Shown one piece after another: positions 1 through 64,000 of a stretch of 64,000 bases of DNA. The notes beneath the pieces were generated by a model. It made no database searches. It was given only the letters and a program-made list of their open reading frames with translations, and was not told the DNA's origin. Within the stretch, counting starts at the first letter, position 1; each line of letters starts with the position of its first letter. A program made the translations under genes and the position numbers. The stretch lies in the NCBI RefSeq assembly GCF_024235695.1, contig NZ_JACKLX010000012.1, one strand, 5' to 3'. Source of the stretch: Accumulibacter sp. Its GTDB lineage: Bacteria; Pseudomonadota; Gammaproteobacteria; Burkholderiales; Rhodocyclaceae.

Positions 1-1
1 C

Positions 2-1021
2 ACCACGCCGGACTGTTGCGGATTCCCGGCCAACGGCGAGTGCCGACCGGCCGGCACTCGGCGCGCCGCTCTGGTGGCGCTGCCAGACGCGCCGGAAATC
101 CCTGGCGGAGGCAAAGCCGGCGAGTTCGGCGACACGCTCGACCGTCAGGTGGCGGTCGGCAAGCAGTTCGCGGGCGCGCGCGATGCGCAGGCGCTGCTGG
201 TAGCCGATCACGCTGATGCCGGCGTGCTCGGCGAAAAGGCGGCTGAGATGCCGTTCGCTGACGTGCGCGCGCCGGGCCAGTTCTGCGAGCGACCAGGTCC
301 GAACCGGATCCTCAGCGATTGCGTCCTGCGCGCGATGAACCGCCGGGTGCAGGTGATTGCGGTGCGCCAGCCACGGCGAGAACTGCGGGTCGTTGCCGCT
401 GCGGCGCTGATAGACGACCAGGCGGCGGGCGACCCGGGCGGCGAGTTCGCCGCCGGCGTGGCGTTCGATCAGGTACAACGCCAGATCGATGCCGGTGGTG
501 ATGCCGGCGCTGGTGAGTAGCGGACCGTCCTCGACAAAAAGCCGGTTGACCTCGACCTTCGCCAGCGGCGCAGCGGCCTGCAGCGATTCGATCAGGCTGT
601 GGTGGGTAGTGCAGCGGCGGCCGTCGAGCAGGCCGGCGGCGGCGAGCAGGAGCGCGCCGGAGCAGATGCTGGCGACCCGGCTGTCGGCGTGCAGAACGCG
701 GCGCAGCCAGGCGACCACCGCATGCGCCTCGGGTCGCTTGTAATCCTCGGTCTCGCGGGCGTTGCCGGCGACGATCACCAGGCTGTTCGGTGGCAGTTGC
801 GCCGGCAGCGGTTCGAGACCGCCGACCTCGACCGCCAGCGAAGTGGGTAGCCTGACGACCGGCGAGCAACTGTGCAGGGCAATCGCTTGCGGGCCGCCGT
901 CAGTCCCCTCGCCATTGCTTTCGCCAGCCATTTCGGCGGCCATGCGCAGCGCCTCGGCCGGACCGGCGTAGTCGAGCAGCAGCACGTTGGGGGTCAGCAC
1001 GAACCACACCGAGAGGGTCAT
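2..1021 (-). CDS. GlxA/FtrA-family transcriptional regulator (DJ-1/PfpI + AraC HTH), runs off window start
   Basis: Not in the ORF track; translated by hand from ATG at 1021: MTLSVWFVLTPNVLLLDYAGPAEAL...ASICSGALLLAAAGLLDGRRCTTH...TSAGITTGIDLAL...SERHLSRLF...VAELAGFASARDFRR; no stop before the window edge. Confidence 0.9.
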   Translation of the reverse strand, partial: MTLSVWFVLTPNVLLLDYAGPAEALRMAAEMAGESNGEGTDGGPQAIALHSCSPVVRLPTSLAVEVGGLEPLPAQLPPNSLVIVAGNARETEDYKRPEAHAVVAWLRRVLHADSRVASICSGALLLAAAGLLDGRRCTTHHSLIESLQAAAPLAKVEVNRLFVEDGPLLTSAGITTGIDLALYLIERHAGGELAARVARRLVVYQRRSGNDPQFSPWLAHRNHLHPAVHRAQDAIAEDPVRTWSLAELARRAHVSERHLSRLFAEHAGISVIGYQQRLRIARARELLADRHLTVERVAELAGFASARDFRRVWQRHQSGAPSAGRSALAVGRESATVRRG

Positions 1022-1119
1022 GGTCGCGCCTTTGTCGCGATCGGCCGACGCGCCGCGAAGCGCTTGATCGCCAGGCCGGGCAGCAGCAAGGCCAGAGCAG
1101 GGTCGCGCCGACGCATGCG

Positions 1120-1392
1120 TCAGCGCGGCGTCGCCGCGGCGACGGCTTGCCTCTTGAGTGCCTCGAGCCGCTTGCCGACGCGCTGCGACGACGCCGGATG
1201 GCGCGCCAGCTTGTCGGCCGGGCGAATCGGCCGGCGCAGCAGTTCGCCACCGCAGTTGGGGCAGCGGCCGGCCAGGCGCGTCCGCGTGCAATCGGCGCAG
1301 AAGGTGCATTCGAAGGAGCAGATCATCGCCTCCGGCGAGTCGGGCGGCAGGTCGCAATCGCAGCCTTCGCAGTTCGGGCGCAGTTCAAGCAT
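1120..1392 (-). CDS. DUF1272 family Cys-rich protein
   Basis: MLELRPNCEGCDCDLPP...ICSFECTFCADC...CPNCGGEL..RP signature; start overlaps the upstream gene stop. Confidence 0.85.
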   Translation of the reverse strand: MLELRPNCEGCDCDLPPDSPEAMICSFECTFCADCTRTRLAGRCPNCGGELLRRPIRPADKLARHPASSQRVGKRLEALKRQAVAAATPR

Positions 1393-1978
1393 TGCCCTCT
1401 CCGAGCGCCGCCAGGCAGTCGTCGACGCTGACGATGCGGGCAAAGCGCCCGGCCAGCACCAGCTCGGTGTGCGCCTTGATTTCCTCCGGCGAATAGACGC
1501 GGCCGCTGAGCGGATGCTCCATCGGGAAGGTCAGCGTCGCTTCGCTGACGAAGTCGACCTGGTAGCCGATATCCGAAGCGACCCTCGCCGTCGTCTCGCA
1601 GCATTGCTCGCTGCGGATGCCGGTAATGATCAGGCGTTCGATGCCACGTCGGCGCAGCCACAGATCGAGGCCGGTATCCGAAAAGGCGTTGTGCGTGTGC
1701 TTGAAGAAGCAGACATCGGGTGAACCGGGCAGCCAGTCGACCCCTCGCACCGCGCCCGATTCCTCCGTGAACGGTCCGGCCTGGCCGACGTGGAAGATAT
1801 GCACCACCGGCACGCCGCGCGCCCGGCAGGTCTTTTCGAGGCGCAGCAGTGCCGCCTTGAAGGCCGGCACATCGGTCTCCGACCAGAATGGCATCTGCCG
1901 GAACGATTCCTGCACGTCGATGACGATCAGCGCGGAACGTTGGCGGGGAGCCGCGTCGGGAAGATCATTGGCGGACAT
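1385..1978 (-). CDS. Isochorismatase-family cysteine hydrolase
   Basis: ALIVIDVQ, K..HNAF..T.L, GIRSEQCCETTAR motifs; GGAGG RBS before ATG 1978. Confidence 0.9.
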   Translation of the reverse strand: MSANDLPDAAPRQRSALIVIDVQESFRQMPFWSETDVPAFKAALLRLEKTCRARGVPVVHIFHVGQAGPFTEESGAVRGVDWLPGSPDVCFFKHTHNAFSDTGLDLWLRRRGIERLIITGIRSEQCCETTARVASDIGYQVDFVSEATLTFPMEHPLSGRVYSPEEIKAHTELVLAGRFARIVSVDDCLAALGEGNA

Positions 1979-2173
1979 TTCGCGACCTCCTGTCATGAAA
2001 GTGATGCTATCGTAAGCCTATCCTGTGTCGTCGACGATGCCGAATCCGGACCACGAGGGGACAAAATCGGCCGTCTTCGCTTGGCAAGACCTGCGGCCCT
2101 GCCGCCGGCTTGCGTGCGCGCTGCCGAGCTGCCGCGACACGGAATCGACGGCAACGAGAATCCGGAGCAGACG

Positions 2174-2959
2174 ATGAAACTGCAGCAATACCAGGTTGAC
2201 GCCTTCGCCAGCCGCGCATTCGAAGGCAACCCGGCGGCCGTCTGCCCGCTCGAGGGCTGGCTCGACGACGGGCTGCTGCAGGCGATCGCCGAGGAGAACA
2301 ATCTCTCGGAGACGGCGTTCTTCGTCGCCGCCGGCGATCGCTTTGACTTGCGCTGGTTCACGCCGGTGGCCGAGGTCGATCTGTGCGGGCACGCAACGCT
2401 GGCTGCGGCGCACGTGCTCTTCGAGATCATCGGCCATGCCGAGCCGGTGATCCACTTTACGACGCGCAGCGGCGCCTTGCACGTACGGCGTCAGGGGCGA
2501 CTGCTGGAGATGGATTTCCCGGCCATGCCGGCAGCGCCGTGCGCGACTCCGGCGGCTCTGCTCGCCGGCCTCGGCCGGCCACCGCTCGAGGTTCTGGCGG
2601 CCGACGACTATCTGGCGATCTTCGCCAGTGAGGCCGACATTCGCGCCCTGACGCCGGACCACGGTAGCCTGGGCCGACTCGACCTGCGCGGCGTCATCGT
2701 CAGTGCGCCGGGCGTCGCGGTCGACTTCGTCAGCCGCTTCTTTGCGCCCAAGTACGGCATTCCGGAAGACCCGGTCACCGGCTCGGCGCACTGCGTCCTG
2801 GCGCCTTACTGGGCCGGCCGCCTCGGCAAGAGGACGCTGACCGCGCGCCAGGTCTCGAAGCGCGGCGGTGACGTCGGCTGCAAGCTGCAAGGTGAGCGCG
2901 TCCTGTTGTCGGGTTCGGCGATCACCGTCATGGCCAGCGAAATGCGCTTCGCGACCTAG
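2174..2959 (+). CDS. PhzF-family isomerase/epimerase
   Basis: QVDAF...GNPAAV, NLSETAF, EVDLCGHATLA, EDPVTGSAH; start trimmed to MKLQQY (GGAG RBS). Confidence 0.92.
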   Translation: MKLQQYQVDAFASRAFEGNPAAVCPLEGWLDDGLLQAIAEENNLSETAFFVAAGDRFDLRWFTPVAEVDLCGHATLAAAHVLFEIIGHAEPVIHFTTRSGALHVRRQGRLLEMDFPAMPAAPCATPAALLAGLGRPPLEVLAADDYLAIFASEADIRALTPDHGSLGRLDLRGVIVSAPGVAVDFVSRFFAPKYGIPEDPVTGSAHCVLAPYWAGRLGKRTLTARQVSKRGGDVGCKLQGERVLLSGSAITVMASEMRFAT

Positions 2960-3004
2960 CGACGCGCCGATGCGGCATCAGGTGGCGGTGGCCAACCGCC
3001 GGAC

Positions 3005-4525
3005 TCAGCGGCGGCGCGAGCCGCCGCCGAGGATCGAGCCGAGCACGCCGCGAATGATCTCGCGACCGACTTGCGAGCCGATTGCCCGCGCCGCGCTCTT
3101 GGCCGCCGTGGTGGCAACCGAATCGCCGCCGCGCGATCGGCCACTGCCCGAACCGCCGCCGAACAGGTCGGCGAGGCCGCCCAGCCAGCCGCCGCTCGAC
3201 GCTTGCGGGGCGCTCGCCGGCGTCTGCGCGTCGGCGCCCTGGGCGGTCGCGACGGGCGCTTCCCTGAGCTTCTCGTAGGCGGACTCGCGATCGATCATCG
3301 TTTCGTAGTGTCCGTAGATCGCCGATGCCTTGATCACCGCCTGCCGCTCGTCGGCGGTCTGCGGCCCCATCCGTGAAGCCGGTGGCAGCACGAAAGCGCG
3401 TTCGACGACGTTCGGCCGCCCCTTCTCGTCGAGAAAGGAGACCAGCGCCTCGCCGACGCCGAGTTCGGTGATCGCCGTCTCGGCGTCGAAGCGCGGGTTG
3501 GCGCGCAGCGTCTGCGCCGCTGCCCTGACGGCTTTCTGGTCACGCGGCGTGAACGCGCGAAGCGCGTGCTGGACGCGGTTGCCGAGCTGGCCGAGGACGC
3601 TGTCGGGAATGTCGAGCGGGTTCTGGGTGACGAAATACACGCCGACGCCTTTCGAGCGGATCAGTCGCACCACCTGTTCGATCTTCTCCAGCAGCGCCGC
3701 CGGCGCTTCGCTGAACAGCAGGTGAGCCTCGTCGAAGAAGAACACCAGCTTGGGCTTTTCGACGTCACCGACTTCGGGCAATTGCTCGAACAGCTCGGCC
3801 AGCAGCCACAGCAGGAAGGTCGAATAGAGCCGCGGCGAAGTCATCAGCTTGTCGGCGGCGAGGATGTTGACCACGCCCTTGCCGTCATCGGTCTGCATCA
3901 GGTCGGCGATGTCAAGCATCGGCTCGCCGAAGAAGACGTCGGCGCCCTGATCGCCGAGGTTCAGCAGGCCGCGCTGGATGGCGCCGATCGAAGCCGCCGA
4001 AACGTTGCCGTAGTCGGTGGTGAAGCTCTTGGCGTTTTCGCCGACGTGTTGCAGCATCGCCCGCAGATCCTTCAGGTCGAGCAGCAACAGGCCGTGGTCA
4101 TCGGCGATCCTGAACACCAGTTGGAGGACGCCGGTCTGGGTGTCGTTGAGGTTCAGCAGCCGCGCCAGCAGCACCGGACCCATGTCCGAGATCGTCGCGC
4201 GGACAGGGTGCCCCTGTTCGCCGAAGACGTCCCAGAAAGCCACCGGGCATTTCGCCGGCACATGCGACTTGACGCCGATCGCGTCGAGCCGCGCCTGCAT
4301 CTTCGGCGAGACACTGCCGACCGCCGCCAGACCCGATAGGTCGCCCTTGACGTCGGCCATGAAGACCGGCACGCCGATCGCCGAAAAGCGTTCGGCCAGA
4401 ACCTGCAGGGTGACCGTCTTGCCGGTTCCGGTGGCGCCGGTGATCAGGCCGTGCCGGTTGGCCAGCGCCGGCAGCAGGGCCAGTTCAGTGTCTTCGTGCT
4501 TGGCGATGGCGAGCGGGTTGACCAT
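3005..4525 (-). CDS. DUF853 / YjgR HerA-like P-loop ATPase
   Basis: [51 protein letters not shown]. Confidence 0.9.
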
Positions 4526-4666
4526 GAGCGACTCCGGTGAGTGGTGGCGGGGGAGGGATGGCAATACGGGAAGTGCTAGAATGACGGGCTTGATTATCAA
4601 CCATTTGCGGCCAGGTTTGTTGCTTCGGCGACGCCGGCAGCACGATCGCAATCAGCAGAGGTCAGC

Positions 4667-5395
4667 ATGGCAGGACATTCCAAATGGGCCAACATCCAGC
4701 ACCGCAAGGGCCGCCAGGATGAGAAACGCAGCGCGTCCTTTTCGAAGATCGCCAAGGAAATAACCGTTTCGGCCAAGATGGGCGGCGGCGACGCGGCGTT
4801 CAACCCGCGCCTGCGCCTGGCCATCGACAAGGCCAAGAACGTCAACATGCCCAAGGACAAGATCGACAACGCGATCAAGAAGGGCACGGGCGAACTCGAG
4901 GGCGTCGATTACGTCGAGATTCGTTATGAGGGCTACGGCATCAGTGGCGCGGCGGTGATCGTCGATTGCCTGACCGACAACAAGACCCGTACCGTCGCCG
5001 ACGTCCGGCACGCGTTCAACAAGTACGGCGGCAACCTCGGCACCGACGGCTGCGTCGCCTTTCAGTTCAGGCATTGCGGGCAATTGCTGTTCGCTCCCGG
5101 GACCGACGAAGCGGCACTGATGGATGCCGCGATCGAGGCCGGCGCCGACGACGTGTTGAGCAACGACGACGGCTCGGTGGAAGTGATCACGGCGCCGAAC
5201 GACTACATGGCGGTGAAGGAAGCGCTGGCGGCCGCCGGCTTCGCCGCCGAGTATGGCGGCGTGACGATGAAGGCCGAGAACGAGACCCAGCTCACTGGCG
5301 ACGAAGCGCAGCGGATGCAGAAACTGATCGACGCGCTCGACAGCCTCGACGACGTTCAAGAGGTGTTCACCAACGTCGTCATGGACGACGAGTGA
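4667..5395 (+). CDS. yebC: YebC/PmpR-family protein
   Basis: [47 protein letters not shown]. Confidence 0.96.
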
Positions 5396-5486
5396 GCTGC
5401 CGGAGCGGCACGCTGTGCTCTCCGGCGACCGACGGTCTGGTGCTGAGGCCGGCCGGAGATTCCTGTAGCAAGACCTGGAGAAGCAG

Positions 5487-5756
5487 ATGAAAAAAGCTGT
5501 CGGTTGTGCCCTGCTGGCACTGCTGCCCTTGCTGGCGCAGGCCGGCGACGTGCAGATCAACGTCAATAACGTCAGGATCCAGGGCGGCGGCGTCACCGTC
5601 AATGTCGGCGACCGCGACAAGCGCGGCTACTACTGGGACGGCAAGGTCTGGCGCGATCCCGATTACTGGCACAAGTACCATGGCAACGGCCAGGGCAAGA
5701 ACAAGGGCAAGGGCTATCACTGCCCGCCGGGTCAGGCCAAGAAAGGCAACTGCTGA
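5487..5756 (+). CDS. DUF2502-family (YaaX/YpeC-like) small secreted protein
   Basis: Signal peptide; GDRDKRGYYWDG..WR motif; C-terminal HCPPGQAKKGNC. Confidence 0.75.
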   Translation: MKKAVGCALLALLPLLAQAGDVQINVNNVRIQGGGVTVNVGDRDKRGYYWDGKVWRDPDYWHKYHGNGQGKNKGKGYHCPPGQAKKGNC

Positions 5757-5833
5757 GCCGCAGGTAGCCCGCGGCATGTCGATCGCCAGGCCGACGCCGC
5801 GTTCTCGGCGGCGCCGCCTTGCGCTGCCCGGCG

Positions 5834-6733
5834 CTATTCGCTCCCGGCGGCGGGTTCAGCCGACCTGCCGGCGGGCGTCGGGTCGGCGACGGTCGTGGCA
5901 CCGGGTTCTTTCAGCGGCTTGCGCCTGGCCAGCCGCGCCTTCCAGACCTCGCCGCGAAGCTCGTTGGAGCGGCTGACGATGGTGACCAGGACGCTGGCTG
6001 TCCACGCGAAGGTGAACATCCCCGATATGGCGATGATCGGCGCCAGCATGTACCACTCGTCCGTCAGCTCCCGGTGACTGCCCAGCGTGGTGTACGACAG
6101 TGCGGCGAAGCGTGCCGCTGCCGCCCATTGCGGGATGATGCCACCATAGACCAGGGCCGCTGACCAGAGAACGATCGACATCAGGTGCAGACCGAGCATC
6201 CTGAAGACGGTGGAGCCAAGCAGCAGGTCGACGCTCCACCACGCCGGATGCTGCTGGACGCGCTGCGCGCGCTTGTCGAAATGGCCGGTCAACAGGCGCA
6301 GGCCGATGGCCTGCAGAATGACGACAGCGACCAGAACGCCGCCGCCGAAGAGGAAGTCCGGCAGCGGCAGCGCTTCGATCACCGGCAACTTCGCTTCGAC
6401 GTAGGCTTCCACCGGCGCCAGTTCGCCTGGCAGTTTGGTAACCACCGCCTGGGGGATTTCGGCAAGTTCACCGGGAGCCTTCTTGATCGCCTGCGGCAGC
6501 TCCTGCACGTCCTTCGACAGCCGCTCGATCGCTTGCGGCAGCGGCTGTCGCGACGGGTCGGCGTCGTTCGGCTGCGCCGTGGGCGCCAGCGTGCTCGCGT
6601 GATCAGCCGGCTTGGCAGCGGCTTGCGAAACCGTTGGCGGCGGCGCCTTCGCCGTTTTCTCGATGCTTGTTGTCTCGGCCACCCTGGCAACTCCCCTGCT
6701 GAAACCAACGCGCCTGAACAAATTGATGAGCAT
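5834..6733 (-). CDS. Ion-channel-like (Ion_trans_2) membrane protein with low-complexity N-terminal extension
   Basis: Hydrophobic helices around a pore-loop-like FAALSYTTLG and IAISGMFTFAWTAS; start uncertain. Confidence 0.65.
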   Translation of the reverse strand: MLINLFRRVGFSRGVARVAETTSIEKTAKAPPPTVSQAAAKPADHASTLAPTAQPNDADPSRQPLPQAIERLSKDVQELPQAIKKAPGELAEIPQAVVTKLPGELAPVEAYVEAKLPVIEALPLPDFLFGGGVLVAVVILQAIGLRLLTGHFDKRAQRVQQHPAWWSVDLLLGSTVFRMLGLHLMSIVLWSAALVYGGIIPQWAAAARFAALSYTTLGSHRELTDEWYMLAPIIAISGMFTFAWTASVLVTIVSRSNELRGEVWKARLARRKPLKEPGATTVADPTPAGRSAEPAAGSE

Positions 6734-6934
6734 GGCGGCCGCGCCCTGGTTGCGTCGCCGCTTGCCTGGTAGCGGAATCTGCGCAGCGAGGGCTGGCGCC
6801 TCTCGAGACCTCTCCGCTTCCCTCTCTGTGTATGGCAAGCAGGCTGCGAGTATACTATCTGGTGCGCGGGATTGGCGTGACTTCGGGTTGCGATCCGGGA
6901 TAGCTGGTGTCAAGACAGGGAGGCATGCCGCAAG

Positions 6935-8029
6935 GTGAAAGCGACGCTGATCGATGCCCAGGGCGTGAGCATGCGCTTGTCCGGGAAGGACCTGGCGGCC
7001 CAGTTGCCCGGGGAAGGTTTCTTCTGGCTTGACGTCGTGAACGCCAGCCGGGACGAAATCTCTTCGCTGGCCTCTGCCCTGCAGCTCGACGCCGAGTTGA
7101 GTGCCTGGTTGCCCCGCTTTGGCAAGGCGGCGCGCTTCAAGGCGAGCCCGCAATACCTGTGCATGTCGGGCTGGGCGGACGCCGGAACCCACGGTGTCGT
7201 CGAAGGACATCTCCTATATTCCCGGGCGTGGCTGATCACCGTATTCGACGGCGCCGCAACGCACCTGGACGCCGCGCGCGAGCGTTTTCGTGAGCTTGCC
7301 GGGACGATTGCCGCGCATCCCGACTACGCGCCACTGCTCGTCCTCCATGAACTGGTGACCGGTTTCTACCCACGCCTGGAGCAAGCCGACGAGCTGCTCG
7401 ACAAACTGGAGGAGCAGATCTTTCTCAAGCCGGCCGCCGCGCAAATGGTGAGCCTGGCCGATCTGCGCCGGCAGCTGTCGTCGCTGCACCGGCTACTGGT
7501 GCCGTTGCGCGACAGGGTGAGCAGCGCGGCCGCATCGATTGGCGGTGTTCCCTGCATCAGCGCCGAGGTATGGCCATCGTTCCAGAGCTTCGGCGAACGC
7601 CTGGTAGACCTCGTGGAACTGATCGATGCCTACCGTCAGCGCACCGGCGAGGCCATGGAGGGCTATCGGGCGAGCCTTTCCAACCGCCAATCCGAGCAGA
7701 TCAACCGGCTGACGATCATCTCCTGGGTGTTCCTGCCGATTACCTTCCTGACCGGCTACTTTGGCATGAACTTCAACTGGGCGATCAATGAGCTTCTTGC
7801 AACGCGGGACGCTTTCCTGCTGCTCGGCATCGGACTGCCTTTGTTGTCACTCGCGCTGACGCTGCTGTTGTTCAAGAGCCTTGGCTGGGTGGGGACGTGG
7901 CGGCGAAAGAAACTGCAGTCGGCGGCGGCGGCCGGCGTGCGTGGACTCGGGGCGGTGCCCAGGGCCACAGCAGGTCATGAAGAAGGCCGACCTGGCGCAG
8001 CCGGCAGGCCAGCGGACCGCGAGGGCTAG
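6935..8029 (+). CDS. corA: CorA-family Mg2+/divalent cation transporter
   Basis: INRLTIISWVFLPITFLTGYFGMNF (GMN signature) followed by a second TM helix. Confidence 0.88.
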   Translation: MKATLIDAQGVSMRLSGKDLAAQLPGEGFFWLDVVNASRDEISSLASALQLDAELSAWLPRFGKAARFKASPQYLCMSGWADAGTHGVVEGHLLYSRAWLITVFDGAATHLDAARERFRELAGTIAAHPDYAPLLVLHELVTGFYPRLEQADELLDKLEEQIFLKPAAAQMVSLADLRRQLSSLHRLLVPLRDRVSSAAASIGGVPCISAEVWPSFQSFGERLVDLVELIDAYRQRTGEAMEGYRASLSNRQSEQINRLTIISWVFLPITFLTGYFGMNFNWAINELLATRDAFLLLGIGLPLLSLALTLLLFKSLGWVGTWRRKKLQSAAAAGVRGLGAVPRATAGHEEGRPGAAGRPADREG

Positions 8030-8054
8030 CGCGGCGCCAGCTAGCACTTGATGG

Positions 8055-9803
8055 TCAAGCGCTCGGCGCCGGGCCACCGCCCTCGGCGGTGGCCGCCGCC
8101 GCGGGTGCGCCCGACTGATTCTCGTATTCGGCCACCACGGCATGGATCGAACCGTAGATCGCCTGTTCGCCGAGGACTTCGGTGATTCCGTAGCGGTCGA
8201 ATTGCCCGCGGACTTCCGCCGACAGGTTGGCAAATACCAGCCGGATGCCCTGCGCCCTGAGCAGCGTGCAGGTGTCGCGCAGCATCGCCGCGGCCGAGAA
8301 ATCCACGTCACCGATCGCCGCCGCTTCGACGCAGAGGCAGCGCAGGGGCGGCTGCCCTCGGGTCTTCGCCAGTTCGAGGACCTCTTCGGCAAACTGCCCG
8401 GCGTTGGCGTAGTAGAGGCTGTGGCTGAAAGAATAAACGATCAGACCGGGGGCGATCTGCTGCGGCGTGCTCAGCGCTACCGTCTGCCAACCCTTCTTCC
8501 GCTTGTCCGCGGCGATCACGGTGTTGGTGCCGCGGTAGCTTCGCCGCACGTGATCGAGCAGCGACAGGATCATTGCCAGGACGATGCCCTGTTCGACGCC
8601 AACGACGACGACCGTTGCCGCGGTTACCAGGGCAACCCAGAATTCGGCGCGCGCTTCGACGAAGATCTGGCGCATGCCCTTGACGTCGATCATTTTCACC
8701 GCCACCAGGAAAACGATCGCCGACAGCACCGCAGCCGGCAAATGTGCCAGCGGCCCGGTCAGGAAGAGCAGGACCAGCAGAACGATGACGCTGGTGGTGA
8801 TCTGCGAAATCTGGCTGCGGCCACCGCCGCCGGCGACCATCGCCGTGTTGGTCGGGCTGCCATTGACGATGAAGGTTCCCGACAGGCCGGCGCCAAGGTT
8901 GGCCATGCCCAGGCCGACCATATCGACGTTCTCGTCGAAGCGGTCCTTGTACTTGGCCGCGTAGGCGCGCGAGGTCGCGGCGCTCTGCGAGAGAATGACG
9001 ACGAAGCAGGCCAGGGCGAGTGGCGCCAGCTTCCAGATCAGCGGCCAGCTCCAGTCGACCTGTGGCAGACCGAGCGTCGGCAGGCCGCTGGGCACCGCAC
9101 CCAGCGTTTCCAGGTGAGCGTCGAGACCCAGTGCCCAACTGACGGCAATGGCGCCAATGACGGCGATCAGGCCGCCGGGGATCTTTTCCGACACCTTGTT
9201 GCCGCCGAGAATCACCGCCAGCACGGCCAGCGACGTCGTCAGCGCATAGAAGTTGGTTTGACCGATCGATTGCAGGTCGTGCACGATCTGCGAAAGCGGC
9301 TGGTTGCTGATCCGCGGCAGGCCCAGCAAGCCGGACACCTCGAGCAGCGAGACCTGCACACCGACGCCGGTGAGAAAGCCGGTAAGCACCGTGCGCGAGA
9401 GAAAATCGGCGAGAAAGCCAAGCCGCAGCACGCGCGCGGCAAACATCAAGACCGCCGCCATCAGTGCCAGCAGGCTGCACAGCGCCAGCCATTCGTTGGA
9501 CCCCCGTACGGCCATGCCGGCAAGGCCGGCGGCAACCACCGCCGCCGTTGCCGAATCGGCATTGACCGAGAGATGGCGCGACGATCCGAAGATGGCGAAC
9601 AGAAACATCGGGATGAGAATGGTGTACAGGCCGGTGATCACCGGCGTGCCGATGATCTTGGTGTAGCCCATCGTTCCCGGAATCGACAGCGCGGCGAGGG
9701 TCAGGCCGGCGATGATGTCGCGCCCGATCCCCGCCCGGTCGATCGGCAGGATGCCCTGGAAGAGCGGCAGCCGGAAGCGCTTGCCCTCGCTCGCTGTCGT
9801 CAT
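8055..9803 (-). CDS. SulP/SLC26 anion permease with STAS domain
   Basis: DIIAGLTLAAL.IP..MGY, GLY, FGSSRHL, LGFLADFLS; C-terminal STAS (LYYANA, DVDFSAA). Confidence 0.92.
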   Translation of the reverse strand: MTTASEGKRFRLPLFQGILPIDRAGIGRDIIAGLTLAALSIPGTMGYTKIIGTPVITGLYTILIPMFLFAIFGSSRHLSVNADSATAAVVAAGLAGMAVRGSNEWLALCSLLALMAAVLMFAARVLRLGFLADFLSRTVLTGFLTGVGVQVSLLEVSGLLGLPRISNQPLSQIVHDLQSIGQTNFYALTTSLAVLAVILGGNKVSEKIPGGLIAVIGAIAVSWALGLDAHLETLGAVPSGLPTLGLPQVDWSWPLIWKLAPLALACFVVILSQSAATSRAYAAKYKDRFDENVDMVGLGMANLGAGLSGTFIVNGSPTNTAMVAGGGGRSQISQITTSVIVLLVLLFLTGPLAHLPAAVLSAIVFLVAVKMIDVKGMRQIFVEARAEFWVALVTAATVVVVGVEQGIVLAMILSLLDHVRRSYRGTNTVIAADKRKKGWQTVALSTPQQIAPGLIVYSFSHSLYYANAGQFAEEVLELAKTRGQPPLRCLCVEAAAIGDVDFSAAAMLRDTCTLLRAQGIRLVFANLSAEVRGQFDRYGITEVLGEQAIYGSIHAVVAEYENQSGAPAAAATAEGGGPAPSA

Positions 9804-9838
9804 CGCAGTCCTCCGTGGCTCAGCGCCAGCGGCATGCT

Positions 9839-10693
9839 CTAGCCCTTGCCGTTCTGCTTCTCCTGCGCGGCGGCTGCCGCATGATACTTGCGGCGGACTT
9901 CTTCAAGGTCGACCCGCGTCGGCGGCAACTTGAGCTTCATGTCCTCCATCGTCTCGGCGATGATCTGCGAAGCGGCAAGGTTGCGGAACCACTTGTGATT
10001 CGCCGGGATGACGTACCACGGCGCGTGTGCCGTGCTGGTCTTCTCGAGGGCGTCTTCGTAGGCCTCGGTGTACTTCGGCCACAATTCGCGTTCCGAGTAG
10101 TCCGACTCGCTGATCTTCCAGTTGCGTGCGGGGTCGTCGAGGCGCTGCTTGAAGCGCTCGAGTTGTTCTTCGGGGCTGATGTGCAGGAAGAACTTGAGAA
10201 TCCGCGTGCCGTTCTGCGTCAGCAGCTTCTCGAAGTCGTTGATCAGGTCGAAGCGTTTCGACCACACCGCTTTCGGGACCAGTTCGTGCACCCGCACGAC
10301 CAGCACGTCCTCGTAGTACGAACGATTGAAGACGACCACCTCACCCTTGGCCGGCGTGCGCTGGTGCGCGCGCCAGAGGAAATCGTGCGCCGCTTCGCTG
10401 GCGCTCGGCTGCTTGAAGCCGAACACCGACGTTCCCTGCGGGTTCATGCCGCTGAACAGGTGACGCACGACGCCATCCTTGCCGGCGGCGTCGAGCGCCT
10501 GCAGCACGACCAGAAGCGACTGGTCGGCGTTGGCGTAAAGCAGCGCCTGTAATTCGGCCATGCGCGTGACGTACTTGCTGATCTCGGGTTGCGCTGCCTC
10601 GTTCGAGAGGTGCCCGCCGCTTTGCGAAGGGTCGATCGCGGCCAGCTTGAGCTTCTTGCCGGGGCTGACGGCGAATTGTTTGCGAAAGTCCAT
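9839..10693 (-). CDS. ppk2: Polyphosphate kinase 2 (PPK2), class III-like
   Basis: Walker A DAAGKDG, HDFLWR, FNRSYYEDVLVVRVH, KFFLHIS, RNWK, APWYVIPANHKWFRN. Confidence 0.93.
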   Translation of the reverse strand: MDFRKQFAVSPGKKLKLAAIDPSQSGGHLSNEAAQPEISKYVTRMAELQALLYANADQSLLVVLQALDAAGKDGVVRHLFSGMNPQGTSVFGFKQPSASEAAHDFLWRAHQRTPAKGEVVVFNRSYYEDVLVVRVHELVPKAVWSKRFDLINDFEKLLTQNGTRILKFFLHISPEEQLERFKQRLDDPARNWKISESDYSERELWPKYTEAYEDALEKTSTAHAPWYVIPANHKWFRNLAASQIIAETMEDMKLKLPPTRVDLEEVRRKYHAAAAAQEKQNGKG

Positions 10694-10717
10694 GATTCGT
10701 TTCTCCTTTGCTCGAGA

Positions 10718-13330
10718 TCAGCGGTTCGCCGCCGCGGCCGGTGAGGGCGTGGCCAGGTGTGCGTGCAGCGACTGATTGACCGTTTCCACGCTCTTCTGGT
10801 GGCGCGCCGTGCGGTAGCTGGCGAAGCGGTCGTAGATCATCCGGACGGCGCCGAGGATCAACAGCCAGATCGCCAGGTAGAGCCAGACCCAGCCGATCAG
10901 CGTCCAGGGGATCGCCGGTACCAGCAGGCCAAAGCCGCACATCAGTGCCGCGGCGAGCTGCGTGCCGACGATCGCCCAGAACAGCGGTGCAGCCGGCAAC
11001 GGTCGCTGGAAGAACCAGCGCTCGGTGCGGGTGACGAACAGCAGCAGCTGGCCACCACCGACCAGTTGCACGAACATCATCGTCTGCAGCTGGGCGTGCG
11101 TCGCCAGCCCGAAGTAGTCCTGCAGATGCGGCTCCGACAGCACCTTGACGCCGAACAGCAGCAGGCCGAAGGACTCGGCGACCGAGAAGATGCCGAGAAC
11201 GGTCGCCAGGCCGAAGATCTGTGGCAGTTGCCAGCGCACCGGCCGCGGACTGACCGGCGTGTTGTCGTAGGCGATCGTCATCATCGGGAGGTCGTCGAGC
11301 AGCGACATGACGACGATCATGATCGCGGTCAGCGGCGAGAAACCGAGGAAGATCGACGACAGGACGACGACGAACATGATGTCGATGGTCAGGGCGATAC
11401 GATAGATCAGGTAGCTATTGATGCGACCGAAGATCCGCCGTGCTTCGTCGATGGCGCCGTTGATCACCGACAGGCCGGGGGCGGTGAGGATCAGCGCCGC
11501 AGCGCCGCGGGCGGCATCGGTGGCGCCGGATACGGCCGTACCGCAATCGGCCTGTTTCAGGGCCGGCGCGTCATTGACGCCGTCGCCGGTCATCGCCACC
11601 AGGTGGCCCCGCGACTGCAGCGCCTTGACGATGGCGTACTTGTGCTCGGGGAAGACGCGCGCGAAGCCGTTCGCCCGCTCGATCGAGTCGATGATCGCCG
11701 GCGGCACATTGTCGGGATCCATGTCCTTGGGGAAGGCCTCCGCCGCCGGAATGATGTGCGTGCCCATGCCCAGCTGGCGCGCCGTCTCGATGGCAATGGC
11801 GGTGTCGTCGCCGGTGATCATCATCACCCGCACACCTTTTTCCGCCGCCTTGTCGATCGTCTCCTTGGAGTCGTCGCGTGGCGGGTCGAACATCGGCAGG
11901 ATGCCGAGGAACGACCAGCTGGCGCCGTCATCGGCCGAACGCGCCACGCCCAGTGCCCGTGCACCCTGCGCGGCCAGCTTGTCCACCGCCTCCTTGACCT
12001 TGTCGGCGACATCGGCGGGTGCCCTGGCAAGATCGACGATCGCCTGCGGCGCGCCCTTGGCGACGACGAAGGACTTGCCGCTGGCGTCGGTGACCGACGC
12101 TTGCGTGCGCTTGGTGACCGGGTCGAAGGGAACGAACCTGGTCATCGTCCAGCTCTTGAGCAGCGTCTGGTCCTTGAGCGCGGTGATTACCGCGGTATCG
12201 ATGGCATCCTTGTCCTCGAGCTTGGACGCCAGCGCCGCCGCCAGGATGCAGTCCTGCGGGTCGCTGGCGGCGAACAGCATCGGCTCGCTGAGGCTCAGCT
12301 GATTCTTGGTCAGCGTGCCGGTCTTGTCCGAGCAGAGGATATCGACGCCGGCCATCTCCTCGATCGCCGACAGCTTGGAAACGATTGCCTGCTGTTTCGA
12401 CAGTGCCAGTGCGCCGAGCGCCATGGTGATCGAGAATACCGCCGGCATCGCCACCGGGATCGACGCCACCATCAGCACCAGCACGAACTGCAGGATGCCA
12501 AGTGCATCGTGCAGGCCCCAGTCCTTGGCGATCACGATGTCGTGGTAGACCTTGACGGCAACCAGGATCAGCGTCAGCAGGACAGCCACGACGATCAGGA
12601 AGTTGCTGATCTGGAACATCGCCTTCTGGGCATGGCTGACCGAACCGGCGCCGGCGACCAGTTTGGCGGTACGACCGAAGAAGGTGTTGGTACCAGTGGC
12701 GATGACCACCGCCTCCATCTCGCCCTGCTTGACGACGCTTCCCGAGTAAGCCTCGTCGCCGACCTTCTTCCTGGCCGGCAGCGACTCGCCGGTGAGCGCC
12801 GCCTGGTCGATCGAAGCGAAGTCGCCAGCGGTCAGGCGCAGGTCGGCCGGGACGATCACGCCGAGGCGAATCTTGACCATGTCGCCGGGAACCAGCGTCG
12901 CCGCCTGCACCGTACTCCACTGGCCGTCGCGCAGGACGGTGGCTTCCGGTGCCAGGCCGGCCTTCAGCGCGGCCAGCGCGTTCGACGCCTTGCGGTCCTG
13001 CCAGAATTCGAGCGCCGCATTGAACAGCAGCAGCGAGCCGATGATGACGAAATCGTCCCAGTGGCCGAGCAGCGCCGAAACCAGCGCCGCCGCCTCGATG
13101 ACGTAGGCCATCGAGCCGGTGAAATAGCCAAGAATCTGCTCGCCGAGGCTTTTTTCCTTGGTAACGATGGCGTTCGGTCCGTAGCGGCTCAGTCGCTGCT
13201 GCGCTTCGGCGGAACTCAGGCCCTGATCGGCCTTGACGGCGAGGGTCGACAGGACCTCCTCGACCGGCACCTTCTCGAGATCGGGGCCGTCAGCGGCGGC
13301 CGGAGTGGCTTGCTCGGTTACATTGGCCAT
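10718..13330 (-). CDS. P-type ATPase, P3A plasma-membrane H+-ATPase type
   Basis: TGES, CSDKTGTLT, KGAP, DPPR, TGDGVNDAPAL; P3A-type M4 IPVAMP, M5 YRIA, M6 LLDD..MTIAYD. Confidence 0.9.
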   Translation of the reverse strand: MANVTEQATPAAADGPDLEKVPVEEVLSTLAVKADQGLSSAEAQQRLSRYGPNAIVTKEKSLGEQILGYFTGSMAYVIEAAALVSALLGHWDDFVIIGSLLLFNAALEFWQDRKASNALAALKAGLAPEATVLRDGQWSTVQAATLVPGDMVKIRLGVIVPADLRLTAGDFASIDQAALTGESLPARKKVGDEAYSGSVVKQGEMEAVVIATGTNTFFGRTAKLVAGAGSVSHAQKAMFQISNFLIVVAVLLTLILVAVKVYHDIVIAKDWGLHDALGILQFVLVLMVASIPVAMPAVFSITMALGALALSKQQAIVSKLSAIEEMAGVDILCSDKTGTLTKNQLSLSEPMLFAASDPQDCILAAALASKLEDKDAIDTAVITALKDQTLLKSWTMTRFVPFDPVTKRTQASVTDASGKSFVVAKGAPQAIVDLARAPADVADKVKEAVDKLAAQGARALGVARSADDGASWSFLGILPMFDPPRDDSKETIDKAAEKGVRVMMITGDDTAIAIETARQLGMGTHIIPAAEAFPKDMDPDNVPPAIIDSIERANGFARVFPEHKYAIVKALQSRGHLVAMTGDGVNDAPALKQADCGTAVSGATDAARGAAALILTAPGLSVINGAIDEARRIFGRINSYLIYRIALTIDIMFVVVLSSIFLGFSPLTAIMIVVMSLLDDLPMMTIAYDNTPVSPRPVRWQLPQIFGLATVLGIFSVAESFGLLLFGVKVLSEPHLQDYFGLATHAQLQTMMFVQLVGGGQLLLFVTRTERWFFQRPLPAAPLFWAIVGTQLAAALMCGFGLLVPAIPWTLIGWVWLYLAIWLLILGAVRMIYDRFASYRTARHQKSVETVNQSLHAHLATPSPAAAANR

Positions 13331-13440
13331 CGTCGTCTCCACAGGAAAGGCTGCTCAACAAAAAACGGGAATTGTCACAAGCTTCGGTGGTTGCCGGACG
13401 ATCGCGCGCCGCCTGCCGCCAGCCCTTTCGCCGCGTTGTT

Positions 13441-13938
13441 TCAGCCGGTTGCCGGCGCGGCGTCGAGCACCGCCTGCAGCGTCGCTTCCGCTTCATGCGA
13501 CAGGGTCGTATCGAGGATCTTGCCGCCGGTACCCCGCAGCGCGATCAGCACCTTGTCGGGCTCGGCATGGCGCACCAGCACGAAGAGCAGCGAGCTGCCG
13601 TCCTGGAAGGTCGAGGCGAGGTCCTTCAGGAAATCCTCGTCGACGCCAGCGCTCGCCAGCGCCCCGCGGATCGCCCCGCCGCGCGCGTCGGTGGCCATGC
13701 CCAGAACCGGATTCATGACGATCGCCCCGACCAGCGTGTGCCAGAAGCCCCGGCGCGGGGTGAGCTCCACTGCCGGCTTGTAGCTGTGCAGCAGGCTTAT
13801 TTCGCCCTGTTCGTCCTTGACCGCGACGAGCGCCTCCTCGATGTCGATGAGGTGGTCCTGCTGCAGCTTGCGCAGCGTCATGCGGACCTCTTCCGCCCGG
13901 AATTGATCATCGTAGGCAATTACCACCAGCTTGCTCAT
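13441..13938 (-). CDS. DUF1269-family membrane protein (paralogue 2, diverged)
   Basis: MSKLVVIAYDD...GFW.TLVG...GSSLLFVLVR.AEPDKVL..L.GTGGKIL.TTLS; clearly similar to 14291-14794. Confidence 0.8.
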   Translation of the reverse strand: MSKLVVIAYDDQFRAEEVRMTLRKLQQDHLIDIEEALVAVKDEQGEISLLHSYKPAVELTPRRGFWHTLVGAIVMNPVLGMATDARGGAIRGALASAGVDEDFLKDLASTFQDGSSLLFVLVRHAEPDKVLIALRGTGGKILDTTLSHEAEATLQAVLDAAPATG

Positions 13939-14101
13939 GAAACGCTCTCCTTGCTTGATTGAGTCACACAGTAACCGGGTGACTGGAGCCGATGCTCCGA
14001 TACGATGGCGACCGCGTGCCAACCGGGTAGTCGCTTGTTTTTCCTTGCCCTGGCGCCGACCCGCCGGATTCATCTCATGCTGCGACTGGCAGCCGGCAGG
14101 C

Positions 14102-14233
14102 TCAGTCCTTGTCTTCCTCGAAAGGGATCCGGGCGTCGCCCTCGAAACGCGCCTTGCGTTTGCGCCCGAATACCCATATCACGATCGCCACGAAGGCGGC
14201 GATCAGCAACCAGTGATAGATGCTCAATTCCAT
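14102..14233 (-). CDS. ccoQ: CcoQ/FixQ-like small membrane peptide (43 aa)
   Basis: Below the ORF-track cutoff; hand translation MELSIYHWLLIAAFVAIVIWVFGRKRKARFEGDARIPFEEDKD*; one TM helix then the K.RF...A.IPF.E tail typical of CcoQ; GAGG upstream. Confidence 0.75.
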   Translation of the reverse strand: MELSIYHWLLIAAFVAIVIWVFGRKRKARFEGDARIPFEEDKD

Positions 14234-14290
14234 GCGCGTTGACCTCGTCGGGTGACCGCCGACCGCCGGCGGTCACCGCAGTGCTTTCCC

Positions 14291-14794
14291 TCAGCCGGCA
14301 GCCGGCGCCTTGGCGGCGTCGAGCACCGCCTGCAGCTTCTCTTCCTCGTCGTGCGTCAGCGAAGTCTTGATCACCTTGCCGCCGGTGCCCTGCAACTCGG
14401 CCAGCACCTTGTCGGGCGTCGCCTTGCGCACCAGCACGAACAGCACCGAGCTGCCGTTCTTGAACGACGCGGCGAGATTCTTCATGAAGTCGTCGTTGAT
14501 ACCGACGTCGGTCAAGGCGCCGCTGACCGCGCCGGCGCTGGCGCCGACCGCCATGCCGAGCAGCGGGCTCATGAAGATCAGGCCGATCAGCGTTCCCCAG
14601 AAACCGCCGCTCAAGGCGCCCGCGGCAGCGAGCCTGTACATCTGGTGCAGCTTGACCTTGCCCTTTTCGTCCTTGACCGCGACCACCGCGTCCTCGAGGT
14701 CGATCAGGTAATCCTGCTGCATCTTGCGCAGCATGGTGCGGACCTCCTCGGCCTTGAAAGGGTCGTCGTAGGCGATTACTACCAGGTTGCTCAT
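14291..14794 (-). CDS. DUF1269-family membrane protein (paralogue 1)
   Basis: MSNLVVIAYDD...GALSGGFWGTLIGLIF..PLLGMAVGASAGAVSGALTDVGINDDF; AGGAG RBS. Confidence 0.88.
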   Translation of the reverse strand: MSNLVVIAYDDPFKAEEVRTMLRKMQQDYLIDLEDAVVAVKDEKGKVKLHQMYRLAAAGALSGGFWGTLIGLIFMSPLLGMAVGASAGAVSGALTDVGINDDFMKNLAASFKNGSSVLFVLVRKATPDKVLAELQGTGGKVIKTSLTHDEEEKLQAVLDAAKAPAAG

Positions 14795-14877
14795 CAAGAA
14801 CTCTCCTATGGTTTGCTGAACTGACGGTGATTGGCGTGGCGCCGGCCGGTCACCGGTCACGGCGCCCTTGCCGCGAC

Positions 14878-15225
14878 TTACATCTTCTTCTCGACCTTGT
14901 GCATGTCGGCCTTCGCTTCCGCCTTGACCTTGGCCATGGCGGCTTTCAGTTTCTGCCAGAAACTGGCCTGCGGATCCTTCACGCATTCCTCGCCAACGAT
15001 CGGGATGATCTTCTCGGTGCCTTCGATGTCGATCATCGACGCTTCCGGCTTGCCGCCCTTGGCATAGGCCGTCGCGGCGTACATCACCTGCGGTTTGAAC
15101 TGGTCGTCTACGGCGACGAAGTCGGCACACGTCCACTTGGCCACCGGCTTCTTGCTGTCGGCGGCGACGGCGGTAGTGGCGGCAGCGACGATGATCAACG
15201 ACACAGCGACCTGCTTGAGCTTCAT
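14878..15225 (-). CDS. hdeA: Acid-activated periplasmic chaperone HdeA
   Basis: Signal peptide; KKPV.KWTC.DF..VDDQFKP, KPE....D.EG.EK..P....C.KDPQASFWQK with the two conserved Cys. Confidence 0.85.
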   Translation of the reverse strand: MKLKQVAVSLIIVAAATTAVAADSKKPVAKWTCADFVAVDDQFKPQVMYAATAYAKGGKPEASMIDIEGTEKIIPIVGEECVKDPQASFWQKLKAAMAKVKAEAKADMHKVEKKM

Positions 15226-15560
15226 GATGGTTTCTCCTGGTTTTAATGACGGAGCTGCGGCGGCTCGGGATGGCGGCGCCGAATGGTGTCGACATGATAA
15301 GCCCTGGCGCGGCGCAGGGTGTCCGCCGCACGGATTTTACACCGTGCCAATGTCCTGCCGTCAAGCGAGCCAATGCTCGGCAGGCTGGCGGCAGGAAGCG
15401 CTGAGCGTCATTGCCGACCGGCACGGCAAAGGCACAACGAGCCCGATCAGCCCATGGACTTGCGGTTGGCATTTGCCTCGAGCGGACGACAGGCGGCCCG
15501 AAAGTGCTATATTTTGTTCTATGAAAAGGCCATCTACCACACCACGACGGGACGGCGCGC

Positions 15561-16118
15561 ATGAGAACTGTTCATTACCTTCTGCTGGGGGTTTTCGTCG
15601 CGGCGACCGCCGCGGCGCAACCGGTCTACGAAACGCGCGACAAGGACGGCCCGGTCTTTTCCGACCTGCCGAGCCAGGGCAGGGACCTGCCGAGCCCTGG
15701 GGCGACCGAGCTGACGCTGCCGCCACTCAACGTCGGCGACGCGTTGCCGGCGCCGGCGCCGGTTCCGGAGCAGGAAGCGCCGGCAGCAGTGGCCATGCCC
15801 TACCGGTCGCTGAGCGTCAGCCAGCCGGCGAGCGGTGGCACGATCCATTCCAACACCGGCCAGTTCCCCGTCGAGATCACCATCGACCCGGCGCTGCGCA
15901 CCAGGCAGGGCGATGTCATCGTCGTCAAGCTCGACGACCAGGAACTGCCTGCCAGACGCACGACGACCAAGTTCGACATCACGGCCGACGATTGGCAGAT
16001 GGCGGCGGTGGATAGCGTCGAGCACCAACTGCAGGTCGCCGTGCTCGACCTCGCCGGCAAGCTGCTGATCGTTTCTCAACCAGTGCGCTTCTTCGTCCAT
16101 CGCGCGAGCCGCCGCTGA
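15561..16118 (+). CDS. DUF4124-domain secreted protein
   Basis: Signal peptide then VYETRDKDGPVFSDLP; Y.SLS.SQP..GGTIHSN.G domain. Confidence 0.7.
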   Translation: MRTVHYLLLGVFVAATAAAQPVYETRDKDGPVFSDLPSQGRDLPSPGATELTLPPLNVGDALPAPAPVPEQEAPAAVAMPYRSLSVSQPASGGTIHSNTGQFPVEITIDPALRTRQGDVIVVKLDDQELPARRTTTKFDITADDWQMAAVDSVEHQLQVAVLDLAGKLLIVSQPVRFFVHRASRR

Positions 16119-16426
16119 TCCCGGGCATCGCGCACCGCCGACGGTGGTGAGCCGTCGGCGGTGCCGGCAGGGCTGCTGGCCTCGACGACGACCGGGATCG
16201 CCGGGATGATCGATGGCTGGGCCGTATCGCCGTGCCGCCGCGACACGATCCTGACGCGCGTCGTCGTGCCGGTCCGCGGAAAGCCATCGAATGCCGCCAC
16301 GTAATATGCCAAAGGGGTCCTGTTCGCGGGTTATACTCGCGCTCCTTGCAATCCTCGCGGCGCGATGGCCGGCGGCGTTTTCCCGATCGCCGTTGGCGCG
16401 ACCGGCGGGAACTTCCGGAGATCAGG

Positions 16427-17068
16427 ATGGACCAGGGTTTTCTGCAACCCCTCGCAGCGGCGCTGAACGCCGGCAGCCTGGTCGAGTTTTCGGCTACCAC
16501 GCTGACCAGTTTCGCCCTGATCGCCGCCGCCGAAATCGGCGACAAGAGCCAGCTGGTCTGCATGACCTTGGCTTCCCGGCACCGGCCGATGCCGGTGATG
16601 CTCGGTGCGCTGGCCGCCTTTGCCGTGCTGAACACCCTGGCTGTGGTCTTTGGCGTGGCGATCGCCAGCTGGTTGCCCGCGTATGTCGTCGGCGCGATCG
16701 TCGCCATCCTGTTCGCGATCTTCGGCGTGCATGCGCTGCGCGCCAGCGACGACGACGACGATGATGAGGTCGACGAGAAAAGCGGCCACGGCATCTTCTT
16801 CACCACCTTCGTCTTGCTGACCGTTGCCGAATTCGGCGACAAGACGCAACTCGCCGTCGTCGCCTTGAGCAGCACGCACGCGGCGGCGGCCGTCTGGGTC
16901 GGCGCGACAATCGCTCTCGCGGCGACCTCGGCGCTGGGAATCCTCGCCGGTCGCACCGTCCTGCAGAGGATTCCGCTGGTGTTGCTGCACCGGCTCAGCG
17001 GCGCCTTCTTCCTGCTGCTGGCAGCAGTCGCCGCCTGGCAGGCCTACGCCGCCTACCGCGCGGCGTAG
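16427..17068 (+). CDS. TMEM165/GDT1 (UPF0016) Mn2+/Ca2+:H+ exchanger
   Basis: Two EXGDK(S/T)Q motifs (AEIGDKSQL, AEFGDKTQL) and an acidic central loop. Confidence 0.92.
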   Translation: MDQGFLQPLAAALNAGSLVEFSATTLTSFALIAAAEIGDKSQLVCMTLASRHRPMPVMLGALAAFAVLNTLAVVFGVAIASWLPAYVVGAIVAILFAIFGVHALRASDDDDDDEVDEKSGHGIFFTTFVLLTVAEFGDKTQLAVVALSSTHAAAAVWVGATIALAATSALGILAGRTVLQRIPLVLLHRLSGAFFLLLAAVAAWQAYAAYRAA

Positions 17069-17073
17069 CTCGT

Positions 17074-18399
17074 TCAGAACAGCAGGCGGGCCAGCAGCAA
17101 GCCGGTGGTGACCGCGGTCACGGTGGCTACCAGCCCCGGGATCATGAACGAGTGGTTCAACACGTACTTGCCGATTCTCGTCGTTCCCGACAGGTCGAAG
17201 TTGATTGCGGCGATCAGCGAACCATAGGTCGGGACGAAGAAGTAGCCGTTCACCGACGGGAACATCGCGATCAGGAACTGCGGCGGAATGCCGAGGACGA
17301 TTCCCAGTGGCATCAAGGCCCGCGTCGTCGCAGCCTGGCTGTAGAGCAGTACCGACGCGAAGAACAGGCCGAAGGCAAAGGTCCACGGCGCCACCTCGGC
17401 GAGGTGGCCGATCGCCGGAACGATCACCTCCTTGTTCGCGGCGATGAAGCTGTCACCCAGCCACGCCAGGCCGAAAATGCCGATCACCGCGACCACTCCG
17501 GCGCGCAGGGTTGCGGTCTTCGGCACTTCATCGACGTTCACCCGGGTCAGCATCAGCATGATCGCCGCGACCGCCATCATCACCACCTCGATGACGATCG
17601 GCATGCCGATGGCGCTCTTGGCGCCGGGCAGTTGTCGCAGTTCCGGGAAAAAGCCGAGCAGCACGACCAGCGCGACGCCGCTCAGGAAGAGGTACGCCGA
17701 CAGCTTGGCGGCGGGCTTCAGCGGTGGCCGATCGGCGGCCGCCTGCGGTGCCGGGATCTCGCCCGCCAGCAGCCGTGCCTGGTACTCGGGATCGTCCTTC
17801 AGATCCTTGCCGAGAAACATCGAGACGACGGCGGCGACGATGACGCCGGTCAGGGTGGCGGGAACGCAGACCATCAGAATCTGCGGCAGTCCCCACTGCG
17901 TCAGGCCCTTCTCGGCAAACAGGCCGATCATCGCCGCCGTCGCGGCAGCCACCGGACTGGCCGTGATCGCCTGCTGCGAGGCAATGGTCGCGATCGCCAT
18001 CGGCCGTTCGGGACGAATGCCACTGCGGTGCGCAGTCTCGTAGATCACCGGCAGCAAGGGGTAGACGATGTGGCCGGTGCCGGCGACGAAAGTGAAACAC
18101 CAGGTCGTCAAGGGCGCGACGATGGTGACGTACCTGGGGTTGGCACGGATGATACGTTCGGCGATGCGGACCAGGAAGTCGATGCCACCGGCCGCGTCCA
18201 TCACCGACGCGGCCATGATCACCGCCAGGATGATCAGCATCACGTCGATCGGCGGCGACGTTGGCGTGACGCCGAAGCCGATGATCAGCACCAGGAGTCC
18301 GACCGCTCCCCACAGGCCCAGGCCGACGCCGCTGTAGCGCGCGCCCATCCAGATCGCCGCCAGCACGACGACGAATTGCAGAAAGATAGCCAGTGTCAC
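17074..18399 (-). CDS. Anaerobic C4-dicarboxylate transporter, DcuA/DcuB family
   Basis: GTGHIVY.LLPVI, IRPERPMA..TIASQ.AITASP, GYFF.PTY, D.SGTTRIGKYVLNHSFM.PG; GTG start. Confidence 0.93.
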   Translation of the reverse strand: MTLAIFLQFVVVLAAIWMGARYSGVGLGLWGAVGLLVLIIGFGVTPTSPPIDVMLIILAVIMAASVMDAAGGIDFLVRIAERIIRANPRYVTIVAPLTTWCFTFVAGTGHIVYPLLPVIYETAHRSGIRPERPMAIATIASQQAITASPVAAATAAMIGLFAEKGLTQWGLPQILMVCVPATLTGVIVAAVVSMFLGKDLKDDPEYQARLLAGEIPAPQAAADRPPLKPAAKLSAYLFLSGVALVVLLGFFPELRQLPGAKSAIGMPIVIEVVMMAVAAIMLMLTRVNVDEVPKTATLRAGVVAVIGIFGLAWLGDSFIAANKEVIVPAIGHLAEVAPWTFAFGLFFASVLLYSQAATTRALMPLGIVLGIPPQFLIAMFPSVNGYFFVPTYGSLIAAINFDLSGTTRIGKYVLNHSFMIPGLVATVTAVTTGLLLARLLF

Positions 18400-18450
18400 G
18401 AAAGTCCCTCCCGGTGGCGACCGGAGTTCAAAGCCCGGTCTGGCTGACGA

Positions 18451-18479
18451 CGGTCAACTCGAGCCCCCCGAGTTGACCG
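18451..18479. other. Perfect 11-bp stem-loop between aspA and dcu
   Basis: CGGTCAACTCG-agccccc-CGAGTTGACCG; no U-tract, so possibly an mRNA stabiliser or processing site. Confidence 0.6.
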
Positions 18480-18492
18480 CAGCTGTGGACGC

Positions 18493-19893
18493 TTACTTGT
18501 CGAAATTGCCCTTGATCAGGTTGTCGAACGAGAAAAGCTCGTCCCATCTCTCCTGGCTCAGCAGCTTGCGTTCGTCGACGACGATCTGCTGCAGCGACTT
18601 GCCGGTCTCGTAGCCTTCGCGCGCGACTTCCGCACACTGCTTGTAGCCCAGCGACGGCTTGAGCAGGGTAACGATTCCCAGCGAGTTGAGGACCATGTCG
18701 CGCGAGTGCTCGGCGTTGGCGGTAATGCCCCGAACGCAGTTGACGCGCAGGCTGTTGACCGCGTGCTCCATCGTGAAGATCGACGTGAACAGGGCGAAGG
18801 TGATCACCGGCTCCATGACGTTCAGCTGCAGCTGGCCGGCCGATGCGGCCAGCGTCACGGTCAGGTCGAGGCCGATGACCAGGAAGCTGGTCTGGTTGAC
18901 GACCTCGGGAATCACCGGGTTGACCTTGCCCGGCATGATCGACGAGCCCGGCTGCATCTGTGGCAGGTTGATCTCGTTCAGCCCGCAGCGCGGACCCGAA
19001 GCGAGCAGGCGGATGTCGTTGCAGATCTTGGTCAGTTTCGCCGCGGTGCGCTTGAGAACGCCCGACAGCTGCACGTAGGCGCCGGTGTCGGAGGTTGCCT
19101 CGACCAGGTCGCCGGCGAGGATCAGCTTGATTCCGGTCAGATCCGAAAGGCAGCGCGTCACCAGTTCGGGATATCCCCGCGCGGCGGTCACCGAGGTGCC
19201 GATCGCCGTCGCCCCGAGATTGACCTCGTGCAGCAGCTGGCGCACGTCGGCGAGACGGTGCACCTCCTCGCCGATGGTCGTTCCCCAACCGTGGAACTCC
19301 TGCCCGAGCGACATCGGCACGGCGTCCTGGAGATGCGTGCGGCCCATCTTGAGGACGCCCTCGAACTCCTTGCCCTTGGCGTGAAAGGCATCCTCCAGGC
19401 GCCGCAGCGCGTCGGTGTAGCTGGTCAGCCGGAGGATCAGCGCCAGCCGGAAAGCGGTCGGATAGACGTCATTGGTCGACTGTCCGCAGTTGACGTGGTC
19501 GTTGGGGTTGACCAACTGGTATTCGCCCTTGTTGTGGCCGAGCGATTCGAGGGCGAGATTGGCAATCACCTCGTTGGCATTCATGTTGGTCGACGTGCCG
19601 GCGCCGCCCTGGATGAAGTCGGTGACGAACTGGTCGTCCATATCGCCGGCGATCAGGCGGTCGCAAGCGCCGATGATGGCGTCGGCAATCCGCGCGTCGA
19701 GCACGCCGAGATTGCGGTTGGTCAGCGCGGCGGCTTTCTTGACGTAGCCGAAGGCCTTGACGAAGAACGGCTCGGCCGACATCGGGATGCCGGTGATGTG
19801 GAAATTCTGCAGGCCGCGCAGCGTTTGCACGCCGTAGTACGCGTCGTCGGGCAATTCCTTCTCGCCCAGAAAGTCTTTCTCGATTCGTGCCAT
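18493..19893 (-). CDS. aspA: Aspartate ammonia-lyase
   Basis: YYGVQTLR, QGGAGTSTNMNANEVIAN, GRTHLQDAVP, GSSIMPGKVNPVIPE, GQLQLNVMEPVI. Confidence 0.95.
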   Translation of the reverse strand: MARIEKDFLGEKELPDDAYYGVQTLRGLQNFHITGIPMSAEPFFVKAFGYVKKAAALTNRNLGVLDARIADAIIGACDRLIAGDMDDQFVTDFIQGGAGTSTNMNANEVIANLALESLGHNKGEYQLVNPNDHVNCGQSTNDVYPTAFRLALILRLTSYTDALRRLEDAFHAKGKEFEGVLKMGRTHLQDAVPMSLGQEFHGWGTTIGEEVHRLADVRQLLHEVNLGATAIGTSVTAARGYPELVTRCLSDLTGIKLILAGDLVEATSDTGAYVQLSGVLKRTAAKLTKICNDIRLLASGPRCGLNEINLPQMQPGSSIMPGKVNPVIPEVVNQTSFLVIGLDLTVTLAASAGQLQLNVMEPVITFALFTSIFTMEHAVNSLRVNCVRGITANAEHSRDMVLNSLGIVTLLKPSLGYKQCAEVAREGYETGKSLQQIVVDERKLLSQERWDELFSFDNLIKGNFDK

Positions 19894-20241
19894 CGCGTTT
19901 CCTTTCGCTTGCGTGAGGGGCGGGCGGCTGCCACAACCGACCGGCAGCCGTAGTGCAGAAAAACGTTCTTCCGGTTGACGTTTGCCGGCGGCCGCTCTCG
20001 CCGCATCCGGTGCTGTCCGGCGCCACGTCCTGGCGGGCGCCGCCGCTGGCCGCGCGTCACCGTGGCCTTGATTCTAGTCGATAGTTCCTGCGGTCATGAA
20101 AGTTTGCCAGCCAGGCGATCGAGGCGAGGCCGCTGGTCGGTTTCAGCGCGACGGGGAGCGCTCGCCGGGCGCTGGCTCGGACCTCCCGTCGATTTCGGAG
20201 TCGCTTGACGCCGAGGGTTTTCCGCCCCGATCGCCTGCTCG

Positions 20242-20605
20242 TTAGCGAAACGGGTTGCTGATGACGAGCCGCTGGTCGATGACCAGTTCGTGCTGCATGT
20301 CTTCGGACCAGAGGATCGCGGTATCCGCGAGCAAGGCCGAACCAACGATCATCGCATCGAAGACCGCCAGCCGATACCGCTCGGCAATCTCCAGACCCAA
20401 ATGCATGCGACTCTTCAGTCAGCGGGTAGACACGCAGGACCTCCCGGATGGTCTGCAGTACCTCGCCAGGCGACATCGCGAGCTTTCGCCAGGCAAGCGA
20501 TGCCAATTCGTTGACTACCTGGACGCTGATTGAGCCTCCGGAGCGAATGATCTCCTCGGCTCGCTGTGCCTTCTCCTGGGCGGCTGAAAGCAAGTACAAC
20601 AAACG
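20242..20605 (-). pseudogene. vapC: PIN-domain (VapC-like) toxin, 3' part, frameshifted
   Basis: LLYLLS...KA..A...ISVQVVNE.....RKL then frameshift near 20400 to GLEIAERYRLAVFDAMIVGSAL.....LWSEDMQH..VID.RL.I.NPF*. Confidence 0.8.
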
Positions 20606-20642
20606 GATCAGATCGTGGCTGGGCACGATCTATACTTATTCG

Positions 20643-21269
20643 TTAGAACTTGGCATGGAATACCCGAGACATGAGCTCTGCAACCGCGGCCTCAATTTGG
20701 TTGCTTGATTCACTCAGCTTCTCAACCACGCTCTGTTGGTCTTCAGGTGGGCGGTTTTGGCTTAGTTTGAACTTTGCCTGAATGTCCGTGACTTCGATTT
20801 CAAAGCCCACAATCATGCTGAGAAGCCTTGTGCGCTGTTCACCCGCAAGGTTTGGTTGCCACGGGTTTGGCATGTGAGATTCATGAATATTGGTTAGGCG
20901 TTCAACCAAGGTTTCAAGCTCGGACTTGCTTTCGATTAGCCGCGGTTTTCCGCGCAGGTGAATCACTGCGTAGTTCCATGTTGGAACGCCAGGCGACGAA
21001 TACCAAGAAGGAGAAACATAAGCATGTGGTCCTTGGAATACAGCCAGAACCTCACCGCATGATGAAAAGTGCTGCCATTGAGGATTTGCCCGTGCCATGT
21101 GGCCGAGTAACTTGCCTTTGGAACCTGCGGCGTGGTCAAAGACGAAGGGCAAGTGACTAACGAACGGCACGCCATCAGGAGCTGTGACCAGCACTCCAAA
21201 TGAATTGCTCTCGATGAGCGAGGAGATGCGTTCTGAATTTGTTTCTTTGAAATGCTCGGGAATGTACAT
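20643..21269 (-). CDS. PaiB-like FMN-binding negative transcriptional regulator family protein (gene cassette)
   Basis: MYIPEHF, SHLPF, GHMARANPQW, GPHAYVSPSWY, VPTWNY, KFKLSQNR; lower GC; stop codon lies in TTCTAAC. Confidence 0.9.
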   Translation of the reverse strand: MYIPEHFKETNSERISSLIESNSFGVLVTAPDGVPFVSHLPFVFDHAAGSKGKLLGHMARANPQWQHFSSCGEVLAVFQGPHAYVSPSWYSSPGVPTWNYAVIHLRGKPRLIESKSELETLVERLTNIHESHMPNPWQPNLAGEQRTRLLSMIVGFEIEVTDIQAKFKLSQNRPPEDQQSVVEKLSESSNQIEAAVAELMSRVFHAKF

Positions 21270-21282
21270 GATGGTTCCTGAG

Positions 21283-21341
21283 TTCGAACGTTTGAGCCAA
21301 CAGGCACGCAGTGTAGGGTCCGGTTGAGCGAATGGTTAAGC
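21283..21341 (-). other. Shortened/degenerate integron attC site
   Basis: Minus strand GCTTAAC-CATTC-GCTCAACC...TGTTGGC-TCAAAC-GTTCGAA (R''/L''/L'/R' layout), shortly upstream of the paiB ATG. Confidence 0.7.
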
Positions 21342-21360
21342 CTCCTCCAGCAAGTTTCCG

Positions 21361-21595
21361 CTAGCAGGCTGTCGGACTTTTCGTCATAATACTTCCAATG
21401 CAAAAACAACCGCTTAGCCTAATTGCGCAATCCGAAGGAGCCGCCAAATAATGCGCTGCGCATTTTTTTAGGCGATTTCCGCCAAAAACCTCGGCTCACA
21501 ACACTTTCAGCAGCTGATATTCTTGGCAATAACATCATTGGATCAATAGGTTGCGTATGGCATATACGAGATTCCTAAGTCCGACAGGCTGCTAG
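21361..21595. mobile_element. 227-bp MITE (21365-21591) with 15-bp terminal inverted repeats and CTAG target duplication
   Basis: CTAG|CAGGCTGTCGGACTT ... AAGTCCGACAGGCTG|CTAG (one mismatch); AT-rich interior with no transposase. Confidence 0.85.
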
Positions 21596-21996
21596 GGTCG
21601 AATTAGCTTGACGGCTTGACGGTGCTCTGCTTCTCGATCGGCGTCCCAGTCACCGGTGCAATATACAGAGAGTTCCGATATCGATTGACCCTGGACATCT
21701 GCTCTGAATAGTTCGCGACAATACCAATCCTTCCCGTCTTGAGTCCACCGTTCTTCCACCTCCAGAACGAAGCCGGTTGGTGTCGGATCACAACGCCAAC
21801 GTGGAACCGTGCCCGTTGTCGGATGGCCCGCCAACCGTGCACCGATCAACTGTGCAGGCCCTTGGGCCTGCATCCGCCACCTGGGAAGAGTGAAATCCAG
21901 GAAGGCATCTTCGGTGAACAGGGTTGGATCTGCTTTCCCGGTTTCGAGGAATTCGATGAAGCGAACTGCAACGGCATTTGCATCTTCAGCATTCAT
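21592..21996 (-). CDS. Hypothetical protein, probable NTF2/SnoaL-like fold (gene cassette)
   Basis: 134-aa ORF with AAGGA RBS; LFTEDAFLD...ISELSVYCTGDWD pattern; lies between two attC sites. Confidence 0.7.
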   Translation of the reverse strand: MNAEDANAVAVRFIEFLETGKADPTLFTEDAFLDFTLPRWRMQAQGPAQLIGARLAGHPTTGTVPRWRCDPTPTGFVLEVEERWTQDGKDWYCRELFRADVQGQSISELSVYCTGDWDADREAEHRQAVKLIRP

Positions 21997-22217
21997 TTGC
22001 GTTATTTCCTTGCCTATACGTGTAGAGAATGGCTTGGGTGATCGTCAAATGGGGCTGGCCAATCTTGACCACACCTCATTCACATGGCTCATAAATTGCC
22101 CCAAGCCAAATAATCAGAAGGCAGACACAAATTGACAAACTTGTTACCCTGAATTCCCACCCGACTCGGATCCTCCTCGCGTTGGACAAGTGAATCCGCG
22201 CGGACCGTTCACGTGCG

Positions 22218-22304
22218 GCCTAACGTGTAGCTGACCAGCGCTGCGCGGCTTTATGGCCCAGCGTCCAGAGAGCGAAGGGAACGGGGTCGAGCGGAGGGTT
22301 GGAC
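22218..22304 (-). other. Integron attC site (87 bp)
   Basis: Minus strand GTCCAAC-CCTCC-GCTCGACC...GGTCAGC-TACAC-GTTAGGC; L'' has the unpaired extra base; imperfect central palindrome. Confidence 0.85.
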
Positions 22305-22412
22305 GAAGCCGCTACGCCGAGGAAACCCCGGTGCCGTAATCGTGTTGAAGGCACGATGTGATCTCACCCCTCATCCGATGGATGTTCATGACGACGGCGA
22401 GGTTACCGCAAG

Positions 22413-22671
22413 ATGGAAGAGATGTCCGGTGTCGCAGCCATCAATCTTGACAAGAACTACGAACTGGACCAGACGCACCTGCAGCTCAAAGGCTTGCAGC
22501 CGAAGACGATCGACGCGTATTCGCGCGCCATCCGGCGGGTGGGAGGGTACTCCGCTGATCAGATCGACGACCTGAGCGAGGCCGCCCTGCGCGAGACGCA
22601 CGCCTGGAGTTCGCTCAAGCTCGATCTCTACGGGCTCAAGTTCTACTACCAGTACGTGCTCAAGAAACCCT
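22413..22671 (+). pseudogene. N-terminal fragment of a tyrosine recombinase (SAM-like domain), of the type usually paired with IS91-family transposases
   Basis: HLQLKGLQPKTIDAYSRAIRR...DLSE...HAWSSLKLDLYGLKFYYQYVLKKP, then breaks off; no catalytic domain. Confidence 0.75.
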
Positions 22672-22673
22672 CG

Positions 22674-22880
22674 GGTGTCGATGAAGTGTTCAGTTTGGCT
22701 TCGAGACGGTCGAACTTGAAGTCGGCTGGCAAGCGGCCACGAAATTCCCGAAGTCGGGTGATCCGTTCGGCGCGCTCCGGTTTCCCGACGATCGCGAAAG
22801 TCTGCGGACCGGCCACCGGTATCTCGATCTCGTCGCCCGCTTTCAAACGCAGGGTCTCGACAACGGCGGATGATCGGCAG
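22674..22880 (-). pseudogene. vapB: AbrB/MazE-type (VapB) antitoxin remnant plus first codons of vapC
   Basis: AVVETLRLKAGDEIEI...RLREFRGRLPADFKFDRLEA; overlapping frame reads EHFIDT (PIN N-terminus); no intact start. Confidence 0.75.
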
Positions 22881-22943
22881 ACTCGCGCCGGGCTTCGGGC
22901 GTGCACCGGTGAGCGCTGGAGCGGTCATCGCGGCGGCTGCGGA

Positions 22944-25235
22944 TCAGCGGGTCAGCGCCATGAACAGCTCCGGCAGGCGTTCGGGCAAACGCTCGACCCT
23001 GTCGATCACAGAATAGCGTCGACCGAAGATGTCGCTGACGTACTCGTCGGCCTTGCGGTCGAGGCTGATGCAATAGCTGAAGATGCCTTGCTGGTCGAGT
23101 TCCTCGACCGACTTGCGGGCGTCTTCGATCAACAGCCGGTCGTCATGGACGTCGACGTCGGCGGGCTGGCCGTCGGTGAGCACCAGCAGCAGTTTCTTCT
23201 CCGCTTTCTGCGCCGCCAGGTAGTGCGCGGCGTGCCGCATGGCGGCACCCATGCGCGTCGAGTAGCCGGCCTGCATCGCCGCCAGGCGTCCCTTGACGAG
23301 GTCGCCCCAACGCTCGCTGTAGCCCTTGAGGTGCAGGTAGCGGACGTCGTGGCGGGTGTCCGAGTGGAAGCCGGCGATGGCGAAGGGGTCGCCGAGCTGC
23401 TCGATCGACCACGCCAGCAGCGATACCGCTTCCTGGCTCAATTCGAGAATGCTCTGTTCGCCGCCGCTGGCCAGCTTGACCTTGTCGGCCAGCGATTGCG
23501 AGAGATCGAGCAGCAGAAATACCGCCAGGTTGCGGCCGCTGCTGCGGTGGCTCATGTTGATCCGGGGATCGGCGGTGGCGCCGCCCTTGAAATCGATCAG
23601 CGAGCGGATGGCGACGTCGAGGTCGAGTTCGCTGCCGTCCTCCTGGTAGCGGATGCGCTGTTTTTCCTGTGGCTTGAGCAGGTCGAGCAGGCGCTTCAGG
23701 CGGCGGGCCAGGGCCGCGTGTTTTTCCAGCAGACGGTCGATGTCGGCGGCGTTGCCGGCGGGGTGCAGCGATTCGTAGAGGCTCACCCAGTCGGGTCGAT
23801 AGCTCTCGCTCTGGTAGTCCCATTCCGGATAATGGCGCGGCGGCAGGCGGTCGGGCTCGGCGACCTCCGCCGTCGGACGATGCTCGTCGAACATCTCTTC
23901 GTCGTCGCTGCGCTCGTGGAATCGCCAGAGGTGGCGATTGTCGTCGCGATAGGCAATCTCGGTATCGGCGAAATGAACCTTCGCCAGCTGGTCGCTCTGG
24001 CAACGGGTCCGGGCGATGTAGGCCAGCGCCAGGGTGGCGATTTCTTCGCTGCTCGAGTCGCCGGCGGCCATCGTTTCGTGGAAATGGCCAACGAACTTGC
24101 GCAGCTCGGCGTCGTGGTAGCCGTGCGCCGCGTCGAGCAGGGCACGCGACAGCATCGCCAGACGATGGCGCAGGCAGGAGGTGTTTTGCGGGTCGCAGTC
24201 GCCTTCGACGGGCGCCGGGTGAAGGGCGAGGAAGGTGCGACGCAGGCCCGGGTAGCGGCGCAGGACGAGTGCTTCGATGCGACTGTCTTCGAAGACCTCG
24301 ACCGCCAGCCGCTGCATCGGGCTGATGTTGTCGGCGAACATCGGCTGGCTCCAGCGCCGGTGGCCGGCGATATGGGCCAGCATCGCGCGGTAGCAGTCGA
24401 TCGCGGAGACGCCGTGCTGCTCGTCGAGGACGTCGGGCAGGCGAATTCCGCCGGCATCGTAATAGGGCGTCGCGGGCGGTGACTGCTCGCCGTCGGTCGG
24501 GTAGGGCACCAGCTGCGCGCTGTCGTGCCACAGGGCACGCAGGTAGAGGTCGAGCAGGCGCTCGTGGTCGACCAGCAGGGTGCCGTGACGCTCGCGCTGC
24601 AGAACGGCGCGGCTGTCGGCCGAGCGCAGGCTGAAGTAGTCGCGCTGTCGTTCGGGATGCTGGTGGTAGTTGCGGATGCCGTAGTCGACCCAGGTGCGCA
24701 GCCCGGCGATCGCCAGATTGTCGAGCAGTGTCGGCGCCTGCGCGAAAAACTCGGGCAGGCCGGGGCTGGCAAAGGTCTGGTGGATGCCATGGATCGAACC
24801 CGTGGTGCGCGCGGCGAATTCGAGCGTCAGGTCCAGGTAGCGCTGGATCTGCGGGCGCGAAGGAAGTCGCCGAGCAACCGCCGCCAGGGTCTGCAGGAAG
24901 GGCGTGATGGCCTTGGCATTCGGCGATTTCGACAGTTCCCGAATGGTCGCGGCAATTGCCGGCAGCGCTTCTTCGCCGAGCGTTCGGGCGATCGGCGGCC
25001 ACTCTTCGAGAAAGGTCAGGACCGGTTCAACGCCGCGTCCCATGCCGCCAAGGAAGCGTCCGGTGTCGAGATAGGCGCTGACACCCGCTGGCGAGAGCAC
25101 CGTCAGGGCGTCGTGCATGCAGTCGTCGAAGACCTCGCCGACCTGCGGGAAGCCGCAGGCCAGTGCCGCGCGGTAGGCGTCCAGGCTTTGGCGCCAGGCG
25201 GCGCTGTCGTTGTCCTTGCGGTCGGAGTCGGGCAT
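22944..25235 (-). CDS. cbbO: CbbO RuBisCO-activase adaptor (VWA domain)
   Basis: YRDDNRHLW, YPEWDY....RPDW, LLLDLSQS MIDAS, STRMGAAMRHA, LTDGQPADVD; directly after cbbQ; the ORF-track 1176-aa frame is over-extended. Confidence 0.92.
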   Translation of the reverse strand: MPDSDRKDNDSAAWRQSLDAYRAALACGFPQVGEVFDDCMHDALTVLSPAGVSAYLDTGRFLGGMGRGVEPVLTFLEEWPPIARTLGEEALPAIAATIRELSKSPNAKAITPFLQTLAAVARRLPSRPQIQRYLDLTLEFAARTTGSIHGIHQTFASPGLPEFFAQAPTLLDNLAIAGLRTWVDYGIRNYHQHPERQRDYFSLRSADSRAVLQRERHGTLLVDHERLLDLYLRALWHDSAQLVPYPTDGEQSPPATPYYDAGGIRLPDVLDEQHGVSAIDCYRAMLAHIAGHRRWSQPMFADNISPMQRLAVEVFEDSRIEALVLRRYPGLRRTFLALHPAPVEGDCDPQNTSCLRHRLAMLSRALLDAAHGYHDAELRKFVGHFHETMAAGDSSSEEIATLALAYIARTRCQSDQLAKVHFADTEIAYRDDNRHLWRFHERSDDEEMFDEHRPTAEVAEPDRLPPRHYPEWDYQSESYRPDWVSLYESLHPAGNAADIDRLLEKHAALARRLKRLLDLLKPQEKQRIRYQEDGSELDLDVAIRSLIDFKGGATADPRINMSHRSSGRNLAVFLLLDLSQSLADKVKLASGGEQSILELSQEAVSLLAWSIEQLGDPFAIAGFHSDTRHDVRYLHLKGYSERWGDLVKGRLAAMQAGYSTRMGAAMRHAAHYLAAQKAEKKLLLVLTDGQPADVDVHDDRLLIEDARKSVEELDQQGIFSYCISLDRKADEYVSDIFGRRYSVIDRVERLPERLPELFMALTR

Positions 25236-25255
25236 GGCCGGGCCGGGGAGCGTCG

Positions 25256-26068
25256 TCAGGACGCCTGGGCGAAGGTCGCCTCGATGGCGTGATCGAGGGT
25301 GTCGCGAATGTCGCGGTCGTCGGTGATCGGCCGCACCAGCGCCATGCGGCAGGCATCCCGGGCGTCGACGCCGCCCTTGATCAAGGTTGCGGCATAGACC
25401 AGCAGGCGCGTCGAGATGCCCTCGTCGAGGCCGTGGCCCTTGAGCCGCCGCGCGGCGGCGCCGATGCTTATCAGTTGCGCCGCGGTGGCCTGATCGATGC
25501 CGCTTTCGCTGACCACGATGGCGGTTTCGAGTGCTGCCTCGGGATAGTCGAAGTCGAAGGCGGTGAAACGCTGCTTGGTCGACTGCTTGAGGTCCTTCAT
25601 CAGGCTCTGGTAGCCGGGGTTGTACGAAATCACCAGCTGGAAATCGGCGTGCGCGCGGATCAGTTCGCCCTTCTTGTCGAGTGGCAGGGTCCGCCGGTGG
25701 TCGGTCAGCGGGTGGATCACCACCGTCGTGTCCTGCCGCGCCTCGACGACTTCGTCGAGGTAGCAGATTGCACCGATCCGTGCGGCGGTGGTCAGCGGCC
25801 CGTCCAGCCAGCGCGTGCCGTCGGCTTCGAGCAGGTAGCGGCCGACCAGGTCGGAAGCGGTCATGTCCTCGTTGCAGGCGACGGTGATCAGCGGCCTGCC
25901 GAGCTTCCAGGCCATGTATTCGATGAAGCGCGACTTGCCGCAGCCGGTCGGTCCCTTGACCATCACCGGCAGGCGCGCCGCGTAAGCGGCCTCGTAGAGC
26001 GCCACCTCGTTGCCCTGCTGCTGGTAGAAGGGTTCGTCGACAACCATGAACTGCGTCTTGTCGGTCAT
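25256..26068 (-). CDS. cbbQ: CbbQ AAA+ RuBisCO activase
   Basis: [53 protein letters not shown]. Confidence 0.95.
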
Positions 26069-26161
26069 TGCCTGTTCCTGTCTCGTGTTTCGTGTTGCGC
26101 GGTAAGCCAATCGGCGACCGGGGCGAGGGCCGCTGGCGCTCGCCCCGGTCGCTCGTGATGG

Positions 26162-27541
26162 TCAGCGATGCACGCCGAGCTTCTCCCGCCAGCCGGGATA
26201 GAGCATGTCGGCGTCGCCGGGGAAGGACTCGAAGGCGCGCGCGAACTCCTGGTGTTCCTTCGCCCATTCGATCGGGTCGGCACCGGCTTTCCAGCACTCG
26301 TAGGCCTGACGCAGCGAAATGGCGCCGGCGGCCGGGCTGTCGACGTGGCCGTAGGAGCCGCCTCCCGAGGTGTTGATGACGTTGCCGTGTCCGAGGTTGG
26401 CGAAGAAGCCGGGCAGCCGCAAGGCGTTCATGCCACCCGAGATGATCGGCGTCGTCGGCTTCATGCCGTACCACTTCTGGAAGTAGGCCGGGCCCTGGTA
26501 CTCGTCGCGTTCGATGACGTAGGCGATTGCCCGGTCGTCGGCGGTGCCTTCCATCTTGCCGTAGCCCATGGTGCCGACGTGAATTCCCGAAGCGCCCTGC
26601 AGCCGTGACATCTTGGCCAGCACGTAGGCGTCATAGCCACGCTTCGAACTCGGCGAGGTGACTGCGCCGTGACCGGCGCGGTGGTAGTGCAGGTACTGGT
26701 TGGGGTACTGCCGACGGGCGGTGGTGACCATTCCCGGGCCGCCGACGTAGCCATCGACCAGGAAAGCGACCTTGTCGGCGTCGGGCCCGAAGGTCTCCAG
26801 GATGTAATCGGCGCGGGCGCACATCTCGTAGTGATCGTCGGCGGTGATGTTGGCCGAGAACAGCTTGGCCTGGCCGGTTTCGTCCTGCGCACGCTTCATC
26901 GCGTCGACCACCAGCGGCATCACCTTCTTCATCGGTGCGAACACCTGGTTGCCCTGCGGCTCGTCGTTCTTGATGAAGTCGCCGCCGAGCCAGAACTGGT
27001 ACGCCGCCTTGGCAAACGGCTCGGGACGCAGGCCGAGCTTAGGCTTGATGATGGTGCCCGCGATGTAGCCGCCGTCCTTGATCGGCCGGCCGAGCAGCCG
27101 CCACATGTCGGAGATGTCCTTGGCCGGGCCGTCGAACAGCTGCAGCGCGCGTTCAGGCATGTAGAAGTCATAGATCTTGGCATGCTCGATGTCGCCCATG
27201 CCCTGGTTGTTGCCGATCACCAGGGTCAGGAAGGAGACGATCATCATCCGCCCGTCGGTGATGTTGCGGTCGAAGAGATCGAGCGGATAGGCGATGCGCA
27301 TCTCTTCGCTGGCCTCGTCGATCAGATACACCAGGGCGTCGACGCCGCGCGTGAAATCGTCGGTGGTGCATACCTCGACGTTGGTGCCGGTCGACGACTC
27401 GGCAGCGAAGTGTGCGGCTGCCTGCAGATAGTCGTAGCCGGCCTTGGGCTTCATCTTGTAGGCCACCAAGATGTGCTTGCCAGCGCTGATCAGTTCCTCT
27501 TCCTTGAGGCTGAGGTCGGCGTAACGATTCGATTGGTCCAT
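26162..27541 (-). CDS. cbbM: RuBisCO form II
   Basis: [63 protein letters not shown]. Confidence 0.98.
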
Positions 27542-27577
27542 GCTTGTCTCCGTGTCGATGATGGTGAGAGTGTCGGC

Positions 27578-28438
27578 TCAGCTTGTCGCCAGGCAGGCGG
27601 CCTGCCGGCGGTTGAGGGTGTTGACGGCGGTTTGCTGCCAGCGGCGCAACTGCGCGAGATCGACGCAATCGCCGTCGAGCGCTTGTCCGGCAAGCCTCTT
27701 CGCCGGCTGCCCGGGCTCGCCGAGGTCGGACAGCACGCTCAGCGCGCCGCTGAAGTCGTCGGCCGCGGTGTAGGCGTTGACCGTGATCAGGGTCGGCAGT
27801 CCCGCCGCACTGGCTGCCAGGATTCCCGGCTGCGAATCCTCGACCGCCAGACAGGCTTGCGGCGGCAACTGCAGGCGCTGCAGCACCCAGTGATAGATGT
27901 CGGGTGCCGGCTTCTTGTGCGCCACGACGTCGCCGGCGCCGATCACTTCGAACAGGCTCTGCGCGTCGTCGCCGAGGCTGCTGAGCAGCAGGCTGTCGAG
28001 GCTCGAACGCGTCGTCGTCGTGGCGATCGCCAGGCGCACGCCGGCGCCGCGCAATTCGCCAATCAACCTCGCCACGCCGGGTCGCAGCGCGATCGTGCCG
28101 GCCCGCACCAGCTCGCCGTAGATCTCGCTCTTCAGCTGGTGCAGGCCAGCCAGCCAGGCGCCGCCGTCGGGCCGCTCGAGCCATTGTGGCGCCTGCCTTG
28201 CCGCGAAGTGACGGATCCTTTCCTTGCCGCCGGTAACCGCGAGCAGTTCGCCGTAGGTGGCCACCGACCATTCCCAGGGCAGGCCGAAGCGGGCAAAGGC
28301 ACGGTTGAAGGCGACACGGTGACCATCGCGCTCGGTGTCGGCAAGCGTCCCATCGACGTCGAACACCACCGCCTGCAGATCGGTCGGGGCGGCGCACGCC
28401 GTTGGCATGGTATTTTCAATGTGCTGGCTGGTGGTCAT
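27578..28438 (-). CDS. cbbY: CbbY HAD-family (xylulose-1,5-bisphosphate) phosphatase
   Basis: FDVDGTLADTERDGHRVAFN, VTGGKERI, KKPAPDIY, VEDS; adjacent to cbbM; start may be 28408. Confidence 0.9.
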   Translation of the reverse strand: MTTSQHIENTMPTACAAPTDLQAVVFDVDGTLADTERDGHRVAFNRAFARFGLPWEWSVATYGELLAVTGGKERIRHFAARQAPQWLERPDGGAWLAGLHQLKSEIYGELVRAGTIALRPGVARLIGELRGAGVRLAIATTTTRSSLDSLLLSSLGDDAQSLFEVIGAGDVVAHKKPAPDIYHWVLQRLQLPPQACLAVEDSQPGILAASAAGLPTLITVNAYTAADDFSGALSVLSDLGEPGQPAKRLAGQALDGDCVDLAQLRRWQQTAVNTLNRRQAACLATS

Positions 28439-28477
28439 CCTGTTTGCGTGGCAAGTTCAAGTGAGAGCAGTTTAGGT

Positions 28478-28545
28478 TGGGCTATAGATAATTAAAAGTT
28501 AAACTTTTTTCGTTGTATGTTTAACATTTACTTTCGTATATTAGC
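28478..28545. promoter_or_regulatory. AT-rich divergent cbbY/tkt promoter region resembling a LysR (CbbR) operator
   Basis: TATAGATAATTAAAAGTTAAACTTTTTTCGTTGTATGTTTAACATTTACTTTCGTATA in otherwise GC-rich DNA, just upstream of the cbbY-cbbM operon. Confidence 0.5.
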
Positions 28546-28686
28546 CTCCGTGGCGCGTTCTATGCGTTTGGCAACAGCGCTGCCGGGTCCTTGCGAGCCT
28601 CGACAAGGGGAGGTGGCAATGCCCGCTGTTTTGGCGGATAATTTGCCCATGCGATCAACCCCTCTGCTTCGGAACAACGAATCATC

Positions 28687-31691
<3,005 letters not shown>

Positions 31692-31699
31692 GCGGCTGG

Positions 31700-31729
31700 C
31701 GAGGGGTGCTTCCGGGCACCCCTCGTTTT
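31700..31729 (+). terminator. Intrinsic terminator after gap
   Basis: CGAGGGGTGC-TTCCGG-GCACCCCTCG-TTTT. Confidence 0.75.
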
Positions 31730-32191
31730 CGCCTGACCGACAGTTCGCGCTTGGCGAAATTCCCCTGCCGGGAAGCCACGGCCGGCAATCGGCCGGCAAA
31801 TGGGCGCTGTCCGCTGGCACGCGCCTGGCGCCGGGGCCTTTGCAACAGCCATCATGCCGGTGCCATCGCACGGGCAGAGCGTGCATTCCTTCCTTCCCTT
31901 CTTACTGAAAGAACCCGAACATCGTCGCGCTTCGCTGCGAAGCGTGCGCCGCGGGCTGTGCTGCCGCTGACCGCACGAGCTGTCCATCGGCAGCGCCTGA
32001 CCGGCGTCGGACCAGGGCGCCAGCCGCTGTCGCTTGCGCCGCGGCGAGACCGCGTTGGCGGTTGAACGCCGTGTTCGCGGCGCTGTCCGAGATCACTGCC
32101 GGCGCATCATGCGGGGCCTCCGTTCCTTGCCCGGCGCCGGTCATGCGCACTCCACGCAACAGCAATCAAAGAAAAATCACAGGAACCCCCC

Positions 32192-33613
32192 ATGCCCCGC
32201 GATACCAAGATCGTAGCCACCCTCGGTCCCGAGTCTTCCGAGGCGGACGTGCTGGAACGTATGATCCAGGCCGGCGTCGACGTCGTACGCCTGAACTTCT
32301 CCCACGGCAAACCGCAGGACCATATCGCCCGCGCCCAACTGGTCCGCGAGGTGGCCGCCCGGGTCGGTCGGCCGGTCGGCATCCTGGCCGATTTGCAGGG
32401 GCCCAAGATCCGCATCGGAAAGTTCGCCGACCGCAGGATCCGCCTGGAAAAAGGGCAGGATTTCATTCTCGACGCCAAGTGCGAGTTGGGCGATGCCGAG
32501 CGCGTCGGCCTCGATTACAAGGACCTGCCGCGTGACGTGTCGGCCGGCAGCGTCCTGCTGCTCGATGACGGCCGTATCGTTCTCGACGTACAGCGAGTGC
32601 TCGGCTCGGAGATCTTCACTGTCGTCCGCCACGGCGGCGACCTGTCGGACAACAAGGGCATCAATCGGCAAGGCGGCGGACTTTCAGCCCCGGCGCTGAC
32701 CGCCAAGGACATGGACGATATCCGCACGGCGGCCAGCATCGACGTCGACTTCGTCGCCATATCGTTTCCCAAGAGCGCCGCCGACATGTACATGGCCAAG
32801 CAATTGATGCACGCCGCCGGCGGGCACGCGCTGACCATCGCCAAGATCGAGCGCGTCGAAGCGGTCGAGGCGCTCGAGGAGATCATTTCCGCGTCGGACG
32901 GAATCATGGTTGCCCGCGGCGATCTCGCGGTCGAAGTCGGCGACGCCGCCGTGCCGGCGCTGCAGAAGCGCATGATCCGCATGGCGCGCGAGAAGAACAA
33001 GCTGGCGATCACCGCGACGCAGATGATGGAGTCGATGATTCTCTCGCCGGCGCCGACCCGCGCCGAGGTCTCCGATGTCGCCAACGCGGTGCTCGACGGC
33101 ACCGACGCGGTGATGCTTTCCGCCGAAACGGCGGCCGGCAAGTTCCCGGTCGAAACGGTCGAGGCGATGGCCCGGATCTGTCTCGAGGCCGAAAAGTCCG
33201 CCGAAGTGACCCTCGAGCGCGAGTTTCTCAACCAGGTATTCACCCGCATCGACCAGACCATTTCCCTGGCGGCGATCTGGACGGCGCATCACCTCAAGGT
33301 CAAGGCCATCGCCGCGCTCACCGAGTCGGGATCGACCGCCCTCTGGATGAGCCGCCTGAACTGCGGCGTACCGGTCTATGCCCTGACCCCGCGGCCCGAA
33401 GCGCTGACCAAGATGAGCCTTTACCGGGCCGTCTTTCCCCTGTTCATGAACCAGCAACCGAGCAGCCGCGACGAACTGCTGCGCGACGCCGAGACGCTGC
33501 TGATGGAGCAGGGAATCGTCAAAAAGGGCGACTTCATCGTCCTCACCGCCGGCGAGCCGATGGGCAAGAGCGGCGGCACCAATACGCTGAAAATCGTTCG
33601 CGTCGGCGACTAG
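32192..33613 (+). CDS. pyk: Pyruvate kinase
   Basis: TKIVATLGP, RLNFSHG, DLQGPKIR, AKIER, MVARGDL, ATQMMESM, PTRAEVSDVANA. Confidence 0.97.
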   Translation: MPRDTKIVATLGPESSEADVLERMIQAGVDVVRLNFSHGKPQDHIARAQLVREVAARVGRPVGILADLQGPKIRIGKFADRRIRLEKGQDFILDAKCELGDAERVGLDYKDLPRDVSAGSVLLLDDGRIVLDVQRVLGSEIFTVVRHGGDLSDNKGINRQGGGLSAPALTAKDMDDIRTAASIDVDFVAISFPKSAADMYMAKQLMHAAGGHALTIAKIERVEAVEALEEIISASDGIMVARGDLAVEVGDAAVPALQKRMIRMAREKNKLAITATQMMESMILSPAPTRAEVSDVANAVLDGTDAVMLSAETAAGKFPVETVEAMARICLEAEKSAEVTLEREFLNQVFTRIDQTISLAAIWTAHHLKVKAIAALTESGSTALWMSRLNCGVPVYALTPRPEALTKMSLYRAVFPLFMNQQPSSRDELLRDAETLLMEQGIVKKGDFIVLTAGEPMGKSGGTNTLKIVRVGD

Positions 33614-33841
33614 CGGCGCCGCATGATCTGACCGCGGCGGCGAGGACAATGAAGTCACGCCGCGCGCCGCACGCTGTTCGCCGCCTGGTCGGGCGTTGCC
33701 GTAGACCCTCGCGGCCGTGGTGACGCCGCCGCCGCCGGCCCTGCCTCGTGCTGACGGGGACACCGGGCAGCGGACGATCTGCCCTATAATCCCCCGGCTC
33801 GACTCCCTTTCGATCCCCTATTTTCCGGACCGGACGAACAC

Positions 33842-34780
33842 GTGACCGACGCTCTCTTCGAATCGACGATCAACAGCCTGCCACGGATCGGCCGCGGCAA
33901 GGTGCGCGACATCTATGCCGTCGACCGCGACAAACTGCTGATTGTCACCACCGACCGCCTGTCGGCCTTCGACGTCATCCTGCCCGACCCGATTCCCGGC
34001 AAGGGCCGGGTGCTTACCCGACTGGCGTCCTTCTGGTTCGAAAAGCTTGCCGACATCGTCCCCAACCAGCTGACCGGCATCGACCCGGAATCGGTCGTTG
34101 CCGCCGACGAGCGCGCGCAGGTCCGCGGCCGCGCACTGGTCGTCAAGCGCTTGCGACCCTTGCCGATCGAAGCGGTCGTGCGCGGCTATCTGATCGGCTC
34201 CGGCTGGGCGGACTACCAGGCCAGCGGCAGTGTCTGTGGCATTGCGCTGCCGGCCGGGCTGCGGCTGGCCAGCCGCTTGCCGCGGCCGCTGTTTACCCCG
34301 GCGACGAAGGCGGCAATCGGCGATCACGACGAGAACGTCTCGTTCGAACGCGCCCGGGCCGACTGCGCGGCGAGTTTCGCCGACCTGCTGGCCACCACCG
34401 GCACCAGCGGTGGCCAGATTGCCGAACAGGCGCGCGACGCGGCGATCGCCCTCTACACCACCGCCGCCGAATTCGCCGCGGCGCGTGGCATCATCATCGC
34501 CGATAGCAAGTTCGAGTTCGGTCTCGATGATGCTGGAACGTTGCATCTGATCGACGAAGTGCTGACCCCGGACTCGTCGCGTTTCTGGCCGGCTGACGGC
34601 TACCGCGAAGGAACGAATCCGCCGTCCTACGACAAGCAGTACGTCCGTGATTACCTCGAGACGCTCGACTGGAACAAGCAGGCACCCGGTCCGCGGCTGC
34701 CGGCAGCGGTGATCGCCGGAACCCGTGCCAAGTATGCCGAGGCCTGCGAGCGACTGACCGGCGAAACCCTGGTTCGATGA
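33842..34780 (+). CDS. purC: SAICAR synthetase
   Basis: [57 protein letters not shown]. Confidence 0.96.
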
Positions 34781-34837
34781 CCGTCGTCCGGAGGTGGCGC
34801 ACGAGCAGGCGTCGATGCCCTTCAGCAAGGAGAATGC

Positions 34838-35611
34838 ATGGCTCTGGAAGCTAGCCAACCCGAGCACTCCCGAACGCTGCCGAAGGTGCGCAGCGTCGCC
34901 CTCGGCCAGCCCTTCTACTGGCTCTCGGCCGGTTGGCGCGATCTTCGCACCAGCCCGATTGCCAGCCTCGCCTACGGCCTGCTTTTTGCCGTAGTCGGTG
35001 ACGTGATCACCATTTTCGCGTGGCGCAGCGGCCATATCTTCATCGCCGCCACGTCGGGCTTTTTCCTGATCGCGCCGCTGCTCGCCGGCGGCCTGTACGA
35101 GATCAGCCGGCGGCGCGAGCGCGGCGAGTCGTCGACCTTTTTCGGCTCGCTGGCGGCTGGCCGATACAACGCCCGCGAGCTCGCCAAGCTGGGCCTCTTG
35201 CTGGCGGTCATCGGCCTGACCTGGGAGCGCGTGTCGACCCTGCTTTTCCATCTGCTGGCGCCGCAACTTGCTCCGGATCTGCTGGTCCTGATTACCGCCA
35301 TGCCGACCAATCCCGAGCACCGCGACCTGCTGTTCATCTGGTTGATCAGCGGCGGCACGCTGGCCTTGCTCGTTTTCGCGATTACCGTCGTTTCGGTGCC
35401 AATGTTGCTCGACCGCAAGGTCGATTTCGTCACTGCCATGCGCACCAGCCTGCGTGCCGTCGACGCCAACCTGCGGGTGATGGTCCTGTGGACCTTCATG
35501 GTCGTGACGCTGACCGTGCTCAGCTTCGTCACGCTGTTCTTCGGCCTGATCGTGTTCATGCCGCTGATCGGCCATGCCTCGTGGCACGCCTACCGTGACC
35601 TTGTAGAATAG
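34838..35611 (+). CDS. DUF2189-family membrane protein
   Basis: WL.AGWRDL...P..SL.YG, GLYEISRR, P.LLDR, P.IGHASWHAYRDLV. Confidence 0.85.
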   Translation: MALEASQPEHSRTLPKVRSVALGQPFYWLSAGWRDLRTSPIASLAYGLLFAVVGDVITIFAWRSGHIFIAATSGFFLIAPLLAGGLYEISRRRERGESSTFFGSLAAGRYNARELAKLGLLLAVIGLTWERVSTLLFHLLAPQLAPDLLVLITAMPTNPEHRDLLFIWLISGGTLALLVFAITVVSVPMLLDRKVDFVTAMRTSLRAVDANLRVMVLWTFMVVTLTVLSFVTLFFGLIVFMPLIGHASWHAYRDLVE

Positions 35612-35670
35612 GGACCCGTCACCGGCTGCCTGCGCCGGATGACCCTTACTCTCGAACCACGGATGCCTCG

Positions 35671-37758
35671 ATGACCGTCACTACCCCCGGCGACAACCCG
35701 CTACTCGATTTTTCCGGCCTGCCGCGTTTCGACGCCATCGCGCCGTCCGACGTACAGCCGGCGATCAGCAGGCTGCTCGACGACTGCCGCGCGCTGATCG
35801 AGCGCCTGACTTCGGATCCGCGCGCCGCGACCTGGGACAATTTCGCCGCGCCGCTGAGCGACGGACTCGAGCCGCTGTCGCGCGCCTGGGGCATCGTCGG
35901 TCATCTGCACTCGGTCAATGACGTCCCCGCCTGGCGCGATGCCTACAACCGCCTGCTGCCCGAGGTCACGCGCTTCTACGCCGAAGTCGGTCAGAACCTG
36001 CAGCTGTTCGCGCGCTACAAGGCGATTGCCGAGAGCAGTGAATACGCCGGCCTGTCGGCTGCCCGGCGCCGGATCGTGGACAACGAGCTGCGCGACTTCC
36101 GGCTCGCCGGCGCCGAGCTGCCGGAAGACCGCAAGCCGCGCTTTCAGGCGATCGCCGAGGAGCTCTCGCAGCTCTCGGCGAAGTTCTCGGAAAACCTGCT
36201 CGACGCGACCAACGCTTTCACCGAACTGGTCACCGACCAGGCCGAGCTGGCCGGCCTGCCCGACGACGTCCGTCAGGCCGCCCGCGAGGCGGCCGCCAGC
36301 GACGGCCACAGCGGCTGGAAGTTCACCCTGCACATGCCGTCGTACCTGCCGGTGATGCAGTACGCCGACAGTCGCCGGCTGCGCGCCGCGATGTACCGCG
36401 CCTACGCCACGCGCGCCGCTGAGTTCGGCGCCGCCGAACTCGACAACACGCCGCTGATCCGCCGGATCCTGCTGCTCCGCCGCGAAGAAGCGCAGATGCT
36501 CGGCTACGGCAACTTCGCCGAAGTTTCGCTGGTGCCGAAAATGGCCAGCTCGCTGCCGCAAGTGCTCGGCTTCCTGCGCGACCTGGCGGTCAGGGCCAGG
36601 CCTTTTGCCGAGCAGGATATCGCCGACCTGCGTGCATTTGCCCGCCGCGAGCTGCAGCTCGAGACGATGGAGGCGTGGGACGTCGGCTACGTTTCGGAAA
36701 AGCTGCTGCAGAAACGCTACGCCTTCTCCGAGCAGGAGGTGAAGCAGTACTTCACCGAGGACAAGGTCATCGCCGGACTCTTCCAGGTCATCGAAACGCT
36801 GTTCGGCGTCCGCCTCAAGCCCGATCGTGCGCCGGTCTGGCACCCGGACGTCCGCTTCTACCGCATCGAGACGCCGGCCGGCGAACTGCTCGGCCAGTTC
36901 TACCTCGACCTCTACGCCCGCGACACCAAGCGCGGTGGCGCCTGGATGGACGAAGCCGTGGCGCGCCGCCGGCTGTTGCCGGCGTCGGCAGCCAGCGACG
37001 GCGTCCAGAAACCGGTCGCTTACCTCAACTGCAATTTCTCGCGACCGGTCGGCGAGAAGGACGGCCAGGCGCGGCCGGCGACCTTCAGCCACGACGACGT
37101 GATCACCCTTTTCCACGAAACCGGCCACGGTCTGCATCACCTGCTGACGCGGGTCGATGAGCTGGCCGTCGCCGGCATTCACGGAGTCGAATGGGACGCC
37201 GTCGAATTGCCGTCGCAGTTCATGGAGAACTACTGCTGGGAATGGCGCGTGGTGCAGGGGATGAGCGCGCATATCGACAGCGGCGAGCCACTGCCGCGCG
37301 CCCTGTTCGACAAGATGCTGGCGGCGAAGAACTTCCTCAGCGGCATGCAGACGCTGCGGCAGATCGAGTTTTCGCTCTTCGACCTGCTGCTGCACAGCGA
37401 TTTCGATCCGGCCGGCGACCGCGGCCCGCTCGATCTGCTCGCCGACGTGCGGCGTGAAGTGGCGGTGATCGTGCCGCCCGGCTGGCATCGTTTCCCGAAC
37501 AGCTTCGGTCACATCTTCGCCGGCGGCTACGGCGCCGGCTACTACAGCTACAAATGGGCCGAGGTTCTCTCGGCCGACTGCTACGGCGCTTTCGAAGAGG
37601 CCGGCAACCCCTTCGACCCGACTATCGGCGAGCGCTTCCTGAGCACCATCCTGTCGATGGGCGGCAGTCGCCCGGCGATCGACAACTTCCGTGCCTTCCG
37701 CGGTCGCGAACCGCAGGTGGACGCGCTGCTCAGGCACAGTGGCATGATCACCGCATGA
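35671..37758 (+). CDS. prlC: Oligopeptidase A (peptidase M3)
   Basis: NPLL, KRGGAWM, FHETGHGLHH, WDAVELPSQFMEN, GYYSYKWAEVLSAD, FRGREP. Confidence 0.95.
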   Translation: MTVTTPGDNPLLDFSGLPRFDAIAPSDVQPAISRLLDDCRALIERLTSDPRAATWDNFAAPLSDGLEPLSRAWGIVGHLHSVNDVPAWRDAYNRLLPEVTRFYAEVGQNLQLFARYKAIAESSEYAGLSAARRRIVDNELRDFRLAGAELPEDRKPRFQAIAEELSQLSAKFSENLLDATNAFTELVTDQAELAGLPDDVRQAAREAAASDGHSGWKFTLHMPSYLPVMQYADSRRLRAAMYRAYATRAAEFGAAELDNTPLIRRILLLRREEAQMLGYGNFAEVSLVPKMASSLPQVLGFLRDLAVRARPFAEQDIADLRAFARRELQLETMEAWDVGYVSEKLLQKRYAFSEQEVKQYFTEDKVIAGLFQVIETLFGVRLKPDRAPVWHPDVRFYRIETPAGELLGQFYLDLYARDTKRGGAWMDEAVARRRLLPASAASDGVQKPVAYLNCNFSRPVGEKDGQARPATFSHDDVITLFHETGHGLHHLLTRVDELAVAGIHGVEWDAVELPSQFMENYCWEWRVVQGMSAHIDSGEPLPRALFDKMLAAKNFLSGMQTLRQIEFSLFDLLLHSDFDPAGDRGPLDLLADVRREVAVIVPPGWHRFPNSFGHIFAGGYGAGYYSYKWAEVLSADCYGAFEEAGNPFDPTIGERFLSTILSMGGSRPAIDNFRAFRGREPQVDALLRHSGMITA

Positions 37759-37771
37759 AAGGAGTCGCCCC

Positions 37772-38287
37772 ATGCTTGCTCCCGCCCGACGCCGCATCGC
37801 CCGCATCGCCCTGATGTTGCTGGCGACCACCGCCGTCAGCGCGCAGACCACTTACCGCTGGCTCGATCCGACCACCGGCCGGACGGTGATCTCCGACCTG
37901 CCGCCGCCTCCCGGCGCACGACAGGTGGTGATCTACGAGGGCTCCGGCGCCGGCGAACCGCAGCCGCTTTCCTACGCCACGCGCCAGGCCAGCGAGAAAT
38001 TCCCGGTCGTGCTGTACACCAGCGCCGGCTGTAGCGCTTGCGAGGAGGCACGTGCGCTGCTCAACCGGCGCGGCGTTCCATTCTCCGAAAAGCTGCTGCG
38101 CAGCCAGGAAGAACTCACCGAACTCGGCCGGCAGCTGGGCGGCAACGCGACGCTGCCGAGCGTCACCGTCGGCCGGCAAAGCGCCACCGGCTTCGTCCCC
38201 GGCCACTGGAACGAACTGCTCGACCTGGCCGGCTATCCGGCGACCGCGCCCTACGGCTTCACGCCATCCGGCCCGCCGGCACAATAG
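37772..38287 (+). CDS. DUF4124 + glutaredoxin-like protein
   Basis: YRWLDP.TG....SD.PPP then VVLYT..CSAC...RGVPF.EK. Confidence 0.8.
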   Translation: MLAPARRRIARIALMLLATTAVSAQTTYRWLDPTTGRTVISDLPPPPGARQVVIYEGSGAGEPQPLSYATRQASEKFPVVLYTSAGCSACEEARALLNRRGVPFSEKLLRSQEELTELGRQLGGNATLPSVTVGRQSATGFVPGHWNELLDLAGYPATAPYGFTPSGPPAQ

Positions 38288-38569
38288 GGCCTGCTTGCCC
38301 ACCGCGCTTCCCTGGCGCGCTTCCGCGCCCGGCAACTTCCGCGTGCGTCATCGACAGCCGCCAGCGCTGGCGATCGAAACGCCAGCCGAACGCCGCGTGG
38401 ACGGTGATCGTGTGACGATGCCGACCGTCGTCGGGCGGCCTGCCGACGAGCAGCGACCACCGGCCCCAGGGTCGCCGTAAGCGCACCGCCGCCGCCTTCC
38501 GCGGCGCCTGCCGCTGGCGTACCATGCCGGGAAAGCAACAAGACCCTCACCTAGCACAGGGTATGCCGA

Positions 38570-40960
38570 GTGCCCAACAAGCAGAACCTCACCGAGCGCG
38601 ACATCTGTTCGCAGTACATCAATCCTGCCCTGCAGCAGGCAGGCTGGGATTTCGCCACGCAGGTCCGCGAAGAGGTCAGCTTCACCAAAGGGCGTGTCAT
38701 CGTGCGCGGCAAGCTGCACGGCAGGGGCCGGCAGAAGCGCGCCGATTACATCCTCTATTTCGCCCCCAACCTGCCGATCGCCGTGATCGAGGCCAAGGAC
38801 AACACGCACGCGGTCGGCGCCGGCATGCAGCAGGCGCTCGGCTACGCCGAGTCGCTGGCCATTCCCTTTGCCTTCAGCAGCAACGGCGACGCCTTCCAGA
38901 TGCACGACCGGACCGGGCAGAGCACGCCGATCGAGCGCCAACTGACTCTTGCCAACTTCCCCTCGCCGGCAGACCTCTGGCAACGCTATTGCTGCTGGAA
39001 AGGCATCGCCAGCCCCGAAAAGCGCGCCACGGTCGAAACGCCCTACCACGATGACGGCAGCGGCAAGACGCCGCGCTACTACCAGGTCAATGCCATCAAC
39101 AGCTGCATCGAAGCCATCGCCAGGGGACAGAAGCGCATCCTGCTGGTGATGGCGACCGGCACGGGCAAGAGCTATACCGCTTTCCAGATCATCTGGCGGC
39201 TGTGGAAATCGAGGAACAAGAAGCGCATCCTCTTCCTCGCCGACCGCAACATCCTGGTCGACCAGACCCGAACCAACGACTTCAGGCCCTTCGGCCCGGC
39301 GATGACCAAGATCGTCAACCGGCAGGCCAACAAGGCCTTCGAGATCTACCTCGCGCTGTACCAGGCGGTCACCGGCAACGAGGAGGCGCAGAACATCTAC
39401 CGGCAGTTCTCACCCGACTTCTTCGACCTGGTGGTGATCGACGAATGTCACCGCGGCAGCGCTGCCGAAGATTCCGCCTGGCGCGAAATCCTCGACTACT
39501 TCAGCCATGCCACGCACATCGGCCTCACCGCGACGCCCAGGGAAACCCGGGACGTTTCCAACATCCACTACTTCGGCGAACCGGTATACACCTACACCCT
39601 GCGGCAGGGCATAGCCGACGGCTTCCTCGCCCCGTACAAGGTCGTGCGCATCGACATCGACAAGGACCTGCAAGGCTGGCGCCCGAACAAGGATCAGACC
39701 GACAGGAACGGCCGGCTGATCGCAGACCGCATCTACAACCAGAAGGACTTCGACCGCACGCTGGTCCTCGAAAAACGCACCGAACTCGTCGCCCGCAAGA
39801 TCACCGAGTATCTCCGGGCGATCGACCCCTGGGCCAAGACCATCGTCTTCTGCGAAGACATCGACCACGCCGAGCGCATGCGCCAGGCACTGGTCAATCT
39901 CAACCCCGAACGCATCGCCGAAAACCGCAAATACGTCATGCGCATCACCGGCGACGAGCCGGAAGGCAAGGCCGAGCTCGACAACTTCATCGACCCGGAG
40001 AGCCGCTATCCGGTGATCGCCACCACCAGCAAGCTGCTGACCACCGGCGTCGATGCCCAGACCTGCAAGCTGATCGTCCTCGACCAGCGCATCCAGTCGA
40101 TGACCGAGTTCAAGCAGATCATCGGGCGTGGCACGCGCATCAACGAGGACTACGACAAGTTCTGGTTCACCATCATGGACTTCAAGAAGGCCAGCGAGCT
40201 GTTCGCCGACCCGGCCTTCGACGGCGACCCGGTGCAGATCTTCGAGCCGAAGGAGGGCGAGCTGCCCGTTCCGCCCGATCCGCCGGATCTGCCGGATCTG
40301 CCGGGCGACGAGCCACCCCTGCCGCCGCCCCAGCCACCGCTGCCACCGCTGCCGCCGCTGCCGCCGGACGGCGAACCGCGCATCAAGTACGTCATCGGTG
40401 GCGAAGTCACCGTCTATGTCGTCGCCGAGCGCGTGCAGTACTACGGCCCCGACGGCCGCCTGATCACCGAATCGCTCAAGGACTACAGCCGCCGCGCGGT
40501 GCGCAAGGAATTCGCCTCGCTCGACGACTTCCTGCGCCGCTGGACCACCGCCGACAAGAAGCAGGCGGTGATCGACGAGCTGGAAGCGCAGGGCGTGCTG
40601 CTCGAGGCGCTGGCCGATGAAGTCGGCAAGAAGCTCGGCAAGGACGGCAAGGCCTTCGACCCCTTCGATCTCGTTTGCCACGTCGCCTTCGACCGGCCGC
40701 CGCTCTCCCGCCGCGAACGCGCCGAACAGATCAGCAAGCGCGACGTCTTCGCCAGGTACGGCGAGCAGGCGAGGGCGGTGCTGGAGGCCTTGGTCGAAAA
40801 GTACGCCGACACCGGCATTCAGGACATCGAGAACATCAGCGTCCTCACCCTCGACCCGTTCAACAAGCTTGGCACGCCGCACGAACTGGTCGGCGCCTTC
40901 GGCGGCCGACCGGCCTACCTGCAGGCCGTTCACGATCTCGAACAACAACTCTACGCCTGA
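38570..40960 (+). CDS. hsdR: Type I restriction enzyme R subunit (EcoAI/EcoEI-like)
   Basis: ADYIL...IAVIEAK nuclease motif, [39 protein letters not shown]. Confidence 0.95.
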
Positions 40961-40972
40961 GCCGCCCACCCC

Positions 40973-42418
40973 ATGTCAATCAGCACCAGCATCAAATCAA
41001 TCCAGGACATCATGCGCAAGGACGTCGGCGTCGACGGCGACGCGCAGCGCATCGGTCAGCTGGTCTGGATGTTCTTCCTCAAGATCTACGACGACAAGGA
41101 AAGCGAGTACGAACTGCTCGACGAGCACTACCGTTCGCCGATCCCCGAGTCGTTGCGCTGGCGCAACTGGGCGGCCGACGCCGAAGGCATCACCGGCGAC
41201 GAGCTGCTCGACTTCATCGACAACCAGCTCTTTCCGACGCTCAAGGACCTGCAGCCGGCGCACGACGACCAGCGCGGCTTCGTCATCCGCAGCGTCTTCG
41301 AGGATGCCTACAACTACATGAAGTCCGGCCACCTGATGCGCCAGGTGATCAACAAGATCGTCGGCGGCTTCGACTTCAACAAGGCCCAGGATCGGCATCT
41401 CTTCGGCGACCTCTACGAACAAATCCTGCGCGACCTGCAGAACGCCGGTAACGCCGGTGAGTACTACACGCCAAGGCCGATCACCCGGTTCATTGTCGAC
41501 ATGATCGACCCGCAGCTCGGCGAGAAGATCGTCGACCCGGCCTGCGGCACCGGCGGCTTCCTCACCTGCGCCATCGAGCACCTGCGCCAGCACCAGGTCA
41601 AGACCGTCGACGACGAGCAGCGCCTGCAGCAGAGCATCCACGGCGTCGAAAAGAAGCCGCTGCCGCACCTGCTGTGCACCACCAACATGATCCTGCACGG
41701 GCTCGATGTGCCGACCAACGTCCGTCACGACAACACCCTCGCGCGGCCCTTGCGCGACTACGGCCCGAGGGATCGGGTCAACGTCATCATCACCAATCCG
41801 CCCTTTGGCGGCATGGAAGAAGACGGCATCGAGAACAACTTTCCGGCGACCTTCCGCACGCGGGAAACCGCCGATCTCTTTCTGGTCCTGATCATGCACC
41901 TGCTCAAGGACGGCGGTCGCGCCGCGCTGGTGCTGCCCGACGGCACGCTGTTCGGCGAAGGCATCAAGACGCGCATCAAGGAGCAGCTGCTCACCACCTG
42001 CAATCTGCACACCATCGTCCGCCTGCCCAACGGCGTCTTCAATCCCTACACCGGCATCAAGACCAACCTGCTGTTCTTCACCAAGGGCACGCCGACCGAG
42101 GAGGTCTGGTTCTACGAGCATCCCTATCCGCCGGGCGTCAAGAACTACAACAAGACCAGGCCGATGCGGATCGAGGAGTTCGATGCCGAGAAATCCTGGT
42201 GGAACGACCGGGTCGAGAACAAGTACGCCTGGAGGGTCAGCGCCGACGACATCAAGGCGCGCAACTACAACCTCGACATCAAGAATCCGCACAGCCCGGA
42301 AGCCATCGTGCACGATCCGGATGTGCTGCTCGCCGATTATGCGAAGTTGCAGCGGCGAATCGGCGATACGCGCGACCAGCTCAAGGCCGTGCTCGCTGCC
42401 GCATTGAGCAACGGCTAA
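40973..42418 (+). CDS. hsdM: Type I restriction-modification M subunit (m6A methyltransferase)
   Basis: GEYYTPR, DPACGTGGFL, TNPPFGG, VLPDGTLF. Confidence 0.95.
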   Translation: MSISTSIKSIQDIMRKDVGVDGDAQRIGQLVWMFFLKIYDDKESEYELLDEHYRSPIPESLRWRNWAADAEGITGDELLDFIDNQLFPTLKDLQPAHDDQRGFVIRSVFEDAYNYMKSGHLMRQVINKIVGGFDFNKAQDRHLFGDLYEQILRDLQNAGNAGEYYTPRPITRFIVDMIDPQLGEKIVDPACGTGGFLTCAIEHLRQHQVKTVDDEQRLQQSIHGVEKKPLPHLLCTTNMILHGLDVPTNVRHDNTLARPLRDYGPRDRVNVIITNPPFGGMEEDGIENNFPATFRTRETADLFLVLIMHLLKDGGRAALVLPDGTLFGEGIKTRIKEQLLTTCNLHTIVRLPNGVFNPYTGIKTNLLFFTKGTPTEEVWFYEHPYPPGVKNYNKTRPMRIEEFDAEKSWWNDRVENKYAWRVSADDIKARNYNLDIKNPHSPEAIVHDPDVLLADYAKLQRRIGDTRDQLKAVLAAALSNG

Positions 42419-42445
42419 GCCCTTTATCCCGAAGCGAGAGTCGCC

Positions 42446-42703
42446 ATGCCCGTCATCAGCCGATTTCTGGGAATCGTCATTTCCATGTTCTGGAACGACC
42501 ATGCCCCGCCGCACTTCCACGCCAGATATGGCGAATACGAAATCACCGTAAACATCGACAACGGCGTTGTCGAAGGGAAATTCCCTCAGCGTGCACTGCG
42601 GCATGTGCTCGAATGGTACGGGCTGCACCAGGAAGAACTACGGAGGAACTGGGAACTATGCCGCCAGTCGCAGCTACCAACGCCCATTGAACCGCTGGAG
42701 TAA
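42446..42703 (+). CDS. DUF4160-family protein (putative toxin)
   Basis: MPVISRFLGIVISM...DHAPPHFHARYG...W...HQEEL..NW...IEPL. Confidence 0.88.
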   Translation: MPVISRFLGIVISMFWNDHAPPHFHARYGEYEITVNIDNGVVEGKFPQRALRHVLEWYGLHQEELRRNWELCRQSQLPTPIEPLE

Positions 42704-42707
42704 GAGC

Positions 42708-42995
42708 ATGTTTCTGCACATAAAGGAAGCCCAGTACCTGGGCGATTACAGGATCGCCGTCACCTTCAACAACGGCCAGGCGGGCATTGCCGACCTCGGC
42801 GAGGTCTTGCAAGGCGGCGTCTTTGACGCGCTCAAGGACAAGAACGAATTCGCCAAACTACGGGTCGACGCGGAGCTTGAAACCATCGCCTGGCCGAATG
42901 GTGCTGATCTGGCGCCGGAGTTCGTCTATTTCCAGGCGTTCAAGGACGACCCGCTACTGCAGCAGCAATTCAAGGCCTGGGGCTACGCGACGTGA
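42708..42995 (+). CDS. DUF2442-family protein (putative antitoxin)
   Basis: Y.I.V.F.NG..G..DL...F..LKD...F...TIAWPNGADLAPE; stop overlaps the hsdS GTG. Confidence 0.85.
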   Translation: MFLHIKEAQYLGDYRIAVTFNNGQAGIADLGEVLQGGVFDALKDKNEFAKLRVDAELETIAWPNGADLAPEFVYFQAFKDDPLLQQQFKAWGYAT

Positions 42996-43724
42996 GTGTC
43001 CGCCTGCTGGAGCAGCTCGACCTCATCGCCGACGCACCGAACGGCATTCAGAAGCTGCGCGGGCTGATCCTCGAACTGGCGGTGCGCGGCAAGCTTGTTT
43101 CGGTTGATACAGAGCTGTCAGCGACAATAACGCTGGGTGAAGTTGGGAAATGGGCTGTTGGCAGTGGATTTCCAACGGCAGAGCAGGGAAAACTCGGGCT
43201 GGAGATTCTGTTCGCGAAGGTCAGCGACATGAACTTGCCCGAGAACAAAAGATTTATCAGCGTAACCAACCACACCATTTCGAGAGAGTCCGCGAAGCGT
43301 CTCAAGGTAAATATCCATCCGACTGGCACCGTGGTCTTTCCAAAAATTGGCGGCGCGATCGCAACGAACAAGCGTCGCGTTCTGGTTCAAGACACCGCGA
43401 TCGACAACAATTGTCTTGGGATAACGCCAAAGACAGGTATCGATTCGGACTGGCTATTTGTTCTTTTGAGTTCGATAGACCTTACTAAGTATCAAGCGGG
43501 TACCTCAGTTCCCGCATTGGCTCAGGGGATCTTGTCGGAAATTCCGGTGTTATTACCTCCCCTCGCCGAACAAAACCGCATCGTCGCCAAAGTCGACGAA
43601 CTGATGGCTCTCTGCGACCGGATGGAAGCGGAGCGGGCGGACGCGGAGAGCGCCCACAACACCCTCGTTCACACCCTGCTCGCCACCCTCACACAAAGCG
43701 CCGATGCCGCCGAACTCGCCGCCA
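42992..43724 (+). pseudogene. hsdS: hsdS 5' half (conserved N-terminus + TRD1 + part of central conserved helix), interrupted
   Basis: KLRGLILELAVRGKLV, lower-GC TRD, LPPLAEQNRIVAKVDELMALCD; the frame continues into IS sequence and stops at 43843. Confidence 0.88.
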
Positions 43725-45041
43725 GCCATTCACCTTGTCTTGCATTATTAACCAGTAGTACTATCATGTTTCTCCATTGCTTGGTGATGGAGGAGACGTG
43801 GTGGGACGTGTGGCGGTGGTGCTGTCTTGCACAGCGGAGGTGAAGGAGTTGGAGCGTATGTCACGGAGTCGCAGCGGCGAGGTTCGCTTGGCCGAGCGAG
43901 CGCGAATCGTGCTGGGCTGTTTGGAGGGTCGGCGAAACGAGGAGGTTGCCCGCGCAATCGGCGTTCGTGCGAACACGGTGGGGCTGTGGCGTCGGCGCTT
44001 TGCCGAGCATGGTTTGCCTGGCTTGCGTGATGCGGCGCGGCCGGGCAAGCCCGCGAAGTACGGGCAGGATCTGCGTGACCGCATCCTGGCGCGACTCGAA
44101 CGGACACCTCCGGAAGGCAGGCAAGTTGGGATGGCGGTTCGCTGGCGAAGGCGCTGGACGTATCGGACGATGCCGTGTGGCGCGTGTTGCGTCGAGGGTA
44201 TCCAGTTGAGCGGCATCGCTCCTGGTGTGTCGCACGGACCCAGAGTTCGCCGCCAAAGCGGCGGATGTCATCAGGTTGTACCAATCCGCCTGAAAGGCGC
44301 TGGTCCTGAGCGTCGACGAGAAACCCTCGATCCAGGCTCTGGAGCGTCGGCGCGGCTATGTCCAAACCAGTAGCGGAAAGGTGGTTCAGGGACTGAAAAG
44401 CACGTACAAACGCCATGGCACGATCAACCTGTTCGCCGCCCTCGAAGTGGCCACCGGCGTCATTCGAGGCAAGACCACCCAAACCAAAAAGCGCGCTGAT
44501 TTCCAAGCCTTCATGGAGGAGACAATCGCTGATGAACCGGCCGACCGTGAGATCCACGTCATCTTGGACAACCTCAACACGCACAAGAACAACGACGAGT
44601 GGCTCGCCGCTCACCCCAACGTCACCTTTCACTTCACGCCTACCAGCGCCAGTTGGCTAAACCAAGTGGAGATCTGGTTCGGCATCTTCCAGCGCAAGAC
44701 CCTGAGAAACGCCAGCTTCTCGAGCCTGGATCAACTCGTCGCCGCCATTCAGAGCTTCACCGCCGCTTACAACCAGAACGCCGCCCCATTCGTCTGGCGA
44801 AAGCGAGAGGTCAAGGGCGCGCAGCTGCGGAATACTATTGTTAACCTATGCAATTAGACACTAGTTCCACTGCCTCCCCTCGCAGAACAAAACCGCATCG
44901 TCGCTAAAGTCGATGAACTGATGGCTCTCTGCGACCAGATGGAAGCGGAGCAGGCGGACGCGGAGAGCGCACATATCACTCTCGTTCACACCCTGCTCGC
45001 CACCCTCACGCAAAGCCCCGATGCCGCCGAACTCGCCGCCA
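43556..45041 (+). repeat. 169-bp direct repeat of the hsdS central conserved region (43556-43724 and 44873-45041)
   Basis: Hand alignment: about 11 mismatches and no gaps; copies flank the IS630. Confidence 0.9.
43733..44864 (+). mobile_element. IS630-family insertion sequence, frameshifted transposase
   Basis: HTH part RARIVL...WRRRF...GL..L.D..RPG.P; DDE part VDEKP, YKRHGT.NLFAAL, VILDNL.THK, TP..ASWLNQVE.WF in different frames; right end ...TAGACACTAG; left inverted repeat degenerate. Confidence 0.88.
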
Positions 45042-45904
45042 ACTGGCAGCGCCTCGCCAAACACTTCGACACCCTCGTCACCACCGAATCCAGCCTCGAC
45101 GCCCTCAAGCAAACCGTCCTTCAACTTGCCGTCATGGGCAAGCTGGTTTCCCAAGACCCGAATGATGAGCCAGCTGCTAAGTTGCTCGGTGAAATACGAA
45201 CCCGTCGCGCGATTTCTTTGAAAAGTGGCAACCCGAATCCTTGCGAGGCGTCGGTACAATCCAAGAAACAGGAAAAGCAACGTTGCCCGCTCGATCTTGA
45301 CGAACTACCACGAGGCTGGTCATGGGCAACGTTGATTCAGTGCGCCGAAATCGTCGTGGACTGCCACAACAAAACCGCGCCATATACCTCTAAAGGAATT
45401 CCGCTCCTGCGCACAACGAACATTCGAAATGGCTCGATGAATCTGAAAGAGCCCAAATTCGTATCGGCTGAAACCTACGAAAGATGGAGTTCACGTTGCA
45501 AACCGAGACCCGGTGACATACTTATCACTCGGGAAGCTCCAATGGGTGAAGTCTGCATCATTCCAGAAGGAATGACGGTGTGCATGGGGCAGCGAATTAT
45601 GCTTATTCGCCTCGTCGACAACACAATCGTGCCTCGCTTCCTGCTCTATTCGTTACTTGAGCCAGGCTTGATGGAACGTGTTCAAGACAAACCTGTTGGA
45701 GCCACGGTTGAACACTTGCGTGTTGGCGGTGTGGAAACCCTCCTCGTACCTCTTCCTCCCCTTGCCGAGCAACACCGCATAGTCGCCAAAGTCGATGAGC
45801 TGATGGCCCTCTTCGACCGCCTCAAGGCCGACCTCGTTGAATCCCGCAAGCAGCAGGCACGTCTCGCCACCACCCTGATCGAATCGTCCCTCAAGGCCGC
45901 CTGA
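44865..45904 (+). pseudogene. hsdS: hsdS 3' half (central conserved region + TRD2 + C-terminal conserved helix); open from ATG 44921
   Basis: PLPPLAEQNRIV...LQLAVMGKLVSQDPNDEPA...ELPRGWSW...GDILITRE...PLPPLAEQHRIVAKVDELM. Confidence 0.88.
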
Positions 45905-46202
45905 ACCGGGAACCAGCAGGCACGGTGAGTGACCGCGTCCGGCGGCAGCCGGCCCGTGACTGGCGCTTACCGGGGCGGCATTCGCCCCCGCCGGAGTATC
46001 CCGCAATGCCCAGACGCAACAAAGGATGGAAGCCGCCGCCGGCGCCGCCCTCGTTCGCGCGCGCCGGCGGATTGCCGCTCGGCCTGATGGCCGCTATGAT
46101 TCTCCGGGCCTGCGAGTGGATGCAGAGGATGCAGAGGATGTGCAGAGGCGAGCCCGATAGCGATGGCGCGACGTCCGAAAATTTCAATGGGGAGGTGAGC
46201 CT

Positions 46203-48845
46203 TTGAACAATCCGGACCACCGGCACGGCATCCGTGCTTCCTGGCGGCTCGCGATGGCCGGCTTGCTGATCGCCGTGGCGCTGCCGGCAGCGGCCCAGCA
46301 ACCGAGCACCGAGCAGATCGGCGCGATTCGCCAGGCCTGTCGCGCCGATTACCAGGCGCACTGTGCCGGAGTGCCCACCGGTGGTTCGGCGGCGCTGGCC
46401 TGCCTGCAGAAGAATGCTGTCAGCGTGTCGCCGGCCTGCCGACGGGCCTTGCAGGCAGTGAGCGCAAGCGCGTCGCCGGCAGCCGCATCAGGCAACAGCG
46501 TGGTGGCGAAACCGTCTTCGCCAGCCGGCGCGTCAGCCGCAGCGACGACCGCCGACAGCTGGCCGCACACGGTACGCGGCGCCGGCGGCAGCGCCATCGT
46601 CTACCAGCCGCAGGTCGTTTCCTGGGTCGGGCGGCAGACGCTGCGCACCCGCATCGCCGTCGCCCTTACCCCCACCGGCGCCAAGGCGGCGGTCCTCGGG
46701 ACGATCGAGGTGAGCTTCGCCACCTCGACCGACCTGGGCACCCGCTGGGTGAGCTTGTCGAAGCCGCAACTCGTCAGCTCACGCTTCCCGGCCGCCGACA
46801 CGGCGCAGGCGCAGCGCTTCGAAGAAAGCATTCGCAAGGCGCTCAGCGCGTTGCCGGCGAAGCGCGTGCCGCTGGACATGATCCTGCTGAGTCTGCGCCA
46901 GGACAGCGAAACGCCGCCGGCGGTGGCGCTGCACAACGAGCCGCCGCAGATCTTCGTCAGCCAGCGTCCGGCGAGCTTGCTGCTGTTCGACGGCGAGCCG
47001 GTGATGGCGCCGGTCGCCGGAACGCCGCTGACCGTGGCGGTAAACACCAACTGGGACGTCTTCTTCGATGGCGACGACAGCGCCTGGTACTGGCTGAACA
47101 ATGGCGCTTGGTTGCGTGCCGCCGCGGTGAAGGGACCGTGGGAAGCCGCCGGCGCGCTGCCAGCCGCTTTCTCCGCGTTGCCCGAGGACGGCAACTTTGC
47201 CGACGTGCGCAAGCAGGTCCCGGGCAGGCAGATCAGCGCTGCCGAGGTGCCGCAGGTGTTCGTGTCCACGATCCCGGCGGAGATCATCGTCATCGAGGGC
47301 GAGCCCCGGTTCACGGCGATTCCGGGCACCGCCCTGCAGTACGTGGCCAACACCGACGCGGCGCTTTTTCGCGACACGGCCAACGGACAGCTGTACTACC
47401 TGGTCTCGGGCCGCTGGTTCGCGGCGCCCGGCCTCCAGGGTCCCTGGTCCTTCGCCACCTCGACGCTGCCGGCCGACTTCGCACGCGTTCCGGCGGACGG
47501 ACCGCGCGGTTTCGTTCTGGCCTCGGTGCCGGGCACCGTGCAGGCGCAGGAGGCGCTGATCCAGGCGCAGATTCCGCAGCAGGCGACGCTGGAAATCGCC
47601 AGCGCCAGGCTCGATGTGAGCTATGCCGGAGAGCCCAGATTCGAGCCGATTCCCGGCACGGCGATGGCCTACGCGGTAAACACCTCGTTCAATGTCGTGC
47701 GCGCGGAAAGCGCCTACTACGCCTGCTACCAGGGCGCGTGGTTCGTCGCCTCGTCGCCGGTCGGAGCGTGGACGATCGCCAGCCAGGTCCCGCCGGTGAT
47801 CTACACCATTCCGCCGAGCAATCCTCTGTATCCCTGCACCTATGTGCGCGTCTATGCCTCGACCCCGGCCACCGTGACCTATGGCTACACGGCGGGCTAT
47901 ACGATGGGTTTCGTCAGCGCCGGGGTGATCGTCTACGGTACCGGCTACTACTATCCGCCGTTCGTGTACCCCGGCCCGGTGCCGATCTTCTACCCCTACC
48001 CGGTAACCTATGCCGGCGCCACTTACTACAACACCGCCACCGGCGCCTGGGCGCGTGGCGGGTCGATCTACGGGCCGTACTACGGCGCGCGCGGCGGCTC
48101 GGCCTACAACCCGAATACCGGCGCCTATGCGCGTGGCGGCGCGGTATACGGTCCCTATGGCGGCGCCGGCGCGTTCTCCGCCTACAACCCGAGTACCGGC
48201 AGCTACGCTCACGGCAGCGCCGTCTGGGGTCCCGACGGCGCTGCCGGCAACGCCAGCTGGTACAACGCGCGCACCGGCGTTTCCGGGAGCACCAACCAGA
48301 ACAGCAATGCCTACGGCCGCTGGGGGTCGAGCACGCTGTCCGGTCCGAACCAGACCGTGCACACCCAGAGCCAGGGCAACGCGCGCGGCTCGAGCGGTTC
48401 TTTCAGCTCGAGCAGCGGCGCCGAGGGTGCCGGCGTGCGAGGTGCCGGCGGCAATAGCGCCGGGGCGGTGAAGACCGCCAGCGGCAACGTCTATGCCGGT
48501 GCCGACGGCAACGTCTACAAGAAAACAGACAGCGGCTGGCAGAAGTACGACAGCGGCTCGTGGAACAAGGTCGAGAAGCCAACGACGGCGGCGCAGTCAG
48601 CCGCTGCCAGCCACTCGCGGCCGGCGAGTCCGGGCAATCGCTCGGCGGCGAGCGCGGCCGGCACGGCGACACCGTCATCGATGGCCAACCGGCGGCAGGG
48701 TTTCGAAGGTTTCGGACAGCTGGAAAACGACCACGCGGCGCGCTTCGACGGCGCCGAGAGGCAACAGCGGTTCAGCGCCGCCCGCGAAGGGGGCTTCGCC
48801 GGCCACTTCGGTGGCGGCGGCTTCGGCGGCCGCTTCAGGCGCTGA
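46203..48845 (+). CDS. Large secreted protein with N-terminal Cys-rich repeat and Gly/Tyr-rich C-terminal repeats, function unknown
   Basis: 880-aa ORF, signal peptide, C..D....C..V..GG....CL.......S..C, repeated NT..D/F modules, YNPxTG repeats, NVYAGADGNVYK; start TTG 46203 or ATG 46254. Confidence 0.8.
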   Translation: MNNPDHRHGIRASWRLAMAGLLIAVALPAAAQQPSTEQIGAIRQACRADYQAHCAGVPTGGSAALACLQKNAVSVSPACRRALQAVSASASPAAASGNSVVAKPSSPAGASAAATTADSWPHTVRGAGGSAIVYQPQVVSWVGRQTLRTRIAVALTPTGAKAAVLGTIEVSFATSTDLGTRWVSLSKPQLVSSRFPAADTAQAQRFEESIRKALSALPAKRVPLDMILLSLRQDSETPPAVALHNEPPQIFVSQRPASLLLFDGEPVMAPVAGTPLTVAVNTNWDVFFDGDDSAWYWLNNGAWLRAAAVKGPWEAAGALPAAFSALPEDGNFADVRKQVPGRQISAAEVPQVFVSTIPAEIIVIEGEPRFTAIPGTALQYVANTDAALFRDTANGQLYYLVSGRWFAAPGLQGPWSFATSTLPADFARVPADGPRGFVLASVPGTVQAQEALIQAQIPQQATLEIASARLDVSYAGEPRFEPIPGTAMAYAVNTSFNVVRAESAYYACYQGAWFVASSPVGAWTIASQVPPVIYTIPPSNPLYPCTYVRVYASTPATVTYGYTAGYTMGFVSAGVIVYGTGYYYPPFVYPGPVPIFYPYPVTYAGATYYNTATGAWARGGSIYGPYYGARGGSAYNPNTGAYARGGAVYGPYGGAGAFSAYNPSTGSYAHGSAVWGPDGAAGNASWYNARTGVSGSTNQNSNAYGRWGSSTLSGPNQTVHTQSQGNARGSSGSFSSSSGAEGAGVRGAGGNSAGAVKTASGNVYAGADGNVYKKTDSGWQKYDSGSWNKVEKPTTAAQSAAASHSRPASPGNRSAASAAGTATPSSMANRRQGFEGFGQLENDHAARFDGAERQQRFSAAREGGFAGHFGGGGFGGRFRR

Positions 48846-48964
48846 CAGCGCATCCGTGTCCAGCCGCTCGGCGTGCGGCACTACGGCGAGCGGTGCGGGG
48901 GGCGACGGTGCAGGGATCATCCAGGCATCCCTGGCATTGACGCATCGTCTGTCAGCTTCCGGCG

Positions 48965-49650
48965 ATGGCCAGATCACTCGGACCCGAATTTGCAGGGGCC
49001 GTGTCTCAGGCCACCTCGCGTGGCAATCTGTCGCCCGGGTTACGGCAACTGAACGGCCGCCATGCGCAGCGTTTCAACCGTCGCCATGGCCAGGCGGGAC
49101 GTTTCTTTCACGGGCGCCGGCAGGCGATCGTCCTGCCCAAGGACGCCTGCCTGCTCGAGTTGACAAGCCATGTCGTGCTCAATCGCCTGCGTGCCGGGAT
49201 GGTCGAATCGCTCACGGAGTGGCGCTGGAGCAGCTTCCCAGCCGTCATCGGGCAGGCGGCAGCGCCGCGGCGGCGGAACACGGACCGGCTGCTGCGTCGG
49301 TTCGCTTGGCAAAGCGGCCGCGCGTGCAAGCGTTGCGACGAATTCGTGATCGCTGGCTGGACCCCGCCGAGTCCCCTTCGCCACGCCCGCGATCAATGGC
49401 TGCTCGCTGACAAGGCTTTCCTGGAGAAGTACCGGCAAGCAGGCCTTCGGGCGCCGGTGCGGGCAGTTTCGAAGGCTCACCGGCAGGCAATCGCGTTGCC
49501 GCTTGATGCGTATCGAGCGCGCACCGCGGAGCGGGATCAGGCGACCGCCCCCGCCTGACTGTCCGGCGCCTGGACGATGGCCGGGATCGGCCGTCATTGC
49601 GCCGTACATTGCGTGACGGTGGGTCGCGCGGTCGGCAAGTTCGAGCAGGA
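48965..49650 (+). pseudogene. Degenerate REP-associated tyrosine transposase (RAYT/Y1) remnant
   Basis: MAR.L..EFAGA....TSRG joined directly to NLS..LRQLNG.H.QRFNRRHG...F.GR..AI...D.CLLEL..HVVLN..RAGMV....W.WSS; HUH segment absent; in-frame stop at 49558. Confidence 0.75.
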
Positions 49651-49995
49651 CAGCGCATCGGCGGCGCAGTCTCGACGTACCGCCGCCCGCTTGCCCCTTT
49701 CCGGCCGTCCGAGCGTCTCGTGCCGGCGTGCGGCGGATGCGCTGCAGCCCTCGACCGGCTGGCCGGGCGTTGGCGCAAGGCGCGTCTTGCCGCCTCACGC
49801 GAGCGCCGCAGAAGAGCCATCGTGGGCATTCTTGATCGCCACCCGTTTGCCCGACCCCCTCCGAAAACCCCCCAAGAATGTGGGGGATTTACGATGACAA
49901 GAGAATTCGCTAAGGTGATTTCGCTGGTAAGGCTCTTGGCCGGCCATGTGCCGAATGAGAAAGAATCCCATTCTTTTGCGGACAAAGGAGAAACC

Positions 49996-50754
49996 ATGAA
50001 ACGGAAATCGATGACACAAGGCGCCAGGGCGCTCGCTGCCGCAGCAACGCTGACCGGCGCACTGCTTGCCGTGCCGACTGCGGAGGCGGCAGTGACCGTG
50101 CTCGCTCCCGGCTCTTCCGTCGCGGGGAAAACCATCGGGCAATGGTCCGAGGCCTGGTGGCAGTGGGCCTTTTCGCTCGACGCCACCGACAATCCATTCA
50201 CCGACGGCTCACAGGCCGCCGCCAGCAACGGGCAATCCGGGCCGGTGTTCTTCCTCGCCGGAACGACTGGTGGCACGGCCACACGAAGCTTCAGTGTCCC
50301 CGGCGACAAGTATCTGCTCGTGCCGATGATCAATCTGGAGTTGTCGGATCTCGAGGATCCCACAGCCTCGGCTGCGGACCTGCGCGCCATGGCGACCGAC
50401 ATCATCGACATGGCCGACAGCCTGACGGGAAAAGTTGACGGCAGTGATCTTGCTGCCGACCTCTTCCTTTATCGCGAACCCACTCCCGGCACCTTTTCCT
50501 TCGTGGCGGCTGCCGGCAATGCCTTCGGTGTTATTCCCGGGACGGCCAACGTCGCTGTCGGCGACGGTTACTACTTGATGCTGGCGCCGATCGGCCTCGG
50601 CACATACACCCTCACCTACGGCGGCGGCATATCGACGTTTCCGTTCGCCACCGAAGTCGAAGCGACCGTCACCGGCGTCCCCGAACCAGCCGCCCTCGGC
50701 CTTCTCGCCGTCGGCCTGATGGGTCTGGCCTGGGTGCGACGTCGCCCGCTCTGA
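49996..50754 (+). CDS. PEP-CTERM surface protein
   Basis: AAGGAG RBS, signal peptide, W...WWQWA..., GPVFFLAG; C-terminal VPEPAALGLLAVGLMGLAWVRRR. Confidence 0.88.
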   Translation: MKRKSMTQGARALAAAATLTGALLAVPTAEAAVTVLAPGSSVAGKTIGQWSEAWWQWAFSLDATDNPFTDGSQAAASNGQSGPVFFLAGTTGGTATRSFSVPGDKYLLVPMINLELSDLEDPTASAADLRAMATDIIDMADSLTGKVDGSDLAADLFLYREPTPGTFSFVAAAGNAFGVIPGTANVAVGDGYYLMLAPIGLGTYTLTYGGGISTFPFATEVEATVTGVPEPAALGLLAVGLMGLAWVRRRPL

Positions 50755-51050
50755 CTCCGGTTACCGCTCTGGCGGAGCGGCAAGCCGCGTCCGCCAGAGC
50801 GTCGCGTTCGTCTCCGGAGCGCTGAACGGGCAGCGCGCCTGCGGCTGGCGAACGGCAAGTCCGGGCTGACGTTCTCGCGCCCGCTTCTCGCTGAGCGAGT
50901 TCGCGGGGCAACGGGCAAGGCCGCGTCGGCCGCTTCTTTCGGTCGCCGCCGGCAGGCCTCGGCGTTTGCGCTGGCGATGGCGATCGCGGTGGAGATTCCT
51001 CGCGGCAGGCGCTATAGTTCGCTCGTCGTCCAGCCGCGTTCGAGGCTCGC

Positions 51051-51683
51051 ATGAGCACCAGCATCTCCGTCTTGCGTTCACTGCCGGCCGCCGCAGTCGA
51101 CCTTCCCGCGCGTCGCCAGGAGGTCTTTCGGCCGGGCACGGGCGCAGCCGGCAGCCGTGGAGCGACCAGCGCCGCTGGTGCCAACCAAGGCGGTGCAACG
51201 AGCGCGAACGCGAGCGTCGACAGCGGTCTGTCGGTCGAAGACCTGCGCCAGATCGACGCGCTGCGTGTCATCGACCGGCAGGTGCGCGCGCACGAGCTGG
51301 CGCACATGGCGGCCGGAGCCGGGCTGACCGGCGGCGCCTCCTTCACCTACCGCGTCGGCCCGGACAATCAGCGCTACGCCGTGGGCGGCGAAGTGAGCAT
51401 CGCTATTTCGCATGCCGGCAGCGCCGAGGAGACGATCGCCAGGGCGCAGCAGATTCGTTCCGCCGCGCTGGCACCCGCCGACCCGTCGCCCCAGGATCGG
51501 AAGGTCGCGGCGCTGGCGTCGCGGATGGCAGATGCGGCCCGGCAGGAACTGGCCGCCGAGCAGGCGGCGGAAAAGGCGGCGAGCGCGCAGGGAGCCGGGC
51601 GACGCGAAAGCGGCGCGGTCGCTGCCATTTACCAGGCGGTCGCCGCCGGGCCCTCGGCCAGTGCCTTCGACGCCGTCGCCTGA
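51051..51683 (+). CDS. SprA-related (putative metalloprotease) family protein
   Basis: DRQVRAHELAH (HExxH), Y.VGPD...YAVGGEV.I, AALAPADPSPQD.KVA. Confidence 0.85.
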   Translation: MSTSISVLRSLPAAAVDLPARRQEVFRPGTGAAGSRGATSAAGANQGGATSANASVDSGLSVEDLRQIDALRVIDRQVRAHELAHMAAGAGLTGGASFTYRVGPDNQRYAVGGEVSIAISHAGSAEETIARAQQIRSAALAPADPSPQDRKVAALASRMADAARQELAAEQAAEKAASAQGAGRRESGAVAAIYQAVAAGPSASAFDAVA

Positions 51684-51758
51684 TCGTCGGCCAGGGCCGA
51701 AAATCCCGACGCCTGCACGCGTTTCGGCCAGCGATTTCGGTTTGCAAAGGAGAGTCGA

Positions 51759-52376
51759 TTGCCTTACCCACATGGCGCCCTGCCGGGCGTAAGCCTGCTG
51801 CTTGCCCTGTCGGGCATGCCGGCACTGGCGGCGAGCACGGTCGATCAGGCGCGTGCCGAAGAGATCGTCAGCGAGCGGTGTTCGCTCTGTCACGGCGCGC
51901 AGGGCGAAGCGGCCAGCGTCGTCTTTCCGCGCTTGGCTGGCCAGCATGCCGAGTACGTCGCCAAGCAGCTGGCCGACTTCAAGAGCGGCAAACGCAAGAG
52001 CGAAACGATGCAGACGCAGGCCGCCGGCCTGACGCCAGCCGAAATGCAGGCGCTGGGTGCCTTTTTCGAAAGCAAGAGCGTCGCCGCGAAGACGCCCCGC
52101 GACCTCGAGCTCATCGCCGTCGGCCGCTACATCTTCAACCAGGGGAATTCCTTCTCCGGTCTGCCGAGTTGTGCCAGCTGCCACGGGCCGCAGGCGCATG
52201 GCACGCCGCAGCTGCCCCGCCTGGCCGGGCAGCATCCGCGCTATATCGAGGATCAGCTGCAGCAGTTCAACAAGCGCGAGCGAACCAACGACAACGCCGT
52301 GATGCATACCGTGGCCGCGAAACTCACCGCCCTCGAAGCGCACGCCGTCGCGGAGTACATCGCGACGCTGCCGTGA
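51759..52376 (+). CDS. Di-haem cytochrome c4
   Basis: Signal peptide; CSLCH and CASCH, two PRLAGQH motifs, distal Met candidates; start uncertain. Confidence 0.9.
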   Translation: MPYPHGALPGVSLLLALSGMPALAASTVDQARAEEIVSERCSLCHGAQGEAASVVFPRLAGQHAEYVAKQLADFKSGKRKSETMQTQAAGLTPAEMQALGAFFESKSVAAKTPRDLELIAVGRYIFNQGNSFSGLPSCASCHGPQAHGTPQLPRLAGQHPRYIEDQLQQFNKRERTNDNAVMHTVAAKLTALEAHAVAEYIATLP

Positions 52377-52404
52377 GCGGCCATCGGCCGGTGTGCACCG
52401 CCAG

Positions 52405-52428
52405 GGCCGCCGACGCGGCCTTTTTCTT
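52405..52428 (+). terminator. Intrinsic terminator after cytochrome c4
   Basis: GGCCGC-CGAC-GCGGCC-TTTTTCTT. Confidence 0.65.
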
Positions 52429-52608
52429 GTCGGCGGGAGCGCCGGCAGGATCACGGTCTGCGGCAAGGTGAGAACTAGTTCCTGTGGCCTGCCGGGCGCT
52501 TGCTGAGAAACTCTGTCGCCAGGCGGCAGCTGCCGTCGCACGGCCTTGCGGCGCCCGGCCCGGGGCAGGCCGCAGGCTCGACAATGACCGCAAGGACTCG
52601 GCAAACAG

Positions 52609-53538
52609 ATGATCCGAAACGCTTTCCTGTTGCTGCTGGTGACCGCGCTGCTGGCTGCTCCGGTCAGCAGCGCGGCCGACAGCGGCCGCCAGACACCACG
52701 GGTGGCGGCCGCACTGGCGCAGGGACGAGCGGCGGAACTCGGGCTGGGGATCGCCCGGAACCCGATGCTGGCCATGGCGCTGTACTGCGATGCCGGGACG
52801 ATGGGCAGCAGCGATGGCTTCTTCCAGCTCGGCCGCATGCTGGCCACTGCACCACCGCCCTTGCGCCAGCCGGCGCTGGCCAACACCTATCTGGCGTTGG
52901 CGGCCCGCCTCGGACGTAGCGAGGCGCTCAAGTACTACCAGCCGAGCGTGGACCAGGTGGTGCCTGACGAGCCCTGCAGCGAATTCGCCGCCGGCGCTCG
53001 GACGCCGGCCTTCGACCTCGACGGCTATCTCGCCCGACAGCCGCTGGCGAAGCAGAGGGTCGCCGATCTGATTCGCCGCCTGGCGCCCGAATACCGGATC
53101 GACGCGCGCCTGGCACTGGCCATCGCGCTGGCCGAGTCGAATCTCGACAGCGCTGCGGTCGCGCCGAACAACGCCCAGGGCGTGATGCAACTGATCCCTG
53201 CAACGCAGCGCAGCTACGGCCTCAGCAGGCCGTTCGACGCCGAGCAGAACGTCAGGGCGGCGCTGGCCTATCTGAGCCGGCTGGACGAGCGCTACGCCGG
53301 CGACTGGCGGCTGATCGCGACGGCCTACGAAGCGGCAGAGGCAAGCGTCGACCGCTGCCCGCCGCCATCGCCGCAGCTGGAAGCGCGGCAATACGTCCGG
53401 CGCGTGCTGCTCTTCGCCGGCTTCGCGGTCCCTGAAAAGGTCGGCGCCGGTGGCCAGGCGGCGCCGACCGGGCGGTCGCCGGCGACGCCCGGCGAGCAGC
53501 TCGTCGGTCGGCAGCAAGCGCTTCCCTGCCGCGCCTGA
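52609..53538 (+). CDS. Lytic transglycosylase (SLT domain) with Sel1-like N-terminus
   Basis: Signal peptide; AIALAESNL, AQGVMQLIPAT, EARQYVRRV. Confidence 0.82.
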   Translation: MIRNAFLLLLVTALLAAPVSSAADSGRQTPRVAAALAQGRAAELGLGIARNPMLAMALYCDAGTMGSSDGFFQLGRMLATAPPPLRQPALANTYLALAARLGRSEALKYYQPSVDQVVPDEPCSEFAAGARTPAFDLDGYLARQPLAKQRVADLIRRLAPEYRIDARLALAIALAESNLDSAAVAPNNAQGVMQLIPATQRSYGLSRPFDAEQNVRAALAYLSRLDERYAGDWRLIATAYEAAEASVDRCPPPSPQLEARQYVRRVLLFAGFAVPEKVGAGGQAAPTGRSPATPGEQLVGRQQALPCRA

Positions 53539-53634
53539 TGCGCTGACCACCGGCGGCCTGCCGCCCGCCGGCAAGCGGCAAAGGCCTCGCTCACCGCAGG
53601 GCCCCGGCGCGCGAGACCTGGCGATTGAAGGTCA

Positions 53635-53669
53635 GCACCAGCACCATCACCAGCACCAGCACCAGCACC
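53635..53669. repeat. Short hexamer tandem repeat (CACCAG)n
   Basis: gcaccagcaccatcaccagcaccagcaccagcacc in the intergenic region. Confidence 0.7.
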
Positions 53670-53876
53670 GGAGATATTCCACCCTCGCGCATCCGGTTCG
53701 CCGTCGCGGCCGTCGGCGGGCGTCTGCGATCGAGTTTCGCGGCGGCGTGTTCAAGCTTCACCGCACCGTGATCATTTGATGAGGACTCGGGGAGGGCGGC
53801 TTCCTATGATCGTTCGTGCGAGCTCGGCGCATGCGGCTCGATTTCCCATCCGACCCTTTTCTCGAGGAGAATACAG

Positions 53877-54686
53877 ATGCACGAACGCGCTTCCATTCCT
53901 TTTCGCCTTGCCGCCACCGCCGCCGCGCTGGCTTTCTGCGGCGCTGCCGGCGCCGCGCAGGTCCAGGTCACCGTGAATATCGAAAACCTCGCTCCCGCCA
54001 ACAGCATCAGCTTTGCGCCACTGCACGTCGGCTTCGGCAGCGGCAGCTTCGACGCCTTTAACAGCGCTCAGGCGGCCGGTCCCGAGATCATCTCGGTCGC
54101 CGAGCTTGGCGGCGGCACGCAATGGCAGGCGGCTTTCCTGGCGGCCGAGCCGAACTCGACGCGTGGCGTCGTCGGCGGCGCCTTGCTGCCCGGGCAGACC
54201 AGCAGCGCCACTTTCCTGGTCGACGCGATGAGCAATCCCTTCTTCACCTTCGCGTCGATGGTGCTGCCGAGCAACGATTCCTTCATCGGCAACGACTCGC
54301 CGACGCAGTATCGCCTGTTCGACGCTGCCGGCAGTCTGCTGATCGGCTCGATCAGCCAGCAGGCGAGCGACATCTGGGACGCCGGTTCGGAAACCTTCGA
54401 TCCGGCGGCGGCGGCTTTCATCGGCGGCAGCGACGCCACTCAGCGCACCGCCGAGAATTCGGTGGTCGGTTTGCAGTTCGCCAACCTGGCACTGTTCAAC
54501 GGCCAGAACACTGCCGCCGGCTACGTCTTCGCCAGCGGCCTGACGGCCGCCACCGACGTCTATCGGATCAGCTTCCAGGCGGTGCCCGAACCCGAATCCT
54601 TCGCGCTGATGCTGCCTGGCCTGTTGGCCATCGCTTGGGTCGGACGTCGGCGCGGCCGGGCCGCTGCAGCCCTTTCGCCGGTGTGA
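53877..54686 (+). CDS. Spondin_N-domain PEP-CTERM protein
   Basis: V.V.IENL...FAPL, SVAELG, ASMVLPSNDSFIG, WDAGSE; C-terminal VPEPESFALMLPGLLAIAWVGRRR. Confidence 0.85.
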   Translation: MHERASIPFRLAATAAALAFCGAAGAAQVQVTVNIENLAPANSISFAPLHVGFGSGSFDAFNSAQAAGPEIISVAELGGGTQWQAAFLAAEPNSTRGVVGGALLPGQTSSATFLVDAMSNPFFTFASMVLPSNDSFIGNDSPTQYRLFDAAGSLLIGSISQQASDIWDAGSETFDPAAAAFIGGSDATQRTAENSVVGLQFANLALFNGQNTAAGYVFASGLTAATDVYRISFQAVPEPESFALMLPGLLAIAWVGRRRGRAAAALSPV

Positions 54687-54750
54687 ACACGAACGCCGCC
54701 ACGCTGCCAGAGATCGCCCGGCGTCGCCTGGGGAGGGCGCCGGGCGACCG

Positions 54751-55452
54751 ATGAACGAACAGCTGCTGCTCGTCGAGGACGACGACGCGATCGCCGGCGC
54801 CCTGCGCCTGCATCTGGAGGAGGCTGGCTACCGCCTGCATCGCGAGTCGGACGGGCTGCGGGCGATGGCGGCCATCGATCGCCAGCGCTGGGACATGGTG
54901 CTGCTCGACCTGATGCTGCCCGGCGCCGACGGCTGGGATGTCTGCCGCCACCTGCGGGCGCGGCACGCCGACGTGCCGGTGATCATGCTCAGCGCGCGTT
55001 CGGCCGAAGCGCACCGCGTGCTGGGCCTGGAACTCGGCGCCGATGACTACCTGGCGAAGCCTTTCTCGATGCTCGAGCTGGTCGCCCGGGTGCGCGCCCT
55101 GCTGCGGCGCATCGAGCAACTGCGTTCGTCGCCGGCGGTGGCGTCGGAATTGCGCTTCGGCGCGTTTCGGCTCGATACCGTGCGCCGCGAACTGCTGCAT
55201 GGCGACGTCGCGATACCCCTGACCCTGCGCGAGTTCGACCTGCTGCATTTTCTCGCCCGCCACCCGGGGCGCGCCTTCAGCCGCGGCGAACTGCTGCAGC
55301 GGGTCTGGGGCGCCGCCTTCGACGGCTACGAACACACCGTCAACTCGCACATCAACCGCTTGCGCACCAAGATCGAGGAAGACCCGCGCGAGCCGCGGCT
55401 GATCGTCACCGTCTGGGGTGTCGGTTACCGCTTCGAGGGCCAGGCGCCATGA
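54751..55452 (+). CDS. OmpR-family response regulator
   Basis: LVEDD, LDLMLPG, GADDYLAKPF, LTLREFDLL, HINRLR.KIE, TVWGVGYRF. Confidence 0.93.
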   Translation: MNEQLLLVEDDDAIAGALRLHLEEAGYRLHRESDGLRAMAAIDRQRWDMVLLDLMLPGADGWDVCRHLRARHADVPVIMLSARSAEAHRVLGLELGADDYLAKPFSMLELVARVRALLRRIEQLRSSPAVASELRFGAFRLDTVRRELLHGDVAIPLTLREFDLLHFLARHPGRAFSRGELLQRVWGAAFDGYEHTVNSHINRLRTKIEEDPREPRLIVTVWGVGYRFEGQAP

Positions 55453-56951
55453 GCGCTCGCGGTTCGCGTTCGTTCTCCAGCCGCCTGACCCTGGCCATGG
55501 CCATGTTGCTGCTCGCCTACGGTGCGCTGGTCGGTCTGCTCGGCTGGCACGTCGCCGCCGAAGACGAGCAGGAGTCCCTGCAGCGCCTGTCGCACGGACT
55601 GGCGAAGCACATCGTCGAGCACTGGCCGGAGATCACCGTCAGCGACCGCGACGAGGCCGATCGCGCCGCGCGCGACGCGCTGCTGTCGATGCTGATGGTG
55701 GTCAACCCGGGCATCCAGGTGTACGTGCTCGACGCCGACGGCCGCGTGAACGCCTACATTGGCGATCCCGGCATGGTTCGCCAGCAACAGGTCGACCTGC
55801 AGCCGGTGCGCGATTTCCTCGCCGGCGGGCGCCTGCCTCTGCGCGGCACCGACCCGATGGGCTCGGGCGTCCCGCGCATCTTCAGCGCCGCGATGTTTCC
55901 GCCGCGCGCCGACGACGCGCGTCCGCCGGGCTACCTCTACGTGGTGCTCGACGGTCCGGCTCGCGAAGCCGTCGCCGGGCAGCTCAGTCAGCGCCGCGTC
56001 TGGCAGGGCACCGGCCTGGTCGCCGGGCTTGGCCTGCTGGTCACCCTGGCGGTCGGTTTCTTCGCCCTGCGGCGCTTGACGCAGCCGCTGCATCGCCTCG
56101 CCGGGCGGCTGCGTGATTACCGCCTGCGCAACCTTCAGGCGGCCGACGCCGGCGGCTCGTCGACACCGACCGGCGGCGACGAAGTGCTGGCGATCGGTGC
56201 CGCTTTCGACGAGATGACGCAGCGCATCGAGGCGCAGGCGGCGCGCGAACAGCAACAGGCGAGCGCCCACCGTGAAATGATGGCCAGCGTCGCACACGAC
56301 CTGCGGACACCGCTGACCGCACTGCACGGTCACCTCGAAGCACTGGCCGGCAACACCCTGGCGCAGCCCGGGCAACGCCAGCGCGTGCTGGCCGCGGCGC
56401 TGGCGCAGAGTGACAAGGTGCGGCGGCTGTCGCAGCAGTTGTTCGAGCTGGCAGCGCTGCAATCGACCGACCAGCTGGTGCATCGCGAGCGCTTCCGGCT
56501 TGACGAGCTGGTCGCCGACGCCGTCCAGAAGTTCGACCTCGCCGACGGCCCGCCGCCGGTGACCCTGCACGGCGAGCCACCGGGACGCCTCGAGTTCGAC
56601 GGCGACCTGCAACTGATCGAGCGCGCCCTGACCAACCTGATCGACAATGCCATGCGGCACGCTCGCGGCGCCGTACCGGTGCGCGTCAGCGTCAGCCAGG
56701 AGGGTGCCCAGGCGCGAATCACGGTCGAGGATGGCGGCGAAGGTCTGCCCGAGGAATTGCTGCTCCGCCTCGAGAACGGCCAGTCGCTGCGCGACCCGCC
56801 GGTCAGGCGCAGCAGCGGCGGTATCGGCGGCCTTGGCCTGGCGATTGCCCAGCGCGTCGCGGCCTTGCACGGCGGCAGCCTGCGGCCGCTGCCGTCGCCC
56901 AACGGCGGCACGCGCCTGTGCCTGGCGCTGCCGCTGGCGCAGCCGGGCTAG
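55449..56951 (+). CDS. HAMP-domain sensor histidine kinase
   Basis: Two TM helices, AHDLRTPLT, NLIDNAMRH, DGGEG, GLGLAIA; ATGA overlap with the regulator. Confidence 0.93.
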   Translation: MSARGSRSFSSRLTLAMAMLLLAYGALVGLLGWHVAAEDEQESLQRLSHGLAKHIVEHWPEITVSDRDEADRAARDALLSMLMVVNPGIQVYVLDADGRVNAYIGDPGMVRQQQVDLQPVRDFLAGGRLPLRGTDPMGSGVPRIFSAAMFPPRADDARPPGYLYVVLDGPAREAVAGQLSQRRVWQGTGLVAGLGLLVTLAVGFFALRRLTQPLHRLAGRLRDYRLRNLQAADAGGSSTPTGGDEVLAIGAAFDEMTQRIEAQAAREQQQASAHREMMASVAHDLRTPLTALHGHLEALAGNTLAQPGQRQRVLAAALAQSDKVRRLSQQLFELAALQSTDQLVHRERFRLDELVADAVQKFDLADGPPPVTLHGEPPGRLEFDGDLQLIERALTNLIDNAMRHARGAVPVRVSVSQEGAQARITVEDGGEGLPEELLLRLENGQSLRDPPVRRSSGGIGGLGLAIAQRVAALHGGSLRPLPSPNGGTRLCLALPLAQPG

Positions 56952-57042
56952 GCGGTGCGCTGCGCGGCGCGCGCGGTCGCGGTCTTTGCGGCAGGCGATC
57001 GTCTCGCCTACAATCGGTCAGCGTCCACCCGAGGAGTCCGCA

Positions 57043-57246
57043 ATGCCGACCACCACCCTCAAGATCACCGGCATGAAATCCGACGAATGCCTGCGTCTGG
57101 TGATCAACGCCATCCAGGACCTGCCGTGCATCGGCTACGTCGACGTATCGCTGGCGACCGGTGAGGCGATCGTCGAGCACACCGCGATGGTGGACGAAGC
57201 GGACATCCGTCAGATCATCGAGGACGCCGGCTATCCGACCGCCTAG
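57043..57246 (+). CDS. HMA-fold (CopZ-like) small protein
   Basis: MPTTTLKITGMKSDEC...VDVSL..GEA.V.....I...IEDAGY; GAGGAG RBS. Confidence 0.75.
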   Translation: MPTTTLKITGMKSDECLRLVINAIQDLPCIGYVDVSLATGEAIVEHTAMVDEADIRQIIEDAGYPTA

Positions 57247-57354
57247 GGGCCTTGCCTGGCAGTGGTCGTGCGCCGGCAAATGCCGCCCCGCAGGGTGCTG
57301 CACGGAGCCGGTGAAACAGCGGTGATGGCGGGCCGGGCGGAGCTGATCGGCGCT

Positions 57355-60300
57355 TCAGGCCGGCGACACGCATAGCAGGCGCGAACCCAGGAAGTTGCCG
57401 CGATTGCCGGGACCGGCGAGCGCGCGGGCGGCGCAGCGCGCGTGCTCGCGGCCGTAGCTCCACGACCCGCCGCGCAGCACGCGCCGGGTCTCTGCTGGTG
57501 CGGCATCGTCGCGCCCGGCATCAGCCGCACGACGATCGGAACGATGGGGACGATAGGGACGATAGATGCTGTTGGTCCACTCCCAGACGTTGCCGCTGAT
57601 GTCGACCAGCCCTTCCGGCGTATCGCCGCCGGGGAAGACGCCGATCGGCGTCGTGCCGCGGATGTGCGCTTCGAAAGTGTTGCACGCGCCGGCGTCAAAA
57701 TCGTCGCCCCAGGCGTAACGCCGACCACCCTTCCCGCGTGCAGCGGCTTCCCATTCGCTTTCGCTCGGTAGTCGCCAGCGCTTCCCTGTCTGCGCCGACA
57801 GCCAGGCGCAGTAGGCGCGCGCTTCATACCAGCAGATGCCGACCACCGGCTGCGCCGGATCGTTGTACGCGGGATCGTTCCAGTAGTCCGGCTGGGTTTG
57901 CCTGCCGGCCGGATACCAGTCGTCGAGTTGTCCTTCGAATTCGCTCTCGGACATCAGCAGCAGCCTCTGCCAATCCTTTGCCTGTTTCGATGCAATCCGG
58001 CCTTCGCTGAGCAGGTTCTCGATCCGTCGCGGATCGTCCTGAAACCACAGCCGGTTTTGGCGCCACTGCTGTTTCGGCCCCTCCGCCGTTCCTTCGCCGC
58101 GCCGCCAGGCCTGCGCCGCCGTCCCTGCCCACCAGCGTTCGTCGTCGTAAGCGCCGGCCGCGACGAACAAGCGCCACTCGGCATTGGTGAGCGGGAATTG
58201 GGCAATGGCGAAGGCAGCGATCTTCTCCTCGTGTGCCGGCGACTCGTCCTCGTATAGCCCTTCGTCACTGCCGATCGGGTAGCTGCCGGCGGCAATGTCC
58301 ACCAACGGCGGCAGCAGGTAGTCGCCGTAGATCCCTCCATGTTGTGTGAAGCGCGGATCGCCAAGTTCGCCGAGAGCGCTGGCGGCGGCGATGCGCGCGC
58401 GCAGGTCGGCGGCGGAGTCACGGCTGCGGGTGATCAACGCCTGCTGCAGGTCTTTGCGCAGCGCTGCCGGGAGAATTACGTCGGGCGGGGCGGCGCAGCG
58501 GCCGGCAAGCGGCAGGTTGACGGCCATCAAGGCGGCGACGAAGTCCGCAGGCGCTGGCGCCATGGCAGCAGCGAGAATGAAGCTCTCTTCCCAGCCGGTG
58601 GTCGGTGCTGCTGGCAACGGATCGCAGTCGGCGAGGCCGGCGAGCAGCTCGTCCAGTGATGGCGAGATCTGCTCGGCACGCCAGGCGCTGGCGGCTAGCG
58701 CCGGCTGCGGGCGTTCGGCCAGCGCACGGGCGGCGAAGTACTCCTGTAGCAGTTGATGGACGAAGAAGACATCGCCGAACTGCTCTTCCAGAATCTGCAG
58801 CGCGACCCCGGCGTGCAGCAGGAGTGGGCTGGCGCCGTGCGGGTCGCCGAGCAGTTCGAGTGCGTCGTCCCAGGGCACGCGCAGGCGCGACGTTTCGCCA
58901 GGTGCGCGCCGCGCCTGCAAGGCGAAGGCAAGCTGGCACAGCGCCGGCAGCAGCGGCCCGCGAACCGGTAGCTCGGACGCATTGCGCCATTCGTGGCGAA
59001 TGATTCGCGCGTGGTCGTTCTTGTCGAGCAGTGCGCCCGGGCGAAACAGCGGGTTGTCGGCGGTGATCTCGCGCTGCAGCGCCTGCCGGATGAAGCCGGT
59101 GAACAGCGCTGCCTTGCCACTCAGTGCCGGGCCGCTGTCGCCACCTCCGCCGGCCTGCGCGAGCAGCAGCCGCAGGTAGAACGGCGAGCGGAAGAGGTCG
59201 AGCTGCGGCGTGCCGCGCAGTTGCCGCCAAAGCGCCGCGCCGCGATTGACGTCGTAGAGCGTCAGGAATTCCTCGACCTGCGGGTTGCCGAGCGGCTCGA
59301 TGCGTACCTGCGTCACCGGCGCTTCGGGTGTCGACAGCGGTGCGCCGTAGTCGAGACTGCGACACGAGAACAGCGTGCGTGTGCCCGCCGGCACCTCGCC
59401 GAGAAAGTCGCGCCACCAGGCGATGCGCTCGCGATAGCCGTCTTCGTCGGCGTGTGGCAGTTCATTGACCGCGTCGAGCAACAGGACCAGGCGACCGCTC
59501 TGCAGCAGCTCGGCCAGCGCCGGCAGTAGCGGGTGGCGGCGCGCCCATTCCTGCGCCAGCCAGTCGGCTGGTGCCGGCAGTGTCTCGCCGGGGCGCGTCG
59601 GGCGGTAGCGGTTGAGCGGCACGAAGAAGCTCAGCCACGACTGCGCCGGGTCCGCGGCACGCAGTGCATCGACGGCGAGGTCGAGTTCGAGGCGGCGCAG
59701 TAGCGTGCTCTTGCCGCAACCGGGCGGGCCGAGCAGCACCAGCGCCGGCTCCTGCGCCGCGGCGAGGACTTCGCGCAGATCGTCGAAGCTGTTCGGCTGC
59801 GCCTGCCAGCGCGTCCCTTGTCCCGGTCGCGTCCCCTGATCGATCAGCAAGGTCAGGCGGGTAAAGCGCCTGTCGAGAGCGTAGCGCGCCTGCGACCACT
59901 CGGCGATCCGCGCCAGGCGGTAGTCTTCGAGCGTGCGCGGCGAGTGGCGGACGATTTGCTGGCGTGTCCTTTCGTCGAACTCGGGAACTGGTTGTCCCGC
60001 CAGCAGCGCTGCGTGCAGGTCGCCGAGCGCCTGCGGTGGGCCGGGGAAGCCGGGTTGGAAAGAAGCGACCGGCGTGGCGCCGCCGGGGAAACCGGGCGAG
60101 CGAGTGGGTTTGAGCCGCTCGCCGCTGATGCGGGCGAGCAGCGTCCGCTTGGCGGTCGCTTCGTCGAGTCCGACCAGATCAACGTGAGTGACCGCGCGCA
60201 GCAGGCCAGTGAGCTGGCAGGCCGCGATCCTCACCGGCACGAGGACTCCGCTGGTTCCGGCAGGGTCCTGCGCCAGCGCCGCGGCCCATTCGGGGTGGGT

Positions 60301-60522
60301 GAAGAGCGCCGCGAGGTAGTCGCTGGAGACGACGGCGATCGTCCGGCGGGAATTCTCGGCGGCGCGTTGCATGTCGAGGATGAAATTGCCGCCAGCATGA
60401 AAGTCCCAGGCCTGGATCAGCGTGCTGTAACCGGCGTCTTCGAGTTGCCAGGCGATCCATTCCGCCCAGCCCCGGTCGGCGCTGGTGTAACTGATGAAGA
60501 AATCGTGCCTGCCGATGTCCAT
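57355..60522 (-). CDS. TIR + NACHT NTPase + FGE-sulfatase (CLec) NLR-like protein
   Basis: DFFISY...WAEWIAWQLE...PEWAAA (TIR); GPPGCGKST, LLLDAVNE (NACHT); HQLLQEYFAA; PVVGICWYEA.AYC.WL, RLPSESEWE.AAR, GNVWEW, RVLRGGSW (FGE). Confidence 0.9.
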   Translation of the reverse strand: MDIGRHDFFISYTSADRGWAEWIAWQLEDAGYSTLIQAWDFHAGGNFILDMQRAAENSRRTIAVVSSDYLAALFTHPEWAAALAQDPAGTSGVLVPVRIAACQLTGLLRAVTHVDLVGLDEATAKRTLLARISGERLKPTRSPGFPGGATPVASFQPGFPGPPQALGDLHAALLAGQPVPEFDERTRQQIVRHSPRTLEDYRLARIAEWSQARYALDRRFTRLTLLIDQGTRPGQGTRWQAQPNSFDDLREVLAAAQEPALVLLGPPGCGKSTLLRRLELDLAVDALRAADPAQSWLSFFVPLNRYRPTRPGETLPAPADWLAQEWARRHPLLPALAELLQSGRLVLLLDAVNELPHADEDGYRERIAWWRDFLGEVPAGTRTLFSCRSLDYGAPLSTPEAPVTQVRIEPLGNPQVEEFLTLYDVNRGAALWRQLRGTPQLDLFRSPFYLRLLLAQAGGGGDSGPALSGKAALFTGFIRQALQREITADNPLFRPGALLDKNDHARIIRHEWRNASELPVRGPLLPALCQLAFALQARRAPGETSRLRVPWDDALELLGDPHGASPLLLHAGVALQILEEQFGDVFFVHQLLQEYFAARALAERPQPALAASAWRAEQISPSLDELLAGLADCDPLPAAPTTGWEESFILAAAMAPAPADFVAALMAVNLPLAGRCAAPPDVILPAALRKDLQQALITRSRDSAADLRARIAAASALGELGDPRFTQHGGIYGDYLLPPLVDIAAGSYPIGSDEGLYEDESPAHEEKIAAFAIAQFPLTNAEWRLFVAAGAYDDERWWAGTAAQAWRRGEGTAEGPKQQWRQNRLWFQDDPRRIENLLSEGRIASKQAKDWQRLLLMSESEFEGQLDDWYPAGRQTQPDYWNDPAYNDPAQPVVGICWYEARAYCAWLSAQTGKRWRLPSESEWEAAARGKGGRRYAWGDDFDAGACNTFEAHIRGTTPIGVFPGGDTPEGLVDISGNVWEWTNSIYRPYRPHRSDRRAADAGRDDAAPAETRRVLRGGSWSYGREHARCAARALAGPGNRGNFLGSRLLCVSPA

Positions 60523-60860
60523 GACGAGCTCTCGATGCCGGCGGTGGCAGGAGCTCTGCCGCCTCCCTGTGCCTGTCGGTCACGCCCCGCCATCATCCTA
60601 ACGCAAGACCCTTGCGGCTTGGGGGCCGCGCTCGCGTCGGGCGCGGCGCGCCGAGTCGGGTCGCCGGCATTCCTTTCCGGCGCGGGCTGCCTGCGGAAAA
60701 TTCCGGCGGCAAGCCAGGCAGAGCATACGGTTGTTGCGCTCCTGCGGCGCTGTTTGGTGTACTCTGTGCTCCGTTTTCGCCGAGCCGGCACGGCAGTAGC
60801 GCTCGCCGGCGGGGGCCGGTCGGTGTCTTGTGACGTTTGATCTTACCAGGAGGAGGTGTC

Positions 60861-61634
60861 ATGCGTTTTCTAGCCAGGTTGTTGAGTGCGGTCCTGCCGC
60901 TAACGCTGCTGATTGCAGGAGCGGCCGACGCACGCGAATGGAAGGCGATCCAGGAATCGGGGACGATCAAGGTCGCCACCGAAGGCGGCTTCCACCCGTT
61001 CAACTACTACGACGGGCCGAAGCTGACCGGTTTTGAAGTCGAGCTGGCCGAGGCGATCGCCGCCAAGCTGGGCCTCAAGCTGGAATGGAGCGTGGTGCCC
61101 TTCGATGCCCAGATTGCCGCACTCAAGCAGGATCGCTTCGACTTCGCGATCGCGTCGCACGGCTACACCGCCGAGCGCGCCAAGTCGGTCGACTTCGCCA
61201 ATCCGCACTATTGCACCGGCGGCCAGATCGCCGCCCACAAGGATGGCCCGCTGACCGTCGTCGCGCTCAACGGCAAGGTCGTCGGCGTGCAACTGGCGAC
61301 CACCTACGCCGACGCCGCCAGGAAGATCAAGGGCCTCAAGTCGGTCAAGACCTACAAGGGCGACCCCGAAGCCTTCTCGGCGCTGCGCGCCAACAAGACC
61401 GACGCCTGGATTTCCGACAAGTTCACGGTCAAGGCGACACTCGACAAGAACCCCGACGCCGGCATCGTCGGTGGCGATCTGGTATTCGTCGAGCGGGTGT
61501 CGATGATCCTGCGCAAGGGCAACAAGGAACTCGCCGAAAAACTCAACCAGGCGCTCGCCGAGGTAATGAAGGACGGCACCTACCAGGCGCTGTCGCAGAA
61601 GTATTTCAAGGAAGACGTTTCCTGCCGCAGCTGA
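60861..61634 (+). CDS. Polar amino-acid ABC transporter substrate-binding protein
   Basis: Signal peptide, PFNY, GFEVELA, ERAKSVDF..P, DGTY..LS.KYF; GGAGG RBS. Confidence 0.9.
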   Translation: MRFLARLLSAVLPLTLLIAGAADAREWKAIQESGTIKVATEGGFHPFNYYDGPKLTGFEVELAEAIAAKLGLKLEWSVVPFDAQIAALKQDRFDFAIASHGYTAERAKSVDFANPHYCTGGQIAAHKDGPLTVVALNGKVVGVQLATTYADAARKIKGLKSVKTYKGDPEAFSALRANKTDAWISDKFTVKATLDKNPDAGIVGGDLVFVERVSMILRKGNKELAEKLNQALAEVMKDGTYQALSQKYFKEDVSCRS

Positions 61635-61644
61635 GCCAGGGCTC

Positions 61645-62403
61645 ATGAACTGGACCAGGATATACCCGGGATGGACGATGTTTGCCGCGATGCTCGGGCT
61701 GCTCGTCTTTCTCTGGGGGATGGCGATCCCGCTGTCGGCGGCGCCGGAGCCGATCGGCCCGGCGGCGCAGCAGTTTGCCGATGGCGCCCGGATCACCGTC
61801 TGGCTGACCTTGATCGCCGGATCGGTAGGCGTCGTGATCGGTGTTCTCGCCGGTCTCGGCAAGGTCTCGAAGTTCTGGCCCTTGCGGCTGTTCTGCGATG
61901 CCTACGTCTGGCTGATTCGCGGTACGCCGCTGCTCCTGCAGATCCTTTTCGTCTGGCTGGCGGCGCCCGAGCTGATGCCGGAGGGCGTCGTCCTTTCCGA
62001 TTTCGCCTGCGCGGCGATCGCCCTGTCGCTGAACATCGGCGCCTATAACACCGAGTGCGTGCGGGCCGGCATTCTCGCCGTACCGCACGGCCAGATCGAG
62101 GCCGCGCACGCCCTCGGCCTGAGTCCGCTGCAGACCTTCATGGCCGTCGTCCTGCCGCAAAGCATGCGCGTCGCGCTGCCGGCGCTGGCCAACAACCTGG
62201 CGTCGCTGGTCAAGGATTCGTCGCTGGCCTACGCGATCAGCGTCGTCGAACTGACCATGGTCGGCTACCGGATTCAGGCGCAGAGTTACCAGCCGATCCC
62301 GGTATTTCTCACCATCGGCGCGATCTACCTGATCCTGACGACCGCCTTCACCACCCTCACCGCGGCGCTGGAAGCCCAGCTCGACGTCGGGCAGAAGCGC
62401 TAG
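61645..62403 (+). CDS. Polar amino-acid ABC transporter permease
   Basis: RGTPLLLQ, GQIEAA.ALGL, LPQ, VKDSSLA. Confidence 0.92.
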   Translation: MNWTRIYPGWTMFAAMLGLLVFLWGMAIPLSAAPEPIGPAAQQFADGARITVWLTLIAGSVGVVIGVLAGLGKVSKFWPLRLFCDAYVWLIRGTPLLLQILFVWLAAPELMPEGVVLSDFACAAIALSLNIGAYNTECVRAGILAVPHGQIEAAHALGLSPLQTFMAVVLPQSMRVALPALANNLASLVKDSSLAYAISVVELTMVGYRIQAQSYQPIPVFLTIGAIYLILTTAFTTLTAALEAQLDVGQKR

Positions 62404-62415
62404 CACGGGCACGCG

Positions 62416-63171
62416 ATGAATACCGAAACCGCTCTCCGGCCGTTGATCGAAGCCCGCCAGGTCGGCAAGCGTTTCGGCTCCTTTGTTGCCTTGAAGGACG
62501 TTTCGGCGACCTTTTACGAGGGCCAGGTGACGGCGATCGTCGGACCTTCCGGGTCCGGCAAGTCGACCTTCCTGCGCACCCTCAACCGTCTCGAGGCACA
62601 CGATTCGGGCGAGATCGTCATCGACGGCATCACCCTCAACGACAACCTCAAGAACCTTGACGCCATCCGCCGCGAAGTCGGGATGGTGTTTCAGAGCTTC
62701 AACCTGTTCTCGCATCTGAGCATCCTGCGCAATCTGACGCTGGCGCCGATGCGGGTCAGAAAGATGAGCCGGGCCGACGCCGAGGCCAAGGCGATGAGCC
62801 TGCTCGAACGCGTCGGCCTGAGCAGCCAGGCGGCCAAGTATCCGGTGCAACTGTCAGGCGGTCAGCAGCAGCGGGTGGCCATCGCGCGCGCCCTGGCGAT
62901 GGATCCGAAGGTCTTGCTGTTCGACGAGCCGACCTCGGCGCTCGACCCGGAAATGGTCAACGAAGTCCTGGCGGTGATGCGCGAACTGGCCTACAGCGGC
63001 ATCACCATGCTCGTCGTCACGCACGAGATGGGCTTTGCCAGGGAAGTCGCCGACCGGCTGATCTTCTTCGACGAAGGCGTCATCCTCGAAGACACCACCC
63101 CCGAGAGCTTCTTCTCGAATCCCGACCATCAGCGTGCGCAGGCCTTCCTGTCGCAGGTTCGCCACGGCTGA
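62416..63171 (+). CDS. Polar amino-acid ABC transporter ATP-binding protein
   Basis: [43 protein letters not shown]. Confidence 0.94.
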
Positions 63172-63180
63172 TCGGGGCGC

Positions 63181-64000
63181 TCAGGCTCGCCTGGCCAGCG
63201 TTCGCCGGCGTGCCATCGCCAGCGGCGCGAGCTGCACGACGACGATGCAGATCAGGATCAGCGCACAACCGGCGATGCCGCTGGCGCTCAGCCGATCGCC
63301 CATCAGCAGGAAGCCGAAGATCGCCGCGAAGACCGTCTCGGCCGAGAGAATGATCGCCGCGTCGGCCGGCTGCGCGTAGCGTTGCGCGATCACCTGGGTG
63401 GTGAAGCCGATGCCCACCGAAACCAGACCGGCATAGGCAATCGGCACCGCCGCCTGGCGAATCCCGGCGAGCGTGATCGTTTCGCTCAGCGCTCCCCCGA
63501 GCAGGCTGATCAGCCCGCAGACCAGGAACTGGCCGCCGGCGACCAGGAAGGGGGCGCGCATGCGCTCGGCGATGCGGCCGACGAAAATCACGTGCAGCGC
63601 CCAGAAGAAGCTGCTGGCGATCACCCACAGGTCGCCGACCACCGGCTCGAATGCCTGCGCTCCCGACAGCAGCCAGGTCCCCGCCAGGCAACCGATCGAC
63701 GTCGGCCACACCGACCAGTGCGCCGGATGTCCGAGCAGCAGCCACGACAGGAGCGGCACCAGCGGCACGTAGAGCGCCGTCAGGAAGCCGGCGTTGGTCA
63801 CCGTCGTGCTGGTGATGCCGATCTGCTGCAGGGCGGCGCCGAGCATCAGCAGCACGCCGAGGGCGGCGATGCCGAGGCCGTCAGCGGCTTGCGGACGGCC
63901 GCCGGCCGACGCCAGCAGGCGCCACTCGCGCCAGGCGAGGGGGACGACGACCAGGGTGCCGAGCAGGAAGCGAATGCCGGTGAAGGTCAGCGGACCGACG
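63181..64000 (-). CDS. DMT/EamA-family transporter, 5' end outside window
   Basis: LQQIGI..TTVTNAGFLT.LYV, GDLW, AAIILSAETVFAA; multiple TM helices. Confidence 0.88.
   Translation of the reverse strand, partial: VGPLTFTGIRFLLGTLVVVPLAWREWRLLASAGGRPQAADGLGIAALGVLLMLGAALQQIGITSTTVTNAGFLTALYVPLVPLLSWLLLGHPAHWSVWPTSIGCLAGTWLLSGAQAFEPVVGDLWVIASSFFWALHVIFVGRIAERMRAPFLVAGGQFLVCGLISLLGGALSETITLAGIRQAAVPIAYAGLVSVGIGFTTQVIAQRYAQPADAAIILSAETVFAAIFGFLLMGDRLSASGIAGCALILICIVVVQLAPLAMARRRTLARRA

What the first reader, a model, noticed from the sequence alone, without database searches (positions are those of the whole stretch)
8055..15225. Candidate polyphosphate-fuelled proton-export / acid-resistance operon: hdeA - DUF1269 - ccoQ-like - DUF1269 - P3A H+-ATPase - ppk2 - sulP
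Seen: seven co-oriented minus-strand genes; ATPase to ppk2 gap 24 bp, ppk2 to sulP gap 35 bp. The ATPase keeps P3A features (M4 PVAMP, M5 Arg in YRIA, M6 Asp in LLDD). Established: HdeA is an acid-activated periplasmic chaperone; P3A ATPases export H+ and are best known from fungi and plants; class III PPK2 regenerates ATP from AMP/ADP using polyP. Inference: polyP-derived ATP drives an H+ pump, SulP balances charge and HdeA protects the periplasm. That would be a respiration-independent pH/proton-motive-force module, different from decarboxylase (Gad/Adi) systems and notable if the host accumulates polyP. I do not know of a described system with this composition.
Basis: partly seen in the sequence, partly recalled or inferred. 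Interest (0 to 1): 0.8.

Follow-up and report, generated by a model that had tools for sequence, protein, structure and literature searches.

The report
Proton pump with polyphosphate kinase partner
A phosphate-storing wastewater bacterium carries a plant/fungal-type proton-pump gene next to a polyphosphate-to-ATP enzyme and an anion transporter, a trio that recurs in unrelated bacteria and likely uses stored polyphosphate to push acid out of the cell, while the four upstream genes are local add-ons.

Summary
All seven genes are real, intact and under purifying selection; the host is Ca. Accumulibacter. The seven-gene set is not a conserved system. The core is pump + class III PPK2 + anion permease. 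Among the 80 closest pump loci, ppk2 lies within 1.5 kb in 59, SulP within 3 kb in 23 and an unrelated IT-family permease in 16, never both. HdeA is near 4, DUF1269 near 8. Class III PPK2 was recruited from three lineages. The pump is a true P3A (Asp680, Asn104, fungal-position Arg644) with extra membrane carboxylates. The linked SulPs lack the proton-coupling Glu and TM10 Arg, fitting an anion shunt. Against tight coupling: 15 of 24 genus genomes with this ppk2 lack an intact pump (5 keep remnants), and the host also has GadB, F1Fo and an H+-PPase. Best reading (about 50%): a polyP-backed pH-stat exporting H+ with a counter-anion. Main rival: an anoxic membrane-energising cassette like lxa. 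Acid induction, pumping and polyP coupling are untested. This scan already noted pump + PPK2 pairings on other DNA; the interchangeable anion permease is what is new here.

The parts
15334..15364 (-). Candidate sigma-70 promoter: -35-like hexamer 15364-15359, 19-bp spacer, -10-like hexamer 15339-15334
   Evidence: Read from sequence. The -10 hexamer aligns with TAGAAT in two genus relatives; the -35 is not conserved. Not reported by the consensus scan, which allows 16-18 bp spacers only. Inferred.
14878..15225 (-). hdeA, periplasmic acid-stress chaperone homologue (115 aa, both Cys kept); accessory gene
   Evidence: NF007576 101 vs cut-off 85; E. coli HdeA 1bg8, E 8e-18; near the pump in 4 of 80 loci
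14291..14794 (-). DUF1269 copy a (167 aa, glycine-zipper protein); accessory
   Evidence: PF06897 134 bits; dN/dS 0.06-0.15
14102..14233 (-). Orphan CcoQ/FixQ-like 43-aa peptide with one predicted helix; accessory
   Evidence: PF05545 29.6 vs 29; a second FixQ match lies on contig C17; helix 3-33 in a single-sequence model; homologues in 19 of 40 genus genomes against 10 with the pump
13441..13938 (-). DUF1269 copy b (165 aa, 59% identical to copy a, glycine zipper partly eroded); accessory
   Evidence: PF06897 93 bits; dN/dS 0.26-0.38
10718..13330 (-). P3A H+-ATPase (870 aa): D335 phosphorylation site, N104, R644, D680, plus subfamily acids E108, D650, D679; core gene
   Evidence: TIGR01647 929 vs 615.5; best PDB hits AHA2 and Pma1; tree; residue tallies
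9839..10693 (-). Class III PPK2 (284 aa, NRSYYE signature); the only TIGR03709 match found in this 84%-complete genome; core gene
   Evidence: TIGR03709 382 vs 247; PDB 5lc9, E 2e-82
8055..9803 (-). SulP/SLC26 anion permease with STAS (582 aa); Q273 at the AtSULTR4;1 E347 site, N319 at R393; interchangeable third core gene
   Evidence: PF00916 + PF01740; alignment to 7lhv

Best explanation
The pump, class III PPK2 and SulP genes form a conserved three-gene core that likely works as a polyphosphate-backed pH-stat: PPK2 would regenerate ATP from ADP or AMP using stored polyP, the P3A ATPase would spend it to export H+, and the anion permease would let a counter-anion leave so that charge does not stall the pump. 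Shown: gene identities, catalytic residues, linkage across phyla, mutual exclusion of SulP and the IT permease. Inferred: H+ as substrate, direction of the PPK2 reaction, the anion (phosphate, bicarbonate or a carboxylate), and an acid trigger. In this Accumulibacter lineage hdeA, two DUF1269 genes and a CcoQ-like peptide have been added upstream, probably under one promoter, giving a periplasmic acid-protection layer. The coupling is metabolic and optional: ppk2-sulP survive loss of the pump.
For: P3A membership and intact transport residues: N104, R644 and D680 in 79 of 79 aligned clade members. ppk2 within 1.5 kb in 59 of 80 loci, 50 of 71 outside Accumulibacter, over Alpha-, Beta- and Gammaproteobacteria, Actinomycetota and Myxococcota; chance for one gene in a 4-Mb genome is about 0.0008. 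All 66 pump-adjacent PPK2s, the window's included, carry the class III signature and fall in three deep lineages; Mycobacterium and Paraburkholderia pumps of this clade sit beside different lineages. SulP 23 and IT permease 16 of 80, both together 0, each at several separate places on the tree; a further SLC13-TrkA-C permease in 2 loci. All 22 alignable linked SulPs have Gln at the H+-coupling Glu and no Arg at TM10 (one Lys), while three other SulPs of this genome keep the Arg. In AtSULTR4;1, E347Q removes most pH-gradient dependence and only channel-like SLC26A9 lacks the positive charge (PMC8298490 passages). HdeA recurs beside the pump in two non-Accumulibacter lineages, and HdeD-family DUF308 genes flank a 59%-identical pump on a plasmid. 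Eukaryotic P3A pumps act as pH-stats (PMC10654040 section 9).
Against: 15 of 24 genus genomes with this ppk2 type have no intact pump; 11 of the 15 keep sulP and 5 keep pump remnants. 24 of 80 loci have ppk2 but neither permease, 17 of them with enough flank; 8 informative loci have none of ppk2, SulP or the 410-aa permease. In a 401-genome phylum draw, more distant pumps had ppk2 within 3 kb in only 8 of 26 loci and SulP, IT permease or hdeA in 0. The host has GadB, two atpD-like genes and an H+-PPase. Activated sludge is near neutral (own knowledge), while HdeA acts at very low pH (recalled). The transport function of prokaryotic P3A pumps is undetermined. Kin are not independent, so counts overstate.
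Confidence: 0.5

Rival explanations
1. Anoxic energisation cassette: polyP-derived ATP drives the pump to keep a proton-motive force when respiration stops (for survival or acetate uptake), as proposed for low-oxygen loci such as lxa; the trigger would be lack of oxygen, not acid.
For: PhaC-like genes lie near the pump in 8 non-Accumulibacter loci, and pta/ack-type genes in a few. lxa holds a cation ATPase, a sulfate transporter, PHA, pta and ack genes and is needed for anoxic survival (PMC3721108 passages). Accumulibacter needs PMF for anaerobic acetate uptake (PMC12604563 passages). An orphan CcoQ-like gene points to micro-oxic physiology.
Against: No FNR/Anr-type box with 0 or 1 mismatch in 7800-15700. 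PMF for acetate uptake is ascribed to Pit and F1Fo, and 30 of 40 genus genomes showed no pump. An uncoupled anion permease would drain the electrical gradient. 'polyphosphate' does not occur in the lxa main text.
Confidence: 0.25
2. Loose stress island: the genes share a promoter and travel together but are not mechanistically coupled; PPK2 would mainly salvage AMP and the pump is a dispensable passenger.
For: Repeated pump deletion with ppk2-sulP kept, including one genome where ppk2 follows the divergent upstream gene directly. The region upstream of the pump is variable: sulfatase, HAD hydrolase, PPIase, RND efflux. HdeA travels with sulfatase, MarC, DUF1254 and DUF1269 rather than with the pump.
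Against: Recruitment of three PPK2 lineages, always class III, and of non-homologous permeases into the same slot is hard to get by hitch-hiking. P3A and PPK2 distances correlate (Spearman 0.52, 55 pairs; shared descent alone can give this).
Confidence: 0.17
3. The pump has shifted specificity: the extra membrane carboxylates (E108, D650, D679) would bind Na+, K+ or a divalent cation, making this an ion-balance module for polyP turnover rather than an acid pump.
For: Acidic residue at 108 in 79 of 79, D679 in 71 of 79, D650 in 61 of 79, where the commonest prokaryotic type has Arg at 650 and Asn at 679. CorA, a GDT1 antiporter and a channel-like gene flank the operon.
Against: The M4 motif has no Glu; R644 is invariant at the fungal site; D650 and D679 vary; position 650 varies widely among other P3A pumps; the protein groups inside P3A, apart from Mg and Ca pumps.
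Confidence: 0.08

Closest known systems
P3A plasma-membrane H+-ATPases (Arabidopsis AHA2, yeast and Neurospora Pma1; TIGR01647)
   Same: Family score over cut-off; phosphorylation site, M2 Asn, M4 IPVAMP, M6 Asp and the fungal-position M5 Arg are kept.
   Different: No long regulatory tail; a distinct bacterial clade with extra acids in M2, M5 and M6; encoded with PPK2 and an anion permease; transport of prokaryotic P3A undetermined.
Low-oxygen-activated (lxa) locus of Burkholderia cenocepacia (PMC3721108, passages read)
   Same: Accessory cluster with a cation P-type ATPase, a sulfate-transporter gene and storage-polymer energy genes for survival without respiration.
   Different: lxa has 50 genes, six USPs and an Anr-like motif; no PPK2 or HdeA is named in its main text; here 3-7 genes and no FNR-like box. 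I did not test whether the lxa ATPase is a P3A.
Class III PPK2 (PDB 5lc9, 6an9, 6aqe; TIGR03709)
   Same: Closest solved relatives, with the NRS[HY]YE signature. AMP and ADP phosphorylation by class III is recalled.
   Different: Present in 27 of 40 genus genomes, so it is patchy, unlike the core ppk2 discussed for Accumulibacter in PMC11361876 and PMC11131965 (passages; orthology to that gene not tested).
Enteric acid-fitness island (hdeAB-hdeD, Gad system; recalled)
   Same: HdeA orthologue; the host has GadB.
   Different: gadB is on another contig without hdeA or a nearby antiporter in my rough gene calls; glutaminase not found (genome 84% complete); acid export here would be ATP-driven.

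Membership tests
P3A H+-ATPase | Score above TIGR01647 cut-off and below other P-type equivalogs | tested here: met
   929 vs 615.5; Mg 329 vs 611; Ca 352 vs 798
P3A H+-ATPase | M6 Asp proton acceptor and M2 Asn | tested here: met
   D680 = AHA2 D684 / Pma1 D730; N104; 79 of 79 aligned
P3A H+-ATPase | M5 Arg built-in counter-ion (plant R655 or fungal R695 position) | tested here: met
   R644 at the fungal position, 79 of 79; plant position is D650 (both positions described)
P3A H+-ATPase | Groups with P3A, apart from P3B and P2 | tested here: met
   44-row IQ-TREE quick tree: P3A side SH-aLRT 100, no bootstrap
P3A H+-ATPase | ATP-driven H+ export | not testable with these tools
   Needs reconstitution
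P3B Mg2+-ATPase | Score above TIGR01524 cut-off; MgtA-type M5 | tested here: not met
   329 vs 611; M5 differs from 8uy7
Class III PPK2 | Single domain, TIGR03709 over cut-off, Glu signature after Walker B | tested here: met
   382 vs 247; NRSYYE; the meaning of the signature is recalled
Class III PPK2 | PolyP-dependent AMP and ADP phosphorylation | not testable with these tools
   Needs enzyme assay
H+-coupled SULTR-type sulfate symporter | TM8 Glu (E347) and TM10 Arg (R393) | tested here: not met
   Q273 and N319; same pattern in 22 of 22 linked SulPs, one with Lys
SulP/SLC26 family | Sulfate_transp domain plus STAS | tested here: met
HdeA | NF007576 over cut-off, conserved Cys pair, N-terminal hydrophobic leader | tested here: met
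   leader judged by eye
lxa-type low-oxygen locus | Anr/FNR-like motif and universal stress proteins | tested here: not met
   No TTGAT-N4-ATCAA site with at most 1 mismatch in 7800-15700; none of the seven genes is a USP
lxa-type low-oxygen locus | Induction by low oxygen | not testable with these tools
   Only assembled contigs of RNA runs were on hand
   All partner types in 2 of 80 loci, both Accumulibacter

The most novel reading that the evidence does not exclude
A widespread, undescribed bacterial module, built on a distinct acid-rich P3A clade, turns polyphosphate directly into exported acid: class III PPK2 feeds ATP to the pump and an uncoupled SulP or IT permease exports the released phosphate as counter-anion. 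In Accumulibacter this would be a Pit-independent route of anaerobic phosphate and proton release, and the first defined physiological role for a bacterial P3A pump.
Probability: 0.2. Interest if true: 0.8.

Novelty: new variant of a known kind. Interest (0 to 1): 0.52.

Why it matters
A 2023 review states that prokaryotic P3A pumps are mainly archaeal and that their transport function is undetermined (PMC10654040 section 9). Here a bacterial P3A clade comes with conserved partners that name a fuel (polyP) and a charge shunt (anion permease), which gives a direct three-component experiment. In Accumulibacter, the main phosphorus-removing organism of wastewater plants, the pump is found in 10 of 40 genomes, so it could underlie strain differences in pH tolerance or anaerobic phosphate release. 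The value is limited by the pump being dispensable in most of the genus and by the absence of any functional data.

Tried and rejected
RNA silent-stretch control: at 98% likeness the bin 15349-15535 upstream of hdeA had depth 0 in X1, X2 and X9 and 1.7 in X4, and contigs of X1 and X2 (one study) both end at 15319, about 15 nt below the candidate -10. X4 and X8 end elsewhere (15280, 15264), no certain DNA run was laid, and contigs cannot show starts or levels, so this is not used as evidence. Depth differences along the operon are not used either.

SulP-pump fusion as a Rosetta stone: two Chromatiaceae loci (L034, L065) have SulP and pump in one frame, but they are sister rows, keep a ribosome-binding site and ATG at the pump start and have unrelated linkers; read as one probable stop-codon loss, weak support only. 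No PPK2-pump fusion was seen among 18 long or fused proteins scanned; no dedicated search for one was run.

CcoQ-like peptide as pump regulator: it follows the IT permease in one outside locus (L084), but occurs in 19 of 40 genus genomes against 10 with the pump; not supported. The single-sequence fold gave one helix only.

FNR box and consensus promoter/terminator scans: nothing above chance for the operon.

De novo clustering of all ORFs in the 80 loci was swamped by shadow frames and replaced by codon-model gene calls, which are rough and missed genes in a few loci; the counts come from tblastn.

Literature: 'proton-efflux P-type ATPase' + 'polyphosphate kinase' gave 0 papers; searches listed none whose title or abstract start describes this linkage. 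The library lacks most subscription journals. PMC4796919 and PMC7760498 passages were not relevant. Word look-ups in earlier findings returned nothing, nor did the genome look-up.
Full report
Observation. The seven minus-strand genes are present and intact at the stated coordinates, with gaps of 83, 57, 163, 110, 24 and 35 bp. HdeA, both DUF1269, the FixQ-like peptide, the P3A ATPase, class III PPK2 and SulP-STAS reach curated family cut-offs in NCBIfam or Pfam; SulP stays under the TIGR00815 cut-off. All show dN/dS of 0.05-0.38 against genus orthologues. GC content matches the flanks. The closest named relatives of the pump (88-93%) are all titled Accumulibacter and same-genus genomes hold matches at 88-93%, so the host is taken as Ca. 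Accumulibacter, a polyphosphate accumulator. The assembly is 84% complete.

The pump. It scores 929 on TIGR01647 (cut-off 615.5) and far below the Mg and Ca models. Its best solved relatives are AHA2 and Pma1, and it groups inside P3A in a 44-row tree. Alignment puts D680 on the proton acceptor, and R644 on fungal R695, while the plant R655 position is D650. In the 80 closest loci N104, R644 and D680 are invariant (79 of 79 aligned); position 108 is always acidic, D679 occurs in 71 and D650 in 61. The commonest type among 150 more distant representatives has Arg at 650 and Asn at 679, but 650 varies widely. So this is a distinct bacterial clade (78 rows, FastTree support 100; rows under 700 aa left out) that keeps the H+ machinery and adds carboxylates. 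Palmgren's review says the transport function of prokaryotic P3A is undetermined (PMC10654040, passages and section 9 read). A bioleaching metagenome paper only presumes proton export for such genes (PMC4717592 passages).

What is conserved. ppk2 lies within 1.5 kb of the pump in 59 of 80 (50 of 71 outside the genus; 50 of the 62 loci with at least 1.5 kb on both sides). SulP lies within 3 kb in 23 and a 410-aa CitMHS/ArsB-like IT permease in 16, never both; two Competibacteraceae loci have a further SLC13-TrkA-C permease. Both states occur at several separate places on the tree (12 changes). All 66 adjacent PPK2s, the window's included, carry the class III signature and belong to three deep lineages; Mycobacterium and Paraburkholderia pumps of this clade sit beside other lineages than the rest, which points to repeated recruitment. 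By contrast hdeA is within 8 kb in 4 of 80, DUF1269 in 8 and the CcoQ-like gene in 5 (2, 2 and 1 outside the genus); all partner types occur together in 2 of 80, both Accumulibacter, with a sulfatase-HAD-PPIase type insert before the pump. In the reverse search a P3A lay beside 1 of 78 HdeA loci, while sulfatase (7), DUF1269, MarC and DUF1254 (5 each) were commoner; only 30 of these loci reach 5 kb. In an even draw of 401 genomes of the phylum, 24 had a match; of the 26 outside loci, all fetched, 8 had ppk2 within 3 kb (4 of them beside pumps under the family cut-off) and none had SulP, the IT permease or hdeA. The tight three-gene form is therefore a property of this clade. Kin are not independent, so these counts overstate support.

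Results against tight coupling. In the genus 10 of 40 genomes have the pump, two of them split by frameshifts, and 27 of 40 a class III PPK2. Of 24 with the window-type ppk2, 15 have no intact pump; 11 of the 15 keep sulP and 5 keep pump remnants just upstream, one as a clean internal deletion. The pump has thus been lost repeatedly while ppk2-sulP stayed. The host also has GadB, two atpD-like genes over cut-off and an H+-PPase, and published work ascribes the anaerobic PMF of Accumulibacter to Pit and, less, F1Fo (PMC12604563 passages).

The permease. Aligned to AtSULTR4;1, the SulP has Gln at the proton-coupling Glu347 and Asn at Arg393. All 22 alignable pump-linked SulPs, of two subtypes, have that Gln and lack the Arg (one has Lys); three other SulPs of this genome keep the Arg. 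In AtSULTR4;1, E347Q largely removes pH-gradient dependence, and channel-like SLC26A9 is the only eukaryotic homologue without the positive charge (PMC8298490 passages). This fits an uncoupled anion path, but the substrate is unknown; the top PDB hit being a phosphate transporter is too close to the next hits to count.

Expression. Contigs from RNA libraries bridge all six junctions with at least 31 letters on each side: one 2,712-nt contig of X1 runs from hdeA into the pump; pump-ppk2 is bridged in X1 and X9; ppk2-sulP in X1, X3 and X8 (7 of 19 listed runs laid, from 4 studies, one labelled probably DNA). A contig across two genes shows no single transcript and DNA may be present, so this is compatible with co-transcription, not proof. 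A -10-like hexamer at 15339-15334 is conserved in two relatives.

Mechanism. Most likely (0.5) a pH-stat: polyP to ATP by PPK2 (class III activity recalled), ATP to exported H+ by the pump, charge balanced by the permease, with HdeA as a local periplasmic addition. An anion shunt suits bulk acid removal better than voltage building, and acid-stress genes recur near these pumps (HdeA in three lineages; DUF308 genes beside a plasmid pump). Rivals: anoxic energisation like lxa (0.25; PMC3721108 passages; PhaC near 8 outside loci; no FNR-like box), an uncoupled stress island (0.17), a different cation (0.08). DUF1269 is described only as a glycine zipper in a ferredoxin-like fold (bioRxiv 2024.07.07.602159 passages); its role is open.

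Novelty. Each part is a known family. Ten library searches showed no description of a P3A-PPK2-anion permease unit, within a library that lacks most subscription papers. Earlier notes of this scan report pump + PPK2 in other cassettes on other DNA; they are unchecked AI notes and led me to the lxa paper. New here: the interchangeable permease slot, the residue pattern of pump and SulP, and the loss pattern in Accumulibacter. Verdict: real, a new variant of a known kind, interest 0.52.

Noticed in passing
L132 (G000 contig C28) 5801-16569 against window 23-9378: A second copy of the herA-like, yebC, channel-like gene and sulP neighbourhood, 82-86% identical to the window but 99.4% identical over 5 kb to genome G014. 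Either a contig of a sister species in this bin or a recent transfer.
   Followed up: partly
window 17074-19893 (-): aspA followed by a Dcu carrier, 2 kb upstream of the operon; aspartate deamination could add to acid tolerance (recalled). Linked to the pump in only 1 of 80 loci.
   Followed up: partly
window 5834-8029 and 16394-17068: Flanking ion-transport genes: CorA, a GDT1 cation/H+ antiporter, and a 271-aa membrane protein with a channel-pore-like motif but no family hit.
   Followed up: partly
L034:2957-7174 and L065:3969-8291: SulP-STAS and P3A pump in one open frame of 1405 and 1440 aa in two Chromatiaceae loci; internal start signals are kept.
   Followed up: yes
L034:1422-1847 and L046:5980-6537: LysM-HdeA fusion proteins beside the pump module, both over the HdeA cut-off: a possibly wall-anchored acid chaperone.
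   Followed up: no
L117, L120, L121, L122: A divergent P3-like family of about 790 aa, under the TIGR01647 cut-off, with Lys-rich M5 instead of the Arg motif, followed by class III ppk2 in 4 of 4 such loci.
   Followed up: no
genus genomes: The orphan CcoQ-like peptide is conserved (69-88%) in 18 of 39 other genus genomes, often near this region even without the pump; partner unknown.
   Followed up: partly
window 20057-22600: Low-GC patch (about 55%) with an FMN-binding protein and what looks like an integrase fragment, between aspA and the Rubisco-cbbQ cluster.
   Followed up: no
window 25256-27541 (-): Rubisco large subunit with cbbQ; looks like form II (recalled from sequence style).
   Followed up: no
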